Shown: positions 1-64,000 of the stretch, one piece after another
Layout of the letters: every line of letters begins with the position of its first letter
How positions within the stretch are numbered: position 1 is the first letter of the stretch
Origin: an uncultured Candidatus Saccharibacteria bacterium
GTDB taxonomy: Bacteria; Patescibacteriota; Minisyncoccia; Phycocordibacterales; PCTT01
Direction: 5' to 3'
Assembly: GCA_964566505.1 (NCBI GenBank)
Contig: CAZMIM010000002.1
Location: forward strand, 46,529-110,528
Length of the DNA: 64,000 nt
The notes under the pieces: model-generated
What the model was told of the DNA's origin: nothing
The model's input: only the letters and a program-made list of their open reading frames with translations
The model's database searches: none
Translations under genes and position numbers: made by a program

Positions 1-44
1 TAGATTTGTGTCATTTCTTCTTTTGTTCCTAGTAGAAACTTCAT
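1..44 (-). CDS. rplC: 50S ribosomal protein L3, first 14 codons only (gene runs off the window start)
   Basis: The minus-strand ATG at 44 reads MKFLLGTKEEMTQI, like the conserved L3 N-terminus (M-x-G-L-L-G-x-K-x-G-M-T-Q-I). It lies downstream of rpsJ as in S10 operons. Confidence 0.45.
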   Translation of the reverse strand, partial: MKFLLGTKEEMTQI

Positions 45-45
45 T

Positions 46-78
46 GAAAATAAAAATATCACAGCCAAGCACTGTGAT
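46..78 (-). terminator. Hairpin plus U-run immediately upstream of the rplC start (candidate attenuator)
   Basis: The minus strand reads ATCACAG-TGCTTGG-CTGTGAT followed by ATTTTTATTTTCA and then the ATG. Confidence 0.4.
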
Positions 79-171
79 ACACGATAGTGTGTCCAGTGGT
101 CCGAAATGAGTAATTTCGTACATGGCGTATTTGTAGGAGGTACTATACACTATTCCTTTTTTTATGCAAGC

Positions 172-195
172 AAAAACCGCCCGAAGGCGGTTTTT
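172..195. terminator. Bidirectional intrinsic terminator hairpin
   Basis: AAAAA-CCGCC-CGAA-GGCGG-TTTTT; A-run and T-run flank a GC stem. Confidence 0.6.
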
Positions 196-307
196 GTTAA
201 TCAATAGATTATTATTGATTATATTCTAGTGAAGCGAGCGTACACAAGTTTACTTGTGATACCGAGCGAACGACGAATATATAAATCGTTATAATTGCTA
301 AGCAACA

Positions 308-331
308 TAAAAACCCCTTTAAGGGGTTTTT
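308..331. terminator. Bidirectional intrinsic terminator just downstream of rpsJ
   Basis: AAAAAA-CCCC-TTTAA-GGGG-TTTTT, about 30 nt after the rpsJ stop. Confidence 0.6.
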
Positions 332-361
332 ATGAAAAGCTATTGCTTTTTATAACGATTT

Positions 362-700
362 CTACATCATCTTCACATCGATGTTAACACCTGATGGAAG
401 TGATAGGTTTGTAAGTGCATCGATAATCTTTGCACCTGGGTTCACGATATCAATGAGTCGCTTGTGTGTTCGCATCTCAAATTGCTCTCGCGCATCTTTG
501 TGCACAAACGTTGAGCGATTCACTGTGTGCTTTTTGATTTCAGTTGGAAGCGGAACAGGACCTCGCACATGAGCATTAAGCTTCATAGCTGTATCCATAA
601 TCTGCTTCACTGAAGCATCGAGAATCTTGCTGTCGTATGCGCGTACACGCATTCGTAGCAATTGGGTTACTTCTTCTTTTTTCTTAGTAGCTGCGGTCAT
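362..700 (-). CDS. rpsJ: 30S ribosomal protein S10
   Basis: 112-aa ORF with the S10 core (VRGPVPLPT...HKDAREQFEMRTHKRLIDI). It follows tuf as in str/S10 clusters. Confidence 0.95.
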   Translation of the reverse strand: MTAATKKKEEVTQLLRMRVRAYDSKILDASVKQIMDTAMKLNAHVRGPVPLPTEIKKHTVNRSTFVHKDAREQFEMRTHKRLIDIVNPGAKIIDALTNLSLPSGVNIDVKMM

Positions 701-728
701 AAATAATTCTTCGAGTGAAACGAGTTAG

Positions 729-783
729 AGATTATTTATCCGCCTTAGTTTTATCTTTGATAAAAGTATGTGCGGATTCTCTA
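729..783 (-). promoter_or_regulatory. rpsJ 5'-UTR hairpin, member of a motif shared with the rplJ leader
   Basis: The minus strand reads AATCCGCACA..(inner hairpin TTTTATC-AAA-GATAAAA)..TAAGGCGGATAAATAATCTCTAA. It is preceded by TTGTGA-17-TATTAT. The same outer helix and 3' tail occur at 5104-5157. Confidence 0.5.
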
Positions 784-873
784 TAATATTTTACCATTGT
801 TGCCCTCACAAATTTTCGCTCCGCGAAACTTAGGAGGGCCTGTAAATTATGGTCGTTTCAACTCCCTAATTTA

Positions 874-2073
874 CTAGGCAACAACCTTTGTTACTACTCC
901 AGCCCCTACAGTCTTACCACCCTCTCGGATAGCAAACCGTTGCTTCTCTTCAAGCGCAACTGGTGCGATAAGTTTTACTTTGAAAGTAATAGTATCACCA
1001 GGCATAACCATCTCTGTTCCATCTGGAAGGGTTACGTCTCCTGTTACGTCTGTTGTTCGAATGTAGAACTGTGGCTTATATCCAGAGAAGAATGGTGTGT
1101 GTCGTCCTCCTTCTTCTTTAGAAAGAATATACACCTCTGCTTCAAACTCTGTGTGAGGATTTACTGAGCCAGTCTTTGCAAGAACCTGTCCTCGTGTAAC
1201 GTCCTCTTTCTTGAGACCTCGTAGAAGAATTCCTGCGTTGTCTCCTGCCATACCTTCTTGAAGTTGTTTGTTGAACATCTCCACTCCAGTAACAGTTGTT
1301 TTCATTGTGTCCTTGATTCCAACAATCTCAATCTCTTCTCCTACCTTTACGATTCCTCGCTCGATACGACCAGTTACTACTGTTCCTCGTCCTTCGATTG
1401 AGAATACGTCCTCGATAGGCATCAAGAATGGCTTATCAGTCTCTCGTTCTGGTGTTGGAATGTACTCGTCGATTGCCTTTGCAAGGTCAAGTACTTTCTG
1501 TGCCCACTCATCGTTGATGTCAGTTGCCTCAAGAGCCTTGAGTGCTGAACCTTTGATGATTGGTGCGTTCTCACCATCGAACTCGTACTTAGAAAGAAGT
1601 TCTCGAATCTCTTCTTCCACCAAGTCTACAAGCTCAGGGTCATCAACCATATCTACCTTGTTGATGAATACAATAATTTTTGGCACACCTACTTGTCGTG
1701 CAAGAAGGATGTGTTCTCGGGTTTGTGGCATCAAACCGTCTGTAGCAGCCACCACAAGTACGGCACCGTCCATCTGCGCGGCACCAGTAATCATGTTTTT
1801 AATGTAGTCTGCGTGACCTGGCGCATCAACGTGCGCGTAGTGTCGTGAAGGTGTTTGGTACTCTACGTGCGCAAGCGCAATAGTAATACCTCGAGCTTTC
1901 TCTTCAGGAGCGTTGTCGATTGCGTCAACACCCTTTCCTTGTGAAGAGTACCCGTCTCCAGCTATGTTAAGTACATTAAGAATAGCTGCAGTAAGTGTGG
2001 TCTTTCCATGGTCAACGTGGCCGATTGTACCTACGTTCACGTGTGGCTTTGACCGATCAAATGCATCTGCCAT
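874..2073 (-). CDS. tuf: Translation elongation factor Tu
   Basis: 399-aa ORF with GTPase motifs [14 protein letters not shown] and NKVD, and full-length EF-Tu similarity. Confidence 0.98.
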
Positions 2074-2222
2074 AACTAAACAATTAATTTAATAAAACTG
2101 CCACATAGCAACACGAGAGCGCGCGAGATGCCTCTCGCGTTGCTGTGTGTAATGTGTACCTCGCCTTCTATGAAGGTGTACGCCTAGATTAAAAAGACGC
2201 ACAATCTCGTGTACGTGTCCGT

Positions 2223-2250
2223 ATCATAACAAATATCTTAGGTGCGTCAA
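2223..2250 (-). promoter_or_regulatory. Candidate sigma70-type promoter for tuf
   Basis: Minus strand TTGACG-16 nt-TATGAT, about 150 nt upstream of the tuf ATG and just downstream of the terminator at 2265-2293. Confidence 0.45.
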
Positions 2251-2264
2251 CACTTTTTATGAAC

Positions 2265-2293
2265 AAAAACCGCCCTATAAAGAGGCGGTTTTT
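2265..2293. terminator. Bidirectional intrinsic terminator
   Basis: AAAAA-CCGCCCT-ATAAAG-AGGCGG-TTTTT. Confidence 0.6.
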
Positions 2294-2317
2294 GAAATCA
2301 AAGGATTTTTGAGTTCC

Positions 2318-3004
2318 TTATCGGTGTGAAATCTCTTTTCGAAGATTTTCAACATAGTCTGCAGCAGCTTTTTGACCACCAAGACCAAATGAAAGTCCGA
2401 ATGCAAGTGCAAGTGCAATTATCACTCCTGTGAATAGAGTTTGGATAAATGCAGCTGCAACACCAAGTTGGAATAGTGCAGCAAGAGCAGCAAATATCCA
2501 AATCGCCCATCGTGTGAGCGCTCCTAGGAAGTTTGCTGACCGCATGTGTGCGGCACGTGCTGAACCAACTACAACATTCTCCATTGCCTCAGCAATAACT
2601 GCGGCAACAAGCATGATAAGTACTGCAACGATTACCTTAGGAAGGAATAGAAGCACTACTTGTTGTAGGAATACATTGACTTGGCTGAGTCCAAGAACAT
2701 CCAATGAAGCAACGAGAAATACTACAATTACGAACCATTTTACGAGTGCTCCTAGGAATGCTCCAGAATCAAGCTTCATACCTGCTCGTGAAACTGCAGA
2801 TTCAAAACCTGCGCTTCGTAGTGCATTATCAAGCTTCAATGAGTGAATGATTTGAGCTACCGCTCGTCCAAGAACAGCACCAATTACCCATCCAAGGATG
2901 AAGATAATGATTGCTACTACTAGAGCTGGAATAAATTCAACTACTCCTACCCATAGATCTTGAAATGAACGTGTCAGAACGTCACTCCATGTATTAATAA
3001 GCAT
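2318..3004 (-). CDS. Polytopic membrane protein with repeated conserved-TM-helix pattern (MscS-associated type); function unknown
   Basis: 228-aa ORF with about five hydrophobic helices in a repeating pattern. No catalytic motif recognised. Confidence 0.45.
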   Translation of the reverse strand: MLINTWSDVLTRSFQDLWVGVVEFIPALVVAIIIFILGWVIGAVLGRAVAQIIHSLKLDNALRSAGFESAVSRAGMKLDSGAFLGALVKWFVIVVFLVASLDVLGLSQVNVFLQQVVLLFLPKVIVAVLIMLVAAVIAEAMENVVVGSARAAHMRSANFLGALTRWAIWIFAALAALFQLGVAAAFIQTLFTGVIIALALAFGLSFGLGGQKAAADYVENLRKEISHR

Positions 3005-3139
3005 AATATCTAGACATTATTAGTAATGATTTAAAATTACGACCTATTTTGACTATATCGTAATGATATGGGGATATAATAGCACTCTAGAGCAATCTCT
3101 ACACAACACAAAATGTGGATAATCATTAGTCTTGGACTG

Positions 3140-3165
3140 AAAAAGCCCTATTACAAGGGCTTTTT
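3140..3165. terminator. Bidirectional intrinsic terminator
   Basis: AAAAA-GCCCT-ATTACA-AGGGC-TTTTT. Confidence 0.6.
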
Positions 3166-3170
3166 GACAT

Positions 3171-3788
3171 CTAAATACCTATCTTATTTAGTACTTTCTC
3201 ATGTGGAAACTCAAGAACATCTCGCACAAGCTTGTCATATACATTCATACGATACTGAAACTCATCAGTAGAAAATACTGCATACCTTAGCTCCTTCCCT
3301 ATCTCTGATTCTATCTTTCGAACGACCCTATCGAGAGCACCCTTCTTTATTTTGTCTCCCACAATAAGAAGGTCTACTCGTGAATCTGGAATCTGAAGAA
3401 ATACTCCTGAGATAATAACAAGCTTTGGAGCACCTGCTGGCTTAATACGGTCCAAAACCTCGAGTCTTTCATTTCGTCTTCCTTGTATAAGAAGCTTATG
3501 AAGCCCTGAAAGATACGGAAATGTTTTATCAAGCATGAAGCCATTTGTCTTTTGCTTCTTTGTTACCACTTCTTTTCCTTTCTTTTTCTTTACCTCTTTA
3601 TAAAATACCTTTGGTTTTATAAGACCAACCGATTTAAGCATGTTTACAACACGGCGTACCATATCAGTCTTCACCTGAGTTTTCTTTGAAATCATTTTGA
3701 TGTCATATGCTGTGCCCGGGTTAGACATAAAAAGTCGCATTATCTTCACTCGCGATACTCCACCAAATAGTTTTGCTAGTATTTCCAT
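3171..3788 (-). CDS. Hypothetical DNA-binding protein (winged-helix-like N-terminus, nucleotidyltransferase-like C-terminus)
   Basis: 205-aa ORF. The N-terminal segment VSRVKIMRLF...YDIKMISKKTQV looks wHTH-like, followed by a basic linker and a C-terminal DLLIVGDKI segment. This is a family-level guess only. Confidence 0.4.
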   Translation of the reverse strand: MEILAKLFGGVSRVKIMRLFMSNPGTAYDIKMISKKTQVKTDMVRRVVNMLKSVGLIKPKVFYKEVKKKKGKEVVTKKQKTNGFMLDKTFPYLSGLHKLLIQGRRNERLEVLDRIKPAGAPKLVIISGVFLQIPDSRVDLLIVGDKIKKGALDRVVRKIESEIGKELRYAVFSTDEFQYRMNVYDKLVRDVLEFPHEKVLNKIGI

Positions 3789-3912
3789 CCCGATAGTGAT
3801 AGGAACCGCTTATTAAGCGTTTCCGAAAATTAGTTTGTAAATTAAGTTTTTCATAAGACTTTAACTTATCCCGATATTTTGAGTATTCAAAAATAACTCA
3901 ATCACTATCGGG
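3789..3912 (-). promoter_or_regulatory. Structured 5' element X1: a 12-bp long-range helix whose 3' strand abuts the start codon
   Basis: CCCGATAGTGAT (3789-3800) pairs perfectly with ATCACTATCGGG (3901-3912). It encloses two hairpins and an internal near-copy, ATCCCGATA. The gene's ATG (3788) is directly adjacent. It is homologous in layout to 32930-33071. Confidence 0.45.
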
Positions 3913-3986
3913 ACCATATGTTTTGAGTATACACACGAGCACAGTGCTCTAAAAGTAGACAGCGTGTCTATATCAGTTTTTAATTC

Positions 3987-4012
3987 AAAAACCGCCCATT
4001 TGGGCGGTTTTT
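3987..4012. terminator. Bidirectional intrinsic terminator downstream of rplL
   Basis: AAAAA-CCGCCC-ATTT-GGGCGG-TTTTT. Confidence 0.65.
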
Positions 4013-4059
4013 GTCTGGTCGGTGTGTAGTGTAGTTCTCAAATTACCCAACCTACAGGA

Positions 4060-4581
4060 TTATTTAAGATTTACTGTACCTCCTGCTTCCTCAACAGCTG
4101 ACTTAATAGCCTCTGCGTCATCCTTTGATGCTCCTTCCTTGAGTGCAACAGGTGCTCCTTCTACAAGGTCTTTTGCCTCCTTGAGACCAAGACCAAGTGC
4201 AGCCTTAACGGCTTTGATAACACCAATCTTTGAATCACCAAATGATGCAAGCTCTACAGTGAATGAGTCTTTCTCTTCCCCTGCGTCACCTCCTGCACCT
4301 GGTGCAGCTACTGCAACAGCGGCAGCTGATACTCCAAACTTCTTCTCAAGTACTTTTACAAGTGAGTGAAGCTCGAGCACTGACATTGCTTCAATTTTTG
4401 AAACAATCTCTTCAAATTCTTTTGGAATCTCTACCTCTTCCTCTGCCTCTTCTGCAGGAGAGTCATCTGAAGATGTCTCTTCTGTAGCCTCAGCTGGAGC
4501 GGCTTCTTCTTCCTTTGTTTCTTCTGCAGTCTCGGGAGTAGTCTCCTCTACTGCTTCAGTGTTTGTGTTTTCTTCAGTCAT
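4060..4581 (-). CDS. rplL: 50S ribosomal protein L7/L12 with ~52-aa acidic N-terminal extension
   Basis: The C-terminal ~120 aa are canonical L7/L12 ([25 protein letters not shown]...[15 protein letters not shown]). The ATG lies 3 nt after the rplJ stop. Confidence 0.9.
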
Positions 4582-4584
4582 AAT

Positions 4585-5073
4585 TTATGCCTTACTCTCA
4601 GCGATTGCATTGATTACTCGTGCAAAACCGCTAATTGGTGAATTAATAATCTGTACAAATTGTCCTCGTAGAACATCAAGACCTGGAATCTGTGCAATCT
4701 CTGTGATTTCCTCTTTTGAAAGAAGTTTCTTTTCAAATACTCCACCGACTAGTGCAATATTTTCCTTGTACTTCTTTTGGAACTCATAGATTTCGCGAGC
4801 AGAACCAGTTTCATCATCTGAGTATGCAATAGCAATCTCTCCATCAAGTGCTGGTGCCTCTCCTTCAAATGAAGTGTCAGCGAGCGCTCGGTGAATCAAA
4901 CTCTTCTTTGCAACATAGTATGATACTCCGCTATCTCGAAGCGCACCTCGCATAGCAGTTGTGTCATCTACATTAAGTCCGTGAAAGTTCACAAACGCAA
5001 TAGAAGTAGCATTCTCAAATATATCTTTGAGTTTTGAAACAATCTGTTCTTTTTTCTCTTTTGTAATTGCCAT
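4585..5073 (-). CDS. rplJ: 50S ribosomal protein L10
   Basis: 162-aa ORF with L10 similarity (VNFHGLNVDDTTAMRGALRDSGVSYYVAKKSL). It directly precedes rplL. Confidence 0.9.
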   Translation of the reverse strand: MAITKEKKEQIVSKLKDIFENATSIAFVNFHGLNVDDTTAMRGALRDSGVSYYVAKKSLIHRALADTSFEGEAPALDGEIAIAYSDDETGSAREIYEFQKKYKENIALVGGVFEKKLLSKEEITEIAQIPGLDVLRGQFVQIINSPISGFARVINAIAESKA

Positions 5074-5103
5074 AAATAATTTCTTAATGAGCGAAGTGAA
5101 TTT

Positions 5104-5157
5104 AGAAATTATTTATCCGCCTAAGTTTCCGAAGGAAAATTTGTGCGGATTTTCTAA
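5104..5157 (-). promoter_or_regulatory. rplJ 5'-UTR hairpin, second member of the motif shared with the rpsJ leader
   Basis: The minus strand reads AATCCGCACA..(inner hairpin TTTCC-TTCG-GGAAA)..TTAGGCGGATAAATAATTTCTAA. The outer helix and tail are conserved; the inner hairpin differs in sequence but still pairs. Confidence 0.5.
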
Positions 5158-5177
5158 AACACCTTTCACTCGAAATT

Positions 5178-5199
5178 AAAAAACCTCTCGCAAGAGAGG
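5178..5199 (-). terminator. Intrinsic terminator inside the rplJ upstream region (candidate attenuator)
   Basis: Minus strand CCTCTC-TTGC-GAGAGG followed by TTTTTT, about 100 nt upstream of the rplJ ATG. Confidence 0.55.
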
Positions 5200-5295
5200 G
5201 TCAAAGCCATAATATGCAAAAAGCATAGTAGTTCGACCTAACACAGGATTTATATGTCCCGAGGGGTAACCTATGATCTCCGGCTTATGGGACAT

Positions 5296-5324
5296 ACAAT
5301 ACACAAAAGACATGTATAAGTCAA
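5296..5324 (-). promoter_or_regulatory. Candidate promoter for the rplJ leader transcript
   Basis: Minus strand TTGACT-17 nt-TATTGT, the same TTGAC-N17-TATTGT pattern seen at 24352 and 24729. Confidence 0.45.
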
Positions 5325-5341
5325 CGACTTCTCTTTAAAAC

Positions 5342-5378
5342 AAAAAAAAAAGCGCGGTTCTCGAGTCGAGAACCGCGC
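5342..5378 (-). terminator. Strong intrinsic terminator
   Basis: Minus strand GCGCGGTTCTCGA-C-TCGAGAACCGCGC followed by ten T. Confidence 0.75.
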
Positions 5379-5392
5379 CGGCTAGCGCAGGG

Positions 5393-5503
5393 CTAGATTT
5401 TAACCCCAGGAAGCTGAGGCCGACCATCTTGCTTCATCTCTGGGGAGATGGTCATAAGGTGTTGTGAAAAGAATATCAAACATTTGTAGTTCCTGTACCC
5501 CAT
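5393..5503 (-). CDS. Candidate 36-codon small ORF (or small RNA) in a self-contained transcription unit
   Basis: AGGAGG lies 9 nt upstream of the ATG. The ORF reads MGYRNYKCLIFFSQHLMTISPEMKQDGRPQLPGVKI. It has its own promoter (5581-5608) and terminator (5342-5378). No homology recognised. Confidence 0.3.
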   Translation of the reverse strand: MGYRNYKCLIFFSQHLMTISPEMKQDGRPQLPGVKI

Positions 5504-5580
5504 AGGGTGCTACCTCCTGTTCGATACGCTGACCTGTCTGGTCAGTCTTTCCAGCTCTTTTAATGTACGAATCTATAAAT

Positions 5581-5608
5581 AGTATAGCGCATACAAGATA
5601 TTTGTCAA
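5581..5608 (-). promoter_or_regulatory. Near-consensus sigma70-type promoter of the small transcription unit
   Basis: Minus strand TTGACA-16 nt-TATACT. Confidence 0.5.
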
Positions 5609-5664
5609 GCGATTTTATCTTTTCTTTTTTAAAAAACTAAAAAACAGCTTTGTTGAGCCATCAA

Positions 5665-5691
5665 AACGGCTCACTTTTAAAGTGAGCCGTT
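5665..5691. terminator. Hairpin terminator; near-identical copy at 63718-63748
   Basis: AACGGCTCACTT-TTA-AAGTGAGCCGTT. Confidence 0.55.
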
Positions 5692-5747
5692 GAATATACT
5701 TAGTCTTTACCCACGAGCTCCAAGTTCTGAGCTCTGAGCACCAATAC

Positions 5748-6554
5748 TTAACGAATTTGGTATGTAATTGTTACTGTTGAACGAATTGTATTCTCTCCAA
5801 CAGGGATATTTGCTGTCGGATAAGAAACCGCACCGTCCATCATCGCATCTCCTCCATATGCTCGTGATTCTGCATACATCACACCTGGATACCCCCTATC
5901 TTCATAAAAGCTAGCTACTCTTACAATCCTTACACCAAGATCTTTTGCAAGTCGCTTTGCTTTTTCTTCCGCATCTTCAATCGCCTGCTCTCTTGCATCC
6001 GCTTTTAGTGTGTCCTCGTCATCAATTGAGAAATTGATTCCTGAAACATTATCAGCCCCTTCATTTCCTACAAGTGATAGCAAATTACCAACCGCTTCAG
6101 TGTCTCGAACTTTTACTTGTACAGCATGATTTACCTCATATCCGCGAAGCTCTTCTCGTCCTGGCTCACATGGATATGTAATACACTGAATTCTAATGTA
6201 GTCGTATTGTGGGTAAATGTTGTAGCTAAGAGTTTTGATGTCTTTTTCTTCTACATCATTCTCTTTAAGCAAATCAAGAATTGCATTCATTTCTCTTGTA
6301 ACAACCTCTTGTGCTGAAGCAACATCCTTTGCCTCTTCTCGCACAGTGAATGTAAATGTTGCTACATCTGGAATAGCCACCACTTCCCCTTCTCCTGTAA
6401 CACTAATAGTGTTTTGATACGCAAACTCAGAACCGATAAATCGAGTCTCTTTTGCTTCATTAATAAACTTAAATAGCACAAACAACGAAAGAACAGTTAG
6501 GAGCAAAAGTCCCATGTTTACAAGCTGTTTTGTTTTATTCTCTGGAATAATCAT
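5748..6554 (-). CDS. SIMPL/DUF541-family secreted protein
   Basis: 268-aa ORF with an N-terminal TM/signal anchor and the pattern ISVTGEGEV..IPDVA.F.F.V...A.....A similar to 26-kDa periplasmic immunogenic protein-type SIMPL domains. Confidence 0.7.
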   Translation of the reverse strand: MIIPENKTKQLVNMGLLLLTVLSLFVLFKFINEAKETRFIGSEFAYQNTISVTGEGEVVAIPDVATFTFTVREEAKDVASAQEVVTREMNAILDLLKENDVEEKDIKTLSYNIYPQYDYIRIQCITYPCEPGREELRGYEVNHAVQVKVRDTEAVGNLLSLVGNEGADNVSGINFSIDDEDTLKADAREQAIEDAEEKAKRLAKDLGVRIVRVASFYEDRGYPGVMYAESRAYGGDAMMDGAVSYPTANIPVGENTIRSTVTITYQIR

Positions 6555-6644
6555 ATGTATATATGGTTATTATCTTTATAATCACCCGTAGTATAACACC
6601 CTTATATAAATAAGAAACTCTTTTGTATAAAAGGCATCTAATTG

Positions 6645-6673
6645 TTGACCATAGTGTATTTTTATGGTATCTT
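6645..6673 (+). promoter_or_regulatory. Candidate promoter of the GC-rich OmpA-like gene
   Basis: TTGACC-17 nt-TATCTT; a GAGG Shine-Dalgarno lies 8 nt before the ATG at 6722. Confidence 0.4.
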
Positions 6674-6721
6674 CCCGACGGAATTGAAACTAAACAACCA
6701 ACCATCTTTTGAGGTAATTCA

Positions 6722-7852
6722 ATGAAAAAGATTCTTTGGTGGATTGCACTCTTGGCACTCGTGCCGATGTTTGCAACCGCCCAGCAGATGGAGTACACCA
6801 GCACGGAAAAATTTCCTGTCGGTGAACACGAAGCTCCTGTAAGCCTCAGGACAGAACTGCGCGACGCTGTGTGCGGAGAAATCCGTGGCGAAGCGCACGT
6901 TATTGTACGAGGACACTACGACAGTCGTGAATACCCACTGGACAACCATGATCAGCAGTTCTTTTTAGGGCTCAGACGTGGTGCTGATGTAGCTCAATAC
7001 ATGGAACGCGTGTGCGCAATGCACAGAAGCAACTTCTCAGTACAGAGCTCATTTGCGCCCGGTGATCCGGACGACCCTCAAGGGAACGAGTCCAGAACAG
7101 TCACAATCATTTGGGGATTCTCAGATACTTCAGACTTCCAAACGGCTCAAGACTCCTACAACATGGACCTGGAGGACTTCTTCAACGAATTCCTCAATCC
7201 TTGGAAGGAGCTTGATCTTGCAAACCAGGCAGAAATGCTTGAGATTATGCGTTCTGTTGATGAGAAAATGATTGCATCGCAACTACAGCTTGCAAACATC
7301 TCTCGTCAAATCGATGAGCTTGCAGCCATGTCATGGAAACTCCCTCGCTGGAGCTTCCAGACCGGCATGCAGTTCTCGAGCAAATTTGGAACTGGCTTCA
7401 CCTTCTCGCTTTGTCGTAACTACTTTGACCAGAACATCGACTTCTGCCTCAAAGCATTTGCGGAAAACGAAAGCCACGAAGCACAAGCACTGCACCGCCC
7501 CTACCCTAATCAAGAAGTTCTTCATTGGGGAAAGTGGTACAGTGCCTCACTCATCATCAGGCCGTACCTGAAGAGCTTGGGCGAAAGTGCTCGAATCTTC
7601 ATGGACCTCGGTATCGGAGTAGCTCACGTGAACTACAATGGACCTCCGGACAAAAGCATCGGATACAACACTACCGGCATCATGCCCTCGATCGGATTTG
7701 GTCTCAAAACCAGATGGCGTTCGTGGGGGCTGGAGTTCGTAGGTACCGAGGAAGTCTGGATGTTCCCACAAGGCGTGGTGCTCCCGTCTTTCGAAGATGG
7801 TGACTACCATGTGAGCCTAGCTGGCTCTTTTGCTCTTTCGTATCATTTCTAG
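6722..7852 (+). CDS. Secreted OmpA-like (peptidoglycan-binding) protein with beta-barrel-like C-terminus; compositionally foreign
   Basis: Signal peptide MKKILWWIALLALVPMFATAQQ. OmpA_C-like pattern VRGHYDS...LGLRRGADVAQYM...NESRTVTIIW. The C-terminus ends ...SFALSYHF (terminal Phe, as in the OMP beta-signal). G+C is visibly higher than in the flanks. Confidence 0.6.
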   Translation: MKKILWWIALLALVPMFATAQQMEYTSTEKFPVGEHEAPVSLRTELRDAVCGEIRGEAHVIVRGHYDSREYPLDNHDQQFFLGLRRGADVAQYMERVCAMHRSNFSVQSSFAPGDPDDPQGNESRTVTIIWGFSDTSDFQTAQDSYNMDLEDFFNEFLNPWKELDLANQAEMLEIMRSVDEKMIASQLQLANISRQIDELAAMSWKLPRWSFQTGMQFSSKFGTGFTFSLCRNYFDQNIDFCLKAFAENESHEAQALHRPYPNQEVLHWGKWYSASLIIRPYLKSLGESARIFMDLGIGVAHVNYNGPPDKSIGYNTTGIMPSIGFGLKTRWRSWGLEFVGTEEVWMFPQGVVLPSFEDGDYHVSLAGSFALSYHF

Positions 7853-7874
7853 GAAGTACCGCTTCCTATACAAA

Positions 7875-7907
7875 ACGCCCCGTTGCAGAATGCAACGGGG
7901 CGTCTTT
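7875..7907. terminator. Bidirectional terminator between convergent genes
   Basis: ACGCCCCGTTGC-AGAA-TGCAACGGGGCGT followed by CTTT. Confidence 0.6.
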
Positions 7908-7917
7908 CGTTTAATCT

Positions 7918-8409
7918 CTATTCGAAAAGTGGAAACTTTCTTACAAATGCAGTCTTTCTCCATTTCTTTGCACAACCAAATGTATACCCTGAATCAGAAA
8001 GTGCAAACACAAACATCAAAAACGCATATATAAGGTGGTCATCCATAAACGGATTGTGCTCTGGTGGCATAAACCCAGCTACATACATAAGTAGAAGTAT
8101 AAAAGCTCCAACATAACTTGATAGCTTTACTGCAATACCGAAAAGAAGACCTACACCTACCCCAAGTAACCCAAGCATAAAGAGCCAATCAACAAATGGA
8201 CTTCCAGCAAGTGATTGGAAAAAATCCATAAACGGTCCTGTTGTTGCGTGTGTTAAGAACCCTGATGTTGGTGAACCTCCACTGAGCCACGCCGCCTCTT
8301 TTGGAGTAGCAAATCCAAGTCCGCACAACTTATCAAAGAATGCCCATAGGAATATCCAACCCATAGAAATTCTAAGAAGTGCGACTATTTTTTTAAGTGA
8401 TGCATTCAT
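7918..8409 (-). CDS. DoxX/DoxD-like membrane protein
   Basis: 163-aa ORF with 4 TM helices and the N-terminal pattern LRISMGWIFLWAFFDK typical of the DoxX family. Confidence 0.55.
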   Translation of the reverse strand: MNASLKKIVALLRISMGWIFLWAFFDKLCGLGFATPKEAAWLSGGSPTSGFLTHATTGPFMDFFQSLAGSPFVDWLFMLGLLGVGVGLLFGIAVKLSSYVGAFILLLMYVAGFMPPEHNPFMDDHLIYAFLMFVFALSDSGYTFGCAKKWRKTAFVRKFPLFE

Positions 8410-8427
8410 TTTTAATTAATTTAACCA

Positions 8428-8820
8428 TTAAACAATCGCAAATCCTGACAGAAGCATATATGCTCCAAGAATTAAAATGATTGCTGCCCATGGTGTAATA
8501 AATGAGCCCTCCATAAACTTTCTTGCGATAGATGCCACCGCCTTGCTTGGAAACAAAAGATATCCAACACCTTTCACAAGTGAGAGCCAACCAAGAATAG
8601 TTACAATCACAACATCAAATCCCCCGCTCCAAACATTGTGGTATGACACCACAAGCATTCCGATAATGAGAGCAAAAATACCTGCAAGAAATGTGAAATG
8701 CTTATTACTTGAAAGCTCGCTCACAAAAGATTTCCATGTTGATTTATTGATAAGTACTGAAAGCCCCATCAAAAATAGATAGAATCCCCAGAATTTCAAC
8801 AAAAGTATTGTTAGTTCCAT
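8428..8820 (-). CDS. Hypothetical 4-TM membrane protein
   Basis: 130-aa hydrophobic ORF, co-directional with and 18 nt upstream of the DoxX-like gene. Confidence 0.5.
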   Translation of the reverse strand: MELTILLLKFWGFYLFLMGLSVLINKSTWKSFVSELSSNKHFTFLAGIFALIIGMLVVSYHNVWSGGFDVVIVTILGWLSLVKGVGYLLFPSKAVASIARKFMEGSFITPWAAIILILGAYMLLSGFAIV

Positions 8821-8878
8821 ATATTTATAATTAGTGCATTAATAATGTTCAACCATTATTATACGCCTCAAAAAATAC

Positions 8879-8909
8879 AAAAAGCAGAAGTTATTCACTT
8901 CTGCTTTTT
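8879..8909. terminator. Bidirectional intrinsic terminator
   Basis: AAAAA-GCAGAAG-TTATTCA-CTTCTGC-TTTTT. Confidence 0.6.
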
Positions 8910-8924
8910 GTGTTTATATATCGC

Positions 8925-9058
8925 TGGGCGACCACCGGGACGCTGCGCTATCTCACTCGCTCTAAAACGCTCTTTAAGAACCCACGGTTCTCAACGCTTC
9001 GCTGCTCTCCTCCACGGGAAAACTAGAGTTTTCCCGACCCCTTTCCTGTTCGATTCCC
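8925..9058 (-). repeat. tRNA-linked conserved element, copy A (downstream of tRNA-His)
   Basis: In the tRNA sense it starts GGGAATCGAAC (the reverse complement of the tRNA T-loop GTTCGATTCCC). It ends TCCCGGTGGTCGCCCA, identical to the last 16 nt of the tRNA-His gene region. The ~100-nt core is shared with 14746-14876 and 21635-21751. Confidence 0.8.
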
Positions 9059-9110
9059 TTAAATATTTACCCATAAAAGAAAGAGCGCAATAATGCGCTC
9101 TTTCTTTTCT

Positions 9111-9185
9111 TGGGCGACCACCGGGAATCGAACCCGAATTCCAGGTTCCACAAACCTGTGTAATAACCGTTATACCATGGTCGCC
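9111..9185 (-). tRNA. tRNA-His (anticodon GTG)
   Basis: Cloverleaf read by eye: extra 5' G(-1), anticodon arm CAGGT-TTGTGGA-ACCTG, T-arm CGGG-TTCGATT-CCCG. Own hairpin terminator at 9075-9108. Confidence 0.85.
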
Positions 9186-9195
9186 ATATATGCCC

Positions 9196-9750
9196 CTACT
9201 TATAGTCTGGAGCAGACTCCTTTATACCAGATTTATAGTTAGAATGTCGAGCTAAAGCATACAAAAGAGACGAAAGCCTATTGAGATACCCGAGCGTGTG
9301 CTCGCCCATTCCAACACCCTGATTTACCACTGATACCACTCTCCTCTCCGCCCTTCGTGAAACTGAGCGTGCAATATCAAAATGTGCACCAAGCTCTGTT
9401 CCCCCTGACACTAAAAAGCTTTTGATTGGAGGAAGCTGTTTTTCAATAGCATCAGTTACCCTCTCAAGATCTTTTATTTTTTCTTCACTGATTGTTTTAT
9501 CTGCTCCCGCAAGCTCTGCTTGAACTATAAATAGATTTTTCTGAACCTCTTCTGTTATAGATGCTACGCCCTCTTTCTCATCACCAATCATTACAACATC
9601 TCTACCTGCATGTACTTTACATAGGCCAAGAACAGAGTTCAGCTCATCTACTGTTCCAAGAGCTTCAGTAAGAGCTGAGTCTTTTGAAATGCGCGCATCA
9701 CCACGAAGTGTTTTTGTTGTTCCCTTGTCTCCTTTTCGAGTATATAACAT
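9196..9750 (-). CDS. PduO-type ATP:cob(I)alamin adenosyltransferase-family protein
   Basis: MLYTRKGDKGTT...TVDELNSVLG... matches the PduO/MMAB N-terminus. The start is placed at the internal Met (9750) because the upstream part of the ORF overlaps the terminator hairpin. Confidence 0.8.
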   Translation of the reverse strand: MLYTRKGDKGTTKTLRGDARISKDSALTEALGTVDELNSVLGLCKVHAGRDVVMIGDEKEGVASITEEVQKNLFIVQAELAGADKTISEEKIKDLERVTDAIEKQLPPIKSFLVSGGTELGAHFDIARSVSRRAERRVVSVVNQGVGMGEHTLGYLNRLSSLLYALARHSNYKSGIKESAPDYK

Positions 9751-9771
9751 AGTGCTAAAACAATAACAAAA

Positions 9772-9803
9772 CCCCGTCTGTGTGTCTACACAGACGGGGT
9801 TTT
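9772..9803 (-). terminator. Terminator hairpin; identical 28-nt hairpin at 11864-11891
   Basis: CCCCGTCTGTGT-GTCT-ACACAGACGGGG followed by TTTTG on the minus strand. Confidence 0.65.
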
Positions 9804-9808
9804 GGACT

Positions 9809-11788
9809 TTATCTACCAAACAATGACTTTACTACTACTTTGAAAGCATTTTCAATTGCATATACTGCTGTAGCAAATTGAGATTTCTTTTGTGTTTCTT
9901 CAACAAAACCAAAACTGCTACGAAGACCTATTGAATACTCAAGAATTTTCTCTGCATCTATTGAGTTAATCTCACCACTATCATCTACGTCTGCAACAAG
10001 TTGAGCTTTTGCCGAAAGAAGCTCTGTGCCGTTTATATGCTGTGATACAAGAGCTGCATCATGTGATGTAACGCTTCCATCAAAGTTTACATCTCCATAA
10101 ATAAGATCTCGTGCTGGTATTTGCTCCACAATACCTATTGCATGCGCATTTACAATACGTGCATCAAGCATGGTAATTCGTGTATCACGATTTACATCTG
10201 AAAGCTCTTGTTGATAATCAGTTAGTGTTGAATTACCACTGACAAAACCTGCAATAAGACCTGCGTCATACGAAGTAATTTTTCCATCAAGAGAAACATC
10301 ACCCCTAAAACTTGTTGTAACATCTCTCACAACAACATTAAGTGAGTGTCCCTTGCCTCTTACAAAAGAGTTGTCACCATAAGTTGCTTCTACAACTACA
10401 GTGTATGTGTCTTCTGGTAGATTTTCTGGAAGTTTATAAATGTACTCTCCATCATTAATAGTACCTCTAACAACTGTATATTTATTAGCTCCCCAAAGTT
10501 CAATATCAATAGAGGCATCTAGGGGAACATTGAAAGAATTCCATGCAAAACTTACCGTATGTCCAGGATAACGCTCACCCTGATGTCCACTCACCGTTAT
10601 TGAAGGTTCTCCTACCTCAGGATTAACAACATTGAGTGAATGTCCCTTACCTCTTACAAAAGAGTTGTCGCCATAAGTTGCTTCTACAACTACAGTGTAT
10701 GTATCTTCTGGTAGATTTTCTGGAATTGTGTAGTTGTATAGACCTTCATTTTTAATACCCCTAACAACCGTGTATTTATTAGCTCCCCATAGTTCAATAT
10801 CAATAGAGGCATCTGTTGGAATATTTTCTGAAGTCCACACAATACTTACATCATCTCCTGGATGTCGGTATCCCCACGCTCCGCTCACATTAATTAATGG
10901 ATCTCCTGCCTCGGGATTAACTATTTTAAGTGGATACCCACTACCCTCTACAAGAGGCTCTGTATCATATGAACCAACAAATATTGTATAGTCACCTTCT
11001 GGAATATTTTCTGGAATTGTGTAGTTATACAATCCATCATTTTCCGTGTCGCTTACTACAACAAAACCTTTTTCTTTTGAAATATAAATATCAATAGGGT
11101 TGTTTTTCGGCACACCAACTGAATCCCAAGTAATACTTACTGTATCTCCTGGATGATACTCTCCCCAAACTCCATCAACCTTTATTGATGGAGTTGATAC
11201 TGAATTATTCTTAGGATTATTTGATGTATCTGAATTATCGTAATTTCCATAGCCAATACTTCCATCTATATCATCTTTAACAATAGAAACTCCCCCTATG
11301 GTGTCACACACTCGCATCGCACCCACAACCGCACACGTTTTTATTGCGTAGGTCCCTTCCGGAACAAATACTCCAGAAGCTGTGTACCCACCGTTGTCCC
11401 ACACATAAAAGCCAGAATTTTGCATTTGTGCAATTCTGTATTGTAAAGCCCCATTTATAAGGGTTATGTCCACAAGACTATTTGCTGCTATGTCTTCTGT
11501 CTCCCATTCAAAAACTATATTCTCCCCTAGGGTAAACACATCGTTTGAACTAGGTTCTGTTAACAAAATGTCATAATCAACTCCATAGGAATTATTAGTA
11601 CTAATGTTATTTGAACCAGAATCATCTCCTAAGAGAACATTTCGTATTTGTGTAACTACTGTGGTATCTGCACCAAATGCATTAAGTAAACTTGTAATTG
11701 CATTCACCTGCGCATCAGATAATGCATATGACACTGCTGGGACAGCAAAAAATGCAATAAGCATTATTGTAAGAAAAATCTTTTTCAT
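9809..11788 (-). CDS. Secreted surface protein with three tandem ~98-aa domains and two C-terminal dockerin-type repeat pairs
   Basis: Signal peptide MKKIFLTIMLIAFFAVPAVSYA. The domain repeats contain YTVVVEATYGDNSFVRGKGHSLNVV. Dockerin-like Ca-binding loops: GDVSLDGKITSYD, DVNRDTRITMLD, GDVNFDGSVTSHD, DVDDSGEINSID. Confidence 0.75.
   Translation of the reverse strand: MKKIFLTIMLIAFFAVPAVSYALSDAQVNAITSLLNAFGADTTVVTQIRNVLLGDDSGSNNISTNNSYGVDYDILLTEPSSNDVFTLGENIVFEWETEDIAANSLVDITLINGALQYRIAQMQNSGFYVWDNGGYTASGVFVPEGTYAIKTCAVVGAMRVCDTIGGVSIVKDDIDGSIGYGNYDNSDTSNNPKNNSVSTPSIKVDGVWGEYHPGDTVSITWDSVGVPKNNPIDIYISKEKGFVVVSDTENDGLYNYTIPENIPEGDYTIFVGSYDTEPLVEGSGYPLKIVNPEAGDPLINVSGAWGYRHPGDDVSIVWTSENIPTDASIDIELWGANKYTVVRGIKNEGLYNYTIPENLPEDTYTVVVEATYGDNSFVRGKGHSLNVVNPEVGEPSITVSGHQGERYPGHTVSFAWNSFNVPLDASIDIELWGANKYTVVRGTINDGEYIYKLPENLPEDTYTVVVEATYGDNSFVRGKGHSLNVVVRDVTTSFRGDVSLDGKITSYDAGLIAGFVSGNSTLTDYQQELSDVNRDTRITMLDARIVNAHAIGIVEQIPARDLIYGDVNFDGSVTSHDAALVSQHINGTELLSAKAQLVADVDDSGEINSIDAEKILEYSIGLRSSFGFVEETQKKSQFATAVYAIENAFKVVVKSLFGR
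10331..11210 (-). repeat. Intragenic tandem repeats, period ~294 nt (three copies)
   Basis: 10331-10431 and 10625-10725 differ at only 5 positions in ~100 nt. The rest of each unit and the third unit are much more diverged. Confidence 0.75.
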
Positions 11789-11863
11789 GAAAATATAGTT
11801 ATTTATATATAAAAGAATTATAGCAAATCAAACATGTGTATTATTTAGATATGCACAACAAAG

Positions 11864-11891
11864 CCCCGTCTGTGTGTCTACACAGACGGGG
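11864..11891 (-). terminator. Second copy of the 28-nt hairpin
   Basis: CCCCGTCTGTGTGTCTACACAGACGGGG, identical to 9772-9799, just after the stop of the 11898-12338 gene. Confidence 0.55.
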
Positions 11892-11897
11892 TTGAGG

Positions 11898-12338
11898 TTA
11901 TTCCTGAGGATTATTTGATTCGTATATATCAATAAAGCCATCTGATGCTTTATATCTTTCTTCGAAATGTTTTACATTATATCTTTCTTTATACATCTCC
12001 ATTTCCCTGTCGAAAAACCCTAAACCACTTACAAACAAAACCCTATCAGAAAAAGATAAAGGAAATAATTTTAAAATACCCTTCATCCATTCATCACATG
12101 CTCCGAAGTTGTTTCCAATTACAACCACGTCAGGGTCGAAATGTTCAATGGCATCACAAACTTGATCAAAAAACCCATCCTCAAACTGTTTAGCATGCCG
12201 GTTGGGCAAATCGACACGATTTTCAAGCCAGCAGGGAATGAGTTCATAGCCAAACTGCTTTAGTTTATACTCAAACATTTCGAGCAATCTATCCCACACC
12301 CCAGACTGTTCAGTGAAGAGAACTTTAATAGTTGTCAT
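11898..12338 (-). CDS. Hypothetical protein
   Basis: ORF with its start placed at MTTIKVLF. It has an alpha/beta-looking pattern (IKVLF...DPDVVVIGNNFG). No family recognised. Confidence 0.45.
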   Translation of the reverse strand: MTTIKVLFTEQSGVWDRLLEMFEYKLKQFGYELIPCWLENRVDLPNRHAKQFEDGFFDQVCDAIEHFDPDVVVIGNNFGACDEWMKGILKLFPLSFSDRVLFVSGLGFFDREMEMYKERYNVKHFEERYKASDGFIDIYESNNPQE

Positions 12339-12428
12339 GACGAATAACCTTGTGTTTATGAATGTTCTATTTCGGGTGCACAATACAATAAAAAATATCC
12401 AATAGCAAGTATTGGGATTTATTCATTT

Positions 12429-12516
12429 TGGTGCCCAGGACAGGAGTCGAACCTGCACATCCGTAATGGACATATCCCCCTCAAGGATACGCGTCTACCA
12501 GTTCCGCCACCTGGGC
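12429..12516 (-). tRNA. tRNA-Leu (anticodon GAG), class II with long variable arm, CCA encoded
   Basis: Acceptor GCCCAGG/CCTGGGC, anticodon arm TATCC-TTGAGGG-GGATA, 3' end ...GGGCACCA. Confidence 0.85.
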
Positions 12517-12576
12517 ATGTAGATGTATTATGCAGAAAAAAGTAACTATTTCAATCCAAATTTACTTTTAGTCTAT

Positions 12577-12596
12577 ATGTACAGTTAACTGTACAT
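12577..12596. promoter_or_regulatory. 20-bp perfect palindrome, TrpR-operator-like (downstream copy)
   Basis: ATGTACAGTTAACTGTACAT; compare the E. coli trp operator core GTACTAGTTAACTAGTAC. Confidence 0.55.
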
Positions 12597-12634
12597 GTAT
12601 GATAACTCTCCTGAAAATCAAAAGTAGTTTTTGA

Positions 12635-13051
12635 TTATCGTTTACCGGTATGATCGTTCAACCAATTCCACCTTCCACGACCTCTGGGTGGCATCCCCAC
12701 ACTTATTACCTTTCCTAGAAATGTTGTAAAATTTTCTACGTCTTTTTTCTTTTCTATTGTTTTTATTATGTTATCAAAACTCCCTTTTTCATACTCATCT
12801 TGTATTTTCCCAATAGTAACCCTACTGACTTTTAATGTTTCTTGAATGACTGAAGTGGGTATATTGTCATGAACTAATAGAATTATAGCGAGTCGTTTTT
12901 GGAACATTATAGTTTCTGAATATGTGAAAAAATCATAAAAAAATCCATCTATTTGTTTTTTGGTGGAAATATATCCAAGCACGCTAGTAAAGTAGTTTTT
13001 GAGCGCTTCTTTTATTTTAGGAGATACATCTATTTTTGATACATTTGTCAT
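12635..13051 (-). CDS. TrpR-related YerC/YecD-like DNA-binding protein
   Basis: 138-aa ORF. The pattern FQKRLAIILLVHDNIPTSVIQETLKVSRVTIGKI resembles the YerC/YecD (Trp-repressor-like) HTH. It is flanked by identical palindromes. Confidence 0.6.
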   Translation of the reverse strand: MTNVSKIDVSPKIKEALKNYFTSVLGYISTKKQIDGFFYDFFTYSETIMFQKRLAIILLVHDNIPTSVIQETLKVSRVTIGKIQDEYEKGSFDNIIKTIEKKKDVENFTTFLGKVISVGMPPRGRGRWNWLNDHTGKR

Positions 13052-13079
13052 GAATATATTCTAATATTTAAATTGTGAT

Positions 13080-13099
13080 ATGTACAGTTAACTGTACAT
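13080..13099. promoter_or_regulatory. 20-bp perfect palindrome, TrpR-operator-like (upstream copy)
   Basis: ATGTACAGTTAACTGTACAT, 28 nt upstream of the regulator's ATG. Confidence 0.6.
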
Positions 13100-13174
13100 A
13101 TAGGAACATTGTTATTTTAAGTTTTTTAAAACACCTCGGTTAAATAAGTGTTTCTTTCAACAAAAAAGAGGAGA

Positions 13175-13798
13175 TTATTTCTCCTCTGTTTCTGTTTGTT
13201 CCCCGCCTGAATGATCTTCAGATCGGGCAGGTTCTGTTGAAACTTCTTCTGTAGTTTCTGTTGTTGGTTCCTCTGCTGGAGTCTCTGGTGTGCCCTCGTC
13301 CTGAGGAGTCTCTGTTGTGCTCTCGTCCTGCGTAGCCTCTGGCGTAGCAGTAGCTTCTTGAGCCTTAGCTTCAGCTTCTTGTGCCTCTTGCTCAGCTCGT
13401 GCCTTTGATTCAATATCAGACTCAGTTGAAAGATCCATAAATCGTGAGCGTCGCATTTGTCGTCGAATCTGTTTCGCAGCCTTCTCTCGAATGTAGTAAA
13501 GCTTTGATCGTCGAACTTTAGCTCGTTTTACAATCTCAATCTTATCAATCATTGGAGAATATAGTGGGTAGATTTTCTCTACACCAACACCACCAGACAC
13601 ACGACGAACAGTAAATGTTCCTCCTGCCTCTTTCCCATGTTTTCGAGCAAGCACTACTCCCTCGAATACCTGAAGTCGAGTTTTTCCTTTATCTTCGATT
13701 TTTTGGTGTACGCGAACAGTATCTCCAGTTCGGATATCCAAATTACGCCGTTCTTCAACGTTTACTGGTGAAATAATGTTGTGCAAAATCTGACTCAT
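13175..13798 (-). CDS. rplS: 50S ribosomal protein L19 with ~80-aa acidic C-terminal extension
   Basis: The N-terminal ~120 aa are canonical L19 ([31 protein letters not shown]...[20 protein letters not shown]). The tail is rich in E/T/A/P/Q. Confidence 0.9.
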
Positions 13799-13834
13799 AT
13801 AAATAATTATGTAGGCGCTAGAATAACACGGTAG

Positions 13835-21787: not shown

Positions 21788-22549
21788 TTATTGATGTAAT
21801 TTTTTTAACTCCACCTCATTCATTCCTAGTTGGGTAATCATATACTTACTTCCATTAAAGTGTAAGTGGGCGTTATCGTGTACTAGTCTATGTAGTGTTC
21901 GTCTAAGATTTTTTTTCATAGATGGCTTGATCCATTTTTCTATCTCTTCATAAGTTGCGCCTAAATCGCCTCGTTCATATAACAACAACAAAATATATTG
22001 GCTAGCTTTAAGATTAGGTTTTAAGATTTTTAAAAACCCATCAAAATTTTGAATTGCCGGAATACGTCTTATCACTAAACTATTAATGATTTTCTGAGCT
22101 TCGTCAGCAGCACATCCATGATATAAACGCACAAATTCAGCAAGAGTCCAATCAATTCCAGAGACGACAATTGTTGCGTCTTGCATACTTGGATCTATGT
22201 CATCAGAGAGATGTGCCGCATCTCTATTATTGCGTATATCATAAATTACTCTTAATGTACGAGGAATATGTAAGCGGATTGAATCAGAATGTAAATGCTT
22301 TGGGGTGTTTGAAAGATTAATTGCCAATTTCTCAACGTCTAATTGTCTTCCCAGCGGCGTAAAACTACCAGTCGTTATTTGTTCTAGTAAACGAAAGGCA
22401 GCTTCACAAAATCGTCCACCCTCCACAGCATTCAATCTCAGACCACCAACTTGAAATTCTTGCTTTGCCTCTATATAGGATTCCAAAAGCTCATCAACTA
22501 ATGAGTGGTCAAAATGAGCGTAAAGGCTGGATTGAATAACGGTAAACAT
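21788..22549 (-). CDS. HEPN (Abi_C-like) domain protein with C-terminal winged-helix domain
   Basis: 253-aa ORF. The motif IYDIRNNRDAAHLSDD fits the HEPN R-x4-6-H / Abi_C RN..DAHG pattern. The C-terminus LLLLYERGDLGATYEEIEKWI...LHRLV looks wHTH-like. Confidence 0.5.
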   Translation of the reverse strand: MFTVIQSSLYAHFDHSLVDELLESYIEAKQEFQVGGLRLNAVEGGRFCEAAFRLLEQITTGSFTPLGRQLDVEKLAINLSNTPKHLHSDSIRLHIPRTLRVIYDIRNNRDAAHLSDDIDPSMQDATIVVSGIDWTLAEFVRLYHGCAADEAQKIINSLVIRRIPAIQNFDGFLKILKPNLKASQYILLLLYERGDLGATYEEIEKWIKPSMKKNLRRTLHRLVHDNAHLHFNGSKYMITQLGMNEVELKKLHQ

Positions 22550-22569
22550 AAGCCTGTATTCATTATTTG

Positions 22570-23112
22570 TTACTTGCTAGTTTTCTTTTTTCTTTTAGCC
22601 GAATATTTCTTTCGCTTAACTTTATTCTTTTCTATGGCTTTTTTTACCTCTTCTCGGTCAGGGAGTGCTTCTACCACAGCTTCTCCTAAAACTGACATTT
22701 GTTTATTACCTGCTCCAGCTTTGGCAAAATATCCATCTCTTTCTGCATTTCGAACAAATACGGCAGTGTTTGAGAAATCTGGTTGTGCGGCATCCCGATT
22801 TAGCTTTGTAATATTTTTAGTTTTAAAATGTGGGGTATCAGCATAGTGAGATAGATAATATCCAAGACATGTCACCCTCTCAACCTCAGAAGAAGGCTTT
22901 TTAAGAGACATGAAATCCTTAGGCGTCAAAGGCTGACCATTTTTAGTATTTGGATTATCATTACCAAGCAAATCTGAGCTTGCTTTTAACCCTCCGCCCA
23001 TAATCAACAAGATGACTTCTCGTGCAACTTTCTCTGTAATACTTTTGTCTTTTATTGTTATATCTCCTCCTGATAAATTTAATTTATATAATGGTTGTTT
23101 TTCGTTTTCCAT
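22570..23112 (-). CDS. Hypothetical protein, upstream partner of the HEPN gene; lysine-rich tail
   Basis: 180-aa ORF, 20 nt upstream of the HEPN gene on the same strand. No family recognised. It ends KNKVKRKKYSAKRKKKTSK. Confidence 0.45.
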   Translation of the reverse strand: MENEKQPLYKLNLSGGDITIKDKSITEKVAREVILLIMGGGLKASSDLLGNDNPNTKNGQPLTPKDFMSLKKPSSEVERVTCLGYYLSHYADTPHFKTKNITKLNRDAAQPDFSNTAVFVRNAERDGYFAKAGAGNKQMSVLGEAVVEALPDREEVKKAIEKNKVKRKKYSAKRKKKTSK

Positions 23113-23122
23113 ATATGCTAAA

Positions 23123-23174
23123 TTAGTCTAATAAATCATAAAGTTAGTCTACATATGACTTTTATGACTGTCAA
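23123..23174 (-). promoter_or_regulatory. Promoter with two direct 8-nt repeats (candidate operator) for the two-gene cassette
   Basis: Minus strand TTGACA-17 nt-TAGACT. TAGACTAA occurs twice, 21 bp apart (23123-23130 and 23144-23151). One copy overlaps the -10 box; the other sits just before the ATG. Confidence 0.45.
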
Positions 23175-23298
23175 GTATAAAAATTTATGAAATTTACCAT
23201 TTAACACGAACACTTCAAATCTTTTCTAGAAAAAAATTTCCCCATAAAACCTTCTGTTGTTTTGTATTACTTAGCGCTTAACCCGAAGTGGTTCGCAT

Positions 23299-23327
23299 TA
23301 AAACAACCCGAATTATCGGGTTGTTTT
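23299..23327. terminator. Bidirectional terminator
   Basis: AAAACAACCCGA-ATTA-TCGGGTTGTTTTT. Confidence 0.6.
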
Positions 23328-23366
23328 TATTCCCATAAATATTGTTTTTACAAATCTCTGGGATGT

Positions 23367-23372
23367 TACAAT
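23367..23372 (+). promoter_or_regulatory. -10 box (TACAAT) 8 nt upstream of the pilin ATG, implying a leaderless or near-leaderless mRNA
   Basis: GTTACAATAacaatatATG; the same GTTACAATA box and spacing occur upstream of pilB at 33717. Confidence 0.4.
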
Positions 23373-23380
23373 AACAATAT

Positions 23381-23788
23381 ATGAAAAGAGGTTTTACGCT
23401 CATAGAACTCCTTGTTGTAATAGCAATTATCGCAGTGCTCACATCTGTTGCACTTGCTTCATTTGAGCAAGCAAAAATAAAAGCACGAGACGCACGAAGA
23501 ATGTCTGATCTTGGTGAAATCGAAAACGCACTCAACCTATATTTCACAGAACACAATCTATTCCCTATTGAACCTTCGGTTGTCACAATCACAGGAGAAG
23601 ATGATTTCTCAACAACCCTCGAAACAGGAGGACACATCAGCGAAACTCCAATAGATCCATTTTCTCCAACATACGACTATACATATGTATCAAACTCTTC
23701 AGGAACGACATATACAATTACATTTTGTCTTGAGGGAACATCTATCGCGAGTTATGCTCAAGGATGTAGTAACACACTCACACCATAA
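23381..23788 (+). CDS. Type IV pilin / pseudopilin with prepilin N-terminal methylation motif
   Basis: MKRGFTLIELLVVIAIIAVLTSVAL is the class III signal (G/FTLIE). Confidence 0.85.
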   Translation: MKRGFTLIELLVVIAIIAVLTSVALASFEQAKIKARDARRMSDLGEIENALNLYFTEHNLFPIEPSVVTITGEDDFSTTLETGGHISETPIDPFSPTYDYTYVSNSSGTTYTITFCLEGTSIASYAQGCSNTLTP

Positions 23789-23790
23789 TT

Positions 23791-24234
23791 ATGTTTCAAT
23801 GGCGCACAGCAGAATATGACCTTATAGAAAAAGGAGTTGATTGGTTTATTGCCGTGTTTGTGATTGCGATTTCTATCGCAGTTAGCGCATTTATGTTTGG
23901 AAATATTTTGTTTGGAGTGTTTGTAATTGTTGCAGCCATTGCGCTATCGCTCCAAGGTGCTAGAGATCCAGATATTCTCGATGTTGAAGTAAATGAACGA
24001 GGTATTTCTATAAATGAGAAGTTTCTTGCATATAAAGATCTAAATGCTTTTTGGGTAGAATATGACTCGCAGCTACTTCTAATTCGAACACAAAAATTAT
24101 TTCATCCACATATAGTTCTCCCTGTCACAGATGTAGATAGCGACGAACTCGCCGAGTATTTGTCTAACTTTCTAGAAGAGGAAGAAATGGAAGAATCTCT
24201 CTTTCATAAGATTTTGGAATACTTGGGATTTTAA
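23791..24234 (+). CDS. Hypothetical two-TM membrane protein
   Basis: 147-aa ORF starting 3 nt after the pilin stop. Two adjacent TM helices are followed by a soluble acidic C-terminus. Confidence 0.5.
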   Translation: MFQWRTAEYDLIEKGVDWFIAVFVIAISIAVSAFMFGNILFGVFVIVAAIALSLQGARDPDILDVEVNERGISINEKFLAYKDLNAFWVEYDSQLLLIRTQKLFHPHIVLPVTDVDSDELAEYLSNFLEEEEMEESLFHKILEYLGF

Positions 24235-24236
24235 TT

Positions 24237-24310
24237 TGTGCTCTCGCCAAGAATCGAACTTGGATCACAGGTTCCGCAAACCTGTATTCTATCCATTAAA
24301 CTACGAGAGC
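24237..24310 (-). tRNA. tRNA-Arg (anticodon GCG)
   Basis: Acceptor GCTCTCG/CGAGAGC, anticodon arm CAGGT-TTGCGGA-ACCTG, T-arm CCAAG-TTCGATT-CTTGG. Confidence 0.8.
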
Positions 24311-24351
24311 GTGTGTTGAGTATATCTAAAAAAAACACATTGTTAAACACG

Positions 24352-24380
24352 TTGACCCAAAATACATATAACTGTATTGT
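24352..24380 (+). promoter_or_regulatory. Candidate promoter
   Basis: TTGACC-17 nt-TATTGT; the AGAGG Shine-Dalgarno of the 87-aa ORF follows. Confidence 0.45.
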
Positions 24381-24416
24381 CTTAAATAGAAACTCAAACA
24401 AAACAAGAGGTTTATA

Positions 24417-24680
24417 ATGCACCAACTAAAAGCGCTCGAGGAAAAAGTTTTAGCTGAATTCCCAGAAGCCACCACAGAACTCGACCTTGCAGATAATCCA
24501 AATGGACGTTCTTTTCTTGATATTAATTGGAAAGAAAATTTTGCAACGGTCGGATGGCAGCAAGAACACGGCTTTGCTGTCTGGGAAGAACTAAATACGG
24601 TTTTCGGACAAGGTCCTGACAAGAAAGTTACAAGCCTGGAAGAAGCGTTTGACGAAGTGAAGCGCCTTTTCTCCAGCTAG
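24417..24680 (+). CDS. Hypothetical small protein (87 aa)
   Basis: ORF with its own promoter, Shine-Dalgarno and terminator. No family recognised. Confidence 0.5.
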   Translation: MHQLKALEEKVLAEFPEATTELDLADNPNGRSFLDINWKENFATVGWQQEHGFAVWEELNTVFGQGPDKKVTSLEEAFDEVKRLFSS

Positions 24681-24695
24681 TATCTTAGCCCACTT

Positions 24696-24727
24696 AAAGC
24701 CCCTTCTCACGAAGGGGTTTTGTTTTT
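24696..24727 (+). terminator. Intrinsic terminator
   Basis: AAAG-CCCCTTC-TCAC-GAAGGGG-TTTTGTTTTT. Confidence 0.65.
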
Positions 24728-24728
24728 A

Positions 24729-24757
24729 TTGACTCAAAACCACTAGGGCTGTATTGT
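24729..24757 (+). promoter_or_regulatory. Candidate promoter
   Basis: TTGACT-17 nt-TATTGT; the GAGGAG Shine-Dalgarno of the 110-aa ORF follows. Confidence 0.45.
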
Positions 24758-24788
24758 CTAGAAGGAAACACACAAACAAAGAGGAGTC

Positions 24789-25121
24789 ATGAATACAGAA
24801 CTTCAATATTCTCCTGAATTGGAAAAAGCTATTGAATCAGGCTCGATGCCGATGGAAACCCTTGAATTGGTACAGGAATTCATAAGGAGCGTACATGCGC
24901 AAAAGAGCGGTTTTGACTGCTTTGACAAGGTTGATCTTGAAAAAATTACTCGTATCTATTCACTGATTGGTTTCGAGGATGAAACCAAAACAGTTGTGGC
25001 GCTACGTGTTGAAATTTTCAATGGAGACATTGCTCATCCGCTTAGTATAGTGACCGTTGGTTTCAATGCCGACATGTCAGGCGTAAACGGATTCTCGCTC
25101 ACAAACAAAGAACTTGTGTAG
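24789..25121 (+). CDS. Hypothetical small protein (110 aa)
   Basis: ORF with its own promoter, Shine-Dalgarno and a long convergent terminator hairpin (25126-25170). Confidence 0.5.
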   Translation: MNTELQYSPELEKAIESGSMPMETLELVQEFIRSVHAQKSGFDCFDKVDLEKITRIYSLIGFEDETKTVVALRVEIFNGDIAHPLSIVTVGFNADMSGVNGFSLTNKELV

Positions 25122-25172
25122 CAACAAAAAGCCCGCCAAAGTTTTGTTTTACAAAATTTAGGCGGGCTTTTC

Positions 25173-25436
25173 TTATTGATTGTTTTTGATGAATGCTGAG
25201 AGTCGTGATTTCTTTCGTGCTGCTGTGTTTTTCTTAATGATTCCTCGTTTTGCAGCCTTATCAATTGCTTTGTATGCTTCGTTTAGCTTTTCGTTTGCTT
25301 CCTTTGTCTTTTTGTCTGTTGCAAGAGTCTTTACTTCCTTAACCACGCTATTCATTGCTCGCTTTCTTCGCAGGTTAAAAACGCGCTTCCGATCTGCGCT
25401 TCTGATTGCTTTTTTTGCTCCTTTTGTAATAGCCAT
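25173..25436 (-). CDS. rpsT: 30S ribosomal protein S20
   Basis: MAITKGAKKAIRSADRKRVFNLRRK...AIDKAAKRGIIKKNTAARKKSRL shows canonical S20 composition and motifs. Confidence 0.9.
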   Translation of the reverse strand: MAITKGAKKAIRSADRKRVFNLRRKRAMNSVVKEVKTLATDKKTKEANEKLNEAYKAIDKAAKRGIIKKNTAARKKSRLSAFIKNNQ

Positions 25437-25557
25437 AATTAATTTGTGTGTTGTCGGAAATATATCCGACTACTGAGTGAGCATAATACCATGAAATCAC
25501 CCATGTGCAAGAGAAATATCGTTAATCTCTTGTCAATAAAGGGGTATACTATAGATA

Positions 25558-26133
25558 ATGATAAGGAAAATTAAGGGTACAGTAGAAGAAGTTACTGACA
25601 AACTCGCAATTATAGCCACACAATCAGGGCTTTCATACGGGGTGTATTGCTCTCCAGCAACTCTATCTTCCCTTTCTGTTTCGGAAAAAGAAGTTTCATT
25701 GTGGACAGATTTGGCGGTTCGAGAGAATTCACACGAACTATACGGATTCAACACACACGAAGAACTTTCTTTCTTTGAACTTTTGATTGGAATCTCTGGG
25801 ATTGGCCCAAAAGGCGCTGTGGGAATTCTGTCTGTTGCAGACATAAAGACACTGCGAACTGCTATTGCTTCTGGCGACACATCATATCTCACAAAAGTAT
25901 CAGGTATTGGAAAGAAAAGCGCAGATAAAATAGTGCTAGAGCTTCGGGACAAGATTGGATTGATTGAATCAGACTATACAGATACACTCAAAGAAGACAC
26001 CGAGGCAATAGAGGCACTAAAATCTCTTGGATACACACACATACAAGCACGAGATGCGCTAAAAGAGATTTCTGAAGAAACAAGCGGCGTGTCTGAGCGT
26101 GTGCGCGAAGCGCTAAAATATTTAGGATCATAA
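25558..26133 (+). CDS. ruvA: Holliday junction DNA helicase subunit RuvA
   Basis: MIRKIKGTV...YGF....E...F..LI.ISGIGPK.A..IL is the RuvA OB + HhH pattern. 191 aa. Confidence 0.9.
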   Translation: MIRKIKGTVEEVTDKLAIIATQSGLSYGVYCSPATLSSLSVSEKEVSLWTDLAVRENSHELYGFNTHEELSFFELLIGISGIGPKGAVGILSVADIKTLRTAIASGDTSYLTKVSGIGKKSADKIVLELRDKIGLIESDYTDTLKEDTEAIEALKSLGYTHIQARDALKEISEETSGVSERVREALKYLGS

Positions 26134-26134
26134 T

Positions 26135-27406
26135 ATGGAAAAAATTCTCCGAACAATAAAAAACATAGTCCCAGAGTGGATTCTTAATATTGTATTGCCT
26201 ACATACCATTTTGTTTTGGCGTTTATAAGTGCACTTGTGTATTGGTTCCCTTCTCGGAGGGTCACAGTAATTGGAATCACCGGAACAAAAGGAAAAACAA
26301 GTACCACAGAGATACTCAGTGCAATACTCGAAGAAGCTGGTTACAAAACAGCCGTTGCCGGTACGCTTCGTTTTAAAATCGGAAATGAGGTAACAGAAAA
26401 TAAATACAAAATGACAATGCCTGGTCGCTTCTTTTTACAGCGCTTTATGAGAAAGGCACAAAAAGCAGAATGTCAGTTTGTGATACTTGAAATGACTTCA
26501 CAAGGAGTGCTCCAGTCTCGTCATCGTTTTATTTCTCTTGATGCGCTTATATTCACAAACCTTGCGCCAGAACACATCGAAGCACATGGTTCATATGAAA
26601 ATTATAGAGATGCAAAACTAAAACTCGCCAAACTTCTTGAGCGCTCAAGAAAAAAGAGTCGTGCAATGATTTCAAATGTGGATGATAAAGAAGGAGAGAG
26701 GTTTCTTTCTGTGCGTGTGCCATACAAATACCCCTATTCACTAAAAGACGCAGAACCATACACTCTTCTAAAAGACGGTTCAGAAATGACTGTTGATGAA
26801 ACGCCTATTCATACACACCTTGCGGGAGCGTTTAATATATACAACATGCTCGCAGCTATAAGATGTGCACAACACTTTGGTGTAACAATACAATCTGCAA
26901 AAGACGCGCTTGAAAACTTTAAAGGCATCCGCGGTCGCCTTGAATATATCGATGAGGGACAAGACTTTAATGTGATTGTTGACTATGCACACACACCAGA
27001 CTCTCTTGAGAAGGTATATGAAGTGTTCCAAACCTCAAAAAAGATCTGCGTTCTTGGAAACACTGGAGGAGGGCGTGATAAATGGAAACGAAAAGAGATG
27101 GCCAAAATAGCAGAAAAGCACTGCTCTACAATAATCCTTACCAATGAAGACCCTTACGATGAAAACCCTCAGGACATTGTGGATGAAATGGCTCGAGCAA
27201 TTTCAATACCAAAATACAGAATCATTATGGACAGAAGAGAAGCTATAAAAGAGGCTATAAATATTGCAGAAACTGGAGATACTGTTTTGATTACCGGAAA
27301 AGGTACTGACCCATACATCATGGGACCAAATGGGACGAAAATGGACTGGGATGATGCAATGGTGGCACGAGAAGAGCTTGGGGCTCGCGGTGGTGAGAAT
27401 AAATAA
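26135..27406 (+). CDS. murE: Mur ligase, MurE-like, with short hydrophobic N-terminus in place of domain 1
   Basis: P-loop GITGTKGKTST, the DYAHTPDSLEKVY motif, and C-terminal ITGKG. Only ~45 aa (one hydrophobic helix) precede the P-loop. Confidence 0.75.
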   Translation: MEKILRTIKNIVPEWILNIVLPTYHFVLAFISALVYWFPSRRVTVIGITGTKGKTSTTEILSAILEEAGYKTAVAGTLRFKIGNEVTENKYKMTMPGRFFLQRFMRKAQKAECQFVILEMTSQGVLQSRHRFISLDALIFTNLAPEHIEAHGSYENYRDAKLKLAKLLERSRKKSRAMISNVDDKEGERFLSVRVPYKYPYSLKDAEPYTLLKDGSEMTVDETPIHTHLAGAFNIYNMLAAIRCAQHFGVTIQSAKDALENFKGIRGRLEYIDEGQDFNVIVDYAHTPDSLEKVYEVFQTSKKICVLGNTGGGRDKWKRKEMAKIAEKHCSTIILTNEDPYDENPQDIVDEMARAISIPKYRIIMDRREAIKEAINIAETGDTVLITGKGTDPYIMGPNGTKMDWDDAMVAREELGARGGENK

Positions 27407-27425
27407 TTATTAGTAATATTAGGTT

Positions 27426-28358
27426 ATGAAAGATTTAAAGTGGTTTATCGGAGTACTTATAGCACTTGGTGTCGTCTGGTTTATCACAGGCGGTCCTGAG
27501 CGTGCGTCTTCTCGCGACCCTTTTATTCATCAACCAAACCCAATTGGAGAAGGTGGAACATACAATCATGGTGGTCTCTTCCGAAACTTCTCTATCTTCC
27601 CTTCTTCTGGTTTAAATGTTCCCCAAGACAACAATGAGCTCGAGGATATTATTGAAGATTCAAATGTAAATACTGTATCTCCTTATAGCAATGGAGTAAC
27701 CATGTCTACATCGGGCGCACGAGCCGATGAAGCAGATGATGAATACATAACACTACGAATTGCACAAAATATATCAGAGCCAGTACTTCTAGATGGCTGG
27801 AGACTACGAAGCACCGTAACTGGAACAGATGTTTTGATTAGCGGTGCATCATATCTACCTAGACTTGGTGGAAACAATCAAGAATATACAATCAGAGCAA
27901 ACCCTGGCGACGAGATTATTATCACTACAGGTCGTTCGCCTATTGGAGTTTCATTCAGAACAAATGAGTGTATTGGATACTTAGAGCAGTTCCAAGATTT
28001 TTATCCAAGACTTCCACAACAATGTCCGTATGCAGAAGATGAAATACCGGCTCAATATGAATTTGGCTCAGGCCCGAATGCATTCAACGAGGAGTGTATG
28101 GATATTGTAGAGCGAATTGGACGATGTGAAATAAATACACAAACACTTCCTATTGATATTCAACCTCAATGTAGAGAATTTATAAATAAATCACTCAACT
28201 ACAACGGGTGTGTGGACCTTCATAGTAATGATTCTGATTTTTATGGAGACGAATGGCGAGTATATCTAGGGCGCACACAAGAGCTGTGGAAAGAGCGTCG
28301 AGAAGTTATTGAGCTTGTAGACGCAAACAACCGCGTTATTGACTCTGTTTCATATTAG
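27426..28358 (+). CDS. Secreted protein with lamin-tail-domain (LTD)-like segment
   Basis: N-terminal TM/signal. The segment DEYITLRIAQNISEPVLLDGWRLRS...GDEIIITTG fits the LTD pattern (EY[VI]xL.N....v.L.GW.L). Confidence 0.55.
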   Translation: MKDLKWFIGVLIALGVVWFITGGPERASSRDPFIHQPNPIGEGGTYNHGGLFRNFSIFPSSGLNVPQDNNELEDIIEDSNVNTVSPYSNGVTMSTSGARADEADDEYITLRIAQNISEPVLLDGWRLRSTVTGTDVLISGASYLPRLGGNNQEYTIRANPGDEIIITTGRSPIGVSFRTNECIGYLEQFQDFYPRLPQQCPYAEDEIPAQYEFGSGPNAFNEECMDIVERIGRCEINTQTLPIDIQPQCREFINKSLNYNGCVDLHSNDSDFYGDEWRVYLGRTQELWKERREVIELVDANNRVIDSVSY

Positions 28359-28806
28359 AGAATAAAACTATTCCCGCCGTCACTGAGACGTTGAGTGACT
28401 CTTTTTCTCCAAACATTGGTATTTCAAGTATTGCGTCTGAATTTTTGAGGATTTCATCACTTACACCATCTACTTCATTACCTAAAACATAAAGTTGGTT
28501 CTTTTTTTGAGGTTTAAAATCATACAAAGACACAGAGTTCTTGTCCTGCTCAACAGAAATCACCTCACAATCTTTCTCTAACAACCCCAAGACTTCTTTT
28601 GAATCTTTTAAATATTCCCACTCCACAGACTCTTCTGCGCCGAGGGCTACTTTATGAAAATCTTTTCTCTTGTTCCCAAACCTGTCTAACGGACATGGAG
28701 TATTGCCACAAAGATATATCTTTTTTACACCACGAGCGTCTGCTGTTCTGAAAATCGAACCTACATTATGAACGCTCCTAATGTTTTCAAGTAGAATAAA
28801 AATCAT
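28336..28806 (-). CDS. SpoU/TrmH-family RNA 2'-O-methyltransferase
   Basis: LENIRSVHNVGSIFRTADA...LGNEVDGVS...IPMFGEKESLNVSVTAGIVL are the three SpoU motifs. Confidence 0.8.
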   Translation of the reverse strand: MIFILLENIRSVHNVGSIFRTADARGVKKIYLCGNTPCPLDRFGNKRKDFHKVALGAEESVEWEYLKDSKEVLGLLEKDCEVISVEQDKNSVSLYDFKPQKKNQLYVLGNEVDGVSDEILKNSDAILEIPMFGEKESLNVSVTAGIVLFSNMKQSQ

Positions 28807-28845
28807 ACAAAGTGAATATACATACTCCGTGATACAATTACAACC

Positions 28846-29250
28846 ATGTTAGCACTCTTTCCTTCCCTTCTTGATTTCTCAATACTTGCACCAGTACTAC
28901 TTCGATTAGTTGTAGGGCTTTTGTTTGTGCGATATGGGGTACACAAACTAAATTCAAAAAGACATTCTTTTTATAGAAAAGGTATTGATAAAGAAAAGCA
29001 GGTTTCATCTATGGCTCTTCGCATCATTGGAATGCTCGAGGTGCTCGGTGGAGTATTTTTGGTTCTTGGTCTGTACACACAGCTTGTTTCTCTTGTCCTT
29101 ATTGTGATTGTGTTTATGGCGCTTATTTCAAAACGCTCTGGCAAGATTTCAACAACATTTCCTCAAGAACACTATATTCTTCTTATCGCCGTCCTATTGT
29201 CATTAATGTTTTTAGGTGCGGGAATATTCGCATTTGATATCCCTCTCTAG
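28846..29250 (+). CDS. DoxX-family membrane protein
   Basis: 134-aa, 4-TM ORF with LLRLVVGLLFVRYGVHKL as the DoxX N-terminal pattern. Confidence 0.6.
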   Translation: MLALFPSLLDFSILAPVLLRLVVGLLFVRYGVHKLNSKRHSFYRKGIDKEKQVSSMALRIIGMLEVLGGVFLVLGLYTQLVSLVLIVIVFMALISKRSGKISTTFPQEHYILLIAVLLSLMFLGAGIFAFDIPL

Positions 29251-29291
29251 TAGACTTAAAGCCATATTTGCGATATATTTTTGACTACTAT

Positions 29292-29366
29292 CCGCCCGTA
29301 GCTCAGCTGGTAGAGCAGCAGCCTTTTAAGCTGACGGTCGAAGGTTCGAGTCCTTCCGGGCGGACA
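29292..29366 (+). tRNA. tRNA-Lys (anticodon TTT)
   Basis: Acceptor CCGCCCG/CGGGCGG, D-arm GCTCAGCTGGTAGAGC, anticodon loop CTTTTAA, T-arm GAAGG-TTCGAGT-CCTTC. Confidence 0.8.
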
Positions 29367-29396
29367 TTGATAATAAAAACTCCCTTTTGGGAGTTT

Positions 29397-30110
29397 TTAT
29401 ATTGAAAGAATCACCTCTTCTATTCCCTCTTCAAGATTTAATAATCGTCTTCTGGCTTCGTGGTAAGTGTTACTTAAATCTGTATATACACTCTGTATAG
29501 ACTCCTCACCAAATTTACCCAAAGCACGTTTTGATTTGTTATATACAAAAGGTTTTAGACCTGCCCCATTAGGAGTTTGTGCTTTTCCTGATTGAATCAT
29601 GCTCTTTATCTGCCACAACAACATTGAATGTATCTCTTCTGGTGACACACCTCTACTTAAAGCTTTTTGATACTCAACCCATGCGCCTTGTGCATCTTTT
29701 TGTGCAAAAGCGTCAGTCAAAGGAAAGAGTGTGGGTGCTTTTTTCTTCTCTATTTGTTTTGAATATTCTTTTATCTTAAGAGCGTGTTTTTCAAGCTTTT
29801 TTAGAACCGCTTTAGTTAGAGACTCTTCTTCTAAAACAAAAATATTTTCTGACGAAGCAATGTCTGCGATATTATCAATAAATATTTCTCTTGTGTTTTT
29901 ATCACTGCACACAGAATCAAGCACAATAATATATCGCTTCTCAAAAAGTCCCTGACCAGATATTTTATCTTTTAAAACATCCTCACTAATTGTCTCTGGA
30001 GTAACACGAAACATATTAGAGTCTGGCTTTTTCTCTAAAAGAGCGTCAACAAGTAGCCTTGTCTGCTCCCTAACCTTGTCTATGTCTGTGCCATACATTA
30101 CATACAACAT
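29397..30110 (-). CDS. holA: DNA polymerase III delta subunit-like (HolA-like), short form
   Basis: 237-aa ORF with a weak but collinear HolA pattern (LFEKRYIIVLD..., F.LTDAF..KD...A......L...G..PEEI..ML.WQI). It lies immediately downstream of polA. Confidence 0.5.
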   Translation of the reverse strand: MLYVMYGTDIDKVREQTRLLVDALLEKKPDSNMFRVTPETISEDVLKDKISGQGLFEKRYIIVLDSVCSDKNTREIFIDNIADIASSENIFVLEEESLTKAVLKKLEKHALKIKEYSKQIEKKKAPTLFPLTDAFAQKDAQGAWVEYQKALSRGVSPEEIHSMLLWQIKSMIQSGKAQTPNGAGLKPFVYNKSKRALGKFGEESIQSVYTDLSNTYHEARRRLLNLEEGIEEVILSI

Positions 30111-30114
30111 ATAT

Positions 30115-32499
30115 CTACTCTATTTCTTTTAAGTCACCCCAGTGTGGCCCCACGCCAGCATTTGCAATAAATGTAATGCCCTCTGTGTCTTCTGTTGGAA
30201 TCACGTCCTCCATTATTTCTTTTAGTGCCTTTGCGTGCTTTTCTGCCTTTTCTGTTGGAATCTCAAAAACAAGCTCATCGTGCACCTGAAGAAGCATTTT
30301 TATTTCACCAGAAAGATCTTCTTTTTGAATATGCTCATCAATTTTTATCATTGCCCGCTTTATAATGTCTGCTTGCGTACCCTGAATTGGTGCATTTATT
30401 GCCATTCTTTCTGCTTGTGCACGCACAAATGGAAGTTTTGAATCAATTCCTTCAAAATATCTTCGTCTACCAAACAATGTTTCTGTGTATCCATTTTTAT
30501 GAGCAAATGCTTTTTGCTCATCTATAAATTTTGAAATACCAGTAAAAGTCTTGAAGTATCTGTCGTAGAAATCCCGTGCTTCTTTTTGTGTACTTCCAAT
30601 ATTTTTCTTCAAAGCATTTACACCCATCCCATAAAGAATTCCAAAGTTAATTGTTTTTGCTTTAGCACGCATTCCTTTATCAACCTCTTCAGGCGACACT
30701 CCAAACACCTCTGCAGCTACTTGTGAGTGAATATCCTCGTTGTTTTTAAATATCTCAAGAAGCTTCTCGTCTTTTGAAAGAACCGCTGCAATACGAAGCT
30801 CTATTTGAGAGTAGTCTATAGCCACCAAGCTAGATCCTTTGGGTGCAGTAAATGCATTTCTGATAATTCTTCCTTTCTCTGTACGAATTGGAATATTTTG
30901 TACATTTGGATTTTGTGATGAGAGCCTTCCTGTAGATGTTCCTGTTTGAACAAATGTAGCGTGGAGTCTGTCTTCTTCATCAAGTTGCTCGGGAAGGGTG
31001 TCTATATATGTAGAAAGTAGTTTTTGAAGCTCTCTATACTCAAGTATTTCTTTAATTATAGTGTGTTTATCAGATAGTTTTTGGAGCTCTGATTCACGTG
31101 TAGAATACGAGCCTGTAGAGGTCTTTTTTATCTTTGCATCTCCTTGTATCTGCATTTTCCCAAACAAGATTTCTCCAAGTTGTTTAGGAGAATTGAGGTT
31201 AAAAGTCTCACCTGCTTGTTTGAAAATGCTTGTTTGTATCTCGGCAAGCTCCTCATGATATTTCTTTGATATGTTTTTCAAAAAATCTTTGTCTATAAGT
31301 ACACCTTCTTTTGTCATCTTCTTTAAGATAGGTATGAGTGGCAACTCTATCTTTTCATACACATACATAAGTTGCTTTTCATGAAGCTCTTGGAGAATCT
31401 GCTCTTTTGCCTTTTTAAAGTCTCGAGTCGATGCGTAGCGTAATATGTCATCAAGTGTTGGGTTTGAGATTGTAGAATCCAAAAGCCAGAGAGCTATACC
31501 AACACGCTCAATCTCACCATCGTCTACCTTTTCTTTTATTTCGTTTAGACTTTGTTGCCTGGCTTTTCCTCTGTCCTCAAGAGAAAACATCTCCTCTACA
31601 CGAGCTCCGAGAGTTCTAAAAGTGAGCTCGTCAAAAAGGTTGAGAATATTTTCTGGAGATACTTCTTCTTTCCATTCTTTTTCTGGTAGAGAAAAATCAA
31701 CTGGTGCATCGAGACGAATTGTTGCAAGTGTTTTAGAAAAACGAGCGTCTTCTTCTCCTTCTTTTAGAAGGTTTATAATCCGTGGAGTAAGCCCCGCGCT
31801 CTTAAACGCTTCTTCGTCTTTAGCTAATTTTTTGTATATATCTTCAACAGAACCAAAAGAAGTAATAAGAGTTGTTGCTGTTTTTTCTCCAATCCCTTTA
31901 ATTCCTTTTATATTGTCTGATGGGTCACCCCGAAGACCTTTATAGTCAGGAAGAAGTTCAGGCCCAAAAGAAAATCTCTCTTCTACCGCATCTTCGTTGT
32001 ATATGATTGTGTCTTTTATGCCTCGTTTGAGAGTGTAAACACGCACCCTATCCCCTTTTACAAGCTGTAGTGTGTCCATATCACCTGAAGCAATCACCAC
32101 ATCGTGTTCTGTGTTGTTATGCAAATCATTTGCAATCGTCCCTAAAACATCATCTGCTTCAAAACCTTCTGCTTCATATATAGGAATAGAAAATGCCTCG
32201 AAAAGGTCTCTAGAACGATCTATTTGTGTCACCAAGGCGTCGTCTGTTTCTTTTCTGCCCGCTTTATATTCTTCATAAACTTCGTGCCTGTGTGTTGGAC
32301 CTTTTAGATCAAAGGTTGCAATAATATAGTCAGGCTTTAGCTCACCAATAATTTTAATAAGCATTGTTGAAAGCCCAAAAAGCGCACCTGTTGGCTCTCC
32401 TGTGTTTGAAACAAAGTCAGGAAGTGCGTGGTATGCACGATGAATGATTGCGTGTGTGTCTAAAATAACTATTGTTTTTTTCTCTTTCTTTTTAGCCAT
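30115..32499 (-). CDS. polA: DNA polymerase I (5' nuclease plus family A polymerase domain)
   Basis: 5'-nuclease motifs (ILDTHAIIHRAYHAL, GIKGIGEKTA) and Pol A motifs (DYSQIELRI, RAKAKTINFGILYGMG, QVHDELVFE). The start is placed at MAKKKEKK. Confidence 0.92.
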   Translation of the reverse strand: MAKKKEKKTIVILDTHAIIHRAYHALPDFVSNTGEPTGALFGLSTMLIKIIGELKPDYIIATFDLKGPTHRHEVYEEYKAGRKETDDALVTQIDRSRDLFEAFSIPIYEAEGFEADDVLGTIANDLHNNTEHDVVIASGDMDTLQLVKGDRVRVYTLKRGIKDTIIYNEDAVEERFSFGPELLPDYKGLRGDPSDNIKGIKGIGEKTATTLITSFGSVEDIYKKLAKDEEAFKSAGLTPRIINLLKEGEEDARFSKTLATIRLDAPVDFSLPEKEWKEEVSPENILNLFDELTFRTLGARVEEMFSLEDRGKARQQSLNEIKEKVDDGEIERVGIALWLLDSTISNPTLDDILRYASTRDFKKAKEQILQELHEKQLMYVYEKIELPLIPILKKMTKEGVLIDKDFLKNISKKYHEELAEIQTSIFKQAGETFNLNSPKQLGEILFGKMQIQGDAKIKKTSTGSYSTRESELQKLSDKHTIIKEILEYRELQKLLSTYIDTLPEQLDEEDRLHATFVQTGTSTGRLSSQNPNVQNIPIRTEKGRIIRNAFTAPKGSSLVAIDYSQIELRIAAVLSKDEKLLEIFKNNEDIHSQVAAEVFGVSPEEVDKGMRAKAKTINFGILYGMGVNALKKNIGSTQKEARDFYDRYFKTFTGISKFIDEQKAFAHKNGYTETLFGRRRYFEGIDSKLPFVRAQAERMAINAPIQGTQADIIKRAMIKIDEHIQKEDLSGEIKMLLQVHDELVFEIPTEKAEKHAKALKEIMEDVIPTEDTEGITFIANAGVGPHWGDLKEIE

Positions 32500-32929
32500 T
32501 GTGTGTATATGTAATTTCGCGTGCTGTTTCATTTAAATGAGCAAAAGAAAGACAGTGCGCATTCTCTGGTATTGCATCTTTTATCTTTTCTGGCCATTCA
32601 ATAAATATAATTGTTTTGGAATCTAGTAATAATTTATCCCAACCAAGACTTTTGATGTCTTCTGAGTCCTCAAGACGATAAGCGTCTATGTGAACAAGCT
32701 TGTCAAAAGGCTTGTTTGTGAGAGGGTATGTTTTTTGTATTACAAATGTGGGGCTTGTTATAGGTTCTTTGATACCAAAATATGTTCCCACGGATTGAGT
32801 AAAAGTAGTTTTTCCTGAGCCTAAATCACCTGAAAGCGCTACAACAGTTGCACCCTCTTTTGGCTGTAGTTTTTCACAAAAATCTTGTGCAAATTCTTCT
32901 ATATCCTCTCGTTCTATCACCTTTTTCAT
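32492..32929 (-). CDS. tsaE: tRNA t6A biosynthesis ATPase TsaE (YjeE)
   Basis: GDLGSGKTTFTQ P-loop, SPTF, and HIDAYRL. 145 aa. Confidence 0.85.
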   Translation of the reverse strand: MKKVIEREDIEEFAQDFCEKLQPKEGATVVALSGDLGSGKTTFTQSVGTYFGIKEPITSPTFVIQKTYPLTNKPFDKLVHIDAYRLEDSEDIKSLGWDKLLLDSKTIIFIEWPEKIKDAIPENAHCLSFAHLNETAREITYTHNG

Positions 32930-33071
32930 CCCGTAGTAAAAAATTAGTTTGATTAATTAGACAAGTTGGTTTCGACACAACCAAGTCTATCTCTCATTTC
33001 CCGTAAGTATGTCTAATTAATCTCTGTTGAAGTAGTTAGCACTACTTCAACGAACTAATTTATACTACGGG
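32930..33071 (-). promoter_or_regulatory. Structured 5' element X2: three-way junction whose outer helix abuts the tsaE start codon
   Basis: P1 is CCCGTAGTA..AAATTAGTT (32930-32949) with AACTAATTT.TACTACGGG (33053-33071). P2 is a perfect 13 bp, GATTAATTAGACA/TGTCTAATTAATC. P3 is a perfect 10 bp, GTTGAAGTAG/CTACTTCAAC. There is an internal near-copy, CCCGTAAGTA. Confidence 0.5.
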
Positions 33072-33099
33072 ATTCATACATAAATAGTACCACGAAAAG

Positions 33100-33135
33100 A
33101 AAAAAGGCCGACGAAATTGGATTTCGTCGGCCTTT
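33100..33135 (-). terminator. Intrinsic terminator of the lipoprotein gene
   Basis: Minus strand AAAGGCCGACGAAAT-CCAA-TTTCGTCGGCC followed by TTTTTTC. Confidence 0.7.
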
Positions 33136-33152
33136 CATGGTTTCTTCTACTA

Positions 33153-33587
33153 CTAGTAAGGCGTGACCTTAACTCCCAGCAGACCGTTGTAGTGGCGATA
33201 AACGCTCACATCAACCATTGCGCACCCTGAATTTCTGTCGAAGCGGCTTGCTTTAACAGATACAGGATCGGCGCGGACAGTTCGATTTTCCGAATCAATG
33301 AGATTCACATAGACATTCACTCGCGCGTCTGCTATGTACCTCCCATATTCATCAGAGAGCCTGTCTCTGTCGATGGTATGGCGTGAGTAACCAAGATACG
33401 GCACATTGACAAAATTGTCCTCCTGGCCGGTCTTGGCACGAACTGTCATCCCTTCCTCGGTTGAGTTGAAGACTTCTACGCACCCAGCGTAATGGGCGTC
33501 GAAATATCCCCCTTCTTCAGTGAGAGAGTCAACGACACCGCACCCTGTCAAAAACACAACAGAGCAGATCAAGAAAATACGTTTCAT
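33153..33587 (-). CDS. Lipoprotein of unknown function; compositionally GC-rich
   Basis: MKRIFLICSVVFLTGC is a lipobox (L-T-G-C). The start is placed at this Met. A TTGACA-18-TATAAT promoter lies upstream. G+C is visibly higher than in the neighbours. Confidence 0.6.
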   Translation of the reverse strand: MKRIFLICSVVFLTGCGVVDSLTEEGGYFDAHYAGCVEVFNSTEEGMTVRAKTGQEDNFVNVPYLGYSRHTIDRDRLSDEYGRYIADARVNVYVNLIDSENRTVRADPVSVKASRFDRNSGCAMVDVSVYRHYNGLLGVKVTPY

Positions 33588-33716
33588 CGTATTATGCTCT
33601 AAAGAGCGGTTGGTGATACTTCTATATATATTATACCATTTTATATACCTATTTGTCAAGAACGACTATATAGCTTCTATCCCCTATTTAAGCCACATAA
33701 TCCACTTGGCTAATGT

Positions 33717-33722
33717 TACAAT
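33717..33722 (+). promoter_or_regulatory. -10 box (TACAAT) 8 nt upstream of the pilB ATG
   Basis: GTTACAATAggcttatATG; same box and spacing as the pilin gene. Confidence 0.4.
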
Positions 33723-33730
33723 AGGCTTAT

Positions 33731-35410
33731 ATGGTTGAGTTCAACGAAGAAGAACATATTAAAAAACTACAACAAATACGCTCTCAAGAGGAAGAGGATT
33801 TGGCGCGGGTGCTTTCAGAGAAATATGGAGTTTCATACGCAGACCTTTCTGGTATAGGAATCGATACAGACGCTCTTAAAATGGTTCCGGAAGAAACTTC
33901 TAGGGAAAATGAAGTTGCTCTTTTTGATATTGTAGGAAAAAAGCTGGCGCTTGCCGCTCGCTCACCCCAAAAGGAATCTACTAAGAAAATGATCTCTGAA
34001 CTACAGTCAAAAGGATACGAAGTGACTGTATATATGGTGTCTCAAAAAAGTCTTGAGAAAGCGTGGGGGCGATACAAAGACATAAACTTTACCACAGAAA
34101 CCTCTGTAGGTCTTTTGGATATATCAAATGAAGAAATTGAGTCGTTTGTAGAAAAACACAAAACACCAGACGAGGTTCGAACGCTTATACAAGAAGTTCT
34201 TTCTCTAAAAAAGGGTCAGAGAGTTACAAGAATAGTTGAGACTATTGTTGCAGGAGGAATCGCACTCTCAGCATCAGATGTTCATATTGAACCACAAGAT
34301 GATGAGGTTGAAATAAGAATGCGTCTTGATGGTATCTTGGTGCCATTTATTTCTTTTGACTATGACACCTACAAACTTCTTCTATCTAGAGTAAAACTTC
34401 TTTCAGGTCTAAAGCTAAATATTACCGAGAATGCACAAGACGGAAGATTTAGTATCCATATAGCAGATACAGAGATCGAAATCCGAACATCAATACTTCC
34501 AGGAAACTATGGTGAGTCTATTGTGCTTCGTATCCTAAACCCAGACACAATATCACTTGAGCTATCTGACTTGGGAATGAGTGATGTTCTGCAAGAGCAA
34601 GTTAAAAAAGATCTTGCTCGACCAAATGGAATGATCTTAAACACAGGACCAACGGGCTCAGGAAAGACAACCACACTTTACGCATTCCTCAAACACATAT
34701 ACAAACCGGGTATTAAAATCATAACCATTGAGGACCCTATCGAATATCACCTTGAAGGGATCACACAAACACAAGTTGATCGCTCAAAAGGCTACACATT
34801 CCTAGAGGGCTTGCGAAGCGCTCTTCGACAAGACCCTGATGTAATCATGGTTGGTGAGATTAGAGATGAGGAAACCGCAAAAACTGCTGTGAATGCCGCC
34901 CTCACAGGACACCTCGTGCTATCAACCCTTCACACAAACAACGCATCGGGCACTTTCCCACGCCTTGTAGACCTTGGGGTAAATCCTCACACACTTGGCT
35001 CTGCTCTTCAGTTAGTAATTGCCCAACGACTTGTAAGAAAAATTCGGCCTGAGTGCAAAACATCTGTTCCAACAAATGAATCTGATCGTGAATTAATACA
35101 AAAAACACTCAATTCACTTTCTGCAAAAGACCAGAGCACACAAACACTCGATCCTCTGACTGTTTCTGATATAAAAAATGAGTGTGCCTCTCGTGATGAT
35201 GGTGGGTACAGTGGTCGTGTCGGTATCTTTGAAGCAATACACATGGATACAGGGCTTGAAGAACTTCTTAAAAACTCTCCTGGCGAACGAGAGGTGGCAC
35301 AATCCCCTTCTGTTTCAAAAAATATAACACTCCAAGAAGACGGAGTTCGAAAGGTTCTCGAAGGAGTTACAACACTCGAGGAACTTCGTCGTGTTGTGGA
35401 CGTATCATAA
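33731..35410 (+). CDS. pilB: Type IV pilus assembly ATPase PilB (GspE family)
   Basis: 559-aa ORF. Walker A GPTGSGKTTT, the Asp and His boxes (IITIEDPIEY, MVGEIRD, GHLVLSTLHTN), and an N-terminal GSPII_E_N-like region. Confidence 0.9.
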   Translation: MVEFNEEEHIKKLQQIRSQEEEDLARVLSEKYGVSYADLSGIGIDTDALKMVPEETSRENEVALFDIVGKKLALAARSPQKESTKKMISELQSKGYEVTVYMVSQKSLEKAWGRYKDINFTTETSVGLLDISNEEIESFVEKHKTPDEVRTLIQEVLSLKKGQRVTRIVETIVAGGIALSASDVHIEPQDDEVEIRMRLDGILVPFISFDYDTYKLLLSRVKLLSGLKLNITENAQDGRFSIHIADTEIEIRTSILPGNYGESIVLRILNPDTISLELSDLGMSDVLQEQVKKDLARPNGMILNTGPTGSGKTTTLYAFLKHIYKPGIKIITIEDPIEYHLEGITQTQVDRSKGYTFLEGLRSALRQDPDVIMVGEIRDEETAKTAVNAALTGHLVLSTLHTNNASGTFPRLVDLGVNPHTLGSALQLVIAQRLVRKIRPECKTSVPTNESDRELIQKTLNSLSAKDQSTQTLDPLTVSDIKNECASRDDGGYSGRVGIFEAIHMDTGLEELLKNSPGEREVAQSPSVSKNITLQEDGVRKVLEGVTTLEELRRVVDVS

Positions 35411-35543
35411 GGCTTGTTTGACATAGCCGAGTCACAATTTTGTGCTGGTTGTTTGTCGTGGTCTTTCAATTACTTGTGTGTATAATCGAATACAGAGAAA
35501 CAAAACAAAAAACACCCGCGTTAACGGATGTTTGTTCCTTCAA

Positions 35544-35686
35544 TCGAACACATAAACCTCTAAGTAATGCTAGATGCAAGAAATAGCCCTATGTTTTCTA
35601 AGGATAGAGTCAGTTTATATATAAAAAATATACATACCCAATTCGTCCTCGAAAGCCATAAATTACTTAGAGGTTTATATGTTTGA
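35544..35686. repeat. 143-nt element closed by a 25-bp inverted repeat (structured RNA or miniature inverted-repeat element)
   Basis: TCGAACACATAAACCTCTAAGTAAT (35544-35568) pairs with ATTACTTAGAGGTTTATATGTTTGA (35662-35686). There are 23 Watson-Crick pairs, including an uninterrupted 15 bp. Confidence 0.4.
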
Positions 35687-35773
35687 TTTTCAAAATATCT
35701 CTCAACAAAAGCGTTTTATTGCTGTTGCAGATCTCACAAGAAATCGGGTAAAGTTTAGCATAAAATAGATATC

Positions 35774-36808
35774 ATGTCAATACCCTCAAACAACCCGTCT
35801 CAAGAGCCCAAAAACGACACTGTTTCAATGTCTTTGGACTCAACATTGCGCCCACACACATGGGATGACTATGTAGGACAAGAAACAATCAAGAAAAACC
35901 TAAAAATACTATTAAAGGCAGCCCAAGAACGTGGTCACGTGCCCGAACACCTGCTGTTTTATGGGCCCCCTGGACTTGGCAAAACCACTCTTGCTCATCT
36001 TATTGCAAAAGAGTTTGGTGCACAGATGAAAATCACCTCAGGACCTGCGATTGAAAAGGTTGGAGACCTTGCTTCTATACTTACAAACCTCTCGCCAGGA
36101 GACATTTTATTTATAGATGAGATACACAGACTTAATAAATCTATTGAGGAGGTACTCTACCCCGCTATGGAGTCACGGGTTCTCGATATTATTATTGGCA
36201 AAGGCCCATCTGCACGAACAATCCAGCTTGAGCTTCCTCCTTTTACACTTATTGCAGCAACAACACAGATAGCACTTCTCTCTTCCCCCCTTCGTTCTCG
36301 ATTTTCTGGTGGTGTATTTCGACTTGAGTTTTATACAGAAGAAGAAATAGCACGAATACTCTCACGGTCTTCTAATTTACTTAATATAGAGACAGACAAA
36401 GAAGCACTTTCTGAAATTTCTAAACGAAGCAGGTTCACTCCACGAACGGCAAACTACTTTTTGAAGAGATGTCGTGACTTTGCTCAAGTTCACAAAGAAT
36501 CAATGTCTCCTGATGTTGTTGTAAAAGCGCTTTCACTTCTTGAGATTGACGAGAAAGGTCTTAATGCGTACGACAGAAAGATACTTGAAATGATTATAGA
36601 TACTTTTGGGGGCGGGCCTGTAGGTCTTGGGACACTAGCAGCAGCAATCTCTGAAGAACGCTCTACTCTTGAAGAGGTTCATGAACCTTATTTAATGAGA
36701 CTTGGTTTTATAGAACGAACACCAAGGGGTCGTGTAGCAACACCACGTGGCTATGAGCATTTAGGATATACAATACCTCAAGATTCCCAGAAATCTCTTG
36801 ATTTGTAA
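35774..36808 (+). CDS. ruvB: Holliday junction DNA helicase RuvB
   Basis: Walker A GPPGLGKTT, Walker B FIDEIHRL, and full-length RuvB similarity. Confidence 0.95.
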   Translation: MSIPSNNPSQEPKNDTVSMSLDSTLRPHTWDDYVGQETIKKNLKILLKAAQERGHVPEHLLFYGPPGLGKTTLAHLIAKEFGAQMKITSGPAIEKVGDLASILTNLSPGDILFIDEIHRLNKSIEEVLYPAMESRVLDIIIGKGPSARTIQLELPPFTLIAATTQIALLSSPLRSRFSGGVFRLEFYTEEEIARILSRSSNLLNIETDKEALSEISKRSRFTPRTANYFLKRCRDFAQVHKESMSPDVVVKALSLLEIDEKGLNAYDRKILEMIIDTFGGGPVGLGTLAAAISEERSTLEEVHEPYLMRLGFIERTPRGRVATPRGYEHLGYTIPQDSQKSLDL

Positions 36809-36848
36809 GCTTGTTTTCTATAATCTATTTTTAAATAACAAATAAAAA

Positions 36849-37379
36849 ATGGCAGGACATAATAAATGGTCAAAAATTAAACATAAAAAAGCGGCAACCG
36901 ACGCACAAAAGAGCAAGATTTTTTCAAAACTTGTTCGTCTTATTCAGGTTGAGTCAAAAAGATGTGGTGGAGATGAGAACGATCCAGGACTAAGAGCAGT
37001 AATTGATAAAGCAAAGAAAGAAAACATGCCTAAAGACAACATCGAGCGCGCAATTAAAAAGGGCGCTGGTGGTGATTCAAGCGATTTAGAAAAGATTACA
37101 TACGAAAGCTATGGCCCAGGAGGTGTTGCTATGATTATTGAAGTTCTTACTGACAGCAGAAACCGAGCTGCCGCAGAAATACGACATATTCTTTCAAAAA
37201 ACAACCTAGAACTTGCAAGTCCTGGATCTGCAACATGGGCGTTTGAAAGATCTGGAACAGACTGGGTTCCTCACACAAACACACCACTCTCAGATGAAGA
37301 TATTGAAAAGCTGTCTGTTGTTGTAGAGGCGCTTGAAGAACACGACGACGTCCAAGAAGTCTTCACTAACGCAGAATAA
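36849..37379 (+). CDS. yebC: YebC/PmpR-family protein (short, 176 aa)
   Basis: MAGHNKWSKIKHKKAATDAQKSKIFSKL... is the canonical YebC N-terminus. It lies between ruvB and ruvC. Confidence 0.85.
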   Translation: MAGHNKWSKIKHKKAATDAQKSKIFSKLVRLIQVESKRCGGDENDPGLRAVIDKAKKENMPKDNIERAIKKGAGGDSSDLEKITYESYGPGGVAMIIEVLTDSRNRAAAEIRHILSKNNLELASPGSATWAFERSGTDWVPHTNTPLSDEDIEKLSVVVEALEEHDDVQEVFTNAE

Positions 37380-37855
37380 TGCGCGTTATTGCTTTTGACC
37401 CTGGATACGATAGATGTGGGGTCGCTATTTTAGAGAAACAAAAAGGAAAAGAGGTTGTTTTGTTTTCAGGTTGTATAGAAACAAACAGAAAGGATTCTTT
37501 AGATGTTCGTGTTTCTGATATAGGAAAAGAGGTCGAGGAGCTTATTTTAAAACATAAACCCTCTCACCTTGCTCTTGAAACACTCTTTTTTAATATAAAC
37601 AAAAAGACGGCAATTGATGTTGCCCAAGCACGAGGTGTTTTGCTTTACCTTGGTGGCAAACATAGTCTTCGTGTTTGTGAATACACACCTTCTGCAATAA
37701 AAGTTGCTGTTACAGGACACGGTAGAAGCGATAAAAAGCAGATTATTTCAATGATTCCTCGCTTAGTTTCAATAGAAAAGAAAATACAACACGACGACGA
37801 ATGGGATGCCATCGCGGTGGGTATTACATGTATTGCGAGTGAAAAAGAGTATTAA
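37379..37855 (+). CDS. ruvC: Crossover junction endodeoxyribonuclease RuvC
   Basis: MRVIAFDPGYDRCGVAIL...LALETLFFN...AIKVAVTGHGRSDK.Q...M are the RuvC catalytic segments. Confidence 0.9.
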   Translation: MRVIAFDPGYDRCGVAILEKQKGKEVVLFSGCIETNRKDSLDVRVSDIGKEVEELILKHKPSHLALETLFFNINKKTAIDVAQARGVLLYLGGKHSLRVCEYTPSAIKVAVTGHGRSDKKQIISMIPRLVSIEKKIQHDDEWDAIAVGITCIASEKEY

Positions 37856-39042
37856 GAAATAACAACTTTAATAAAGCGTGTTTTCCCTATTTTGTATACA
37901 CCACTTTCTTGAATGGTGTATTTTTTGTTTGTTATTTTTTCGTTATTGTCTGTATTTTTTACAGCCCCTTGATCAACCAGTCTATTGAATTCTGATTTTG
38001 ATGAAACAAGTTCTTTCTTAAGAGCAACATCACAAAGCATAGCCCCTTTTTCTACACTTACTTCTTCTATGTCTTCTGGTACACCACCTTGAGCAAATGT
38101 ATTCTCAAAATCGTCTCGTGCATTATCAGCATCTTTTGAAGAGTGATAAAAAGAAACAATTTCGTGAGCTAGTCTAACTTTTAGGTCTTTTGGGTTTACT
38201 CCGCTTTCAAGGTCTTTTTTGACCTCCTCAACCTCTTGTATAGACACAAAAGTTAACAGCTCAAAACCAGACACAATCATGTCATCACTCCAGCTCATTA
38301 TTTTTCCAAACATTTCTTGTGGGGAGTCTTGGAACGTAACCATGTTACCTGTTGTCTTCCCCATTTTTTTACCTTCTTTATCCGCAAAGAGTTTTGTGGT
38401 TATCACAAACTTCTCTTTATCACTCATTTGCTTCATAAGCGTTCGCCCTGCAAGCATATTAAATGTTTGATCATTGCCTCCAATTTCTCCATCAACATCC
38501 ATATGTACGCTGTCATACCCTTGCATAAGAGGATACATAAACTCATGAATATATAGAGGTGTTCCAGAGTCAATTCTTCGCTTAAACAGGTCTCGTTTAA
38601 TCATTTGCTCAACAGTAAAGTGAGATGCAATGTTTATAACATCAGAAAAAGATAGTTTCGAAAGCCATTTATTGTTGTTTTTTAGTATTGCTTTATTTCT
38701 ACCAGAAAAAGATAGAAATTTTGACGCTTGTTTTTTGTATAGTCGAGCATTTTCTTTTACCAACTTAGGAGTAAGTCGTTCTCGAACCTCTGTTTTATCA
38801 GGATCTCCTGAGAGCGCTGTAAAATCTCCAATAAGAAGGATAATCTCATGTCCCATGTCTTGAAGTTCTTTTAGTTTTTTCAAAACAATCGCGTGTCCGA
38901 AATGAAGCGTTGGACCTGTTGGATCAATGCCGAGATACACCTTCAACCTCTTACCTGAAGTAAGCTCTTTTTCTACAAACTCTTTGTTTGGATATACATT
39001 CTCGACTCCTCGAGAAAGAAACTCTTCTATATTGGTCTTCAT
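37852..39042 (-). CDS. tyrS: Tyrosyl-tRNA synthetase
   Basis: HIGH-type motif (TLHFGH), KMSKS-type motif (KMGKT), and a C-terminal S4-like domain. The start is placed at MKTNIEEF. Confidence 0.9.
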   Translation of the reverse strand: MKTNIEEFLSRGVENVYPNKEFVEKELTSGKRLKVYLGIDPTGPTLHFGHAIVLKKLKELQDMGHEIILLIGDFTALSGDPDKTEVRERLTPKLVKENARLYKKQASKFLSFSGRNKAILKNNNKWLSKLSFSDVINIASHFTVEQMIKRDLFKRRIDSGTPLYIHEFMYPLMQGYDSVHMDVDGEIGGNDQTFNMLAGRTLMKQMSDKEKFVITTKLFADKEGKKMGKTTGNMVTFQDSPQEMFGKIMSWSDDMIVSGFELLTFVSIQEVEEVKKDLESGVNPKDLKVRLAHEIVSFYHSSKDADNARDDFENTFAQGGVPEDIEEVSVEKGAMLCDVALKKELVSSKSEFNRLVDQGAVKNTDNNEKITNKKYTIQESGVYKIGKTRFIKVVIS

Positions 39043-39142
39043 AATTGTTATTTTAGAATATATATGTATCATACCAAACCACAGAAAATCGTGTATCTTG
39101 TACTGAAATATCATTCATTGCGATGTATACTTAACACTACAT

Positions 39143-41650
39143 ATGTCTAAATACAAACGTAAAAATCGAAAAACTCGTGCACTGACTGATTTGTTTAAAA
39201 TTGTTCTTATTTTTGGTCTTTTTTGTTTTGGTGTTGTTGTTTTTTGGATAACAACATTTGATGTTCCAGACCTTAAATCTTTCGAAGAACGAAAGGTTCT
39301 ACAATCTACAAAAATTTATGATAATACTGGGGAAATTCTTCTCTATGAGTTCAATAACAACGATATAAAGCGCTCTATTGTTGAGTTTGATGAAATCTCT
39401 CGACATATAAAAAATGCAACAATAGCGATTGAGGATGCCGAATTTTATGACCATCACGGAATCAAGCCAAGAGCTATTATTCGTGCGGTGTTTGTAAACC
39501 TTACTTCACTTGAATTCTCACAAGGAGGTTCAACAATTACACAACAGGCTATTAAGAACTCTGTTCTAATACAAGACAAAAAGATCTCAAGAAAGCTAAA
39601 AGAATGGGTCCTTGCTTTAAGGTTAGAACAAATCATTTCAAAAGAAGCTATTTTGACACTTTATCTTAACGAAGTTCCATATGGAGGAAGTGTTTATGGT
39701 GTACGAGAAGCAACACAACTATTCTTTGGAAAAGAGCCAAATGAAGTAACACTAGCAGAGTCTGCATACATAGCAGCAATTCCACAAGCTCCTACTTTTT
39801 ACTCTCCATACGGAAGCAACACAGACAGGCTTGAGGTACGAAAAAACCTTGTTCTCGAGAAAATGCTTGAAAATGGATTTATTACAGAAGAACAATACGA
39901 AGAAGCTAAAGATGAGGATGTTGAATTCAAACCTCGCGCAACACTGGGTATTCGAGCCCCCCATTTTGTTTTCTTTATAAGTGAATACCTTGAAAACAAA
40001 TATGGTTCGAGAGTTCTGGAAGAAGGAGGTTTGAGCGTTACAACAACTCTTGATTATTCTCTTCAAGAAAAAGCTGAAGAAATTGTAAAACGATATGCTC
40101 TTTCAAATGAAGAAAACTTTAATGCAAGCAACGCTTCATTGGTTGCAGTAGAACCTGAAACCGGTCACATAAAAGTAATGGTTGGTTCTCGTGATTATTT
40201 TGATGAAGAAATAGATGGAAACTTTAATGTTGCAGTAAGTCACAGACAACCAGGTTCTGCTTTTAAGCCTTTTGTTTATGCAACCGCATTCAAGAAAGGA
40301 TATACCCCTGAGACAGCCGTATTTGACGTAGAAACAGAGTTTTCAACCGAATGTAGTCCTGACAGCAAACCACTTCGTTCTGACGCTGTATGTTATCGCC
40401 CAGGAAACTATGACGGAAACTTCCAAGGTCCTATAACTCTTCGAAATGCCCTAGCTCAATCAGTAAACATCCCCGCTATTAAAGCCCTTTATTTGGCTGG
40501 ATTAAATAGCTCCCTGAGAACAGCTCGTGATATGGGAATTGAAAGTCTTACAAACGTTGATCAATATGGTCTTACTCTTGTTCTTGGAGGTGGTGAAGTT
40601 TCTCCTCTTGAAATATCGTCTGCATATTCTGTTTTTGCAAATGACGGAATACGAAATGAACCAACTGGTGTAATAAGAATCGAAGATAGTAATGGAAATG
40701 TTCTTGAAGAGTATAAAAAACGATCAACAAGAGCTCTTGATGAAAATGTTGCACGTCTTATCTCAGACGTACTTTCAGACAACGAAGCGCGTACACCTGC
40801 TTTTGGAGCAAACTCCCCTCTTTATTTCCCTAATAGAGATGTTGCTGCTAAAACAGGTACCACAAACGATTACCGAGACGCTTGGACTGTTGGATACACA
40901 CCAAACCTAGCTGTTGCTGCTTGGGCAGGAAACAACGACAACTCTTCTATGGATAAAAAGGTAGCTGGTTTTATTATCACACCACTATGGAGAGAATTTA
41001 TGGATGTGGCACTATCTCAAATAGAAGATAAAAGATTTAAAATTCCTGAAACAGTTAAAAAAGAATCTCTTCCTCCACAACTTCGTGGTGTTTGGCAAGG
41101 TGGGCTAGTTTATACAGTAGACCAACTATCAGGTGGTCTTGCTACAGAATTCACTCCAGAAGAAACAAAACAAGAGAAAGTTGTTTTTGATCCGCATACA
41201 ATTCTTCATTGGGTAGACAAAGATAATCCGCAAAGTGGAGATATTCCAAATAATCCAAGTGATAAATATTCTCAATATGATTTGTGGGAATACGCTGTTT
41301 CTAAGTGGGTAGCAGACACAAACCTTACTAGAGAAGATGAGTCTGTTATTCCAAATTTCTCAGATAACCTTCATACAAAAAACTCACAACCTCGTTTGGT
41401 TGTAAGTGGACTTTCTACTACATATTCGCCAGGTTCAAGAATCTCATTCTCTGTAACAAATCAAAACTCATATCCACTACGTAAAATAGAAGTATTCTTT
41501 AACAACAAATACATCGGAGAAGATACAACCGCTCCGTTCTCGTTTTCATTCACTCCAGATAATCCTCAAGAAAATAATACACTTATGATTATTGGAACTG
41601 ATTCAATATACAACCAAGAAGAGTTTGAATATCAAATTCCTCTACAATAA
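39143..41650 (+). CDS. Bifunctional class A penicillin-binding protein (glycosyltransferase + transpeptidase)
   Basis: N-terminal TM, GT51 motifs (EDAEFYDHHGI, GGSTITQQ, RKLKEW), and transpeptidase motifs SAFK, SVN, KTGTT. Confidence 0.9.
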   Translation: MSKYKRKNRKTRALTDLFKIVLIFGLFCFGVVVFWITTFDVPDLKSFEERKVLQSTKIYDNTGEILLYEFNNNDIKRSIVEFDEISRHIKNATIAIEDAEFYDHHGIKPRAIIRAVFVNLTSLEFSQGGSTITQQAIKNSVLIQDKKISRKLKEWVLALRLEQIISKEAILTLYLNEVPYGGSVYGVREATQLFFGKEPNEVTLAESAYIAAIPQAPTFYSPYGSNTDRLEVRKNLVLEKMLENGFITEEQYEEAKDEDVEFKPRATLGIRAPHFVFFISEYLENKYGSRVLEEGGLSVTTTLDYSLQEKAEEIVKRYALSNEENFNASNASLVAVEPETGHIKVMVGSRDYFDEEIDGNFNVAVSHRQPGSAFKPFVYATAFKKGYTPETAVFDVETEFSTECSPDSKPLRSDAVCYRPGNYDGNFQGPITLRNALAQSVNIPAIKALYLAGLNSSLRTARDMGIESLTNVDQYGLTLVLGGGEVSPLEISSAYSVFANDGIRNEPTGVIRIEDSNGNVLEEYKKRSTRALDENVARLISDVLSDNEARTPAFGANSPLYFPNRDVAAKTGTTNDYRDAWTVGYTPNLAVAAWAGNNDNSSMDKKVAGFIITPLWREFMDVALSQIEDKRFKIPETVKKESLPPQLRGVWQGGLVYTVDQLSGGLATEFTPEETKQEKVVFDPHTILHWVDKDNPQSGDIPNNPSDKYSQYDLWEYAVSKWVADTNLTREDESVIPNFSDNLHTKNSQPRLVVSGLSTTYSPGSRISFSVTNQNSYPLRKIEVFFNNKYIGEDTTAPFSFSFTPDNPQENNTLMIIGTDSIYNQEEFEYQIPLQ

Positions 41651-42748
41651 CTATTTGTTCATCGGCATTGCGATGTAGATAAAACTAGAATCCCCTACCC
41701 CTTGAACATAAATAGGTTTTCCAGGCCCTATTTTAAAAACCAAACTGTCTGTCGTTATTGATTGAAAACAATCAAAGACATTACGATAACTAAAACTAAC
41801 TGTCTGCGGGTCTCCTGAGAGCGCTGCAGAGACATTAATTGAGCTTTCTCCAAGCTCTTTATTGCTTGTTTTTATAATAAACTTTTTCTCTTTTGGTTTT
41901 ACCTCGAATGTAATTCTATTGAATTTGTCTGAGAAAATATTTGCCTGCTTCATAACATCAATAACATCTTGTTTTAGAACCACACACTCTGTTTCATACT
42001 CTTTTGGAATAATCTGCCTATAATCAGGAAATACTCCATCAACAACTCTTGATGTTACATACAAATCACCAATAGAAAATCCTATTTGATTTTGAGTAAT
42101 ACTTATCTCAACTTCACCTTTAATATCATCAAAAACCTTAATAACATCTGAAACATTTTTGAATGGAATCAAAATTGATTCAAAATCATCAAGTGATTTA
42201 AATGAAACACTCTTTTCTGCAAGTCTAAATGAATCTGTTGCAGCAAACACAACAGAACCTGACTCGTTATATATATAAACACTCGCAAGCTCTGGTTTCA
42301 TACTTTGCGGTGAAGCACTGTACCAAACAGATTTTAGACCATGAATAAATTTATCAATAGGAAGTTTTAGTGTTTTATCAGACACAACACGAGGAATAGA
42401 AGGAAATTCTTCATGAGGATATGTTTTTACTTTTGTTTGTGAATTATTTGTAGTTACAAGAAGAGTATTATCTTTTGTTTCGAGAGTAATTTTTGAATCT
42501 TGAGTTATGTTCCCAATAAAACTCTTGAGAAGCTCGGCAGGAACAGCTACTGTGCCCTCTTCTTCAACTTTTACAGGTATTTTTATCTCAACTCCCAGAT
42601 CAAGATTTGTTGCTCGAATAGTGAGAGTGTTATTTTTTGCTACAAGCAAAATATATTTCAATACAGGTAACGTAACATTTTTACTTGTTACCTTATCTGC
42701 TTTTGAAATTGCATTCTCTATTTTTTCTTTTAAACATTCTAACTTCAT
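41651..42748 (-). CDS. dnaN: DNA polymerase III beta sliding clamp
   Basis: 365-aa ORF immediately downstream of dnaA with a collinear DnaN pattern (PVLKYILLVAKNNTLTIRATNLDLG...). Confidence 0.9.
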   Translation of the reverse strand: MKLECLKEKIENAISKADKVTSKNVTLPVLKYILLVAKNNTLTIRATNLDLGVEIKIPVKVEEEGTVAVPAELLKSFIGNITQDSKITLETKDNTLLVTTNNSQTKVKTYPHEEFPSIPRVVSDKTLKLPIDKFIHGLKSVWYSASPQSMKPELASVYIYNESGSVVFAATDSFRLAEKSVSFKSLDDFESILIPFKNVSDVIKVFDDIKGEVEISITQNQIGFSIGDLYVTSRVVDGVFPDYRQIIPKEYETECVVLKQDVIDVMKQANIFSDKFNRITFEVKPKEKKFIIKTSNKELGESSINVSAALSGDPQTVSFSYRNVFDCFQSITTDSLVFKIGPGKPIYVQGVGDSSFIYIAMPMNK

Positions 42749-43012
42749 GGTTGTGTATTATTTTCTTTTTTAAATATATTATTACTATTATTAGGGCTGT
42801 TGATATGTGGGAAAGTTGTAAATATAAATCTATATAAGGATGTATTTGAAAATATTTTTTGTGAAAAACACTGCTTATATGAGGATTAATGGTGATAATT
42901 TGGTTAATAACTTTGACTGATTGATACTTATTAAATACTTTCAACATTTACTTTCTTTTTTATACCTAAGTTATTCATATTTGAAATCACCACCTATGCA
43001 CATATTTATCCC
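42749..43012. other. Very AT-rich dnaA-dnaN spacer, candidate part of oriC (DNA-unwinding region)
   Basis: 264 nt, strongly AT-rich by eye. Only weak DnaA-box-like sites are present (TGTGGGAAA at 42806-42814). Confidence 0.4.
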
Positions 43013-44359
43013 CTATAACATATTTCTTATCTGGTGGATTTCTTGAGATAACACACTGTCTGTCTCTAACTCTTTCTTTATCTTTTCATACGAGTGAATT
43101 ACTGTTGTATGGTCCCTACCCCCAAGTTTCTGGCCAATTGTTGGGTATGCGATGTTATAGTCTTCACGAAGTATATACATAATAATTTGCCGAGGTTTTA
43201 CCACTTCTTTCTTTCTAGTCTTTTTATAAACATTCTCCTCTTCTATATTGTAAAAATCAGTAATGATTCGAATAATATCCTCAATAGGAGCTGTTCTTTT
43301 TGATTTAATACTGTTTCGTACAAGATGTTTTACCTCATTTAAAGAAAGTTCTCTATCTTTTAGTTGTGATTGAACAACAACAACATTAAATACCCCCTCA
43401 AGTTCTCGGATGTTGCTCCCAATCATAGATGCAAGATAATCAAGAACCTCTGGGTTTAGAGTTATGTTGTGTTGTTTTGATTTTGCTTGAAGAATCGCAA
43501 CTCTAGATTCGTGGTCTGGTGGAGAAATATCAACTACCATACCTGCGCTAAATCGAGATTTAAGTCTATCTTCCATATTTTGAAGATAGTTTGGGTGCAT
43601 GTCAGACGAGAAAATAATCTGCTTGTTGTTGTCGTATAGAGTATTGAATAGATGAAACAGCTCTTCTTGGCTCTTCTCTTTCTTAGAAAGAAACTGAATA
43701 TCATCCATAATCAAAACATCGTATTTTCTATACTTTTCTTTAAAGAGGTTCATTTTATTTTGACGAATTGCATTTGTTACATCAACAACAAACTTCTCAG
43801 ATGTCATATAAAACACTTTTATATTCGAATATGACTTCTTTAGGTGGTTTCCTACAGACTGAATAAGGTGTGTTTTACCACAACCAGTGCGTCCATATAC
43901 AAAAAGAGGGTTATATACCACACCAGGACTCTTTATGATTGCCTGAGAGGCTGCATATGCAAGCTCATTGAATGGTCCAACAATAAAAGAATCAAAAGTA
44001 TATCGAGGGTTAAGGTTGTCTTCCCTGTTTATGTATACATCACTTAGTGGTAGAGCTCCTTTTGTGAGATCAAGGTCACTTGAGTGTTCTGCTATTTCTT
44101 TTGCTTCAGGTTTTTCTCTTGTTACAACGTACTCAACACTTCGCACATGCTCTACAAGTTCTCTAAGGGTTTTGAGAATAAACTTATGATATTTCTCAGA
44201 TAGCCATGTTTTTACAAATTCATTTGGTACTCCTATATATACAACTCCATCTTCTTCCTTTAAAATATATGTCTCGCTAAACCATGTGTTAAATGTTGCT
44301 TTTGTTACATTTAGTTCTGCTTCTACGAGTACGTTTTCCCAAAGTTGTTTTGTATCCAT
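43013..44359 (-). CDS. dnaA: Chromosomal replication initiator protein DnaA
   Basis: Walker A GRTGCGKTHL, Walker B LIMDDIQFL, sensor motifs, and a C-terminal DnaA-box-binding domain (IGQKLGGRDHTTVIHSYEKI). The start is placed at MDTKQLWENV. Confidence 0.92.
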   Translation of the reverse strand: MDTKQLWENVLVEAELNVTKATFNTWFSETYILKEEDGVVYIGVPNEFVKTWLSEKYHKFILKTLRELVEHVRSVEYVVTREKPEAKEIAEHSSDLDLTKGALPLSDVYINREDNLNPRYTFDSFIVGPFNELAYAASQAIIKSPGVVYNPLFVYGRTGCGKTHLIQSVGNHLKKSYSNIKVFYMTSEKFVVDVTNAIRQNKMNLFKEKYRKYDVLIMDDIQFLSKKEKSQEELFHLFNTLYDNNKQIIFSSDMHPNYLQNMEDRLKSRFSAGMVVDISPPDHESRVAILQAKSKQHNITLNPEVLDYLASMIGSNIRELEGVFNVVVVQSQLKDRELSLNEVKHLVRNSIKSKRTAPIEDIIRIITDFYNIEEENVYKKTRKKEVVKPRQIIMYILREDYNIAYPTIGQKLGGRDHTTVIHSYEKIKKELETDSVLSQEIHQIRNML

Positions 44360-44581
44360 GTCTAAAAAGTTAGTGTGTCTATTATATAATGATGGGGAAA
44401 ACGCTATAACTTGTGGAAAGTATGTAAATATGTTAATAATGTGTGGATACAATACCAGGATTAGTATATAAAAGTATGTCAACAACCCCATACCAGAGCA
44501 AAGCACGGTACAGGGCGAGAAATAGACAAAAACATACTCCTAGTATATAGTCTTAAGGTAAAAACTTGTAAATAATACGTT
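44360..44581. other. dnaA-rpmH intergenic region with DnaA-box-like sites (candidate oriC / dnaA autoregulation)
   Basis: TGTGGATAC at 44443-44451 is the reverse complement of GTATCCACA, 8/9 to TTATCCACA. TGTGGAAAG at 44412-44420 is 7/9. Confidence 0.45.
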
Positions 44582-44716
44582 ATGTCAACAACATATCAGC
44601 CCAAAAAAAGAAAAAGAAGTAAAACACACGGGTTTTTAACTCGTTCAAAAACAACTTCTGGGAAAAATATTCTCAAAAGTCGTCGAAGAAAAGGCCGAAA
44701 GAAGCTTTCAGTGTAA
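44582..44716 (+). CDS. rpmH: 50S ribosomal protein L34 (not in the ORF track; 44 aa)
   Basis: ATG at 44582 reads [44 protein letters not shown], the canonical L34 pattern. It is followed by rnpA. Confidence 0.85.
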
Positions 44717-44721
44717 ATACT

Positions 44722-45057
44722 ATGTCAACACACAAGCACAGAGTTTCATCAAAAGACTTCTCTGTAGTTGTTTCAACTGGAAAAACAGTTAGAAACGGTG
44801 TGTGTACTCTTAAATATATAGAAAATGAGACACCACAATCCCCTACTTTGGTGTCTTTTTCTATACCAAAATCAGTTGAAAAAGGTGTAGTAAAAAGAAA
44901 TAAGCTAAAAAGAGTGGGTCGAGAAGTCCTTCGTTCTGTATATAAAGATATAAAACCAGGTTTTGTTTGTGTGGTTTTTTGTTATAGCAACAACAAAGAA
45001 GACATAACAATAGACATGGTTAGAGAGCTTTTTGAAAAAGCAGAGCTTCTAAATTGA
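44722..45057 (+). CDS. rnpA: Ribonuclease P protein component
   Basis: 111-aa basic ORF between rpmH and yidC with the RNR-like motif KRNKLKRVGRE. Confidence 0.8.
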   Translation: MSTHKHRVSSKDFSVVVSTGKTVRNGVCTLKYIENETPQSPTLVSFSIPKSVEKGVVKRNKLKRVGREVLRSVYKDIKPGFVCVVFCYSNNKEDITIDMVRELFEKAELLN

Positions 45058-45087
45058 AAAGAAGCTTAAATCAGGTACAATAACACA

Positions 45088-45858
45088 ATGATTGGATCAA
45101 TTTGGAACACTATTATATATAATCCGTTGTACAACGGATTCATTTTTTTAGCGGACATTCTACCATGGGCAGACCTTGGTGTGATTATTATCCTATTTAC
45201 TCTTGTTATTAAGCTTATTCTCTTCCCTCTTTCAATTCGCGCAACAAAAACACAACAAGCGGTGCGAACTATTGAACCAGAGATTAAAAAGCTCCGAGAA
45301 AAATATAAAAATGATAAACAAACACAAGCTCTCGAGGTTATGGAGCTCTATAAAGAGCACAATATAAAGCCTTTTTCTGGATTTCTTACTATTTTGATAC
45401 AAATTCCTATTATTTTTGGATTGTATTTTATTTTCCTACGAGGTGGACTACCAATGGTTAACGCAGACATATTATATTCCTTTGTTAAAGTTCCAGAGAT
45501 GATAAATACCACATTTCTCGGAGTGATGAATGTTACAGGAAAGAGCATTATATTGGCCCTGTTGACAGGTATAACTCAATTTTTCCATACAAAAATATCA
45601 TTTAAGAATCAAGACGATTTAAATGATAAAAAACTCGGAGAAGGTTCTTTGAAGGATGATTTTGTAAAGACAATGAAACTACAAATGAAATACGTGCTAC
45701 CTGTTTTTGTAGCGGTTATTTCATACACACTTTCAGCTGCAATCGCACTGTATTGGACAACAAGTAATATTTTTCATATAGTACAAGAGCTATATGTGGA
45801 GCGGATGGTACGTAATCCTAAGAAAAAGGATGAGTCCCCTGCCCCACAAAGCTCTTAG
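45088..45858 (+). CDS. yidC: Membrane protein insertase YidC
   Basis: Short Gram-positive-type YidC (LIKLILFPLSIRATKTQ...M..L.PE.KKL.EKYK.D.Q....E.M.LYKEH..NP..G). Confidence 0.9.
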   Translation: MIGSIWNTIIYNPLYNGFIFLADILPWADLGVIIILFTLVIKLILFPLSIRATKTQQAVRTIEPEIKKLREKYKNDKQTQALEVMELYKEHNIKPFSGFLTILIQIPIIFGLYFIFLRGGLPMVNADILYSFVKVPEMINTTFLGVMNVTGKSIILALLTGITQFFHTKISFKNQDDLNDKKLGEGSLKDDFVKTMKLQMKYVLPVFVAVISYTLSAAIALYWTTSNIFHIVQELYVERMVRNPKKKDESPAPQSS

Positions 45859-45859
45859 T

Positions 45860-46339
45860 ATGAATGAAATCCAACAAATAAAACAACTTATAGAGGAAAC
45901 ACTAAATAAGATGGGTATTTCATACACATCAGTATCTGTTGTTGATACAGAGCTTCCTGACTACACTAAGTTTGATATTGAAACACAAGAGAGTGGAATG
46001 CTTATAGGAAAAGATGGAGAACACCTGTCAGCGCTATCTTTTGTTTTGAGAAAGATGCTTGAGAAGCAGTTTGATACCCAAGAAACACCACGATTTTATA
46101 TTGATATTGGAGGATACCAAAAAACAAAAATTGAGAAGATTCAAAAAGTTGCAAAGATTATGGCAGAAAGAGCAACTTCGTTTAAGCGAGATATAGAACT
46201 CCCACCAATGACAGCGTACGAGAGAATGGTTATACATTCTACTCTCAAAGAAATGCCAAACATTGAGACAGAATCACAAGGAAAAGGAAGAGATAGAAGG
46301 ATTTATGTTCGCTTCAAAGAAGAAACACCCATTATTTAA
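45860..46339 (+). CDS. jag: Jag/KhpB-type RNA-binding protein (KH + R3H domains)
   Basis: LIGKDGEHLSALSFVL (KH-like) and LPPMTAYERMVIHSTL (R3H). The start is placed at MNEIQQIK, right after the yidC stop. Confidence 0.8.
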   Translation: MNEIQQIKQLIEETLNKMGISYTSVSVVDTELPDYTKFDIETQESGMLIGKDGEHLSALSFVLRKMLEKQFDTQETPRFYIDIGGYQKTKIEKIQKVAKIMAERATSFKRDIELPPMTAYERMVIHSTLKEMPNIETESQGKGRDRRIYVRFKEETPII

Positions 46340-46362
46340 AAAACCGCCAGAGGCGGTTTTTT
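46338..46362. terminator. Bidirectional terminator between jag and the convergent T4SS-like operon
   Basis: AAAAAA-CCGCC-AGA-GGCGG-TTTTTT. Confidence 0.65.
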
Positions 46363-47575
46363 AGAGCTCTATTCCCCACGCACTTAAGTCTCTTTTGTTT
46401 ATGAAGTAAAGATAATTTTCATCTTCATTGATAATAAGATTTGTTCCATCTATAAATTGAGAAACATCTTCTTGTGGGGTCATGATTTTGTCTGTAGCAA
46501 AACTGTTTATATCAACTTTCCAAAATACGTCATTAAAGAAAAACTCTCCTTTGTACCAATCATCAGGATAGAGTGCTTGTTGTATAAACTCAGGGACAGC
46601 ACAGTATAGTGATTCTTCTTCGAACCACGTACATTTCTCAGGAAGTGTTGTTATTGGAAGCTCCTGTGAGGTGTCTTCTGAGACATTGTACAGATATGTA
46701 TCGAAGCCACCAAAGATGTTTGTTCGTGCATACAAAACAAAAGAGCCTTCTGGTGATACGAGTGTTGTAAGGCCATCTGCAGACAGGATTTTATTAAATG
46801 AGCGGGATGAAACAGAGAAAAAATATAGTGAACCGTGTGTGTTTGCGGTTGGCGCGCTTGTGAATGCTATTTGGTTTGGGCTAAACCACTGCAGGTTCCA
46901 GTTTTTGTAAGAAGAGTTAAAGATATTTCGAGTGTTTCCGGTTGTTTGTGTGTAGTCTATACCAACAACATCCAAAACACGATCTATTAAGTAGAAATAT
47001 TTATTCCCTGCTGGTGATACAGCCACAGAAGAAATGTTGTTTGGTAAAAATTCTGTTTCAACACCGTTCTCATTAAGCACTCCCCACACACTCTCGATAC
47101 TTTCATAATCTGTATTTATATATTGATACAACACAGAGCCATTTTCACCTACAAGCGCTCTTTGAGAGCTTGGTACGGTTGTGTTCGAAACACGTTCTGT
47201 TTGTTTTGAGCTTGTGTCGTGCTCATATATATGACCGGTTGCCCTATTTACTATATATACACCATTTTCAGAAAGTCCAATTCCAGATGATGGTTGGTTG
47301 TGGGCTTTAAATACATTTTTAGCACTTCCACCGCTTACCCCAACAGAAGAAACAGCGCCTGAGTTTGTGCTCTCAAAAGGATCTTGTGTGGACTGGCCAC
47401 CTCCTCTATCGGTGTTCTCAGTTGGTTCTCCAAAAGGAAACAAGTCTACAGAGTCGTCTTGTCCCATTAAATCAATATTGTTATTTCCACCAATTCCACG
47501 AATTACAAAGAACCCCACAAGAGCAAGGATGAGAATGACAAGTATTAGAATTATAAAAAATCGCTTTTGGAACAT
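46361..47575 (-). CDS. Membrane-anchored protein, beta-propeller-like (last gene of the T4SS-like operon)
   Basis: N-terminal TM (FFIILILVILILALVGFFVI). It has repetitive beta-strand-rich composition reminiscent of TolB/PD40-type propellers. Its ATG lies 1 nt after the upstream stop. Confidence 0.45.
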   Translation of the reverse strand: MFQKRFFIILILVILILALVGFFVIRGIGGNNNIDLMGQDDSVDLFPFGEPTENTDRGGGQSTQDPFESTNSGAVSSVGVSGGSAKNVFKAHNQPSSGIGLSENGVYIVNRATGHIYEHDTSSKQTERVSNTTVPSSQRALVGENGSVLYQYINTDYESIESVWGVLNENGVETEFLPNNISSVAVSPAGNKYFYLIDRVLDVVGIDYTQTTGNTRNIFNSSYKNWNLQWFSPNQIAFTSAPTANTHGSLYFFSVSSRSFNKILSADGLTTLVSPEGSFVLYARTNIFGGFDTYLYNVSEDTSQELPITTLPEKCTWFEEESLYCAVPEFIQQALYPDDWYKGEFFFNDVFWKVDINSFATDKIMTPQEDVSQFIDGTNLIINEDENYLYFINKRDLSAWGIEL

Positions 47576-47576
47576 A

Positions 47577-48824
47577 TTAATCGTTATATACGGAAAAGTG
47601 GTCTGCAGAAATATGTGTCCCAAAGAACTTTATTTCTCCACCGCCGGGTATTGATATCCCCTCAAATGCTTCTAGTATTTTATCTGCTCTATTTCTTTCT
47701 CTTATTTCATACACAGCTCTTAACCCAGAATCGCTTGCAGCTTTAAAGAAAGACATCAGATATGCAACTTGTGTGTTTAAATCTGCAGTTTGAACCAGAA
47801 CAGCAGACTGGCCTGTGAAGTTCGCATCAAAACATGTTCCGTTGTAGTGACACTGACTCGCATGATTCCACTCTGGCGGGAAAGCCTCGGTTATTTGCCA
47901 CTGGATTTGCTGCTGACTCAGTGTTGTGTGTAAATTTTTAAGTTTTGGAATAAGATCTTTGTGGATACCCGTGTTCGAATCAGATTTTATAGGAAAATTA
48001 GCGTCTATTTCTTTAAAAATATCCAAACAATTATCTTCTCCTCCTAAGCACATTGCCCCAGAATCACTTGGCGACACAGCTTCATTTCCATCATCATCAA
48101 AATATATACAATCATCATAAACCTGAAAAAAGTTTTCTAGGTCAAGGTTTATAAAATTATTTGCCATAAGCGCGTATTGAGCGGTTTTACATTCTCCTTT
48201 GCTTTCAAAAGGTCCATATAAATCGTTTGTTAAGTGTACTCGAAAGTAAAAACCAGGGCCTCTGAATTGATTTTTGACCAGCGTTCCAAAGTTTGTTGTA
48301 GATGCTGTAGCCGGGCTGATACCCTTAAGTGAAGTGAGGTCTGGGTTTATTGTGTTTAGCAGCAGCACTGAAAGAAGAGCAATACCCAACCCCCAAAGAG
48401 CACGACGAACATCCGAAAGAGCATTGCTCTTCCCAGTAACAGAGCCTTGTGTCATATACTTTGCACCAGCAATAACAATCATAAGCACAGCAAAAGCAGA
48501 CGCGAGCCCGATTGATAGTTTGAGAATACTGTTTACAAAATCAGCAAATGAACGCTCGTCTCCGATTGGTAAAACAGAAACATATCTATTATTTTCTGCG
48601 TCAAAACGAAGTTCCTGGCCTTCTATATTTATAGGGGCTAGTAAAACATAATCAGATGTTCCATTTGGTGTTGTTCCATATATATATGCTTCACATTCAC
48701 TTTGAGAAAGACCCTGGTATAGCATACATTCTTCTATAACCGTTCTTTGTGCGAAAACAAAAAATGGGGTTAGTAGAAAATAAAATACAATAAAACTAAA
48801 TAAGATTTTTTTCATAATATTCAT
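47577..48824 (-). CDS. VirB2/TrbC-like pilin-type protein fused to a ~230-aa C-terminal domain
   Basis: Signal peptide, then the two-helix hairpin FADFVNSILKLSIGLASAFAVLMIVIAGAKYMTQG...RRALWGLGIALLSVLLLNTINPDL, typical of TrbC/VirB2. The C-terminal domain carries SQCHYNGTCFDANF ... SADHFSVY. Confidence 0.55.
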   Translation of the reverse strand: MNIMKKILFSFIVFYFLLTPFFVFAQRTVIEECMLYQGLSQSECEAYIYGTTPNGTSDYVLLAPINIEGQELRFDAENNRYVSVLPIGDERSFADFVNSILKLSIGLASAFAVLMIVIAGAKYMTQGSVTGKSNALSDVRRALWGLGIALLSVLLLNTINPDLTSLKGISPATASTTNFGTLVKNQFRGPGFYFRVHLTNDLYGPFESKGECKTAQYALMANNFINLDLENFFQVYDDCIYFDDDGNEAVSPSDSGAMCLGGEDNCLDIFKEIDANFPIKSDSNTGIHKDLIPKLKNLHTTLSQQQIQWQITEAFPPEWNHASQCHYNGTCFDANFTGQSAVLVQTADLNTQVAYLMSFFKAASDSGLRAVYEIRERNRADKILEAFEGISIPGGGEIKFFGTHISADHFSVYND

Positions 48825-49516
48825 TATATATCACCAAATATTAGACGTAATTGCTGAGAAGCTCTAGAGAAAAGGTTGTTTTTATCACGAGCGGACAAAC
48901 TAATAGAAACAGAGCCTCCTACCCCACCATCTCGCAGAGTTATTTTTGGAGAATTATTATTTATTAAGTTTCTATTGATTTTCCACTCATAATCAACAAA
49001 ATAAGAATCTCTTTCTGAGGCAAAGAAGAACGGATACGCCTCGAGCGTAATTTCTGTGTCTGTTGTGTTTATCTCATCACCCCATGATTGTCCAAAAAGA
49101 GTTCCAAGAGCGGGGTTGTTTTTGTAAATATATATTTCTGGGTCTGATACTTGGAGAGAAATACTTTTATTTGAAATTACAGCGCCGTTCTCATCCACTA
49201 GCTCAAGCGTTACTGTATTATTTCTAGGAGAGCTTGTGAACACAAAAGTATCTTTACCAACACCAGATTGCTCAGCAATACCGTAGTTGTTAAATCTCCA
49301 TCGATAATTTAGTGATTGAGGATTTACCACATCAACAATCGCAACAACACGAACACTAGCGCCTACAGTAATAAGGGGTCGGCCTGTATAAAATGGCGGT
49401 GTATATGTTTCTGCTTCCCAAAGCAGATCAATATCATCTGCGGTCTGTGCACTTACTACATTAGAAAAAGAAAGAAAAACAAAAAGTATTATTGTTATGT
49501 AGAGTATTTTTTTCAT
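48824..49516 (-). CDS. Secreted hypothetical protein (T4SS-like operon)
   Basis: Signal peptide MKKILYITIILFVFLSFSNVVSAQ, beta-rich. The start and stop codons overlap the neighbouring genes by 1 nt. Confidence 0.5.
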   Translation of the reverse strand: MKKILYITIILFVFLSFSNVVSAQTADDIDLLWEAETYTPPFYTGRPLITVGASVRVVAIVDVVNPQSLNYRWRFNNYGIAEQSGVGKDTFVFTSSPRNNTVTLELVDENGAVISNKSISLQVSDPEIYIYKNNPALGTLFGQSWGDEINTTDTEITLEAYPFFFASERDSYFVDYEWKINRNLINNNSPKITLRDGGVGGSVSISLSARDKNNLFSRASQQLRLIFGDI

Positions 49517-49920
49517 TATGCTGCTCTATTTATAAGTCGCTCTTTTCTAGCAACTCGCTCTTGTTGGACACGAGAAAGTGTTTGGTTTGTTTTTTGTGCA
49601 CTTTGTTTCTCAGTATCCTCTTCTCGAGTTGCTTTGATGTTTAGAAATACTACTGTCGTAAGCTCAGGCAAAGCATTCACGATTGGTATAAGACCAACAA
49701 TCATTCCAACAACAGCTCCTTGCGCCATCTTTTTGTTTTGTGTGTATGGTGCGCCATTTATAATGAACCACACAGGAAATATTATCCAGCTCGCGAGCCA
49801 TGTTGCCCAGTTTGCAACAGTCCCTACCGCAAGGGCGGTAAGCAAAAGCTCTAGCAAGTCAATAAAGAGTGCTGTTCCGAGCATAAGCCATTTTGTGATG
49901 TCGCTGATTCGGTAGTCCAT
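49516..49920 (-). CDS. Small 3-TM membrane protein (T4SS-like operon)
   Basis: 134-aa ORF with three hydrophobic helices and a basic C-terminal tail. It has 1-nt overlaps on both sides. Confidence 0.5.
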   Translation of the reverse strand: MDYRISDITKWLMLGTALFIDLLELLLTALAVGTVANWATWLASWIIFPVWFIINGAPYTQNKKMAQGAVVGMIVGLIPIVNALPELTTVVFLNIKATREEDTEKQSAQKTNQTLSRVQQERVARKERLINRAA

Positions 49921-51737
49921 TATTGTTGTGGGTTAACTGCGTCTTTTTGGTTCTTTATAGCCAAAAGCTGAGACGGGTCAGATGTAATTATTTGATCTTC
50001 TGTGTAAGAAGCAATAATCTTTATAGCCACATGCTTTAGACCTGCAAAGAATATTCCTTCCCCTACCCCAGATTCAAGGAGCAGATACTTTTCTTCGTCA
50101 GTTAGGTTGAAAGTTTTTTGCACTTCTTCAATGGCAGATGGACTTTGTTTTAGTAGTAGCTGTATAGAAGAGTTTGAGATAATAGGCATGCCGTATGGAG
50201 ATTTCAAAAAGTCGCCAACATCTTGTGTAATAGTTGAAAGCCCGAGGTAGTATTTTCGTCCTCGCTTTGCCATTCCAAACAGGAATGATGCAGTATCTTC
50301 TGAGCGCATCATCCACCACGCCTCATCAATTACCAAAAGCCGTTTCTTGAGCTCTTTTCGTACGGCGTTCCATATATAGTGGGTTACGATATGCATCGCT
50401 ACAGGCTTTAGCTCGTCTTCCATATCTCGTACTGAGAACACTACAAATTTCTTATCAATATCTACATTTGAAGCTTTATTAAGGAAGCCCGCCCATGTTC
50501 CTCGAGTGTATTTTGAAAGACGCTGTACAAGCGAGTCTGTTCCCTCTATTCCCGCAAGCACAAGCTCAAAATCAGATAGAAGCGGTGGCGAAATGTCTTT
50601 TAGGTCAGAGTCAGGGGTAATGTCTTTCAGCGCGTATGTTTCAGTTATAGCTTTGTCGATAATAGAATCCTCTTCTGGTGTAAGTCCACCGAGCATGATT
50701 CGCATAAGTCCCACAAGAGACACGATATGTGAACGAAGTACGTCTGCAGGAGACTCATCTTCTCGTGGTTTTGGAAGATCAAATGGGTTTATGTGGTGCT
50801 CTGATGTGAGTGAGATGTTGAAGTACCTACCGCCAGTAGATTCTGCTAGATATTCGTATTCTCTTTCTGGGTCAATAACAATTACATCAGTTCCAAACAT
50901 AAGTGAACGCAAAATCTCAAGCTTGGTAGCGTATGATTTTCCAGAACCAGCTTGCGCAAATGTTACAGAGTTATAGTTTTCCATTGAAAAACGGTCGAAG
51001 AGTATCAGGCTTGAGTTGTGTCGGTTGATTCCATAAAGTATTCCCCTATTTGATGTCAGGTCAAAAGAAATAAATGGGAACAAGCTAGATAGTGGTGATG
51101 AGTTTAGCTTTGAGTGCACTTTTAATGCATCGCTTGATATAGGAAGAACGCTTTTAAAGCCTTGCTCTTGCTGGAAGAGTGCTGGTTTTAGGTAGATAAG
51201 TTTTGATTCCAATACTGACTTAAGCTCTGACTCAATTTTATCGAGCTCATCTGAAGAGTCTCCATAAATAGTTATATAGAGCCCAACATCAAAGATGCGC
51301 TCTCGTGCTTGTTGTAGGTCATCTCGGAGCTGTTCAAGGTCTTGATAAGCTGTATCAAGCATTGGGTCTCGCACGAGTCCTTTTTCGTATCGTGTATTGA
51401 TTTGGCTTTCTACTTCAGCAACTTTTTTCTGGAACTTTTTTAGTATTTGGGCTGTGTCTATTGGGTTTACCACAATAGATACATCAAATTCCCTATCCAT
51501 GTTTACCACAGGAGAAAACCAACTATCAGAAAGAAACCGAGGGTACGAGATTACGAAAAATGTTCGAGCAACCTTGTCCCCCAGACCAAGCTCTTTTGAA
51601 GAAACTTTTAGTGCAGAAGGTGCAATAACATCTTGAAGCTCCAAAACCCCAGCCTCGTATATTTGCTGCGGAAGCACTGGTGTAATAGAAGGGTTTGCAG
51701 ACTCTTTATTCTTTTTTAGAAAATCAAATATGCCCAT
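49920..51737 (-). CDS. virB4: VirB4/TrsE-family type IV secretion ATPase
   Basis: Walker A AQAGSGKSYATK, DPEREYEYL, Walker B LLVIDEAWWMM, and the N-terminal pattern ARTFFVISYPRFL typical of VirB4-like proteins. Confidence 0.85.
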   Translation of the reverse strand: MGIFDFLKKNKESANPSITPVLPQQIYEAGVLELQDVIAPSALKVSSKELGLGDKVARTFFVISYPRFLSDSWFSPVVNMDREFDVSIVVNPIDTAQILKKFQKKVAEVESQINTRYEKGLVRDPMLDTAYQDLEQLRDDLQQARERIFDVGLYITIYGDSSDELDKIESELKSVLESKLIYLKPALFQQEQGFKSVLPISSDALKVHSKLNSSPLSSLFPFISFDLTSNRGILYGINRHNSSLILFDRFSMENYNSVTFAQAGSGKSYATKLEILRSLMFGTDVIVIDPEREYEYLAESTGGRYFNISLTSEHHINPFDLPKPREDESPADVLRSHIVSLVGLMRIMLGGLTPEEDSIIDKAITETYALKDITPDSDLKDISPPLLSDFELVLAGIEGTDSLVQRLSKYTRGTWAGFLNKASNVDIDKKFVVFSVRDMEDELKPVAMHIVTHYIWNAVRKELKKRLLVIDEAWWMMRSEDTASFLFGMAKRGRKYYLGLSTITQDVGDFLKSPYGMPIISNSSIQLLLKQSPSAIEEVQKTFNLTDEEKYLLLESGVGEGIFFAGLKHVAIKIIASYTEDQIITSDPSQLLAIKNQKDAVNPQQ

Positions 51738-51738
51738 A

Positions 51739-52383
51739 TTATTTTAGTGGAATTGGTTTTTCTAGATCTCCAGGGTTGAATATTTTGTAATAAAGTTCGA
51801 TAAGCTCTTCTGTGCCAAGTCGTGCCACTTGTACTCCAGTACGAGAAAGACCTTGCTCTACTATTCCCACCCTTTGCTCAAGCTGTGAAAGGTATTCTTG
51901 GAATGTCTGATCATCATTTTGTGTGCTCTGACCCCCTTTTTTCTTTCCTGGAAGTAGTGATGTGATACCTCCCTTTTGTTTTATAACAGGAGGAGTATAA
52001 GGAACCACAACAAAGAAAGATTTTGACATAATATCTGACCCTTCAGTGAACTTTTTGATGAAGTTTATATATTCCTGGGTCTGAATCTTCATCAAATCAT
52101 TACTTTGTTTTGTTTGGAGCTCTTCTAGAAGCGCTATATACGGTCTGATATCAAGCTCTCGAGATTGGATGAAGAACTGCACAGAGAAATCTAGCGAGTT
52201 TAGGAAGTTTTGAAACTGGAACAATACAGACTCCTGCTCATCACGAGATTTAAGTGCAAGGTTTATAGACGAAGCCATCAAAACAGCCCTAAGCGACTTG
52301 TCTTTAAGTACCACAACGCCGCCTCGAATCTCCTCGATAGGTACAAAATTTTGTGCTGATTGTGCGTTTTGTGTAGTAGCCAT
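51739..52383 (-). CDS. Hypothetical protein resembling a free-standing VirB4 N-terminal-type region
   Basis: FVPIEEIRGGVVVLKDKSLRAVLMASSINLALKSRDEQESVLFQFQNFLNSL parallels the N-terminal pattern of VirB4 proteins. The stop is followed by T-ATG of virB4. Confidence 0.4.
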   Translation of the reverse strand: MATTQNAQSAQNFVPIEEIRGGVVVLKDKSLRAVLMASSINLALKSRDEQESVLFQFQNFLNSLDFSVQFFIQSRELDIRPYIALLEELQTKQSNDLMKIQTQEYINFIKKFTEGSDIMSKSFFVVVPYTPPVIKQKGGITSLLPGKKKGGQSTQNDDQTFQEYLSQLEQRVGIVEQGLSRTGVQVARLGTEELIELYYKIFNPGDLEKPIPLK

Positions 52384-52385
52384 AG

Positions 52386-52829
52386 TTATCTAATGGTATC
52401 AGGTTTTTTATTTTGTGCTTCTTGTGAATACATGCTGTCTTTTACCCCCAAACTCCATGCAATATCTTTTAGCTTGCTATCAGATAGACGAGGAACAGTG
52501 ACCTGTTCTATTGCTGTTTTTGCAGAAGCGCTTTTTTGTGTCGGTTTTTTCTGATTTTTCTTCCAAATATAGAGCTTCCCCCCAAACGAATACTTTATAG
52601 CTGACTCCATAATCTCAATAAATGGTTTTCCATTGATTTTGTAGAAAGCGAGCGCAAGCGCCAAGCCAACAATGGGAACAATAAGAAGTATTGCAATGAT
52701 TGTTGGCAGGACTTGCCAGATAACAAACGCAATACCTCCCCCACCAGCAACATACACAAATTGTTTGAATGTGAGTGGGCCAAAGATTTTGTCTTCAACC
52801 TCGATAAATTGTGGTACTTGGAATTGCAT
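52386..52829 (-). CDS. PrgI/VirB3-like small membrane protein
   Basis: MQFQVPQFIEVEDKIFGPLTFKQFVYV followed by two TM helices, the pattern of PrgI-family proteins of Gram-positive-type T4SS. Confidence 0.6.
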   Translation of the reverse strand: MQFQVPQFIEVEDKIFGPLTFKQFVYVAGGGGIAFVIWQVLPTIIAILLIVPIVGLALALAFYKINGKPFIEIMESAIKYSFGGKLYIWKKNQKKPTQKSASAKTAIEQVTVPRLSDSKLKDIAWSLGVKDSMYSQEAQNKKPDTIR

Positions 52830-52834
52830 AATAA

Positions 52835-53413
52835 TTATTCTACTGATTCTCGATATGGATCCGATGATTTTTGTGGGACATTTTGTTTCGGCTGAGGTGC
52901 TTTCTTTGTCTGGTTCTTAATCACAACAGGCTCATTTAGTTTTGAGCCAACAACAGCGTTTGTTTTCTGTGGTTTCTCTATTTCTTTTAGAAGCTCATCT
53001 GACACAGATGGTCTTGGCGCTTGGGTTTTCAGCTCTTGTGCGCTCGGGTGTTCTACTGGTTTTATTTTTTCTGCCGGCATAGGCTCGCTAACAGCTTGTC
53101 TTTTTGGTGCTATTAGGTGCTGTCTTATTGGTTGGAATATTTGTGAATCCACATCAGAGATTATTTGATTAATTTTTTCTTCAGGAAGTTGTAAGGCACT
53201 TTTTAGGTTTTTAGGAAAATCATTTGGTTGTGTAAACCCAAGGATAACCAAACTAATTTGGTCTGCCAAAAGCCCTGATTGCTCAATGTTTAGGCCGTGT
53301 TTTTCTTGAATTCCAGAGAGCGTTTCAATGGCGATATCTGTTGTGAGCGAGTCTTTAAGCTCTTGTGGAAGCTCTCCAAATCGCTCTATTCTTTTGTCTT
53401 TAGGAACACTCAT
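52835..53413 (-). CDS. Hypothetical soluble protein (T4SS-like operon)
   Basis: 192-aa ORF with no TM helix and a proline/charged C-terminal half. Confidence 0.45.
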   Translation of the reverse strand: MSVPKDKRIERFGELPQELKDSLTTDIAIETLSGIQEKHGLNIEQSGLLADQISLVILGFTQPNDFPKNLKSALQLPEEKINQIISDVDSQIFQPIRQHLIAPKRQAVSEPMPAEKIKPVEHPSAQELKTQAPRPSVSDELLKEIEKPQKTNAVVGSKLNEPVVIKNQTKKAPQPKQNVPQKSSDPYRESVE

Positions 53414-53416
53414 TTT

Positions 53417-56014
53417 TTAGAAGTTATATTGACCGTACCCTTTTGTCAGCCAGTCGTTAACATTTATTTGTGCCTCAGTAGCAACTTTCCTATCAACAAG
53501 GTCTTTGAATAGTTGACGAATCTCAGCTTTATCTTTCGCATCAAGCTTCTTTGCCAAAGCTATAAATCTAGTTGAATCGAGCTGTTTTTGGAATTCTTTG
53601 TCAGTAAGAATGTCTCTCTCTAGCTTTGCAAGGTCCTCAGGGTCTCCGATATCCCTTATTGCGTCTCTTATTACATCACCAAAACCTGATTTAAGGGCTT
53701 TTCTTAAGGGCTTAACTCTAGACTCTTTTATTTGTTTTTTTAGCGCCCCATCAACATCTTTCCTATCAAGAAGTGTTTTGTATTGTCCCCCACTCATGTT
53801 TGCCACCATTACATCAACTAGTTTTGGATCACCAAGAATTTCATTGCCAATATTTTCAACATCCTTACTTGTAAGTGTGTTTAAGGCGTCTTTAACATCT
53901 TTTTTTGCACCACTTTTTAGGGCAGTAGATAGTGTATTTAGATAGGTTTCTCTTACTTTTGATTTATCTTTTTCAGATTTTTTATCCAAACTTAGGAATT
54001 TGTTGAAATGCGACGAATTCATAAAAGGCGTTATTTTTTCTAGTAGTTCGTCACCAATTTTATCGAAGTTTCCGCTGTGTCTTCCATCTAGAAGATTTCT
54101 AATATCAGTTTGTGGTGTATTTGTTTCTCCTTTTCCATCTAGGGCATCCTTTAGATCACTAAAGAAAGCTGTTCTAAGAGATTTCTTTTCATTTGAATTA
54201 AGGTCTCCTTTTTCAGCTGCCTCAAGTTGTCCACCATTCATATACGGGGCAAGTTTTTCTAGTTGCTCTAGTGACATGTTCTCAAAGTCTTTGTTTGAGA
54301 AAGTTTTAAGAACATTTTTAAGTTCTTCGATTGCACCCTTAACATTATTTGAGATGTCTTCGAGAGGTTTATTAACTCTCTCCATGTATGCTTTTTGAAT
54401 CTTTTTCTTCTCACCCTCTGATTTGTCGCTCTTATCAATCGCTTCCATTTGCTTGGCATTAAGAAGTGGTGCAATTTTTGATAGAGCTCCAGTACTTAGA
54501 TCGGAAACTTCTTTATTTGTCATACTGCCAATAATACTCTTTATGTCTTTATGAATTTGATCCTTACGCGCGTCATATTCTGGCTGAGTAAATAAACCTC
54601 CAGAAAACTGTTCGTTGAGCTTGTCGAGTTTTTTTGCAAGAGCCGTAAGCTCAGAAGCCCTTGCGCTTTTTGTTCGTGATGCGTCTTCTGCTCTTTTTCG
54701 CTTATCTTGCTCTTTTAGGTTCATTGAGCCACCAAATTTTGAGTCTTCAACAGACTGAATTCCTCGTCTTACAGCTCTGCTTCCGGCATCTGTTACGGCT
54801 GCAATTCCAGTATATTTTGTGAGTGGTTTGTATATTTTTCCAAGAGGGTGAGTCGATGGTTTTGCGGTTCTAAATCGCTCGTCATATCTGTCATAAACTT
54901 TTCCAGCACGTTTTGCTAGCCTGCCCGCCACATTTCTTCCAACCCAACTTCGTGTGCTGTTTCCCCAACCTATTACTGTTTGGGCTCCAGTGGCGCCAAC
55001 CTGCTTTGAGATAACAAGTGCACCAATCATGAAGCCGCTAATTATTGTAAATACCAATATTAAGTCTAATCCGCCAGCTGGGTTTTTTAGAGTTTCGGCA
55101 AAAGTTTGTGAGTTTCCCAGAAAACGCAGTTGGAATGTCGGGTGTGTAACAATTTTTGCAGTTAGCCATATCATTGCAAAGTATATAGGCGCAAAGAACG
55201 CTTGTTCTAATAAGACTTTCTTCCACTTGTTCCAATATGATTTTGTGTTCGGAAGTATCATGGCCACGAACGCAAGCGGTGAGAGAATCATCAGAAATAC
55301 AAGCACCACAAATCTCGTAATCAAAAGGGCGGCGCCCGCAAAGAAAATAAACCCTGTTATAAGAAGGAATATTGAACCAAACACTCCAATGATAATTATC
55401 TCTGTGTGCCCTAGAGCTGGGTCGTCTGTAACACTGCTTCCATCTGGTTTATATATACTTTGGATTTTCATTGCATTTGCGAAAACACCAGCAATTCCTC
55501 CTTCTCTAACCCCACTTGTAGGGTCTATTGTTTCTCCGGTTATGCCATCTTGTACCTCGACTGCATTATAGAACTGTAGAGAAACTATATTTGCAACATC
55601 TATAACTACTTTTGTGAAAAATAAGCTGAAGTTTATTAAAAGACCTACTATCACTACATTTAGAATTATTTTCTTTGCATTGAAGCTTGGAATATTTAAT
55701 ACGGTCGCAATAGATGCATAGATTAAAAAGAAAATAAATAACACATTTGCAAAGTCGCGGAATGTCTCCCACCCTATTGTCACAGCCCCAAGGCTATCTA
55801 CGGTCGGTGCCATATTTACTACAAGACGCTCAATTGCAATGTTAAACAAAAGGCCTCCAATACCCATAATCCAACCGCTTATGGTTAGGAAAACGTTTGC
55901 AACAGTGGCCATAACTCCCTCACCAAGAGCAAAGGCAAACTCAGAACCCACAGGAGAGAATGCTCCTGCGAGTACAAAGAATATGAAGATTATGAATATA
56001 TATTTTCTCTTCAC
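53417..56014 (-). CDS. VirB6/TrbL-like polytopic membrane protein with long repeat-containing cytoplasmic tail
   Basis: The N-terminal ~370 aa contain about 8 TM helices of TrbL/VirB6-like organisation. The C-terminal ~480 aa hold about five degenerate ~55-aa helical repeats (..L..L.P.[LM]N..Q..A..K.D...EKK..). Confidence 0.55.
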   Translation of the reverse strand: MKRKYIFIIFIFFVLAGAFSPVGSEFAFALGEGVMATVANVFLTISGWIMGIGGLLFNIAIERLVVNMAPTVDSLGAVTIGWETFRDFANVLFIFFLIYASIATVLNIPSFNAKKIILNVVIVGLLINFSLFFTKVVIDVANIVSLQFYNAVEVQDGITGETIDPTSGVREGGIAGVFANAMKIQSIYKPDGSSVTDDPALGHTEIIIIGVFGSIFLLITGFIFFAGAALLITRFVVLVFLMILSPLAFVAMILPNTKSYWNKWKKVLLEQAFFAPIYFAMIWLTAKIVTHPTFQLRFLGNSQTFAETLKNPAGGLDLILVFTIISGFMIGALVISKQVGATGAQTVIGWGNSTRSWVGRNVAGRLAKRAGKVYDRYDERFRTAKPSTHPLGKIYKPLTKYTGIAAVTDAGSRAVRRGIQSVEDSKFGGSMNLKEQDKRKRAEDASRTKSARASELTALAKKLDKLNEQFSGGLFTQPEYDARKDQIHKDIKSIIGSMTNKEVSDLSTGALSKIAPLLNAKQMEAIDKSDKSEGEKKKIQKAYMERVNKPLEDISNNVKGAIEELKNVLKTFSNKDFENMSLEQLEKLAPYMNGGQLEAAEKGDLNSNEKKSLRTAFFSDLKDALDGKGETNTPQTDIRNLLDGRHSGNFDKIGDELLEKITPFMNSSHFNKFLSLDKKSEKDKSKVRETYLNTLSTALKSGAKKDVKDALNTLTSKDVENIGNEILGDPKLVDVMVANMSGGQYKTLLDRKDVDGALKKQIKESRVKPLRKALKSGFGDVIRDAIRDIGDPEDLAKLERDILTDKEFQKQLDSTRFIALAKKLDAKDKAEIRQLFKDLVDRKVATEAQINVNDWLTKGYGQYNF

Positions 56015-56028
56015 GAATTAATTAATGA

Positions 56029-58476
56029 TTATTGGCCACCTGTTCCCTCATCACCCCCGCTTTTGTCTGGGTCGTCCGATCCACCACGAGAACCAAAGAA
56101 GTCTCTGCTTCCTGTTACTGGCCCACCGCCAGAGCCTGGCTGTGATGGACATGTGATAGTGAGCCGGTAATCTCCATCATGATATAGAACCACTCCGTAT
56201 GCACTGCTTTGTACCGCGCTTCTAATATCTGCCCCTCCATATGAGCTTCTGTCACTTCTATATACTATTTGATATCTTTCTCCACCAAGCCCCTCAAATG
56301 TTGCTGGTTGCCCAGAGCTTTTGTTTATAAACTCACCTGTACATGTGCCCGTGCTTTGTATTTCTGTGTATGACCAGTCTACATAAGATGCATATCGTGG
56401 TGATGCTCCTTCTCCAAGGTCTGTGTACTCAACATCACTTATTTGAATTGTTGGTCGAAGAACAGAACAACTTCCTGTGATACTTGAACGGAAGTGTGAG
56501 ATTTGTTGTACGAGTTGTAGCATTCTCACCGCCTCACCAGCAAGATCGCCAACATTTGGCACGCTATTTATTAGTGCGCGATGTCGTGTATCAATATCAT
56601 TTATCTCTTCTTCGTCTGCACCAGAAATTTCATCAAGTTCATCAAGTAGTGCTCCAGCGTCTTCAATACTCTCTTCTACTACAGATATTAGATTTAAGTA
56701 TGTGTAGTAGTCTGCTCCGTCTCTAACAAGACTTCGTGTGTTGTATGAGTCTCGGAGCTCTTCATAGCTTGCTCTTGCAATTGTACTTTGTTGAGTTGTA
56801 CCACACGCATTTAGGTCAAGATATATATCGCTGAGATTTATTTCATCATTTTGGAAAGCTCCAATATCTAGTGTGTATGGCTCACAAACATCACCCCTGT
56901 CATCATCTGGATCGCCAGTGTACTCACCCGCATCATATGTCTCACACGCTTGAACTGGCGAAAGCGCGCTTCCAAATTCATTAAACAGATCCTGAACATC
57001 ATCCATTGTGAAATAATAGGCAGATATTGGTATACCAATATTTCCTTTTGTTCTATTGAATTGCGCTACAGCAAGTAGATCCCTCAAGTTAGTAATTGTT
57101 TCTACCAAAGAAGCTCTGATTTGTGCAATTCGAAGTGAGTTTGCTGAGCTTGGTGGAGTGCTTCCACTCCCTGCATATCGTAGACCTCTTTCTGGGTCTT
57201 GTATTTTGCCAAAGAGTGAATCTGCAAAGCCAGAAACAATCTCATTCATTTCATCAGCATATATAGCTCTTTCATAATCACCTATTGCAACCTTTTCTAC
57301 AATTGCTCCTACAAGGTTTCCAGGGGTAATTACTTCTGGGTATCGTCCGTCAGCACATCTTCCTATGGAGCTTGGCTGAGAACCATCTTCACATCGAAGT
57401 TCTGGCAAGTATCCGTTGCCGTATCGGAGCTGTTCAAGCTCATAGTCGCGTGACTCATCGATAAACTGAGAAAGTTTTTCTGTTTGATCTATATATGCTG
57501 TATATGGGTTGCTTCCAGGATCTTCAAGTAGTGCAAACCATGCATTCCAACCACCCCTTTGGAAGTTCTCACTTAGGAAAACATCTGTATTTCCTCGTCC
57601 TAGTACATCCTCAAGCGCACATGTTTGTTGTCCGTACCCCCAAATACCTCGAGGCGCTATATATCCAGAGTATCCGCTTGGTCGGTAGTACGAACGATAG
57701 TAGTCGTTATATAGCGATGCTGAAATTCCATCACGATATGTTGTACAAATAGTGTTAAATGTCTCGCTGTCACCCATGAAGTCAGCAAATGCTTGGTCGG
57801 CTCTAAGTCTTAGCTGTGCTCCAAGGTTTGTAACGAAACGAGGGTTTCCAGCACGCGCGATTCCTTGTACCCATTTTCGTGTTTCGTCAGACATTGTTGC
57901 AAGTATTCTGTCTGCTGCTTCTCGTGCAAGCGCGTCATAACACTGCTCTTTTTTGTATGCGGCCTCCATTGCCTGTCTTAGTCCTGGCTCATACACTTCC
58001 TGTGGTCCTTTTTTCTTTCCTCCAAAAAATCCAGACACCAACCCCCCTACTATTCCACCTACTCCAGGAATATCTTCTATAAACTCTGCAGCCTGACCAA
58101 TTTTTTCTACCAAAGATGTGTCCTCAAGCAGGTCAACAACTCCGTTTACCGCAATTTCAAGACCTTGATCTACTCCTTCTGACACAGCGTCAGTGATAAC
58201 GCTTCCACTACATGCGTCTAGTATATAAATTCCTTCTCTAATTCTATTTACCCTATCTCCACCACCGAAAGGCACTCCAGGATTGAGTATTATGTTTGTG
58301 AAAATGTCAGAGATATTGTCATTTACATCAATATCAGACCCTCTATTGTTTGAATCACAAAGACCTGGGTCTAGGTCACAAATATCGCTTTGCGCCAATG
58401 CGTTGTTTGGCGTTATAAAAAATAAAGCAAAAACTGAAAGAAGAAATATAGCAAAATAGAGTGGTGTTTTTTTCAT
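56029..58476 (-). CDS. Large secreted protein of unknown function (T4SS-like operon)
   Basis: 815-aa ORF with a signal peptide (...ITPNNALAQ), many Cys residues, and a Gly-rich C-terminus (GSGGGPVTGS...GGDEGTGGQ). Confidence 0.5.
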   Translation of the reverse strand: MKKTPLYFAIFLLSVFALFFITPNNALAQSDICDLDPGLCDSNNRGSDIDVNDNISDIFTNIILNPGVPFGGGDRVNRIREGIYILDACSGSVITDAVSEGVDQGLEIAVNGVVDLLEDTSLVEKIGQAAEFIEDIPGVGGIVGGLVSGFFGGKKKGPQEVYEPGLRQAMEAAYKKEQCYDALAREAADRILATMSDETRKWVQGIARAGNPRFVTNLGAQLRLRADQAFADFMGDSETFNTICTTYRDGISASLYNDYYRSYYRPSGYSGYIAPRGIWGYGQQTCALEDVLGRGNTDVFLSENFQRGGWNAWFALLEDPGSNPYTAYIDQTEKLSQFIDESRDYELEQLRYGNGYLPELRCEDGSQPSSIGRCADGRYPEVITPGNLVGAIVEKVAIGDYERAIYADEMNEIVSGFADSLFGKIQDPERGLRYAGSGSTPPSSANSLRIAQIRASLVETITNLRDLLAVAQFNRTKGNIGIPISAYYFTMDDVQDLFNEFGSALSPVQACETYDAGEYTGDPDDDRGDVCEPYTLDIGAFQNDEINLSDIYLDLNACGTTQQSTIARASYEELRDSYNTRSLVRDGADYYTYLNLISVVEESIEDAGALLDELDEISGADEEEINDIDTRHRALINSVPNVGDLAGEAVRMLQLVQQISHFRSSITGSCSVLRPTIQISDVEYTDLGEGASPRYASYVDWSYTEIQSTGTCTGEFINKSSGQPATFEGLGGERYQIVYRSDRSSYGGADIRSAVQSSAYGVVLYHDGDYRLTITCPSQPGSGGGPVTGSRDFFGSRGGSDDPDKSGGDEGTGGQ

Positions 58477-58479
58477 AAA

Positions 58480-59430
58480 TTAGTTTGATAATTCTGCCAG
58501 GATTTCTCCGAGCTGTTGATAAATGTCAAAGTTTGAGTTACTTAGTGTTTTAAACCGCTCAATACCAGCAAGGCCTACAAGAGGGTCATCAAAAATTTTC
58601 TGCATCTCTTCTATTGCAAGAGCCAAATTGGCGTAGTTGTTTATGAGCGTTACGTGCTCTTGACTGAATTCTGATGGCGCAGGCAAAAGTAATAGTCTTG
58701 ATTTAACTGCATTATAAAAAGTTATATTGTCTTCCAGCCGTTCAAGCATTAGTGGGTTCTGGTCTGTTATAACTTCCGCAAGAAGTTGTGTTTCGTTTGC
58801 TACTGCATTTAATTTCTCGGCCTCAATAGTAATAATATCGAGAATTGATCTAATATATTCGAACTGCTTTTCCGATGTATTGGTTGTGGTCTTAATATCT
58901 TGTGATGTATATTCTGGAACTCCTGTGCTTAGTGACTCTGCAACAGATGAAGAAAGTGAGTCTAGGTCATATGAGCTATCTTGGAGAGCTTCTCCAGTAA
59001 TATTTGCATCTGATTGCACCAAAATACTTGGGAGTGCTTGCTCAAAAACACTTTGTGTTTGATTTATTGAAAGTGAGTCTTGGATTTGGAGTTGTGTATG
59101 GATACGCCCGAGGTGGCTTTCTGTAATCGCGTCATTTGGACCAGGTATCGCAGGGTGTGTACCTTGTGTTATCTCTTCCCCATCATCAACACCGTCTCCA
59201 TCTGTGTCAGGATTTCGAATATCGCTGTCCCATAGTATTTCTTCCCAATCAAAAAGCCCGTCACCATCGGTGTCGTCTTGGTTTTTTTCATAGAAATCGC
59301 TTTGAAGGACAGTAACTCCCTCTTCTTGCGTTTGATCGTTCGTTCGTGGTGTTGTATCGAGGACAATAACTGCAATAAGGACAATAGCGATACCTATAAA
59401 AATAGAGACTGTGATTTTCTTATTCAACAT
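58480..59430 (-). CDS. Membrane-anchored protein with thrombospondin-type-3-like Ca-binding repeats (first gene of the operon)
   Basis: N-terminal TM, DTDGDGLFDWEE and DTDGDGVDDGEE repeats, and a GAGGGGAG Shine-Dalgarno upstream. Confidence 0.5.
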   Translation of the reverse strand: MLNKKITVSIFIGIAIVLIAVIVLDTTPRTNDQTQEEGVTVLQSDFYEKNQDDTDGDGLFDWEEILWDSDIRNPDTDGDGVDDGEEITQGTHPAIPGPNDAITESHLGRIHTQLQIQDSLSINQTQSVFEQALPSILVQSDANITGEALQDSSYDLDSLSSSVAESLSTGVPEYTSQDIKTTTNTSEKQFEYIRSILDIITIEAEKLNAVANETQLLAEVITDQNPLMLERLEDNITFYNAVKSRLLLLPAPSEFSQEHVTLINNYANLALAIEEMQKIFDDPLVGLAGIERFKTLSNSNFDIYQQLGEILAELSN

Positions 59431-59502
59431 ACACTTCTCCCCTCAATATATAGAAATTATAACAAACAAAGCGCCCCATGAGCGCTTACTGACCTGCTTT
59501 CT

Positions 59503-59511
59503 TGTGGATAA
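59503..59511 (-). promoter_or_regulatory. Perfect consensus DnaA box between rsmA and the T4SS-like operon
   Basis: The plus strand TGTGGATAA is the reverse complement of TTATCCACA. It lies about 45 nt upstream of a TATAAT box (59456-59461). Confidence 0.4.
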
Positions 59512-59556
59512 AAAAGGGCTTATTTTCAATATATCTCGGGAAAATCAACCTCTATA

Positions 59557-60339
59557 CTAAAGGCATAAATTGTCGTATAGCGATAGCCACTGCTCTACTG
59601 AAAGATCTTCTGCGCGCACTGTTTCTGGCACCCCTATTCTCTCAATGGCTTTACTGAGCTGTGCTTTGTCAAATACATCAGAAAGATTCCCTTTCAACTG
59701 CTTTCTTTTATGAGCAAATCCAAGCTTCACAAGCTCAAAGAATTGCTCGATATTTCTGCCCTCAAAGTTCTTGTGCGAAATATCTTTTATAGACAAAACA
59801 ACAGAATCTACATTGGGTACAGGTGAAAAAAGATTTCTTGAGACATTTCTTTCTATTTTTGGAGTGCCAAATACATGAACAGAAACAGACAAGATGCTGT
59901 GTTTCCCATCTTTTAAAATTACTCGCTCACCTACCTCTTTTTGCACCATCAGTATCATTGAGTTGGGCGGAGTTTCTGATTCTAGAAAGCGTTTTATTAT
60001 GGCGCCGGTGATGTTGTAGGGGATATTCGCAACTACTTTGTAGTCGTCTGCCACAAGTGTCGAGATTGGAAGCTCCAAAATGTCTCCATGTATTAGTGTG
60101 AACTGCCCACTTACAATTTCTTGTTCAAATCGCTCTGTTAAGCCCTTATATAGCTCATCATCTTTCTCGACAGCAACCACATCGACATCTGTTTTTAGTA
60201 GTGCGTGAGTGAGTTTTCCCTTTCCTGGTCCAATCTCAAGCACGGTATCAGAGTCTTTTATGTCTGAGGCTCTAATGATGTCTTTTACTACATCTGATGA
60301 GGTGAGAAAGTTTTGTCCAAGTGAGCGTTTTGCGCGCAT
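59557..60339 (-). CDS. rsmA: 16S rRNA (adenine1518/1519-N6)-dimethyltransferase
   Basis: KRSLGQNFL, VLEIGPGKGKLT, and NIPYNIT are the KsgA/RsmA motifs. Confidence 0.9.
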   Translation of the reverse strand: MRAKRSLGQNFLTSSDVVKDIIRASDIKDSDTVLEIGPGKGKLTHALLKTDVDVVAVEKDDELYKGLTERFEQEIVSGQFTLIHGDILELPISTLVADDYKVVANIPYNITGAIIKRFLESETPPNSMILMVQKEVGERVILKDGKHSILSVSVHVFGTPKIERNVSRNLFSPVPNVDSVVLSIKDISHKNFEGRNIEQFFELVKLGFAHKRKQLKGNLSDVFDKAQLSKAIERIGVPETVRAEDLSVEQWLSLYDNLCL

Positions 60340-60341
60340 AG

Positions 60342-62282
60342 CTAGTCGAGATAAATAGTTTTAATTGGGCGGTGTGCATTTACATCTTCATTTTCAATCA
60401 ACTCTTCATCGAGTTCAAGTAAAAATTCTGATGGAACGGTAAAGTTTCGTGAACCAAAAATAATTCGCGACGAGGCGTGTGAGAGGAATACCTTTTTCCT
60501 TGCTCGTGTGAGTGCTACATAGAAAAGTCGTCTCTCCTCTTCTCGCTCTTCCAGAGTCGCATCGTCTCTTTCTTGTGGGAAGAGACCGTCTTCTAGTCCG
60601 GTGATGAACACATAGTCAAACTCGAGTCCTTTGGATGCATGAACGGTCATGAGACGCACACCACCTTTTTCATTATTGAGTGTATCTTGATCAGACACGA
60701 GAGCGATTTCTTCCATCATTTTCTCCACTCCACTTTCTCCATAATCATCAAAACGAGTAGCGTATGAAACAAGCTCTTTTAGGTTGTCTATACGTTCTTT
60801 GTCATCCTCGTTTTTACTATTATAGCTCTCAACAAGGCCAGATTTTTCAAGGACTGTTTTCATTATAGTACTTGGCTTTTCGCTCTCTATTGCTTGCTGT
60901 ATCTCCTCTATTATTTGCCAAAATGTATCAACTTTTTTCTGAGTCGCGGGAGTAAGTGATGGTCCGTTTTCAAGGACAATTTTTGCTAATGTTGCTTTCC
61001 CGATTCCACGTCTTGGTGTGTTTATGACACGAGTGAGATCGGTAATACTTTTTGGATTTAGCGCGAGTCTGATGTATGAGAGAGCATCTTTCACTTCCTT
61101 TCTGTCGAAAAATCTCGTCCCCAAAAGTTCATATGGAATATTGTTTCGAAGCATCGCGTCTTCAAGTACGCGCGACTGAAAATTGGTTCGATATAAAATC
61201 GCAATCTCCTGAGGAGACACATCTTTGTCTAAAAGATTTTGTATGTGACCCGCGATTATCTCTCCCTCATGCGCTTCATCGATTGCTACAAGTGCTGAGA
61301 GCTTCTCACCCTCGTGGTTGTTGGTGAAAAGAGTCTTTTCTTTTCGCAGTGTATTTTTTTGGATAATATCTTGGGCTGCTCTAATGATGTTTTGGGTAGA
61401 ACGGTAGTTTTCCTCGAGCAAAACTGTTCTCGCGTTTGGAAAATCGTTCTCAAAGTCTAAAATGTTTTGAATATTTGCTCCCCGCCATGTGTAAATTGAC
61501 TGGTCTGCATCTCCTACAACACAAATATTGTTCGCTGGTCCCAAAAGGAGCTGTCCAAATGTGTATTGGATGGTGTTGGTGTCCTGATACTCATCGATGT
61601 GAAGGTATTTCCAACGATTTTGATACGAGCGCTTTATTTCAGGGTTTTTTTGGAGTATTGAAACTGCTTTTACCAAAAGATCATCGAAATCCAGCGCACC
61701 CTCTTTGTTTTTTATCTTCTCATATTCATTCCACACAGGCTTTACGACACTTCGAACGAATGAAAACTCATTACTGTTTCCATATTCATGTGCATGTACT
61801 CCTTTCCCCTTCTCTTTTGAGATTATAGAGATTATTTTTCTAGGTTCCCACTGTTTTGGGTCTATGTCGTGTACCTTCATTGCCCTTTTGATGATAGATA
61901 TTGAGTCGCTTCTATCAAGAATAGTGAAATATTTGGGTAGCCCTAGCGTGTGAGCGTGCTCTTTGAGTATATGTACGCCAAGTGAGTGGAATGTGCTCAC
62001 AAAAGGAGTAGCTTGTGTGCTTTGAAACACTGGTCTGTTTACATTTGTGTTTTTTGAAAGGGCTTGCTCCACACGCTCTTTCATTTCTTTTGCTGCTTTG
62101 TTGGTAAATGTAATAGCAAGTACCTCATTAGGTGACACTCCTTCATGAATAAGGTGAATAATACGAGATACAATTACTCGTGTTTTCCCTGCTCCAGCAC
62201 CAGCAAGTACCAAAAGAGGTCCTTGTGTATGCAATACAGCTTCTTTTTGTTGGGGATTGAGTCCTTCTAGGTGTTCACTCAT
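60342..62282 (-). CDS. pcrA: UvrD/PcrA-family ATP-dependent DNA helicase
   Basis: LNPQQKEAV, AGAGAGKTRV, DEYQDTN, VGDADQSIYTWRGA, TVHASKGLEFD, YVALTRARK. The start is placed at MSEHLEG. Confidence 0.9.
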   Translation of the reverse strand: MSEHLEGLNPQQKEAVLHTQGPLLVLAGAGAGKTRVIVSRIIHLIHEGVSPNEVLAITFTNKAAKEMKERVEQALSKNTNVNRPVFQSTQATPFVSTFHSLGVHILKEHAHTLGLPKYFTILDRSDSISIIKRAMKVHDIDPKQWEPRKIISIISKEKGKGVHAHEYGNSNEFSFVRSVVKPVWNEYEKIKNKEGALDFDDLLVKAVSILQKNPEIKRSYQNRWKYLHIDEYQDTNTIQYTFGQLLLGPANNICVVGDADQSIYTWRGANIQNILDFENDFPNARTVLLEENYRSTQNIIRAAQDIIQKNTLRKEKTLFTNNHEGEKLSALVAIDEAHEGEIIAGHIQNLLDKDVSPQEIAILYRTNFQSRVLEDAMLRNNIPYELLGTRFFDRKEVKDALSYIRLALNPKSITDLTRVINTPRRGIGKATLAKIVLENGPSLTPATQKKVDTFWQIIEEIQQAIESEKPSTIMKTVLEKSGLVESYNSKNEDDKERIDNLKELVSYATRFDDYGESGVEKMMEEIALVSDQDTLNNEKGGVRLMTVHASKGLEFDYVFITGLEDGLFPQERDDATLEEREEERRLFYVALTRARKKVFLSHASSRIIFGSRNFTVPSEFLLELDEELIENEDVNAHRPIKTIYLD

Positions 62283-62375
62283 ATAAATAGTGTACCTCAG
62301 CACGAGATATGTGAATATAAACTATACCACATTTGCTATTTTAGGAATTTTTATTGGTGATAGTGTAATATCTCG

Positions 62376-62401
62376 TTTTAGGGCTAAAAATAGCCCTAAA
62401 A
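62376..62401. terminator. Bidirectional terminator
   Basis: TTTTAGGGCTA-AAAA-TAGCCCTAAAA. Confidence 0.55.
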
Positions 62402-62406
62402 TACTA

Positions 62407-62435
62407 TTGACATAAATATATTAAATTAGTATAAT
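62407..62435 (+). promoter_or_regulatory. Consensus sigma70-type promoter P1
   Basis: TTGACA-17 nt-TATAAT, a perfect match to both hexamers. Confidence 0.6.
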
Positions 62436-62464
62436 TGGGTATCCACAATCAATTATTTAATCCA

Positions 62465-62493
62465 TTGACAGTATATATGCTTTGGATTATAGT
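62465..62493 (+). promoter_or_regulatory. Near-consensus promoter P2, 58 nt downstream of P1
   Basis: TTGACA-17 nt-TATAGT. Confidence 0.55.
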
Positions 62494-62585
62494 CGATTGT
62501 ACATAGCTTGATATAACGATTTGTACGGAATATGTGGCTCAACAAAGCCACATTGATATTTGACCGCTCAACATAGGAACGATTA

Positions 62586-63701
62586 TTGGCTAATCATTGG
62601 CTTATACCATTTAGAAAAACGAATACCAACTTACAGTCAGATTCTGATGACGGAGGTAATAAACAGGGTTGGTTCTCAATAAACACACATTCAAGGCTCG
62701 TAATCGAGCTTGTTCTTCTATTTTTTGTGTTGGTATTCCCTGCCGCAGCTCATGCAGGTGTTTTTTCATTTCTAGGAGCAATCTTTGCTGATACTCAAAC
62801 GGTAATAAACCAAACACTCGACACAACTCAAAACTCACAAAATATGGCACTTCTTCGTGCTGCTGTGAACCCAAACCCAGATCCAGCCAAAGGAGGCGGT
62901 GATATTACTATTGTTGGTGATATGGCGCTTCTTTCAGAGGCAGGACCATCAGGAACAATCGCTGATATTGATGAATATAAGCAGTCTTCAGGACAGATTT
63001 CTCTTTATGTAGTACGTGAGGGCGATACTCTTTCACAAATTGCGACCATGTTTGGTGTTTCTGTAAACACAATTATGTGGGCAAATGGCACAGAGCGCGC
63101 TTCTCTTATTGCACCAGGAGAGACACTTATTATTCTGCCTGTTTCAGGTATACGACACACAGTTAAATCAGGAGAGACACTTGCAGGTATTGTAAAGAAA
63201 TACAAAGGACACTTTGAAGAGGTTCTAGAGTATAACGGCCTAAAAGCAAACGCGAAGCTTGCTGTTGGTGATGTGGTGGTGATTCCAGATGGAGAAATTG
63301 CTGCACCAAAGATAACAACATCATCTGTTGCTCGAGGCACAAGTGGTCCTTCATATGATGGATACTATATGCGACCAGTTTCTGGTGGTACAAAGACTCA
63401 AGGAATTCACGGATATAACGCTATCGATATTGGTGCACCATTTGGAACTCCTATTCTTGCATCTGCATCAGGTACTGTGATTATTTCACGAGACTGGGGA
63501 TGGAACGGAGGTTATGGTAATTATGTTGTTATAAAGCACAACAACGGTACGCAAACTCTTTACGCCCACAACTCACGAAACATTGTTTCTTCAGGGCAAA
63601 GCGTGGTTCAAGGACAAGTAATTGGATACGTTGGTTCAACTGGTAAGTCTACTGGTAACCACCTTCACTTTGAGATTCGAGGTGCGAAAAACCCATTTTA
63701 A
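62586..63701 (+). CDS. LysM-domain M23-family peptidoglycan metallopeptidase
   Basis: Signal-anchor helix, two LysM repeats (YVVREGDTLSQIATMFGVSVNTIMWAN; HTVKSGETLAGIVKKY), and M23 motifs (HGYNAIDIGAP, GNYVVIKH, GSTGKSTGNHLHFE). The start (TTG per the ORF track) is uncertain. Confidence 0.85.
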   Translation: MANHWLIPFRKTNTNLQSDSDDGGNKQGWFSINTHSRLVIELVLLFFVLVFPAAAHAGVFSFLGAIFADTQTVINQTLDTTQNSQNMALLRAAVNPNPDPAKGGGDITIVGDMALLSEAGPSGTIADIDEYKQSSGQISLYVVREGDTLSQIATMFGVSVNTIMWANGTERASLIAPGETLIILPVSGIRHTVKSGETLAGIVKKYKGHFEEVLEYNGLKANAKLAVGDVVVIPDGEIAAPKITTSSVARGTSGPSYDGYYMRPVSGGTKTQGIHGYNAIDIGAPFGTPILASASGTVIISRDWGWNGGYGNYVVIKHNNGTQTLYAHNSRNIVSSGQSVVQGQVIGYVGSTGKSTGNHLHFEIRGAKNPF

Positions 63702-63717
63702 TAAGAATTCAGTAAAA

Positions 63718-63748
63718 GCAACGGCTCACTTTGAAAGTGAGCCGTTGC
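63718..63748. terminator. Bidirectional terminator; near-identical to the hairpin at 5665-5691
   Basis: GCAACGGCTCACTT-TGA-AAGTGAGCCGTTGC flanked by A-run and T-run. Confidence 0.6.
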
Positions 63749-63774
63749 TTTTTGGCTATACAGAGCCGTTGAAA

Positions 63775-64000
63775 TTAAACCGCTTCTTTAAACCTATATT
63801 GGAGTGCTTCGTGTATGTGTGGCACACCAAGCTCCTCGCTTCCCTCAAGGTCTGCAATGGTGCGTGCAAGTTTTATAATACGATGATACGAGCGAGCAGA
63901 GAGACTGTGTGCACTTCCTGCTTTTTCTAAAACATCTTTCACCTCTTTTGAGAGTTCTACAAGTTCCAATAGTTCTCTGGAATTCATGTCGCTGTTCTTT
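63775..64000 (-). CDS. YifB/ComM-family Mg-chelatase-like ATPase, C-terminal fragment (gene continues beyond the window)
   Basis: SARSYHRIIKLARTIADLEGSEELGVPHIHEALQYR is the conserved C-terminal domain. The reading frame stays open to position 64000. Confidence 0.7.
   Translation of the reverse strand, partial: KNSDMNSRELLELVELSKEVKDVLEKAGSAHSLSARSYHRIIKLARTIADLEGSEELGVPHIHEALQYRFKEAV

Follow-up and report, generated by a model that had tools for sequence, protein, structure and literature searches.

A conserved candidate leader RNA with its own promoter lies between rpsJ and rplC in Paceibacteria

The window analyzed here is a stretch of 64,000 nucleotides from an uncultured Candidatus Saccharibacteria bacterium, at one end of which the genes for ribosomal proteins S10 and L3 lie on the minus strand. 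The features of this end, listed in the direction of transcription, are as follows.

874-2073, minus strand: tuf
362-700, minus strand: rpsJ (ribosomal protein S10, 112 aa), taken from the list of open reading frames; stop codon TAG at 364-362
361-283, minus strand: extended 79-nt hairpin, beginning with the base right after the rpsJ stop codon and carrying terminator 1 as its tip
332-308, minus strand: predicted terminator 1 of rpsJ, UAAAAACCCCUUAAAGGGGUUUUUA; -19 kcal/mol, z -5.6 (custom terminator detector)
305-276, minus strand: promoter-like site P1, TTGCTT-N18-TATATT, directly after terminator 1; function only putative
275-196, minus strand: inter-terminator segment with two hairpins, 262-240 and 221-198; fold -16.4 kcal/mol, z -3.5
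195-172, minus strand: predicted terminator 2, AAAAACCGCC-UUCG-GGCGGUUUUU; -17.7 kcal/mol, z -4.2
169-142, minus strand: rplC promoter P2, -35 TTGCAT at 169-164, 16-nt spacer, -10 TATAGT at 147-142
131-89, minus strand: leader core; covariance model R1, 33.1 bits, E 3e-7
98-70, minus strand: predicted antiterminator, the minimum free energy (MFE) fold of a nascent transcript lacking the 3' arm of the leader terminator
80-46, minus strand: predicted leader terminator (attenuator), GUAUCACAGU-GCUUG-GCUGUGAUAU at 80-56, then UUUUUAUUUUC; U-run at 55-46
1-44, minus strand: start of rplC (ribosomal protein L3), ATG at 44-42; the gene exceeds the window

S10 of the window is 85% identical to Campbellbacteria S10, and Pfam domain PF00338 was found on its homologues. 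The N-terminal translation of rplC, MKFLLGTKEEMTQI, is identical to the N-terminus of L3 in a related locus (L001). The remainder of rplC and its operon, which lie beyond the window edge, were reconstructed from the loci of relatives, in which rplD, rplW and rplB follow rplC and are themselves followed by a gene on the opposite strand. No Shine-Dalgarno sequence was found upstream of the rplC start; a Shine-Dalgarno-like motif occurs in 5 of the 47 window genes, against a background of 8%. The U-run that precedes the start codon might alternatively be an A/U-rich ribosome landing site in this Shine-Dalgarno-free genome.

Between rpsJ and rplC lies a spacer of 317 nt (45-361, minus strand). A preliminary description of this DNA had assumed that S10 and L3 genes are normally adjacent in one operon. 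This is true of the sampled loci outside the Candidate Phyla Radiation (CPR), where the spacer measures -4 to 203 nt (median 24), but not of CPR-like loci, where its median is 142 nt and 72 of 103 spacers reach at least 100 nt. Spacers span 3 to 3569 nt, and spacers containing genes are also common in the CPR lineage: a reverse-strand 152-aa ORF is inserted at the junction in L001 and L164, and an ORF of 372-378 aa in L166, L167 and L169, in the last of these beside a reverse transcriptase and bAvd. Since long and even gene-containing spacers are the rule, the layout of the window is not exceptional for its lineage. We also considered the spacer as a relic of the inserted 152-aa or 372-aa genes, and rejected this because blastn and tblastx searches against relatives matched only terminator, promoter and leader parts.

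The rpsJ-proximal part of the spacer is strongly structured (361-165; -69.5 kcal/mol, z -9.4 relative to shuffled sequences). The terminator that had been proposed right after rpsJ was recovered at 332-308, and the second one at 195-172; each is a stable stem-loop containing G+C with an abutting U-tract, located where a gene ends, as is typical of intrinsic terminators. Terminator 1 is built of an A-tract, a CCCC/GGGG stem and a U-tract; given this symmetry, it could act in both directions. It is homologous to the terminator that follows rpsJ in L164 (78% identity over 69 nt). Around it, the basal stem of the 79-nt hairpin joins 361-350 to 294-283 by 12 base pairs (AAAUCGUUAUAA/UUAUAACGAUUU), and this 12-mer occurs as an exact inverted pair at this hairpin only. 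A mobile element delimited by the 12-bp inverted repeat was rejected, as the sole extra copy matches at 11 of 12 positions, within chance expectation. Terminator 2 ends 2 nt upstream of the -35 element of promoter P2, and it has near-identical counterparts within the window where three further genes end (2262-2294, 3986-4013 and 46339-46361). If it terminates transcription as predicted, it would insulate rplC from read-through. The same order, a terminator and then a TTGC promoter, was also found in L165, L146 and L014. A generic promoter and terminator scan overlooked terminators 1 and 2 and both promoter-like sites, and was replaced by pattern counts and a custom detector. The terminators were probably missed because their A/U flanks lengthen the stem and consume the U-tail; the promoters were missed because TTGCAT agrees with TTGACA at only three of six positions.

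That rplC has a promoter of its own, as had been suggested, is supported by both the rarity and the conservation of the P2 pattern. TTGCWT-N16-18-TATADT matches the 64 kb, both strands included, only at sites P1 and P2 (0.36 matches expected), and a promoter of the form TTGC(A/T)N-N16/17-TAnAnT lies upstream of 20 of 20 family leaders, 4-72 nt from the core. The P2 stretch is 78% identical to that of L165, as is the intergenic stretch comprising promoter and core; the S10 proteins of the two loci are 84% identical.

Downstream of promoter P2, the leader contains a conserved core of about 40 nt, with approximately 11 base pairs and a 1x3 internal loop. Helix P1 is formed by C125-G93, C124-G94 and A123-U95. 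On the 5' side, the single unpaired base U122 separates it from hairpin P2; on the 3' side, three bases, C98, A97 and C96, are unpaired. Hairpin P2 begins with G121-C99, U120-A100, A119.G101 and C118-G102, an invariant GU.C/G.AC base, and continues with GAAAU/AUUUC to a loop at 112-108. With filters off, covariance model R1 matched the window only once (the runner-up scored 11 bits). It found 20 further matches in about 1 Mb of fetched loci, giving 21 Patescibacteria (Paceibacteria) loci in all. All matches with E < 0.01 lie in sense orientation ahead of rplC, one per locus; L004 ends about 35 nt past its match, and its rplC is beyond view. Matches in L004, L094, L098, L164, L165 and L167 are all outside the set from which the model was built. 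In the core alignment, 84% of cells are paired compared with at most 50% when partners are slid, although these counts are inflated because the alignment was fitted to model R1. None of 500 shuffles reached the covariation score, and double changes occur at five pairs. With 3-4 base pairs, helix P1 is short, and 8 of 19 sequences carry a mismatch at its outermost pair. As the whole-leader alignment by MAFFT was too poor for RNAalifold, we relied on the covariance model and per-sequence folds. The AUG upstream in the core was rejected as a coding start, being AAG or ACG in most relatives.

The preliminary description had proposed comparing the spacer across related genomes and scanning it with covariance models of r-protein leaders. 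In the comparison, promoter, core and terminator recurred before rplC in 20 other Paceibacteria loci. The scan identified no known r-protein leader: in Rfam 15, only tRNAs exceeded the gathering threshold in the window, only sub-threshold terminator look-alikes appeared in region 1-900 at E up to 10, and neither the 17 family loci nor 19 further loci (36 related loci) gave a match. The leader thus belongs to a previously uncatalogued family. It has the general properties of an r-protein leader, namely a conserved structured RNA in the 5' UTR and exclusive association with the rplC operon, and we conclude that rplC is very probably preceded by a conserved leader that acts in cis and has a promoter of its own.

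The leader terminator is a 10-bp stem with only three G-C pairs (-12.6 kcal/mol, z -4.5), and its U-run stops one base short of the rplC ATG. Of 19 family members, 17 have a terminator-like hairpin within 60 nt past the core; the remaining two are L021, whose hairpin lacks the U-run, and L088, whose hairpin is below the stability threshold. Compensatory changes are seen in the stem, which reads AUCACAG/CUGUGAU in the window and L001 and GUCGUAG/CUACGAC in L167. Within the final 100 nt ahead of rplC, 61 of 112 CPR-like loci have a terminator-like hairpin, compared with 0 of 38 other bacterial loci.

When the 3' arm of the leader terminator is withheld, the nascent transcript is predicted to fold into an antiterminator in which C98-G70, A97-U71, C96-G72, U95-A73, G94-C74, G93-C76 and A92-U77 pair around a small hairpin. 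This fold takes up the 3' strand of helix P1 together with the terminator's 5' arm and therefore excludes both helix and terminator. Nascent folds gave equivalent antiterminators, made from different sequences, in L165, L164, L001 and L167, so that helix P1, antiterminator and terminator are predicted to be mutually exclusive in all five loci including the window. In L019, L086 and L088, the MFE fold of the full-length leader is already the antiterminator. Complementarity between the 3' strand of the core and the sequence downstream has a family mean z of -1.4 and is negative in 16 of 17 members; in the window alone it is not significant (z -0.98). The earlier picture of a leader of about 100 nt ending in a hairpin and U-run is thus upheld by conservation of promoter, core and terminator, by covariation in the core, and by the predicted alternative folds.

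From these folds we infer termination in vivo and a structural switch, and we favor, with moderate confidence, a model in which the leader is a protein-dependent attenuator through which an r-protein controls its own operon. Transcription of rpsJ would end at the two successive intrinsic terminators, and the TTGCAT-16-TATAGT promoter would start the rplC-rplD-rplW-rplB unit with a leader of about 100 nt, comprising helix P1, hairpin P2 and, directly ahead of the start codon, a weak terminator. An r-protein of the operon present in excess of free 23S rRNA would bind the P1/P2 core; among the candidates we rank uL4 first, ahead of uL3, uL23 and uL2. The bound protein would keep the UGG strand within helix P1, and therefore the antiterminator (98-70) could not form. 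Terminator 80-56 with its U-run would then form, and transcription would halt ahead of rplC. Without the r-protein, the antiterminator would form first, and RNA polymerase would read through. The hairpin may also lower translation initiation, given its distance of 1-14 nt from an AUG without a Shine-Dalgarno sequence.

A purely translational operator or stability element, in which the core binds an r-protein and acts on initiation or mRNA decay while the U-run serves as an S1-type landing pad instead of a terminator, seems to us unlikely. It would suit a genome without Shine-Dalgarno usage and a stem as weak and A/U-rich as this one, and the U-run-less hairpin of L021 is consistent with it. 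In the window, L001 and L164, moreover, only 1-14 nt separate the end of the hairpin from the AUG, which puts the hairpin within reach of the initiating 30S subunit, and in E. coli one leader serves uL4 for both attenuation and repression of translation (PMC10931766). However, in L005, L093, L094, L098, L013, L015 and L167 the hairpin and U-run directly follow the core, 70-170 nt from the AUG, which is too far to occlude initiation. In addition, 17 of 19 members have the U-run directly against the stem, and the conserved predicted antiterminator would have no role in a purely translational scheme.

The segment between the terminators had been described as a possible small transcription unit. 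The match at promoter-like P1 is indeed statistically unusual: it lies less than 140 nt from promoter P2, has the rplC-type pattern of the clade, with about 0.001 matches expected by chance in the spacer, and directly follows a terminator, as P2 does. A transcript of about 95 nt from P1 would carry two hairpins, be well folded (z -3.5) and end at the strong terminator 2. Its first hairpin carries GUAUCACA, as does the leader terminator in its 5' arm, and could in principle pair in trans with the 3' arm of that terminator. On the other hand, the 18-nt spacer of P1 is atypical (16-17 nt in 20 of 20 conserved rplC promoters), and the -35 element and spacer are buried in the 3' arm of the long terminator 1 hairpin. 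Neither the segment nor the promoter is conserved in the nearest relatives. In L165, the nearest relative with the same tandem terminators, these are only about 50 nt apart, with no promoter in the gap; a reverse-strand gene occupies the corresponding place in L164 and L001; the segment is absent from these three loci and from L167, and searches of the rest of the window and of 170 loci found no homologue. The resemblance of P1 to the terminator-promoter module of L165 (75% over 56 nt) is explained equally well by a relic of local duplication. We therefore doubt that 305-172 is an independent small-RNA gene; the segment may represent a small RNA restricted to the lineage, or else a relic. More speculatively still, the RNA of about 95 nt might modulate the attenuator in trans through its GUAUCACA arm. 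A 29-aa ORF at 306-217 (MLLSNYNDLYIRRSLGITSKLVYARFTRI) was rejected as coding, as it starts within terminator 1 and spans promoter-like P1.

The junction could also be a recombination or insertion hot spot at which terminators and a promoter merely restore expression after genes are gained and lost, and the leader senses nothing. The differing cargo of the relatives (the 152-aa reverse ORF or the ORF of 372-378 aa) and the range of spacer lengths from 3 to 3569 nt would fit such unregulated punctuation. Yet promoter, core and terminator remain with rplC whatever the insert, are conserved across loci whose S10 is just 66-85% identical to that of the window, and show compensatory changes; for a plain promoter, a conserved structured core of 40 nt and a terminator before its own gene would both be superfluous. 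This explanation is improbable. A small-molecule riboswitch or other sensor of rplC that responds to something other than an r-protein is highly improbable: core, alternative pairing and terminator are a generic riboswitch architecture too, but the core, with about 11 pairs and a 1x3 internal loop, is very small, is found just once in each genome window and solely ahead of rplC, matches no Rfam riboswitch, and has the exclusive association with an r-protein operon that is a hallmark of r-protein leaders (PMC7247131).

For the r-protein ligand of the proposed attenuator, we tentatively suggest uL4, chiefly by analogy with known systems. The 5' strand of the leader, AGCCACGUAC in L164 and L165, agrees with E. 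coli 23S rRNA 332-341, AGCCCCGUAC, at 9 of 10 positions, a weak match with p = 0.028 for fragment 281-359 alone and p 0.54 for the whole 23S rRNA. Positions 332-341 lie within that fragment, which is the primary binding fragment of uL4/uL24 (PMC6426284). The 3' strand had no match in the E. coli 23S comparison, and model R1 scored nothing above 7.5 bits in E. coli rRNA. Resemblance of a leader to the rRNA site of its regulating protein is frequent in r-protein leaders, though not a universal feature. A search of all fetched DNA for rRNA of the lineage found none; the comparison is to E. coli 23S.

In the S10 operon of E. coli, uL4 both attenuates transcription and represses translation through a leader in which it stabilizes a NusA-dependent pause, and this uL4-interacting RNA is limited to some Gammaproteobacteria (PMC10931766, PMC3616713). 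Like that RNA, the rplC leader is the 5' leader of an operon containing rplD and has a protein-binding structure (putative here) followed by a weak hairpin and U-run near the first start codon; the expected logic, in which r-protein excess favors termination, is also the same. They differ in that the E. coli leader uses the NusA-dependent pause, whereas an explicit antiterminator is predicted here. They also differ in position: the E. coli leader is upstream of rpsJ, whereas the rplC leader lies downstream of it, after two terminators, which places S10 outside the controlled unit. That unit appears to comprise only rplC-rplD-rplW-rplB. S10 doubles as the transcription factor NusE. As Rfam contains no model of the E. 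coli S10 leader, and E. coli itself yields no match, we compared the two leaders directly; the best ungapped match between the E. coli leader (L172) and the rplC leader was 8 of 10 positions (p 0.44, not significant). To our knowledge, control of the largest r-protein cluster is little understood in most other bacteria.

The earlier analogy to the L4-controlled S10 leader, differently positioned, is reasonable, and a candidate L4 leader upstream of rplC in Archaeoglobi, rated uncertain ('?') by Eckert and Weinberg 2020, provides a precedent (PMC7247131). Both that motif and the rplC leader are structured and stand immediately before rplC-rplD-rplW-rplB, and L4 is proposed for both on the same prior grounds. 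The Archaeoglobi motif is archaeal, and it gave no match in the window, even at E up to 10, and none in the 17 family loci at gathering score; its structure is therefore unrelated to the rplC leader. In B. subtilis, binding of L20 selects between mutually exclusive antiterminator and terminator folds. L20-dependent transcription attenuation of infC-rpmI-rplT by a structured leader has been tested experimentally (PMC1865079). The two leaders have in common an r-protein operon and transcription attenuation (predicted in our case); they differ in protein, operon, structure and phylum, and in that the rplC leader is known from predictions. The rplC leader would be a version of a known type of control.

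This leader provides a concrete candidate for S10-cluster control in the CPR, a very large and nearly uncultured group with reduced genomes and unusual ribosomes. Its core measures only 40 nt and has a clear predicted switch, and it is testable wholly in vitro with recombinant proteins. In addition, rpsJ appears to form a separate transcription unit in these genomes and the rpsJ-rplC junction tolerates inserted genes, both of which bear on operon prediction and on binning and phylogenomics that rely on the syntenic ribosomal block.

Other CPR leaders occupy the same position between rpsJ and rplC as the leader of the window (type A). Type B is marked by GTTAACTT...TAACAACATTGCC and type C by CCGGG/CCCGG hairpins; both are absent from Rfam, and their sequences and folds are unrelated to type A. 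All three have the same design: a conserved strand, a variable covarying hairpin, and a terminator that can pair through its 5' arm with the conserved strand. It is conceivable, though on the doubtful side, that Patescibacteria as a group shifted S10-cluster feedback from ahead of rpsJ to the rpsJ-rplC junction, leaving S10 outside r-protein feedback, that at least three leader classes of unrelated structure, types A, B and C, are all uL4-responsive attenuators, and that type A is a circularly permuted mimic of the H18/H19/H20 junction of 23S rRNA (CC-N-GUA-C strand). Types B and C are apparently often co-transcribed with rpsJ, the spacer being 110-190 nt long and free of a promoter.

The S10 protein of the window shares 85% identity with that of a Candidatus Campbellbacteria MAG in a protein search, followed by matches in Taylor-, Nomura- and Paceibacteria; the genome belongs to the Patescibacteria (CPR), in the Paceibacteria/Parcubacteria group. 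Gene coordinates gave the same limits for the rpsJ-rplC spacer, 45-361, as the preliminary description, and the two terminators, two promoter-like sites and third hairpin with U-run described there are all present in the sequence:

874-2073, minus strand: tuf ORF
362-700, minus strand: rpsJ ORF
332-308, minus strand: terminator 1 (T1), UAAAAACCCCUUAAAGGGGUUUUUA; -19 kcal/mol, z -5.6
305-276, minus strand: promoter-like site P1, TTGCTT-18-TATATT
195-172, minus strand: terminator 2 (T2), AAAAACCGCC-UUCG-GGCGGUUUUU; -17.7 kcal/mol, z -4.2
169-142, minus strand: promoter-like site P2, TTGCAT-16-TATAGT
80-56 and 55-46, minus strand: third hairpin and its U-run, detected by a generic scan and a custom detector
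44-42, minus strand: ATG of rplC, which continues beyond the window edge

A 79-nt hairpin, whose first base lies one after the rpsJ stop codon, carries T1 at its tip, and the whole region 361-165 folds with a z of -9.4. Near-copies of T2 occur at three further gene ends of the window, indicating that T2 is the usual terminator type of this genome. Sites P1 and P2 are the sole matches to the promoter pattern on both strands of the 64 kb, where 0.36 were expected by chance.

Separation of rpsJ from rplC is not unusual for the lineage. The adjacency taken as normal in the preliminary description holds outside the CPR, where loci retrieved with the same query have spacers of -4 to 203 nt (median 24), but not in CPR-like loci, whose spacers (-4 to 3569 nt) have a median of 142 nt and measure at least 100 nt in 72 of 103. 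Gene comparison showed that the cargo at the junction differs among the nearest relatives of the window; the window and locus L165 have no inserted gene, and other relatives carry the following:

L001 4602-5060 and L164 4151-4609, minus strand: 152-aa ORF, no Pfam match
L166 3980-5116, L167 2960-4078 and L169 2210-3328: 372-378-aa ORF, no Pfam match
L169 3714-4763, minus strand: RVT_1 reverse transcriptase, adjoining the 372-378-aa ORF
L169 4767-5117: bAvd protein, beside the reverse transcriptase

The junction is thus an insertion hot spot among these relatives, and the three L169 genes resemble a diversity-generating retroelement (DGR) cassette. Short intergenic repeats resembling GCGGACTTACGCAGACTAAACGC, which look like a small dispersed repeat, were also seen in L001 (3945-3985), L162 (446-475), L168 (385-430) and L167 (2690-2730 and ~4470-4520, between leader terminator and rplC).

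Whatever the insert, the order upstream of rplC was constant in the related genomes: promoter, short structured core, hairpin with U-run, ATG. All 20 family members examined have TTGC(A/T)N and a TA.A.T hexamer separated by 16 or 17 nt, lying 4-36 nt 5' of the core (72 nt in L082), and in four loci, the window among them (with L165, L146 and L014), the -35 element directly adjoins a terminator hairpin. The promoter-plus-core stretch is 78% identical between the window and L165, and the S10 proteins 84%. It is very probable from this that rplC is transcribed from a promoter of its own across the whole group. Elsewhere in the window, one intergenic region (62400-62520, plus strand) holds two tandem canonical promoter-like sites, TTGACA-N17-TATAAT/TATAGT; the general -35 element of the genome is thus TTGACA, whereas all rplC leaders use TTGCA(T/A).

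For the core, we built a covariance model (R1; 40 positions, 11 pairs) from 13 aligned sequences. R1 matched 21 loci in the ~1 Mb of DNA retrieved (20 with E <0.01; L082 with E ~0.1-0.6), all on the sense strand and directly 5' of rplC (the L004 locus ends ~35 nt past its match), and it recovered L004, L094, L098, L164, L165 and L167 from outside the seed. The window gave one match with filters off, at 131-89 (33.1 bits), the second-best scoring 11 bits. Helix P1 of the core pairs (N)C(C/U)A with UGG(N) and is followed on the 5' side by one unpaired base; helix P2 consists of invariant G-C and U-A pairs, mostly an A.G mismatch (C-G, A-U or U-A in a minority of sequences) and a C-G pair. The core continues into a variable stem-loop of 6 to ~60 nt and has three unpaired bases, C(A/U)(A/C), on its 3' side. 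In an alignment that was itself fitted to R1, standard pairs filled 84% of cells, against at most 50% with slid partners; double changes occurred at five pairs, and none of 500 column shuffles reached the observed covariation score. Helix P1 is weak, its outer pair being mismatched in 8 of 19 sequences. A weak match in L006 (2673-2718, plus strand; 17.5 bits, E 0.18), ~1.3 kb upstream of rpsJ and, we presume, just upstream of tuf, is probably due to chance.

In 17 of 19 members, a terminator-like hairpin lies no more than 60 nt past the core; of the other two, L021 lacks a U-run and L088 misses the stability threshold of the detector. Between close relatives the hairpin stem shows compensatory change (AUCACAG/CUGUGAU in the window and L001 versus GUCGUAG/CUACGAC in L167) and is G+C-rich in L164. 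We then folded nascent transcripts ending before the 3' arm of the terminator is made, using five close relatives. In all five, the 3' strand of helix P1 and adjoining bases paired with the 5' arm and loop of the terminator; the predicted antiterminator of the window comprises C98-G70, A97-U71, C96-G72, U95-A73, G94-C74, G93-C76 and A92-U77. In the predicted folds, helix P1, antiterminator and terminator each exclude the other two, and in L019, L086 and L088 the minimum-energy fold of the full-length RNA is itself the antiterminator. Complementarity of the core 3' strand to downstream sequence exceeded that of shuffles (mean z -1.4, negative in 16 of 17; z -0.98 for the window alone).

The attenuator-like L3-operon leader of the preliminary description was thus largely right, with promoter, core and terminator conserved before rplC and attenuation predicted. 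We consider it highly likely that a conserved leader acts in cis here under its own promoter, and judge that it is probably a protein-dependent attenuator. A ribosomal protein encoded in the operon would bind the core and stabilize helices P1 and P2, which would keep the UGG strand away from the antiterminator; the weak terminator could then form and end transcription short of rplC. The unit reads rplC-rplD-rplW-rplB in relatives and is bounded by a gene on the opposite strand; the candidate ligands are thus uL3, uL4, uL23 and uL2. That gene breaks the S10 cluster at 7534-8004 (minus strand; zf-dskA_traR-like) in L164 and at 7291-7797 (minus strand) in L165, and L164 has a T1-like terminator downstream of rplB (7393-7460). 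uL4 is favored by analogy with the uL4-controlled S10 leader of E. coli (PMC10931766, PMC3616713) and by the candidate L4 leader that precedes rplC in Archaeoglobi (PMC7247131). In L164 and L165, the 5' strand AGCCACGUAC weakly points the same way, as it resembles E. coli 23S 332-341, AGCCCCGUAC (p 0.028 within fragment 281-359, 0.54 over the whole 23S), which is the H20 3' strand plus the GUA junction in the structure line and lies in a fragment that binds uL4 and uL24 (PMC6426284). The other core strand had no significant match in E. coli 23S, and R1 found no match in E. coli rRNA. We therefore infer the ligand and regard uL4 as a tentative choice.

An effect on translation is also possible, because the hairpin ends near the AUG and the genome is essentially without Shine-Dalgarno use (GGAG, GAGG or AGGA upstream of 5 of 47 long ORFs; background 8%). 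In members with 70-170 nt between hairpin and AUG, translation cannot be the sole mode.

The preliminary description also placed the element differently from the E. coli S10 leader, and it indeed lies after rpsJ and before rplC. In the suggested scan for known r-protein leaders, neither the window nor any of 36 related loci matched an Rfam 15 family. The E. coli S10 leader (L172) was likewise unmatched, indicating that the classical uL4-interacting RNA is absent from Rfam 15 and that the negative scan is compatible with such an RNA. Our literature search found no ribosomal leader reported for Parcubacteria. The predicted working logic is that of the E. coli S10 leader and the B. subtilis L20 leader, but position and sequence tests place the window leader in neither family; it has no significant sequence match to the E. 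coli S10 leader. Within ribosomal-protein leaders, a known class, the element most fittingly counts as a new family with a new location.

A discrete RNA expressed between the two terminators, also proposed earlier, appears unlikely. Its promoter-like match, fold and terminator stood: a match to site P1 at this spot is very improbable by chance, the site follows a terminator just as site P2 does, and the candidate RNA is predicted to be well folded with its 3' end at T2. However, the 18-nt spacer of site P1 is atypical, the site shares bases with the 3' arm of the long T1 hairpin, and the segment has no homologue in the window or fetched loci. In L165, whose terminators show the same tandem arrangement, the two are only ~50 nt apart and no promoter lies between them. 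The T2-plus-promoter module of L165 is 75% identical over 56 nt to the T1-plus-site-P1 module of the window, a likeness suggesting a local duplication.

Structurally different leaders occupy the same position in other CPR lineages. Besides the class of the window (type A), we distinguished two:

Type B: L109, L118, L123, L131, L133, L135, L137 (e.g. 2342-2415), L152, L157, L158
Type C: L023, L024, L026, L028, L035, L036, L112, L127, L143, L153; last ~80 nt before rplC

In type B, GTTAACTT is followed by a variable hairpin that shows compensatory changes, by (A/G)TAACAACATTGCC and by a terminator (GGGCAA..GCCC plus U-run) with a 5' arm complementary to ATTGCC. Its covariation and terminator logic are like those of type A; it often lies just 110-190 nt past rpsJ, without a promoter, and matched nothing in Rfam. 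Type C, from further CPR lineages, has a recurring hairpin, aaaaCCGGG-yttag-CCCGGtttt. Overall, a terminator-like hairpin lies in the last 100 nt before rplC in 61 of 112 loci of CPR type, compared with none of 38 others.

Upstream of tuf in the window (2294-2074, minus strand), the terminator-then-promoter layout of rplC recurs, with a terminator at 2294-2262 and TTGACG-16-TATGAT at 2250-2223. The leader of ~150 nt, which may be another attenuator, has a first hairpin with U-run at 2216-2197 (ACGUACACGAGAUUGUGCGU CUUUUU) and a long hairpin around 2145-2100. The tuf-rpsJ spacer (701-873, minus strand), at 173 nt, is longer than in L001 (~60 nt) or L164 (9 nt) and contains a promoter-like TTGTGA-17-TATTAT (811-783) together with a GCCCUC...GAGGGC stem, so rpsJ may be transcribed on its own, as a monocistronic unit with a separate leader.

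Follow-up and report, generated by a model that had tools for sequence, protein, structure and literature searches.

At a winged-helix gene of this genome a long-range helix ends on the start codon; it is best explained as the two terminal inverted repeats of a mobile element, inserted there, that pair with each other, and not as a dedicated leader RNA. Inverted repeats, duplications, small size, absence of coding capacity and insertion polymorphism together mark the 126-nt segment, X1, as MITE-like, and we consider it very probable that X1 is a non-autonomous element of this kind inserted in the first codons of a normally leaderless gene. With its relatives, among them a second copy (X2) at tsaE elsewhere in the 64-kb stretch of DNA analysed here (the window), X1 in our judgement represents an undescribed MITE-like family with a notable start-codon niche. 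It is possible that translation is affected secondarily, through exaptation.

The X1 locus

An earlier note on this DNA had described a perfect pairing of 3789-3800 with 3901-3912 that ends at the start codon in a CGGG-AUG junction. The pairing is indeed perfect and in fact spans 13 nt (3788-3800 with 3901-3913) with 100 nt between the arms, and the junction is present, the final base of the repeat, itself part of the helix, being the A of the ATG at 3788-3786. Dinucleotide shuffling of the 360-nt region produced a perfect inverted repeat of this length only once in 2000 trials. Folded as RNA with its terminal helix, X1 reaches -35.5 kcal/mol (z = -5.5), a value equalled by none of 200 shuffles. 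Both hairpins that had been claimed, at 3802-3824 and about 3880-3900, were found as described, and the internal copy of the repeat, ATCCCGATA at 3868-3876, is exact.

Read in the mRNA sense, the locus runs from the rplL stop codon and terminator through TTTAGA, TGTG-TATACT, CAAAACAT, an ATG, a G and TCCCGATAGTGAT...ATCACTATCGGGA into the winged-helix gene, which opens ATG-GAA-ATA-CTA. A second ATG therefore stands immediately 5' of X1 and behind the -10 box, in the order TATACT-CAAAACAT-ATGG-T[CCCG...], and the equivalent arrangement at X2 is TACTAT-TTATGT-ATGAA-T[CCCG...]; at both loci the opening bases of the gene are found a second time, as a direct repeat, around the upstream ATG. At X1 this repeat is imperfect (ATGG-T versus A-TGGA), comprising 3 bases or having lost one, and it is one base shorter than the TGGA repeat of relatives at the same gene. 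X1 contains an in-frame stop. The sole promoter-like site at the locus lies upstream of, and outside, the repeats; an internal promoter driving the gene was considered and rejected, there being no TANNNT in the last 20 nt before the ATG of any element-bearing orthologue.

Assignment of the 3171-3788 product to the winged-helix (wHTH) class reflects weak matches only. The proteins encoded here have their nearest relatives in Candidatus Campbellbacteria and other Paceibacterota, which belong to the candidate phyla radiation (CPR). Because residues 1-20 are conserved among orthologues, we take the ATG at 3788 as the true start, which the database copy of the protein misses by beginning at Met21. 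Across the window, TANNNT is found 5-9 nt before the ATG in 23 of 55 genes, as against 10% of random ATGs, and a Shine-Dalgarno-like (SD-like) 4-mer precedes 4 of the 55, which is not above background. From this geometry and the scarcity of SD sequences, the first genes of operons look leaderless and internal genes appear to start without an SD.

Table 1. Features of the X1 and X2 loci (window coordinates)
Feature	Position	Strand	Remarks
X1 miniature element, 126 nt including the outermost pair T3913/A3788	3788..3913	-	perfect inverted repeat; architecture shared with relatives; filled/empty pairs
X1 5' terminal inverted repeat, TCCCGATAGTGAT	3901..3913	-	helix strand S1
X1 3' terminal inverted repeat, ATCACTATCGGGA	3788..3800	-	helix strand S3; final base is the A of the start codon
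X1 internal copy of the 3' end, TATCGGGA	3869..3876	-	strand S2; local pairing with S1 possible
X1 hairpin 1, UGAGU...ACUCA	3880..3900	-	
X1 hairpin 2, GGAAACGC..GCGGUUCC	3802..3824	-	sequence GGAAACGCTTAATAAGCGGTTCC
X1 A/U-rich block, TAATTTACAAACTAATTTT	3826..3844	-	common to X2, in the same orientation
Original start codon	3915..3917	-	upstream of X1; first codon of the uORF
18-aa uORF, MVPIVIELFLNTQNIGIS	3917-3861	-	opened by the original ATG at X1
Left direct-repeat copy, TGG	3914..3916	-	right copy at 3785-3787, then A
-10 box TATACT	3926..3931	-	preceded by TGTG; 8 nt before the upstream ATG; leaderless-promoter geometry, as at empty orthologous sites
-35-like TTTAGA, upstream of X1	3953-3948	-	
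Terminator hairpin of the upstream rplL	3986..4013	-	inverted repeat; upstream limit of the transcription unit
Winged-helix gene, 205 aa	3171..3788	-	ATG adjoining X1 is the true start
X2 element, 144 nt, at the tsaE start codon (tsaE-polA operon)	32929..33072	-	layout as in X1
X2 direct repeat, TGAA/TGAA	33073-33076 and 32925-32928	-	perfect
X2 upstream ATG	33077-33075	-	opens a 5-aa uORF
X2 -10 box TACTAT	33089-33084	-	

A sister element at tsaE

The proposal that X1 and X2 belong to one family is supported. The X2 region reads TGG-TACTAT, TTATGT, ATGAA and TCCCGTAGTA...TACTACGGGA, the last A of which begins the ATG-AAA of tsaE. The block said to be common to both elements is confirmed as a 12-nt exact match, found in these two places alone in the window, that lengthens to 19/20 nt with one indel. 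Otherwise the two copies have in common only their ends and the internal repeat. They are strongly diverged, and on their sequences would be old copies or would come from different sublineages. CGGGATG occurs four times in the window, and only the X1 and X2 occurrences are at gene starts. Two tsaE orthologues (L117 and L118) have empty sites with leaderless geometry. A 16-nt inverted repeat in a hydrolase gene of the window (19793-19900) was also tested as an in-frame insertion and is not one.

Filled and empty sites at orthologous genes

We assembled 92 non-redundant loci encoding the same winged-helix protein. An X1-type element abuts the ATG in seven (L014, L018, L019, L020, L033, L090 and L092), and in an eighth (L083) one lies just after the -10 box; the element-bearing orthologues fall in at least five separate clades of the protein tree. 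By contrast, 57 of the 92 have no leader and keep the start codon and N-terminus with a TANNNT -10 box 4-10 nt before the ATG. Relatives that lack the helix while retaining the same start codon, which the earlier note had named as counter-evidence, are therefore common, and the earlier conception of a conserved cis-acting leader is not borne out: most loci are leaderless, close relatives differ in presence and absence, and the interior is unconserved. The CGGG-ATG junction, for which a check of conservation in orthologous leaders had been suggested, does recur in L014, L018, L019, L033, L090 and L092 but is absent from most loci; it recurs at this gene because the same site has been struck repeatedly.

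The clearest comparison is between L020 (filled) and L001 (empty), whose proteins are 89% identical and whose flanks are approximately 85-95% identical. Alignment of ...CAAAA-TGGA-TACAC... in L001 with ...CAAAA-TGGA-[CCCGG...CAGGG]-TGGA-TACAC... in L020 reveals a clean 134-nt insertion, including TGGA. Presence and absence of the element likewise distinguish L033 from L035, at 96% amino acid identity, and L014 and L017 form a third filled/empty pair. Hairpin 2 of L014 has an outer stem in common with X1 and a different inner stem.

Ends, duplications and interiors of the family

Alignment of the ends of 19 members gave the consensus NCCCGTTAGA...TCTAACGGGN', within the general form N-CCCG...CGGG-N'. 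Of the first 10 consensus positions, the X1 end (TCCCGATAGT) agrees at 8; the X2 end (TCCCGTAGTA) agrees at the first 6, and its TAG lines up with the consensus once a one-base gap is introduced. Over the 13 terminal pairs of all 19 members, 93.5% of positions are paired and 9 pairs change on both sides, in agreement with the earlier suggestion that the terminal helix covaries and retains its pairing. The outermost pair is UA in 12 members, CG in 6 and AU in 1, and is never unpaired. The few mismatches in the helix have no bias between G-U and A-C of the kind that would separate selection at the RNA level from selection at the DNA level.

Perfect direct repeats flank X2 (TGAA), L089 (TGTT), L090 and L020 (TGGA), L051 (TAAA), L106 and L112 (TGAA) and L114 (TGAAA), while the repeats of L014 and L092 agree at 3 of their 4 bases. 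The simplest reading of these flanks is a duplication of 4 bp (sometimes 5) of the form T(G/A)NN, with a variable outermost pair that belongs to the element; this reading leaves L020 without a mismatch. We also considered a 5-bp duplication with an asymmetric element, which needs more assumptions and is not fully separable from the 4-bp reading. The duplicated targets start with T and mostly with TG (TGAA, TGGA, TGTT, TAAA). Where the TG of a start codon is duplicated, the element's last base (A, sometimes G) completes a new ATG or GTG with the reading frame intact, and the original ATG keeps its old distance from the -10 box. The rebuilt codon is ATG in most copies and GTG in L020 and L113.

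Elements range in size from 60 to 171 nt, and their sole reading frames are uORFs of 5-27 aa. Their interiors are almost unalignable apart from a few common blocks, and these blocks keep one orientation with respect to the gene. In most members the 3' end is repeated internally, 25-45 nt downstream of the 5' end (about 60 nt in X2), and a copy equivalent to S2 is present in X2, L014, L090, L092, L106, L112 and L114.

Copies at other genes, in rRNA and in phages

Insertions of the family are not confined to the winged-helix gene and tsaE. One copy (L089) occupies the start codon of a gene for a membrane protein and follows TATACT-TTAGCT-ATGTT, another (L051) lies in a 5' region 10 nt before an ATG, and a third (L037), with only a 2-base repeat, lies in a variable loop of 23S rRNA. 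Exact-pattern scans of a phage collection returned 14 distinct elements with ends CCCGTTAGA...TCTAACGGG, a bare count that we estimate to be near chance for a collection of this size; we have restricted the phage evidence to copies with duplications and start-codon junctions. Five of the 14 give the first base of the start codon of ORFs of 73-640 aa, including a portal protein, and 2 more are located just upstream of an SD. Three phage copies have perfect ATGAA or ATGAAA repeats on both sides. The start-codon copies in phages carry AGGAGG or GGGAGG 9-11 nt before the rebuilt ATG, whereas CPR copies, in an SD-poor host, are without an SD of this type. Several phage copies are away from start codons and have no clear duplication. 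At least three copies of the element are present in one Mu-like phage contig, compared with the two in our window.

Searches for a mobilising partner and for prior descriptions

Neither the window nor about 0.9 Mb of related loci yielded a transposase or a full-length element with family ends, and a search of all loci for inverted-repeat pairs spaced 0.3-3.5 kb apart brought up no autonomous partner. The ORFs tested included no transposase save a MuA-like one, whose known ends differ. As no transposase was found, we infer mobilisation only from insertion polymorphism and target duplications. Rfam at gathering thresholds returned tRNAs only from the whole window, and a permissive scan of 3700-4050 returned weak matches only, mostly over the rplL terminator. 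An integron attC site was considered and rejected: the GTT/AAC parts lie at the outer side of the helix here, the mirror image of attC.

Literature searches with the end sequences as strings recovered unrelated primers only. In the full-text literature searched, which took in a review devoted to prokaryotic MITEs and a survey of those in prokaryotes and viruses, both of 2024, there was no description of start-codon insertion and none of MITEs in these bacteria. The kind of element is known; what appears to be new is its start-codon niche with the rebuilt codon, its occurrence in both CPR bacteria and phages, and the link to an rRNA insertion. We would put forward only tentatively, as a reading that is less likely than not, that these are widespread, undescribed miniature transposons of CPR bacteria and phages adapted to translation start sites. 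As parts of that same tentative reading, the elements would duplicate T(G/A)NN and supply the first base of the start codon, would carry initiation signals suited to the host (an SD in phages; an A/U-rich tract and no SD here), and would use the internal copy as a decoy end that prevents the true ends from burying the start codon. Certain copies might since have been co-opted as uORF-coupled translational switches or as RNase III processing sites.

Expression of the gene behind X1 and alternative explanations

Because the original ATG stands at the old distance from the -10 box, the transcription start is probably unchanged, and transcription would begin as before, at the upstream ATG. A short uORF that reads through the 5' inverted repeat would then come first in the RNA, followed by the remainder of the element and by the gene; the uORF ends inside the element in both window copies, after 18 aa in X1 and 5 aa in X2. 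The long-range helix would be the two transposon ends paired in RNA, and the minimum-energy fold buries the start codon in X1 and X2 alike. When prefixes of X1 are folded, the first partner of the 5' end is the internal copy, in an S1:S2 hairpin of -18.6 kcal/mol, and local S1:S2 hairpins appear as well in prefix folds of L014, L090, L092, L020, L106, L112 and L114; formation of this hairpin ahead of the long-range helix during transcription may be one route by which the start codon is kept open. When the first 30 nt are blocked, as by a ribosome on the uORF, the 3' strand is freed in the fold, and a second route may be the unwinding of the 5' strand by ribosomes initiating at the 5'-terminal upstream AUG. 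We propose that the gene is still expressed because one or both of these routes hold the helix open, and the rebuilt AUG would then initiate without a Shine-Dalgarno sequence in this organism. The results of prefix folding and blocking lead us to favour a helix that is mostly a by-product, which element and host keep from forming, and on these models translation of the gene behind X1 would proceed via the opened helix. The excess of start codons among surviving copies probably arises because few TG sites in a compact genome tolerate insertion; it can be explained without special targeting, provided that the element restores the codon, and true targeting of start codons is possible.

The main alternative concerns expression only and is compatible with a mobile origin: X1 could behave as an intervening sequence at the RNA level, with RNase III cutting the terminal helix and removing both uORF and element to leave a near-leaderless mRNA. 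Cleavage of this kind would explain why mRNA 5' ends and rRNA loops tolerate the element, and the 5' end of an mRNA is the sole place where excision without religation restores function. The rRNA copy with the same ends (L037) occupies a variable loop in which other CPR genomes have helical expansions, short uncharacterised insertions in CPR rRNA have been proposed to be intervening sequences of the RNase III type (PMC11270868), Correia elements are cut by RNase III at their inverted repeats (PMC10969869), and many members (X2, L089, L092, L020) offer near-continuous helices of about 20 bp. The helix of X1, however, is just 13 bp long before it branches, staggered cuts within it would not yield a 5'-terminal AUG, and a search of the 64-kb window, itself only part of the genome, recovered no RNase III signature; we regard such processing as unlikely, though worth taking seriously. 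Still less probable, in our estimation, is a selected cis-regulatory leader in which S1 pairs with S2, leaving the start free, or with S3, burying it, the switch possibly being set by uORF translation, by temperature or by a factor, as an exapted or a primary function. The S1/S2/S3 scheme does recur in CPR and phage copies, the common internal blocks keep one orientation relative to the gene, and in other clades of the winged-helix gene unrelated long hairpin leaders end at the ATG. The perfect helices of X1 and X2 despite their diverged interiors are a further hint of selection on pairing, whether in RNA or of DNA ends. Against such a leader, pairing of the ends is expected of any inverted-repeat element, most orthologues do without one, very close relatives differ in its presence, the elements stand at genes with no relation to one another (wHTH, tsaE, a membrane protein, a phage portal protein), there is no conserved core for ligand binding, and there is no Rfam match.

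Two further explanations are in our view highly improbable. Perfect short inverted repeats around some 100 bp beside a gene start might suggest an invertible DNA segment, that is, a phase-variable promoter switch, but the sole promoter-like site is outside the repeats, recognisable interiors all face the same way with respect to the gene, the duplicated targets and the empty sites indicate insertion and not inversion, and no recombinase was present among the window ORFs tested. Ribosomes might also hop from the upstream AUG over the folded element to the downstream AUG, as in the programmed bypassing of phage T4 gene 60 and of mitochondrial byp elements, and the matched take-off and landing sites (ATGAA...ATGAA) around a compact, hairpin-rich insert, with an SD-like sequence before the landing site in phage copies, speak for it. 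Direct initiation at the rebuilt start codon is simpler, however, the downstream codon is GTG in L020 and L113, and we know of no precedent for a bypass of 60-145 nt straight after initiation with no nascent peptide; we give hopping scarcely any credence. An inserted mobile element whose ends are kept from pairing in the RNA remains the account that we prefer.

Comparison with known elements

If X1 is such an element, a class of apparent 'structured leaders' in CPR genomes is explained as mobile DNA, which bears on both genome annotation and riboswitch mining, and the short unexplained insertions in CPR rRNA are tied to a mobile family. Striking the TG of a start codon and rebuilding the codon would be a transposon strategy for a genome with little spare DNA. 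It also provides a natural experiment in which a leaderless gene acquires a 129-nt structured leader with no Shine-Dalgarno sequence while its expression is still required, the genes concerned being tsaE-polA and one conserved across the group.

One close parallel is with the Correia/NEMIS elements, Neisseria MITEs of 100-155 bp, which like X1 are small and non-coding, have terminal inverted repeats and a target duplication, and are often found in 5' regions and co-transcribed with genes. In RNA their ends pair into a helix that influences expression and is cleaved by RNase III at the repeats (PMC10969869, PMC2649163). In Correia elements the duplicated target is TA, the repeats are 26 bp long and fixed in sequence, and promoters can arise from them, whereas the X1 family has a 4-5 bp TRRA-like duplication and only about the first 9 bases of its ends are conserved; X1 itself sits on the start codon, gives that codon its first base and has no evident internal promoter. 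Rickettsia palindromic elements resemble X1 in being palindromic miniature elements and in surviving inside the genes of small, compact genomes by virtue of the site and manner of their insertion (PMC10969869), but they are in frame and translated with the protein, while X1 has an in-frame stop and is kept outside the protein by the downstream rebuilt start. The intervening sequences of 23S rRNA and the CPR rRNA insertions are, like X1, helical inserts of about 100 nt, tolerated since their flanks stay functional, and short insertions in CPR rRNA genes have been reported and left unclassified (PMC11270868). Inserts of both these kinds have been described from rRNA alone and with no target duplication; the X1 family is mainly at mRNA 5' ends.

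IS1380 elements duplicate 4-5 bp of target, and the IS1380/piggyBac superfamily is capable of precise excision. Excision of that type would fit the patchy distribution of the X1 family. The piggyBac repeats begin with CCC and the element duplicates 4 bases, IS1380 being its prokaryotic relative (PMC10813416). The likeness to the X1 family, in CC(C)-type ends and a duplication of 4-5 bp, is a loose fit: the family has an extra variable base outside CCCG, and its target is TRRA and not TTAA. Kinship on this analogy would be a lead only, with no transposase link found. REP/REPIN sequences, mobilised by RAYT, are short hairpin-forming repeats as well, but REPINs have no target duplication and a conserved GTAG head, whereas duplications in the X1 family are clear; no RAYT gene was seen. 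Small hairpins with family ends (CCCGTTAGAGG..CCTCTAACGGG) are also present in several loci.

Leaders of the winged-helix gene and other gene starts

In other clades, the leader of the winged-helix (wHTH) gene is a long hairpin of tandem 7-8 nt units (CCCTAAA, AAGCTAAC, GCTAACC, TTCGTAG, TTCCTAA), located in the ~100 nt before the wHTH start, with its 3' end 0-5 nt from the ATG (loci L058, L061, L064, L065, L074, L086, L089, L037, L040, L043 and L001). It is preceded by a strongly conserved promoter, TTGTCAACTCCTAGCGCAA...GCTACAAT, and in L089 a hairpin of the same tandem-unit style occupies a 23S rRNA variable loop. The start of the wHTH gene seems to attract several kinds of helix-forming inserts. 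Between L001 and L020, two loci from Campbellbacteria-like genomes that lack and carry, respectively, an element at the wHTH start, the ~220 nt upstream of that start are ~95% identical, against ~80% for the coding sequence. Because the leader is better conserved than the gene it precedes, the comparison suggests a functional structured leader upstream of wHTH in these genomes.

As publicly annotated, the winged-helix protein in the window (P0001, 185 aa) begins at Met21 and lacks 20 conserved N-terminal residues; the true start presumably comes after X1, the 126-nt MITE-like element at this gene, and without a Shine-Dalgarno (SD) sequence. Across all gene starts in the window, SD sequences are found at the background level (4 of 55 genes) and the genome is SD-poor; 23 of the 55 have a -10 box 5-9 nt before the start codon, an arrangement in which the genome is rich. 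Stop-start overlaps between genes are also numerous in the window.

The rpsJ and rplJ leaders share a sequence of ~95 nt at 85% identity (...GAATCCGCAC...TAAGGCGGATAAATAATYTCTAA...GAARAATTATTT-ATG), in which the helix AAAUAAUYUC/GAARAUUAUUU reaches the start codon and takes in its AU; an alternative pairing, ATCCGC/GCGGAT, is possible and overlaps this helix. It is a second kind of start-codon-abutting helix, unrelated to the family of X1 and its 144-nt sister element at tsaE, X2.

Family-like ends and other repeats

A 29,962-nt phage contig, IMGVR_UViG_3300038429_000794 (L098, L113 and L116), contains at least 3 elements or hairpins with the ends CCCGTTAGA/TCTAACGGG. Among its genes is one for a transposase of the Mu type (DDE_2, Mu-transpos_C). 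Short hairpins of 26-50 nt with X1/X2 family ends and almost no interior, such as CCCCGTTAGAGATTCACCTCTAACGGGG, were also observed; these could represent elements that have collapsed, or else a REP-like relative.

Coordinates of leaders, repeats, tRNA features and short hairpins
Feature	Location	Coordinates
rpsJ and rplJ leaders, common sequence	window	698-790 and 5071-5163 (-)
Winged-helix protein P0001, as annotated	window	3171-3728
tRNA-like fragments	window	14824-14877; 21635-21685
tRNA-Arg, intact, neighbour of one inverted fragment	window	14930-15002
tRNA-Ser, intact, neighbour of one inverted fragment	window	21496-21581
16-nt inverted repeat	window	19793-19900
17-nt inverted repeat with enclosed segment	window	35552-35678
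Tandem-unit hairpin in 23S rRNA	L089	13.4-13.6 kb
Short family-end hairpin	L022	2151-2200
Short family-end hairpin	L049	1497-1541
Short family-end hairpin	L066	10992-11019
Short family-end hairpin	L098	2496-2585

Within the window, a 127-nt segment between perfect 17-nt inverted repeat arms (ATAAACCTCTAAGTAAT / ATTACTTAGAGGTTTAT) sits in the interval that separates a pilB-like gene from ruvB, on the upstream side of the -10 box of ruvB. The arms include CTCTAAG/CTTAGAG, which recalls the X1/X2 family ends in the opposite arrangement; a clear target duplication was not found at the flanks of the segment. A perfect 16-nt inverted repeat, TTCGCTCGTTTTGGTA / TACCAAAACGAGCGAA, spans 108 nt end to end within an alpha/beta-hydrolase coding sequence, and comparison with the orthologue in L117 ruled it out as an insertion. 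Two similar fragments resembling a tRNA 3' half (...GGGRGAAACTAGAGTTTCYCCCGACCCC..GTTCGAWTCC), each inverted and adjoining an intact tRNA gene, are possibly scars of integrated elements.

Follow-up and report, generated by a model that had tools for sequence, protein, structure and literature searches.

The window, as we call the 64-kb stretch of DNA analysed here, carries a gene for an OmpA-like protein whose strand is opposite to that of all its neighbours and which is accompanied by its own putative signals for transcription and translation. The locus and the predicted parts of the encoded protein are as follows.

5748..6554, minus strand: SIMPL/DUF541 envelope protein, conserved upstream neighbour and left edge of the locus
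6645..6673, plus strand: sigma-70-like promoter candidate, TTGACC-17-TATCTT with TG extension (consensus match only)
6711..6714, plus strand: Shine-Dalgarno sequence GAGG, 7 nt 5' of the ATG, seen directly in the sequence
6722..7852, plus strand: coding sequence, 376 amino acids and stop codon; the GC3 outlier of the 64-kb window
6722..6781, plus strand: Sec-type signal peptide MKKILWWIALLALVPMFATA, predicted cleavage after A-T-A, judged from the sequence
6791..7126, plus strand: OmpA_C/MotB/Pal-like peptidoglycan-binding domain, residues 24-135
7127..7330, plus strand: predicted alpha-helical stalk, residues 136-203, with helices 136-163 and 169-202 (AlphaFold, pLDDT 48-62)
7334..7849, plus strand: predicted amphipathic beta-barrel of 8 strands at the C-terminus, residues 205-376, last residues F-A-L-S-Y-H-F
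7875..7913, plus strand: intrinsic terminator, a 13-bp stem (hairpin 7875..7903; 9 of the pairs are G-C) with a T-rich tail behind it
7918..8409, minus strand: DoxX/DoxD-like membrane protein, conserved downstream neighbour and right edge of the locus

The product of 6722..7852 is identical to family member P0001, present in both NCBI and Logan, and contains all the motifs quoted in a preliminary description of this DNA (GHYDS, LGLRRGADVAQYM, SRTVTIIW and SFALSYHF). The local-style promoter and the hairpin terminator reported there were both located, although the promoter match is not significant on its own, the region holding 3 promoter-like sites versus 2.2 expected from shuffles.

Base composition, chromosomal slot and origin of the gene

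The gene had been described as much richer in G+C and in GC-ending codons than its surroundings, and windowed composition and codon statistics bear this out. Its GC content is 0.504 (GC1 0.552, GC2 0.398, GC3 0.562); the mean GC3 of the 57 long ORFs in the window, the gene itself included, is 0.303 (sd 0.061), and measured against the 61 other ORFs (0.301 ± 0.053) it lies at z ~ 4.9. The highest-GC stretch of 1131 nt in the whole window coincides with the gene (0.508; next peak 0.462), and the shift begins and ends at the ORF edges, with adjoining 100-nt bins at 0.30-0.35. Synonymous sites carry this excess: four-fold sites have a GC of 0.442 in the gene versus a comparison value of 0.218, and C/(C+T) at two-fold sites is 0.714 versus 0.369. 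A second GC-rich ORF lies at 33153..33587, for which a search for homologues found none.

Such an abrupt change of composition at both ends of the ORF might point to an assembly chimera, which the preliminary description had offered as one of two explanations. We give this next to no chance. The separately assembled Logan contig SRR15635848_111994 (1661 nt), which may share its reads with the NCBI assembly, matches window 6498..8158 exactly and spans both junctions; the same gene order and compositional step recur in unrelated NCBI, JGI, ENA and Logan assemblies, where other genomes show the same joins by synteny; and the regulatory signals around the gene are coherent.

The other explanation was that the gene had newly been transferred from a diderm donor, possibly a host, and had not yet ameliorated to low GC. 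The strong GC and GC3 outlier with its edges at those of the ORF, the outer-membrane-type architecture of the product and the orientation of the gene against all its neighbours speak for such an import, but the distribution of its relatives does not. Searched exhaustively with HMMER, 1.84 billion representatives contained only 12 relatives, giving a family of 13 clusters, while word-indexed searches recovered only the protein itself and, with a profile, two of the 13 family members. Neither a diderm homologue nor any other homologue beyond this family was found among the 1.84e9 representatives, and every recovered context of the relatives resembles a small CPR/Patescibacteria genome of the Campbellbacteria type, none being diderm-like. 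One family member lies in a named Candidatus Campbellbacteria genome, under the UniRef name “OmpA-like domain-containing protein”. The window itself has genes for peptidoglycan and for type IV pili, and further ones for a TraG/VirB4-like type IV secretion ATPase and a T4SS pilin, a gene set typical of Patescibacteria (PMC12102498).

Judged by gene order, the gene holds a fixed chromosomal slot beside the DoxX-like gene, with SIMPL/PAP2 genes on the other side. The DoxX-like gene adjoins five other type-1 alleles (P0002, P0003, P0004, P0005 and P0009), the upstream SIMPL/PAP2 side was observed for P0002, P0003 and P0005, and the SIMPL/DUF541 neighbour is also present at L004, L006, L089 and L091, the copies at L004 and L006 sharing 58-59% identity with that of the window. 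The DoxX-like neighbour is 60-63% identical to its counterparts elsewhere, two of which share 91% identity. A second synteny group is formed by L002, L008, L092 and L093. A locus scan with the DoxX-like neighbour as the query, returning species representatives other than the genome of the window, added only one new family locus (L013); the DoxX-like protein is widespread, occurring in Actinomycetota, CPR and DPANN.

The setting of the gene also lacks the signature of a recent island: it occupies the same locus in related genomes, and no integrase or transposase was found among the adjacent ORFs. Its position relative to tRNA-His, in the segment downstream of which it had been placed, has to be corrected. 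The tRNA lies at 9112..9184 on the minus strand, and the tRNA-linked 16-nt repeat pair (8925/9111) covers only ~190 nt and leaves the gene outside, so an island bounded by tRNA-His was rejected. The tRNA-linked element matched no Rfam family.

Homologues are thus found in related low-GC genomes, the very observation that the preliminary description had named as contrary to its import reading: at the same position, other CPR-like genomes carry ~30%-identical orthologues with the same GC3 excess. The shared slot and the shared excess argue that the gene is not a recent import, and an old import would have ameliorated; we therefore consider a transfer from a diderm very improbable. The GC3 of the gene exceeds that of its neighbours in 10/10 distinct alleles with neighbours (sign test, two-sided p = 0.002), by +0.26, +0.19, +0.20, +0.10, +0.12, +0.09, +0.01, +0.12, +0.07 and +0.14, where two of the ten comparisons are based on one neighbouring gene each and the smallest excess, that of the L002 allele (+0.01), is negligible. 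Since every allele is GC3-richer than its neighbours, GC-richness appears to be a standing property of a recombining cassette rather than the trace of an unameliorated recent import. Of the earlier overall reading, the compositional outlier and the domain architecture stand, while recent diderm or host acquisition and assembly chimerism do not.

Evidence for recombination comes from comparing alleles. Mean protein identity is 31% for the barrel protein versus 69% for the DoxX-like neighbour, which by this measure makes the gene by far the most variable member of its slot. Congruence between the two was rejected, their identity matrices being uncorrelated (Spearman -0.04). At L096 and L091, which belong to two closely related genomes, the flanks are 95.4% and 88.7% identical, and the similarity stops ~14 nt inside the ORF and returns 130-170 nt past the stop codon; the gene bodies between them have no detectable DNA similarity, and the encoded proteins are 26% identical, with different N-domain subtypes. 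P0011 is a mosaic, in which ~290 nt of the 3' end are 74-76% identical to the P0005 allele. Taken together, these alignments indicate that whole alleles, some of them mosaic, are swapped between nearly identical flanks, and replacement of alleles at the locus, among related CPR genomes, is the part of the “horizontal” claim that does survive.

The codon usage of the gene could, alternatively, reflect vertical inheritance with fast divergence, the GC3 excess stemming from codon or mRNA-stability selection on a very abundant envelope protein, as in E. coli OmpA. Its two-fold pyrimidine-ending codons (Asp, Phe, His, Asn, Tyr, Ile) are indeed moved to C about as far as those of EF-Tu and ATA is avoided, the excess is family-wide, and both the Shine-Dalgarno sequence and the terminator are strong. 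However, at four-fold sites the gene chooses CTC/CTG, ACC, CCG, TCG and CGC/CGT (plus AGC for Ser), whereas EF-Tu chooses CTT, ACA/ACT, CCA, TCA/TCT and CGA, and the genes for EF-Tu and ribosomal proteins reach a GC3 of just 0.25-0.38. Because the four-fold choices are unlike those of EF-Tu, expression-linked codon choice on its own is insufficient to account for the GC3 excess and was ruled out as its only cause. Divergence in place also fails to explain unrelated alleles within flanks that are 95% and 89% identical, and we regard this alternative as unlikely. Most plausibly, the GC excess is linked to recombination, being sustained either through GC-biased gene conversion or through a common pool of alleles. 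A recombination-GC link that is independent of codon selection has been documented in bacteria (Lassalle et al. 2015, PMC4450053).

Predicted architecture of the encoded protein

In the AlphaFold model, together with the signal peptide read from the sequence, the parts of the protein follow one another in the order Sec signal peptide, OmpA_C/MotB-like domain keeping the Asp/Arg pair, helical stalk of ~65 residues and 8-stranded barrel. A hydrophobic segment matching the signal peptide, often ending in AQ or AQAQ, opens the full-length family members, P0006 and P0007 being without this region. As for the N-domain, scanning the window protein directly against Pfam and NCBIfam gave faint matches only (KH_12, E 0.094; MotB, E 0.21), and the window protein alone had no match to Pfam OmpA at E <= 10. 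Pfam OmpA (PF00691) is nevertheless matched by 3/13 family members (best E 8.5e-9), and a profile of the six closest N-domains matches PomB (7e-6), MotS (2e-4) and Pal (3e-3), as well as Omp38. By transitive homology, membership of the N-domain in PF00691 holds, and the domain has the alpha/beta fold expected of an OmpA_C-like domain. Invariant in the subfamily are G64-H65-x-D67, L82...R86 and two Cys (C51 and C98), and D67 (GHYD) and R86 (LGLRRG) align to GHTD and LSSQRA of PomB. The conserved Asp (GHTD) and Arg (LS..RA) of OmpA_C-like domains contact the peptide stem. The stalk is probably a coiled coil, and two family members match Pfam Alanine_zipper (Lpp/OprI type) at E 0.0019.

The C-terminal domain is modelled as a presumably closed antiparallel 8-stranded meander barrel, as in the outer-membrane barrels OmpA-TM, OmpX, OmpW, OprF-N and TtoA, with strand pLDDT > 90; this prediction is one AlphaFold model from only 13 sequences (from the single sequence, the pLDDT is 33.8). 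In the model, short turns join the strands at the end where the N- and C-termini lie, and longer loops join them at the far end. Family-wide, one face of the strands is hydrophobic, with 51% aliphatic and 16% aromatic residues, and the other has 34% Gly/Ser/Thr. The C-terminus of the window copy has the pattern hydrophobic-x-hydrophobic-x-Y-x-F of a beta-signal; about half of the family members end in F or W, the others in L or in a short extension. In structural comparisons, this half of the model is closest to outer-membrane barrels. Among the best structural matches are OmpA and, with both of its halves, OprF. The parts proposed in the preliminary description are therefore recovered: family profiles and the AlphaFold model back the OmpA_C-like pattern behind the signal peptide, the coiled-coil-like middle corresponds to the helical part predicted at pLDDT 48-62, and the Gly/aromatic-rich C-terminal half with its Phe beta-signal corresponds to the modelled barrel.

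At the sequence level, the barrel domain is without a link to known outer-membrane protein families: 0/13 members match an outer-membrane family in Pfam at E <= 0.1, and a barrel-domain profile found only noise among PDB sequences at E <= 10. The domain might instead be a soluble 8-stranded barrel of the lipocalin/YceI/avidin type for a hydrophobic ligand, and the protein would then be a binding protein anchored to the wall of a monoderm in the ordinary way. CPR are regarded as being without an outer membrane (PMC6744442; Witwinowski preprint), and no BamA/Omp85 was present among the 20 ORFs scanned in the 64-kb window. The structural matches and the beta-signal point to an outer-membrane-type barrel, and we hold the soluble alternative to be rather doubtful. 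Five family-invariant residues (E248, H252, R259, H268 and S312) group at the far end of the modelled barrel, and this clustering suggests a binding or catalytic site.

Relation to known tethers and possible role

Wall-anchored barrel proteins are known from other Terrabacteria, where OmpM of diderm Firmicutes, SlpA of Deinococcus and the cyanobacterial SLH-porins tether the outer membrane to peptidoglycan (PMC10628300). The protein described here resembles them in the order of its parts, with a module for binding peptidoglycan at the N-terminus, then a predicted stalk that is probably a coiled coil, and a modelled beta-barrel at the C-terminus. In OmpM/SlpA-type tethers, an N-terminal SLH domain binds wall polymers that are pyruvylated or polyaminated. 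Unlike in OmpM and SlpA, the wall module is OmpA_C-like, with no SLH match found, and the barrel is no large porin but has ~170 residues and 8 strands, without any sequence relationship. Given this small 8-stranded barrel, we consider the protein an analogue of these tethers and not a member. In the OmpM literature, the lineage is counted among the monoderms that lost the OmpM system (Witwinowski preprint).

Both folds of OmpA and OprF of Proteobacteria, the 8-stranded barrel and the OmpA_C-like domain, recur in the protein, but their order is inverted, the wall-binding domain coming first and the barrel last with a helical stalk of ~65 residues between them; in contrast to OmpA and OprF, the window copy alone has no Pfam OmpA match and its barrel belongs to no Pfam outer-membrane family. 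The closest sequence relatives of the N-domain are the PF00691 proteins MotB, PomB, MotS and Pal (PomB, E 7e-6), with which it shares the GH(T)D and LS..RA motifs, yet these are anchored by a transmembrane helix or by lipid and have no beta-barrel. PagL and PagP, 8-stranded outer-membrane barrel enzymes without sequence similarity to the protein, provide a lead only. In its conserved flanks, unrelated allele bodies and mosaics, the locus is similar to hypervariable surface-antigen loci (capsule, O-antigen, porin or flagellin alleles), from which it differs as a single-gene cassette in CPR genomes with a consistent GC3 excess. Surface-antigen cassettes often show a GC deficit.

On balance, the gene probably encodes a secreted CPR envelope protein consisting of a wall-binding domain, a stalk and a predicted outer-membrane-type barrel, and represents a hypervariable recombining cassette with a standing GC excess. 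In such an arrangement, the N-domain would grip the cell's own peptidoglycan, the stalk would span the cell wall, and the barrel would lie beyond the wall in a hydrophobic layer, which could be an external lipid layer belonging to the cell or else a host membrane, so that the protein may act as a tether or an adhesin. It is tempting to go further and to speculate that some CPR of the Campbellbacteria type make a membrane-inserted barrel on a peptidoglycan-anchored coiled-coil stalk, inserted without a canonical BAM into an unrecognised outer lipid layer of their own or into the outer membrane of the host, a proposal that we think has a small chance of being correct. If the membrane were that of the host, the barrel would physically bolt the episymbiont to it, the invariant His/Ser/Glu/Arg cluster might act on host lipids, and the swapping of alleles together with their GC-richness could reflect an arms race over host range.

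Most surprising is a predicted outer-membrane-type barrel in an ultra-small bacterium that is presumed to be a monoderm. CPR/Patescibacteria account for a large part of bacterial diversity and live attached to other cells, and our literature searches found no publication that describes beta-barrels, BamA or OmpA for Patescibacteria. In present-day models of how cell envelopes evolved, CPR are treated as monoderms (PMC6744442; Witwinowski preprint), a picture into which a conserved protein that combines a wall anchor with a spacer and a predicted barrel of outer-membrane type fits poorly. The locus is also a clean natural example of a GC-richness that looks foreign and yet appears to be a stable, lineage-wide property of a cassette, which cautions against equating GC islands with recent horizontal transfer, and it could serve for testing GC-biased gene conversion in bacteria with very small genomes. 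For the organisms themselves, the protein provides a concrete molecule with which to ask whether such a barrel inserts into a membrane at all and, if so, whether that membrane is their own or that of the host.

Composition and genomic setting of the GC-rich gene

The open reading frame (ORF) singled out beforehand for its base composition is confirmed as a strong outlier: its GC content is 0.504 and its GC3 is 0.562, against a GC3 of 0.301 ± 0.053 for the 61 other ORFs of the window, and windowed GC places the highest-GC 1.1-kb stretch of the 64 kb on this gene, with the shift coinciding with both ORF edges. The excess lies at synonymous positions, since GC1 and GC2 are close to normal (four-fold-site GC, 0.442 versus 0.218; C/(C+T) at two-fold sites, 0.714 versus 0.369). 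The features of the gene are as follows.

6722..7852 (+), main ORF, 376 aa
7 nt upstream of its ATG, GAGG
6645..6673, promoter-like TTGACC-17-TATCTT with a TG extension
7875..7903, 13-bp G+C-rich hairpin with a T tail

Of the local-style promoter and terminator proposed in the preliminary description, the hairpin was found; the promoter motif is present and not significant alone (3 sites found, 2.2 expected).

The window (overall GC, 0.39) encodes EF-Tu, ribosomal proteins, DnaA, DnaN, and PolA, the peptidoglycan enzymes class A penicillin-binding protein, a Mur ligase, and Ddl, and also a type IV pilus ATPase, a TraG/VirB4-like ATPase, and a T4SS pilin, a content that agrees with the published description of Patescibacteria (PMC12102498). 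The neighbouring genes have their nearest relatives among Patescibacteria genomes, including those of Candidatus Campbellbacteria. Gene content and closest relatives therefore identify the source as a bacterium of the CPR (Patescibacteria), of the Campbellbacteria type. An outer membrane is described as absent in this lineage (PMC6744442), and the literature on outer-membrane tethering groups the CPR with Chloroflexi in a monoderm clade.

Elsewhere in the window, dnaN (41651..42748) and dnaA (43013..44491) adjoin the lowest-GC stretch (0.29-0.34), a probable replication origin. Near this presumed origin is a type IV secretion cluster, in agreement with the position reported for T4SS genes in Patescibacteria (PMC12102498).

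41651..46000, dnaA/dnaN region
46361..58476, type IV secretion cluster
47577..48824, T4SS pilin-like ORF
49920..51737, TraG/VirB4-like ATPase
53417..55912, ORF of >800 aa, no Pfam match
56029..58476, ORF of >800 aa, no Pfam match

A GC-rich element, about 90-135 nt long, is present in three copies, each just downstream of a tRNA gene.

8925..9060, copy downstream of tRNA-His, 9112..9184 (-)
14746..14873, copy downstream of tRNA-Arg-TCT, 14930..15002 (-)
21632..21764, copy downstream of tRNA-Ser, 21496..21581 (+)

At its far end each copy exactly repeats 16-19 nt of its own tRNA's 3' end, and a terminator hairpin separates element and tRNA in the His and Arg copies. The element matches no Rfam family and was not found by blastn in orthologous loci; its copies resemble either a small element that inserts at the 3' ends of tRNAs or scars left by insertions of this kind. 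Another segment (9765..11893) holds the gene for a 659-aa surface protein (9809..11788, -) with Ig-like repeats, two dockerin modules, and internal 294-nt tandem repeats, bracketed by 37-nt palindromic hairpins (9765..9801 and 11857..11893) that are 97% identical.

Predicted domain architecture of the protein family

Direct family scans (Pfam, NCBIfam) with the window protein alone gave no usable match, and a word-indexed homology search with it also failed to find the family. Exhaustive searching of 1.84 billion cluster representatives with HMMER recovered 12 relatives (E values 9e-76 to 1e-8; identity, 29-42%), and one plan is common to 13/13 proteins. Pfam OmpA matches the N-domain of 3/13 members (best E value, 8.5e-9), and a profile of the six closest N-domains matches PomB (7e-6), MotS, Pal, Omp38, and TssL in the PDB, with the N-domain motifs GHhD and LslnRA aligning with GHTD and LSSQRA of PomB. 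Residues D67 and R86 (window numbering) are invariant within the subfamily; in characterised OmpA-like domains, the equivalent Asp and Arg bind the peptide stem. A second branch of the family carries a GYTN...LSEQRA variant of these motifs.

An AlphaFold model with the 13-sequence alignment as input (mean pLDDT, 79.5) divides the protein as follows.

Residues 24-135, N-domain, pLDDT about 91
Residues 136-163 and 169-202, two helices, pLDDT 48-62
Residues 205-376, C-terminal strands, pLDDT mostly above 90

Foldseek against the PDB matched the N-terminal half to OmpA_C-like domains and the C-terminal half to the 8-stranded outer-membrane barrels OmpA, OmpX, Ail, OmpW, OprF-N, PagL, and TtoA. Eight strands can be read in the model (209-219, 225-234, 239-258, 265-286, 290-306, 318-332, 335-347, and 363-375), with three short turns at the end that bears the termini and four longer loops at the opposite end. 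Family-wide, every barrel strand has one hydrophobic face (51% aliphatic, 16% aromatic) and an opposite face rich in Gly/Ser/Thr (34%) with several invariant glycines, and the window protein ends in F-A-L-S-Y-H-F. No sequence-level match of the barrel domain to a described family was found, and UniRef annotates one member only as "OmpA-like domain-containing protein." The profile matches, the modelled helices and barrel, and the Foldseek matches show that the domain reading made earlier from the sequence was right. In order, the protein has a putative signal peptide, a fold of the wall-binding kind that keeps the key residues, a spacer made of helices, and a predicted membrane-type barrel. The family is rare, and the barrel comes from a model on a shallow alignment.

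A conserved slot with exchanged, GC-rich alleles

The preliminary description had considered the gene a recent import from a diderm or an assembly chimera. The latter is contradicted by a separately assembled Logan contig identical to 6498..8158 of the window, which spans both gene junctions. As for import, relatives of the gene hold the same chromosomal slot in other genomes, in its fullest order ...EF-Tu...L10-SIMPL-(YceI)-PAP2-[gene, opposite strand]-DoxX-like-129 aa-...-cobalamin adenosyltransferase. The whole order is present at loci L004 (NCBI GCA_041601015.1), L089, and L091 (JGI); L013, a Campbellbacteria contig, bears the same allele as L091, and on L005 and L096, both short contigs, nothing but the gene and its DoxX-like neighbour is visible. 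Four alleles of the GYTN...LSEQRA branch (L002, L008, L092, and L093, in genomes of GC 0.42-0.48) occupy a second conserved slot, RF-1-L31-[gene]-lytic transglycosylase (SLT_2). The allele P0009 has an N-domain of this type too but lies in the DoxX-type slot. None of the contexts recovered for the family is diderm-like. The DoxX/DoxD-like neighbour (7918..8409, -) belongs to a family found in Actinomycetota, CPR, DPANN archaea, and other groups at 45-60% identity, with at least 575 loci confirmed in species-representative genomes; so wide a distribution is unusual for a small membrane protein.

Mean protein identity is 31% for the main-gene family versus 69% for the DoxX-like neighbour, and the distance matrices of the two proteins are uncorrelated. 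The decisive case is the pair L096 and L091, whose upstream DNA is 95.4% identical until about 14 nt inside the ORF and whose downstream DNA is again 88.7% identical from 130-170 nt past the stop codon, with DoxX-like proteins 91% identical; between the gene bodies nucleotide similarity is not detectable, and the alleles share 26% protein identity and differ in N-domain subtype. In this pair one allele has cleanly replaced another between conserved flanks. P0011 is a mosaic allele: over its last ~290 nt it is 74-76% identical to P0005, and its N-domain belongs to the other subtype.

GC3 exceeds the neighbours' mean in 10/10 distinct alleles with neighbouring genes (sign test, two-sided p = 0.002), and gene GC stays at 0.44-0.54 while locus GC spans 0.37-0.49.

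GC3 excess of each allele over its neighbours
Window allele, +0.26
P0005 loci, +0.20
L004 (P0003), +0.19
L096 (P0009), +0.14 (one neighbour)
L005 (P0004), +0.12 (one neighbour)
L092 (P0010), +0.12
L089 (P0002), +0.10
L008 (P0008), +0.09
L093 (P0013), +0.07
L002 (P0012), +0.01

The shared slot, the recovered contexts, and this family-wide excess together speak against recent import from a diderm. Alleles that share only ~30% identity cannot all be un-ameliorated imports; something keeps the gene GC-rich. Codon selection may have a share in this: in two-fold families the gene shifts to C, as EF-Tu does, but its four-fold choices (and AGC for Ser) depart from those of EF-Tu. Across bacteria, intragenic recombination is positively related to gene GC, independently of codon selection (Lassalle et al. 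2015, PMC4450053). Given a recombining cassette and this relation, the most plausible source of the excess appears to be either gene conversion with a GC bias or a pool of GC-richer alleles that the genomes share. The window has a second GC3 outlier, an ORF at 33153..33587 (-) beside the type IV pilus ATPase gene (GC, 0.492; GC3, 0.531), with third positions C-rich like those of the main gene; its product, a 144-aa predicted lipoprotein (MKRIFLICSVVFLTGC...), has no Pfam/NCBIfam family, and a search of 5.8 billion proteins found only itself.

A possible wall-to-membrane tether

We propose that the N-domain would bind the cell's own peptidoglycan, that the stalk would take the barrel to the outer face of the wall or past it, and that the barrel would reside in a hydrophobic layer there. 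This layer could belong to the cell itself, as an outer layer not yet recognised, or be the membrane of a host. The arrangement is that of the OmpM/SlpA-type tethers (PMC10628300), except that OmpA_C replaces SLH and a small barrel replaces the porin; compared with OmpA, the protein is turned round and has a spacer added. Alternatively, the C-terminal domain might be a soluble ligand-binding barrel, in no membrane. Family-invariant residues (E248, H252, R259, H268, S312, and G314) sit in the model at or near the loops distal to the termini, a placement that is unusual for outer-membrane proteins and suggests a binding or catalytic site; PagL is a structural match to the modelled barrel. No Omp85/BamA was seen among the 20 ORFs scanned in the 64-kb window. 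No prior description of such a protein in Patescibacteria was found in the literature. Read as a protein with a membrane-inserted barrel, it would be a wall-to-membrane tether that arranges known folds in a new order and occurs in a lineage not expected to have one.

What the first reader, a model, noticed from the sequence alone, without database searches (positions are those of the whole stretch)
8925..9185. Conserved element downstream of tRNA genes that ends in a copy of the local tRNA's own 3' end (copy A, tRNA-His)
Layout, read in the tRNA sense (minus strand):
- tRNA-His(GTG) runs 9185->9111 and has its own hairpin terminator (9108->9075).
- A short AT-rich spacer follows.
- A 134-nt element runs 9058->8925.
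- The element begins GGGAATCGAAC, the exact reverse complement of the tRNA's T-loop/T-stem GTTCGATTCCC.
- It ends TCCCGGTGGTCGCCCA, an exact 16-nt copy of the end of the tRNA gene, including the two trailer bases CA.

The same architecture recurs after tRNA-Arg(TCT) (14746-14876) and tRNA-Ser(TGA) (21635-21751). In each copy the two termini are re-tailored to the local tRNA while a ~100-nt core is conserved (TCGAAC.GGAA.GGGGTCGGG.AAACTCTAGTTT.CCCGTGGAGGA...).

Two core hairpins keep pairing through compensatory changes and paired indels:
- Hairpin 1: GGGAAAAC/GTTTTCCC (A), GGGGAAAC/GTTTCCCC (B), GGGAGAAAC/GTTTCTCCC (C).
- Hairpin 2: AGAACC-GTG-GGTTCT (A), GAAAACC-GTG-GGTTTC (B), AAAACC-GAGA-GGTTTT (C).

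A G.T pair in copy A's second hairpin is a wobble only in the tRNA-sense strand.

The tRNA genes are intact, so this is not an intron. The element is non-coding, because its indels break the frame. No recombinase lies next to any copy.

I do not recognise this as a known RNA or mobile-element class. Possible readings:
- A miniature integrase-less integrative element or att-site module that targets tRNA 3' ends.
- A structured ncRNA carrying a tRNA-matched 3' tail.
Basis: partly seen in the sequence, partly recalled or inferred. Interest (0 to 1): 0.85.

Follow-up and report, generated by a model that had tools for sequence, protein, structure and literature searches.

The report
Tiny gene-end-replacing mobile cassette
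The three elements are real copies of an undescribed ~190-base non-coding mobile cassette, common in Patescibacteria (CPR), that inserts at the ends of conserved genes (mostly tRNA 3' ends), brings a replacement gene end, and carries no recombinase gene inside the cassette.

Summary
Three copies follow tRNA-His, tRNA-Arg(TCT) and tRNA-Ser(TGA). Each has an inverted copy of the tRNA T-loop region, a conserved core, and an exact 16-nt direct copy of the tRNA 3' end.

The same core occurs in at least 161 copies from genomes and metagenomes of Patescibacteria. It has no Rfam family and I found no paper describing it. 82 copies follow tRNAs of 17 amino-acid types, always in the tRNA sense. Others sit at the ends of conserved protein genes (murD, a translational GTPase, rplK, dnaB, rnhA, rpsL, smpB). 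There the two repeat copies encode different gene ends, so the cassette carries a foreign replacement end.

A tandem array of 184-nt units, filled versus empty syntenic sites, and allele-like remnants show DNA-level mobility.

Two core hairpins covary strongly. A mirror-image covariation suggests a purine-motif triple helix, possibly in single-stranded DNA.

My best reading is a non-autonomous integrative cassette that spreads by recombination using the duplicated gene end as a homology arm. The target-complementary arm would act as a hairpin or guide. What catalyses integration, and how a new target is acquired, remain unknown. A purely RNA function is not excluded.

The parts
9112..9184 (-). 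tRNA-His(GTG). Its last ~16 nt (O, 9127-9112) plus the trailer are inferred to be the element-supplied replacement 3' end.
   Evidence: ARAGORN; Rfam tRNA 59 bits; sequence
9059..9110 (-). Spacer 's' of copy A, with a terminator-like hairpin (stem 9108-9094 / 9089-9075, loop TTAT). It contains the transition-decayed remnant of the outer inverted arm (TGGGTAAATATT, from TGGGCGACCACC).
   Evidence: sequence; terminator-like alignment; decay reading is my inference
9048..9058 (-). Inverted arm rc(L) of copy A, GGGAATCGAAC. It is the exact reverse complement of tRNA-His positions 53-63.
8970..9051 (-). Conserved core of copy A. Components: purine strand J1/a 9046-9038; hairpin P-a 9036-9015; GTGGAGGAGAG junction; GCGAAGC mini-hairpin P-b 9002-8996; hairpin P-c 8994-8974.
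   Evidence: covariance model R1, 88 bits; pattern; covariation; mirror covariation
8941..8956 (-). L* (GTGAGAT, 8956-8950), a mismatched copy of T-loop GTTCGAT, followed by mini-hairpin AGCGCAGCG (8949-8941).
8925..8940 (-). O': exact 16-nt direct copy of the tRNA-His 3' end (position 60 to N73 plus CA). Inferred to be the resident, original tRNA 3' end.
8877..8911 (-). Intrinsic terminator after copy A. Inferred to be the original tRNA-His terminator.
14930..15002 (-). tRNA-Arg(TCT), the target of copy B.
14746..14877 (-). Copy B. Components: inverted arm GCCAGGAATCGAAC 14877-14864; core 14867-14777; L* GTGAGAT 14777-14771; mini-hairpin AGCGAAGCG 14770-14762; O' TCCTGGCGGGGGCGCA 14761-14746. 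A 52-nt spacer with a hairpin (14928-14877) precedes it.
   Evidence: (95.7 bits)
21496..21581 (+). tRNA-Ser(TGA), the target of copy C.
21583..21633 (+). Spacer 's' of copy C, with a terminator-like hairpin at 21587-21623.
21634..21751 (+). Copy C. Components: inverted arm TGGGATTCGAAC 21634-21645; core 21642-21719, with the unique variant pair J GGAAGAGGGG / P-a GGGAGAAAC-GTTTCTCCC; mini-hairpin CGAAGCG; L* GTGAGAT 21729-21735; O' TCCCACCCTCTCCGCA 21736-21751.
   Evidence: (67.4 bits)

Best explanation
Each copy is an integrated, non-autonomous, non-coding mobile cassette of about 190 nt.

Layout, read in the tRNA sense, with target X = L|O:
- L is tRNA positions 53-59.
- O is position 60 to the gene end.
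- The locus reads: gene...L-O - s - rc(X) - core - L* - O' - d.

What the cassette brings (shown for protein-gene sites, inferred for the window):
- O-s, a replacement gene end with its own terminator (or, at gene starts, its own promoter and start codon).
- rc(X), an inverted arm that is perfectly complementary to the true target.
- A conserved structured core.
- L*, a deliberately mismatched copy of L.

O'-d is the severed original gene end. In the window, then, the tRNA-His, tRNA-Arg and tRNA-Ser genes use a cassette-supplied 3' end and terminator. Their original 3' ends survive as the 16-nt 'tails'.

Spread between genomes (inferred): recombination in which the conserved gene is one homology arm and the short duplicated O' is the other. 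This could be a double crossover after DNA uptake, or Campbell-type integration of the 184-nt unit [O-s-rc(X)-core-L*]. This would explain the following features:
- the targets are ends of highly conserved genes;
- repeat length varies from 8 to 79 nt, with sharp borders;
- some remnants look like other alleles.

Role of the arms and core (inferred, least certain):
- In single-stranded form, rc(X) pairs with L*O, giving a hairpin that mimics the target duplex with mismatches next to the exchange point. This is comparable to the folded att sites of CTXphi or integron cassettes.
- The core, possibly containing a purine-motif triple helix, is the part recognised by a trans-acting host or helper factor.

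The window copies are old. Their outer inverted arm has decayed, while the core and O' are intact.
For: Architecture and non-randomness.

Family size and host range:
- 42 loci in genomes, almost all Patescibacteria.
- At least 120 metagenome loci.
- None in viral contigs.

tRNA linkage, out of 161 copies:
- 82 have a same-strand tRNA ending less than 200 nt upstream, covering 17 amino-acid identities.
- The direct repeat starts 14-18 nt before the tRNA end in 51 of 59 copies.
- The left inverted arm starts 22-25 nt before the tRNA end in 48 of 63 copies.

Full 19-22-bp inverted arms occur in L031, L028, L024, L002, L020 and L070.

Protein-gene sites have the same logic, and the two repeat copies encode different gene ends:
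- murD in L007 (MNYRQYFKNKKVTVMG vs MQDWRIYFKNKKITVMG) and in L010.
- The GTPase gene in L130, L099 and L157; also rplK, dnaB, rnhA, rpsL and smpB.
- The remnant sits in the native context, directly after the upstream gene's stop codon or terminator.

Evidence of mobility:
- Tandem array of two perfect 184-nt units.
- Filled versus empty syntenic tRNA-Arg(TCT) and tRNA-Ser(TGA) sites.
- Allele-like remnants in L002 and L026.

No recombinase, transposase or reverse transcriptase was found among the 39 window ORFs scanned (of 64 ORFs of at least 90 aa), which include every ORF flanking the three copies.

Core structure:
- Hairpins covary.
- Strand bias of wobble pairs is 41 to 15.
- Mirror covariation between the J1/a strand and P-a gives Fisher p = 3e-17, and unique variants agree, including window copy C.
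- The DNA fold has z = -2.26; the RNA fold has z = -0.30.
Against: - No excised form, empty allele of the same population, or helper enzyme was found, so mobility is inferred from comparative anatomy only.
- The homology arm O' is very short (8-25 nt in most copies) for RecA-type recombination.
- Recombination between orthologous sites does not explain how all three arms become specific for a new target, nor why rc(X) matches the true target while L* is always mismatched.
- Old copies keep an almost invariant core although their outer arm has decayed. This points to selection on the core in the host, that is, a cellular or RNA function.
- Some copies have clear promoters and terminators in the sense orientation, so an RNA product is likely.
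- The triple-helix and single-stranded-DNA inference rests on covariation that is not corrected for phylogeny. The second putative triplex could not be separated from low complexity.
- My sampling required a near-exact core motif, which hides decayed cores.
Confidence: 0.5

Rival explanations
1. The element is primarily a structured non-coding RNA gene whose RNA works on or with the neighbouring tRNA. Its 5' arm is antisense to the T-arm and acceptor 3' strand. Its 3' arm equals the tRNA 3' end, so together they form an acceptor/T-stem minihelix mimic. Such a mimic could be processed by RNase P, RNase Z or the CCA-adding enzyme, or could act as a decoy or antisense RNA. Under this reading, mobility is secondary.
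For: - The core hairpins covary, and wobble bias favours the sense strand.
- Stand-alone copies have a 5' hairpin and a terminator-like 3' hairpin.
- Copies L069 and L075 have sigma70-like promoters (TTGACT-17-TAGGAT; TGTATAAT) that would drive the core as a tRNA leader.
- The core and O' are conserved in old copies, such as those in the window, whose outer arm has decayed.
- Peripheral stems P-b and P-c take large insertions while the junction strands stay invariant. This pattern is typical of functional RNAs.
Against: - The same core sits at protein-gene ends, where the arms have nothing to do with tRNA.
- In the window copies the minihelix is reduced to 4-6 bp.
- The consensus scan found no convincing promoter upstream of copies A-C.
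- The RNA fold of copy A is no more stable than shuffles (z = -0.30).
- No Rfam family matches.
- Allele-like remnants and foreign replacement ends are DNA-recombination signatures.
Confidence: 0.2
2. The core is itself the active guide or catalyst. One option is a bridge-RNA-like bispecific guide: the 5' arm pairs with the target top strand, and the 3' arm is the donor strand, working for a recombinase encoded elsewhere. The other option is a self-inserting ribozyme or deoxyribozyme: 5' guide, catalytic core, '3' exon', like an engineered trans-splicing group I ribozyme. The arms alone would then program insertion.
For: - rc(X) is perfectly complementary to the true target across the exchange point, while L* carries 1-4 mismatches next to it, in both tRNA and protein sites.
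- Specificities exist for at least 17 tRNA types and at least 8 protein genes with one conserved core.
- The junction nucleotides are invariant, and there is a possible triple helix.
- No recombinase lies within or next to the cassette.
Against: - No partner protein co-occurs in the 8-kb neighbourhoods.
- There is no similarity to group I introns, HEARO or any known ribozyme in Rfam at E <= 10.
- The restored gene keeps an intact target next to the cassette. A guide system would therefore re-target its own locus. The L080 tandem array could reflect such re-targeting, but I did not survey for tandem copies.
- About 85 nt is small for a splicing-type catalyst.
- Everything here is inference from sequence.
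Confidence: 0.15
3. The copies are ordinary attL/attR scars or arm remnants left by classical integrase-bearing prophages or genomic islands that use tRNA genes.
For: Direct repeats of the tRNA 3' end with a restored tRNA are the hallmark of such elements (established knowledge: Campbell integration at tRNA genes).
Against: - The repeats are only about 190 nt apart in more than 100 loci.
- The conserved core is identical at different tRNAs and at protein genes, whereas integrase att arms are site-specific.
- Tandem 184-nt units exist.
- There are no hits in 2.9 million viral contigs.
- There is no integrase in the window.
Confidence: 0.04
4. The element is one of the following: a T-loop intron or split tRNA; an IS200/IS605-type miniature element whose conserved part is a TnpB/IscB guide-RNA scaffold with a 16-nt guide; or an IS110 bridge RNA.
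For: - A conserved ~100-nt scaffold is followed by exactly 16 nt matching a nearby sequence.
- The arms match both strands of the target.
- The 5' guide plus '3' exon' layout is reminiscent of group I introns.
Against: - The tRNA is intact and followed by its own terminator, so nothing needs splicing.
- Rfam group I, HEARO and related models give no hit at E <= 10.
- IS200/IS605 and IS110 insertions make no 8-79-nt target duplication and have conserved left ends, whereas the left part here (s) is unrelated between copies.
- A TnpB-type guide would target the restored tRNA of its own locus.
- There is no tnpB, iscB or DEDD gene nearby.
Confidence: 0.02

Closest known systems
Integrative elements that use tRNA or gene ends as attB (temperate phages, ICEs, genomic islands) and their integrase-less derivatives (cis-mobilisable elements, CIMEs)
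   Same: - Inserts at the 3' end of tRNA genes or at the ends of protein genes.
- Carries a replacement copy of the gene end.
- Leaves a direct repeat, with the severed original end at the far side.
- Forms tandem accretions.
   Different: - Only about 190 nt long, with no cargo and no integrase.
- One conserved core serves dozens of different targets.
- Carries an extra inverted copy of the target.
- Repeat length is variable.
- No autonomous partner is known.
Folded single-stranded att sites: CTXphi attP(+) used by XerCD, and integron attC sites
   Same: - An imperfect hairpin made of two inverted arms imitates a duplex recombination site.
- Mismatches or extrahelical bases lie next to the exchange point.
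- Exchange of one strand from a single-stranded circle would reproduce exactly the observed order X-s-rc(X)-core-L*-O.
   Different: - Those sites imitate one fixed partner (dif, attI) and are cut by a known tyrosine recombinase.
- Here the hairpin copies whichever gene end is targeted, and no enzyme is identified.
- Any single-stranded intermediate is only inferred.
IS110/IS1111 bridge (seek) RNAs
   Same: - A structured ~100-200-nt non-coding module carries segments matching both strands of the target and the donor.
- Specificity is reprogrammable by changing short segments.
   Different: - There is no adjacent DEDD recombinase gene.
- The guides are terminal arms of 11-22 nt, not internal loops.
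- Insertion duplicates 8-79 nt instead of a 2-nt core.
- There is no sequence or Rfam similarity.
MITEs and other bacterial miniature repeats (Correia, REP/BIME, PATEs)
   Same: Small, non-coding, multicopy (at least 3 per 64 kb here), non-autonomous and hairpin-forming.
   Different: - The terminal inverted repeats are copied from the local target rather than being element-specific.
- There is no fixed-length target-site duplication.
- The element restores the interrupted gene.
Group I intron internal guide sequence and engineered trans-splicing ribozymes
   Same: The order is 5' segment antisense to the junction (R'L'), then a structured core, then a '3' exon' identical to the target's downstream part.
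   Different: - The core is too small and unrelated (no RF00028 hit).
- The gene is not interrupted at the RNA level.
- The features are DNA-level ones: foreign gene ends and tandem units.

Membership tests
Integrase-mediated integrative element (phage / ICE / genomic island) | A tyrosine or serine recombinase gene inside the att-bounded element | tested here: not met
   The bounded segment is about 190 nt with no ORF. Pfam on 39 window ORFs (of 64 of at least 90 aa), including every ORF flanking the three copies, finds no recombinase.
Integrase-mediated integrative element (phage / ICE / genomic island) | Direct repeat of the target gene end, with the gene restored | tested here: met
   Exact 16-nt repeats in the window; 10-31 nt among tRNA-linked copies; 8-79 nt across all sites.
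MITE | Element-specific terminal inverted repeats shared by all copies, plus a fixed-length target-site duplication | tested here: not met
   The arms differ in every copy and equal the local target. The repeat length varies.
IS200/IS605 miniature element / TnpB-IscB guide RNA | Conserved subterminal hairpins at both ends, no target duplication, and a match to the scaffold RNA families (e.g. HEARO) | tested here: not met
   The left part (s) is unrelated between copies. A duplication is present. No Rfam hit at E <= 10.
IS110 bridge RNA | Encoded next to a DEDD recombinase within the IS, with a 2-nt core duplication | tested here: not met
   No such gene lies next to any copy examined. The repeats are 8-79 nt.
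Group I intron in tRNA | Interrupts the tRNA, and matches the RF00028 catalytic core | tested here: not met
   The tRNAs are intact. There is no Rfam hit at E <= 10. The Patescibacteria tRNA introns described in the literature sit in the anticodon loop (PMC13011429).
tmRNA / tRNA-like RNA | Acceptor stem plus T-arm detectable by ARAGORN or Rfam | tested here: not met
   ARAGORN finds only the 7 tRNAs. The tmRNA models give only a chance 11-bit hit inside the tRNA.
Integron attC / CTXphi-type folded att site | Imperfect hairpin with mismatches at the exchange point | tested here: met
   rc(X) paired with L*O shows tandem G.A in tRNA sites and 1-4 mismatches in protein sites.
Integron attC / CTXphi-type folded att site | Cognate recombinase (IntI or XerCD acting at attI/dif) and a single-stranded substrate | not testable with these tools
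   No intI was found in the window. Whether a single strand is the substrate needs experiments.
Any curated RNA family (Rfam 15) | Score at or above the gathering threshold | tested here: not met

The most novel reading that the evidence does not exclude
The conserved ~85-nt core, built around one or two intramolecular purine-motif triple helices, is a programmable guide or catalytic module. It would act as RNA or as folded single-stranded DNA. Together with its two target-derived arms, it directs its own insertion at any sequence matching the arms, using only ubiquitous host functions or its own chemistry. That would make it a protein-gene-free, nucleic-acid-guided mobile element. It would be the smallest known programmable DNA-insertion system.
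Probability: 0.15. Interest if true: 0.95.

Novelty: categorically new. Interest (0 to 1): 0.8.

Why it matters
- It would be a new kind of mobile DNA: about 190 nt, no protein gene, present across the whole Patescibacteria radiation, and able to sit at dozens of different conserved gene ends without damaging them.
- It explains partial tRNA 3' ends and duplicated gene starts in these minimal genomes, and it shows that even 1-Mb genomes carry active selfish DNA.
- Its design is a natural knock-in cassette: a homology or guide arm matched to the target, a replacement gene end, and a compact structured core.
- If the arms alone program insertion, it offers a very small targeting module.
- It also offers a tool for Saccharibacteria, which are naturally transformable.
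- The possible natural purine-motif triple helix would be of independent structural interest.

Tried and rejected
- Rfam at gathering threshold and at E <= 10, on the element and on a stand-alone copy: only tRNAs and chance hits.
- Viral contig scan with the core pattern: no hit.
- Consensus promoter scan around copies A-C: nothing convincing in the sense strand.
- Neighbours of 10 stand-alone copies: unrelated housekeeping genes and no shared protein.
- Search for long-range versions with cargo between the arms. It found only a tandem array, an inverted duplication (L101) and a nested GIY-YIG ORF (L102).
- Association with HNH or GIY-YIG nucleases: 1 and 5 weak homologues in 163 loci, with only three adjacent; not conclusive.
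- Exact-protein look-ups for near-identical strains: the contigs break at the element or are absent.
- Literature searches. The only related work concerns group I introns in the anticodon loops of Patescibacteria tRNAs (PMC13011429), which is a different thing.
- A second triple helix (Ja/b with P-c): its partner association is significant, but mirror and direct matches score the same, so it is not separable from low complexity.
- RNA thermodynamic stability: not better than shuffles.
- Rejected readings: intron, split tRNA, tmRNA, TnpB/IscB guide RNA, IS110 bridge RNA, prophage att scar, small ORF (the indels break the frame; ORF 8845-9093(+) is spurious).
Full report
**1. Observation**

The window is a chromosomal segment of a Patescibacteria (CPR, Saccharibacteria-like) genome. 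It encodes EF-Tu, L19, Ddl and Mur ligases, Pol I, RuvB, dnaN and dnaA, type IV pilus proteins and VirB4-like proteins. It has seven tRNA genes.

- Copy A: 9058->8925(-), after tRNA-His.
- Copy B: 14877->14746(-), after tRNA-Arg(TCT).
- Copy C: 21634-21751(+), after tRNA-Ser(TGA).

Each copy has three parts:
- It starts with the exact reverse complement of tRNA positions about 53-63/65.
- It contains a conserved core.
- It ends with an exact 16-nt copy of the tRNA from position 60 to N73 plus 'CA'.

This is not chance:
- The core motif occurs 3 times in the window against 0.00 expected.
- A covariance model separates the three copies (95.7, 88 and 67 bits) from everything else outside these three loci (12 bits or less).
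- Only these three tRNAs have a second copy of their 3' end in the window.

The tRNA-to-element spacers are 52, 52 and 51 nt. Each contains a terminator-like hairpin, but they are unrelated in sequence.

**2. The family**

An exact-motif scan of one genome per species found 42 loci. Almost all are Patescibacteria: Saccharibacteria, Paceibacterota, and Kaiser-, Wolfe-, Berkel- and Nomurabacteria. Viral contigs gave nothing. Rfam has no family for it, and six literature searches found no description.

Among 161 copies:
- 82 have a same-strand tRNA ending less than 200 nt upstream, covering 17 amino-acid identities.
- The direct repeat starts 14-18 nt before the tRNA end in 51 of 59 copies.
- The left arm of the inverted repeat starts 22-25 nt before the tRNA end (position 53) in 48 of 63 copies.

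In several genomes the inverted arm is a full 19-22-nt copy of positions 53-73 (L031, L028, L024, L002, L020, L070). The 11-14-nt arms of the window copies are therefore decayed. In copy A, the expected TGGGCGACCACC reads TGGGTAAATATT, almost entirely by transitions (my inference).

**3. Refined anatomy**

Write the target as L|O, where L is tRNA positions 53-59 and O is position 60 to the gene end. Every locus then reads:

gene...L-O - s - rc(O)rc(L) - core - L* - O' - d

- L* is a copy of L with fixed mismatches. It is GTGAGAT in one subfamily, and the true GTTCGAT or a near variant in others.
- A 9-nt GCGAAGC-type mini-hairpin is often inserted before or after L*.
- The inverted arm, in contrast, is perfectly complementary to the real L.

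**4. Not tRNA-specific**

The same architecture occurs at the ends of conserved protein genes:
- murD 5' end (L007, L010).
- An HMA-domain gene (L035).
- The 5' end of a translational GTPase (IRNIAIIAHVDHGKT; L061, L099, L130, L157).
- rplK, dnaB and rnhA 5' ends.
- rpsL, smpB and a small ribosomal protein gene, at their 3' ends.

At these sites the two repeat copies are identical for 8-60 nt and then switch abruptly to different but homologous gene ends. In L007 they encode MNYRQYFKNKKVTVMG versus MQDWRIYFKNKKITVMG.

The copy attached to the gene body is flanked by cassette sequence. The severed copy sits in the native context, directly after the upstream gene's stop codon or terminator. So the cassette carries a foreign replacement gene end. 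That end is a terminator-bearing 3' end at tRNA and rpsL sites, and a promoter- and start-codon-bearing 5' end at murD, GTPase and rnhA sites.

L* again carries mismatches next to the junction. In L130 a CAC->CAG change would destroy the invariant His of the G1 motif. Again rc(X) matches the true target.

**5. Evidence for DNA mobility**

- L080 has two perfect tandem 184-nt units [O-s-rc(X)-core-L*] plus a third diverged one.
- L001, L062 and L123 have repeats of 55-79 nt that include s.
- Syntenic tRNA-Arg(TCT) and tRNA-Ser(TGA) sites are empty in related genomes, whereas tRNA-His is filled in seven lineages and empty in one.
- In L002 and L026 the distal copy differs from the tRNA by clustered stem changes (TGG->CCA, TGC->GGT). 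These look like another allele rather than decay.
- A stand-alone form ('class 2') has a conserved 5' hairpin and a terminator-like 3' hairpin. It lies in unrelated intergenic contexts with no shared neighbouring gene.
- L069 and L075 sit directly upstream of tRNA genes, behind good sigma70-type promoters.

**6. Core structure**

Two hairpins, P-a and P-c, covary:
- On 31 hand-picked copies, 92.8% of cells are paired against 62-64% when the partners are slid by one column.
- On 109 model-aligned copies, 96.6% are paired, 13 of 18 pairs change on both sides, and 0 of 500 shuffles reach the observed values. This alignment leans towards the model.
- Wobble pairs outnumber A.C pairs 41 to 15, which favours the tRNA-sense strand.

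P-b is optional and takes large insertions. The junction strands are purine-rich and nearly invariant.

An unexpected feature is a mirror-image relation. The purine strand 5' of P-a is the mirror image, not the complement, of the 5' strand of P-a:
- G-run lengths co-vary: 86 and 37 concordant against 21 and 2 discordant, Fisher p = 3e-17. This is not corrected for phylogeny.
- Unique variants agree, including window copy C, where GGAAGAGGGG pairs with GGGAGAAAC/GTTTCTCCC.
- Both stems are homopurine/homopyrimidine.

This is what an intramolecular purine-motif (R.R-Y) triple helix predicts. From established in-vitro work, such triplexes form with DNA strands and exclude RNA (my knowledge, not tested here). 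Three further points fit this:
- the GCGAAGC mini-hairpins;
- the C(GNR)G triloops;
- a DNA fold z-score of -2.26 against -0.30 for RNA.

Taken together, this hints that the folded form may be single-stranded DNA. A second triplex could not be established.

**7. Mechanism**

Shown:
- The cassette is bounded by a duplicated gene end.
- It supplies a replacement end.
- It occurs at many targets and in tandem.

Inferred:
- Between genomes it spreads by recombination. The conserved gene is one homology arm and the short O' is the other. This would occur either by double crossover after DNA uptake (these bacteria carry competence pili) or by Campbell-type integration of the 184-nt unit.
- This accounts for the choice of highly conserved gene ends, the sharp and variable repeat borders, the foreign s with native d, and the allele-like remnants.
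- Exchange of one strand between a single-stranded circle [O-s-rc(X)-core-L*] and the target reproduces the observed order exactly. In that circle the rc(X)/L*O hairpin mimics the target, as with CTXphi or integron cassettes.

Unknown:
- The enzyme.
- The role of the core.
- Above all, how all three arms are re-made for a new target.

The perfect match of rc(X) to the target and the systematic mismatches in L* look like a guide and an exchange-point device. I therefore keep a guide or catalytic reading as the most novel case (probability 0.15).

**8. Comparison with known systems**

It works most like tRNA-targeting integrative elements and their integrase-less derivatives, and like folded single-stranded att sites. 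It fails the defining tests of every family I considered: integrase elements, MITEs, IS200/IS605-TnpB, IS110 bridge RNA, group I introns, tmRNA, and all Rfam families (see the membership table).

**9. Verdict**

- The RNA reading remains a live rival, because old copies keep an intact core.
- I rate the element as lying outside known kinds, with high interest and moderate confidence in the mechanism.

Noticed in passing
window 21013-21468 (+): A 151-aa ORF with an HNH endonuclease domain (Pfam E = 6.7e-5) ends 28 nt upstream of tRNA-Ser(TGA), the target of copy C. Only one weak homologue turned up in the 163 related loci.
   Followed up: partly
L102 (minus strand, about 860-1290 of the oriented locus): A 95-aa GIY-YIG (UPF0213-like) ORF is inserted between a tRNA and the element. 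It is itself flanked by a 19-nt direct repeat of the tRNA 3' end starting at the same T-loop position. This may be a second kind of cassette using the same site. GIY-YIG homologues also lie directly downstream of the element in L013 and L062.
   Followed up: partly
window, all seven tRNA genes (9112-29365): Six of the seven tRNA genes end N73-C-A rather than CCA. Only tRNA-Leu(GAG) at 12429-12516 encodes a full CCA.
   Followed up: yes
L080 1080-1650: A tandem array after tRNA-Gly(TCC): two perfect 184-nt units, then a third diverged unit with an insertion in the P-a loop. The local T-loop is unusual (GTCCGAC). The inverted arm matches it exactly, whereas L* is GTTTGAT.
   Followed up: yes
L101 (oriented 980-3060): The whole tRNA-Ile plus element is present twice in inverted orientation, 1.9 kb apart. 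This is either a real large palindrome or an assembly artefact.
   Followed up: no
L069 and L075 (metagenome loci): The core lies immediately upstream of a tRNA 5' end, behind near-consensus promoters (TTGACT-17-TAGGAT; extended -10 TGTATAAT). Here it would be transcribed as a tRNA leader.
   Followed up: partly
L005, L017, L022, L029, L033, L040, L045, L103, L126, L150 and others: A stand-alone 'class 2' form: conserved 5' hairpin (CCGCAGAATTCCCC...GGGGATGAATGCGG), then the core, then a terminator-like hairpin. The apical part of that hairpin repeats the apical part of the 5' hairpin. There are several copies per genome (four in bin-301).
   Followed up: partly
L041 1-181 (minus strand): One copy's core is interrupted right after GTGGAGG by the 3' end of an ORF with an HTH_23/HTH_29 domain (IS-like), and the contig ends there. 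A second, diverged copy (37 bits) follows tRNA-Arg(CCG) at 1510-1596.
   Followed up: partly
window 41651-44506: dnaN and dnaA lie side by side on the minus strand, so the replication origin is probably nearby. The cumulative GC skew shows no clear turning point in the window.
   Followed up: no
window 8845-9093 (+) and 14646-14891 (+): Mechanical ORFs of 82 and 81 aa run antisense through copies A and B. They are not conserved between copies (the indels break the frame) and are spurious.
   Followed up: yes
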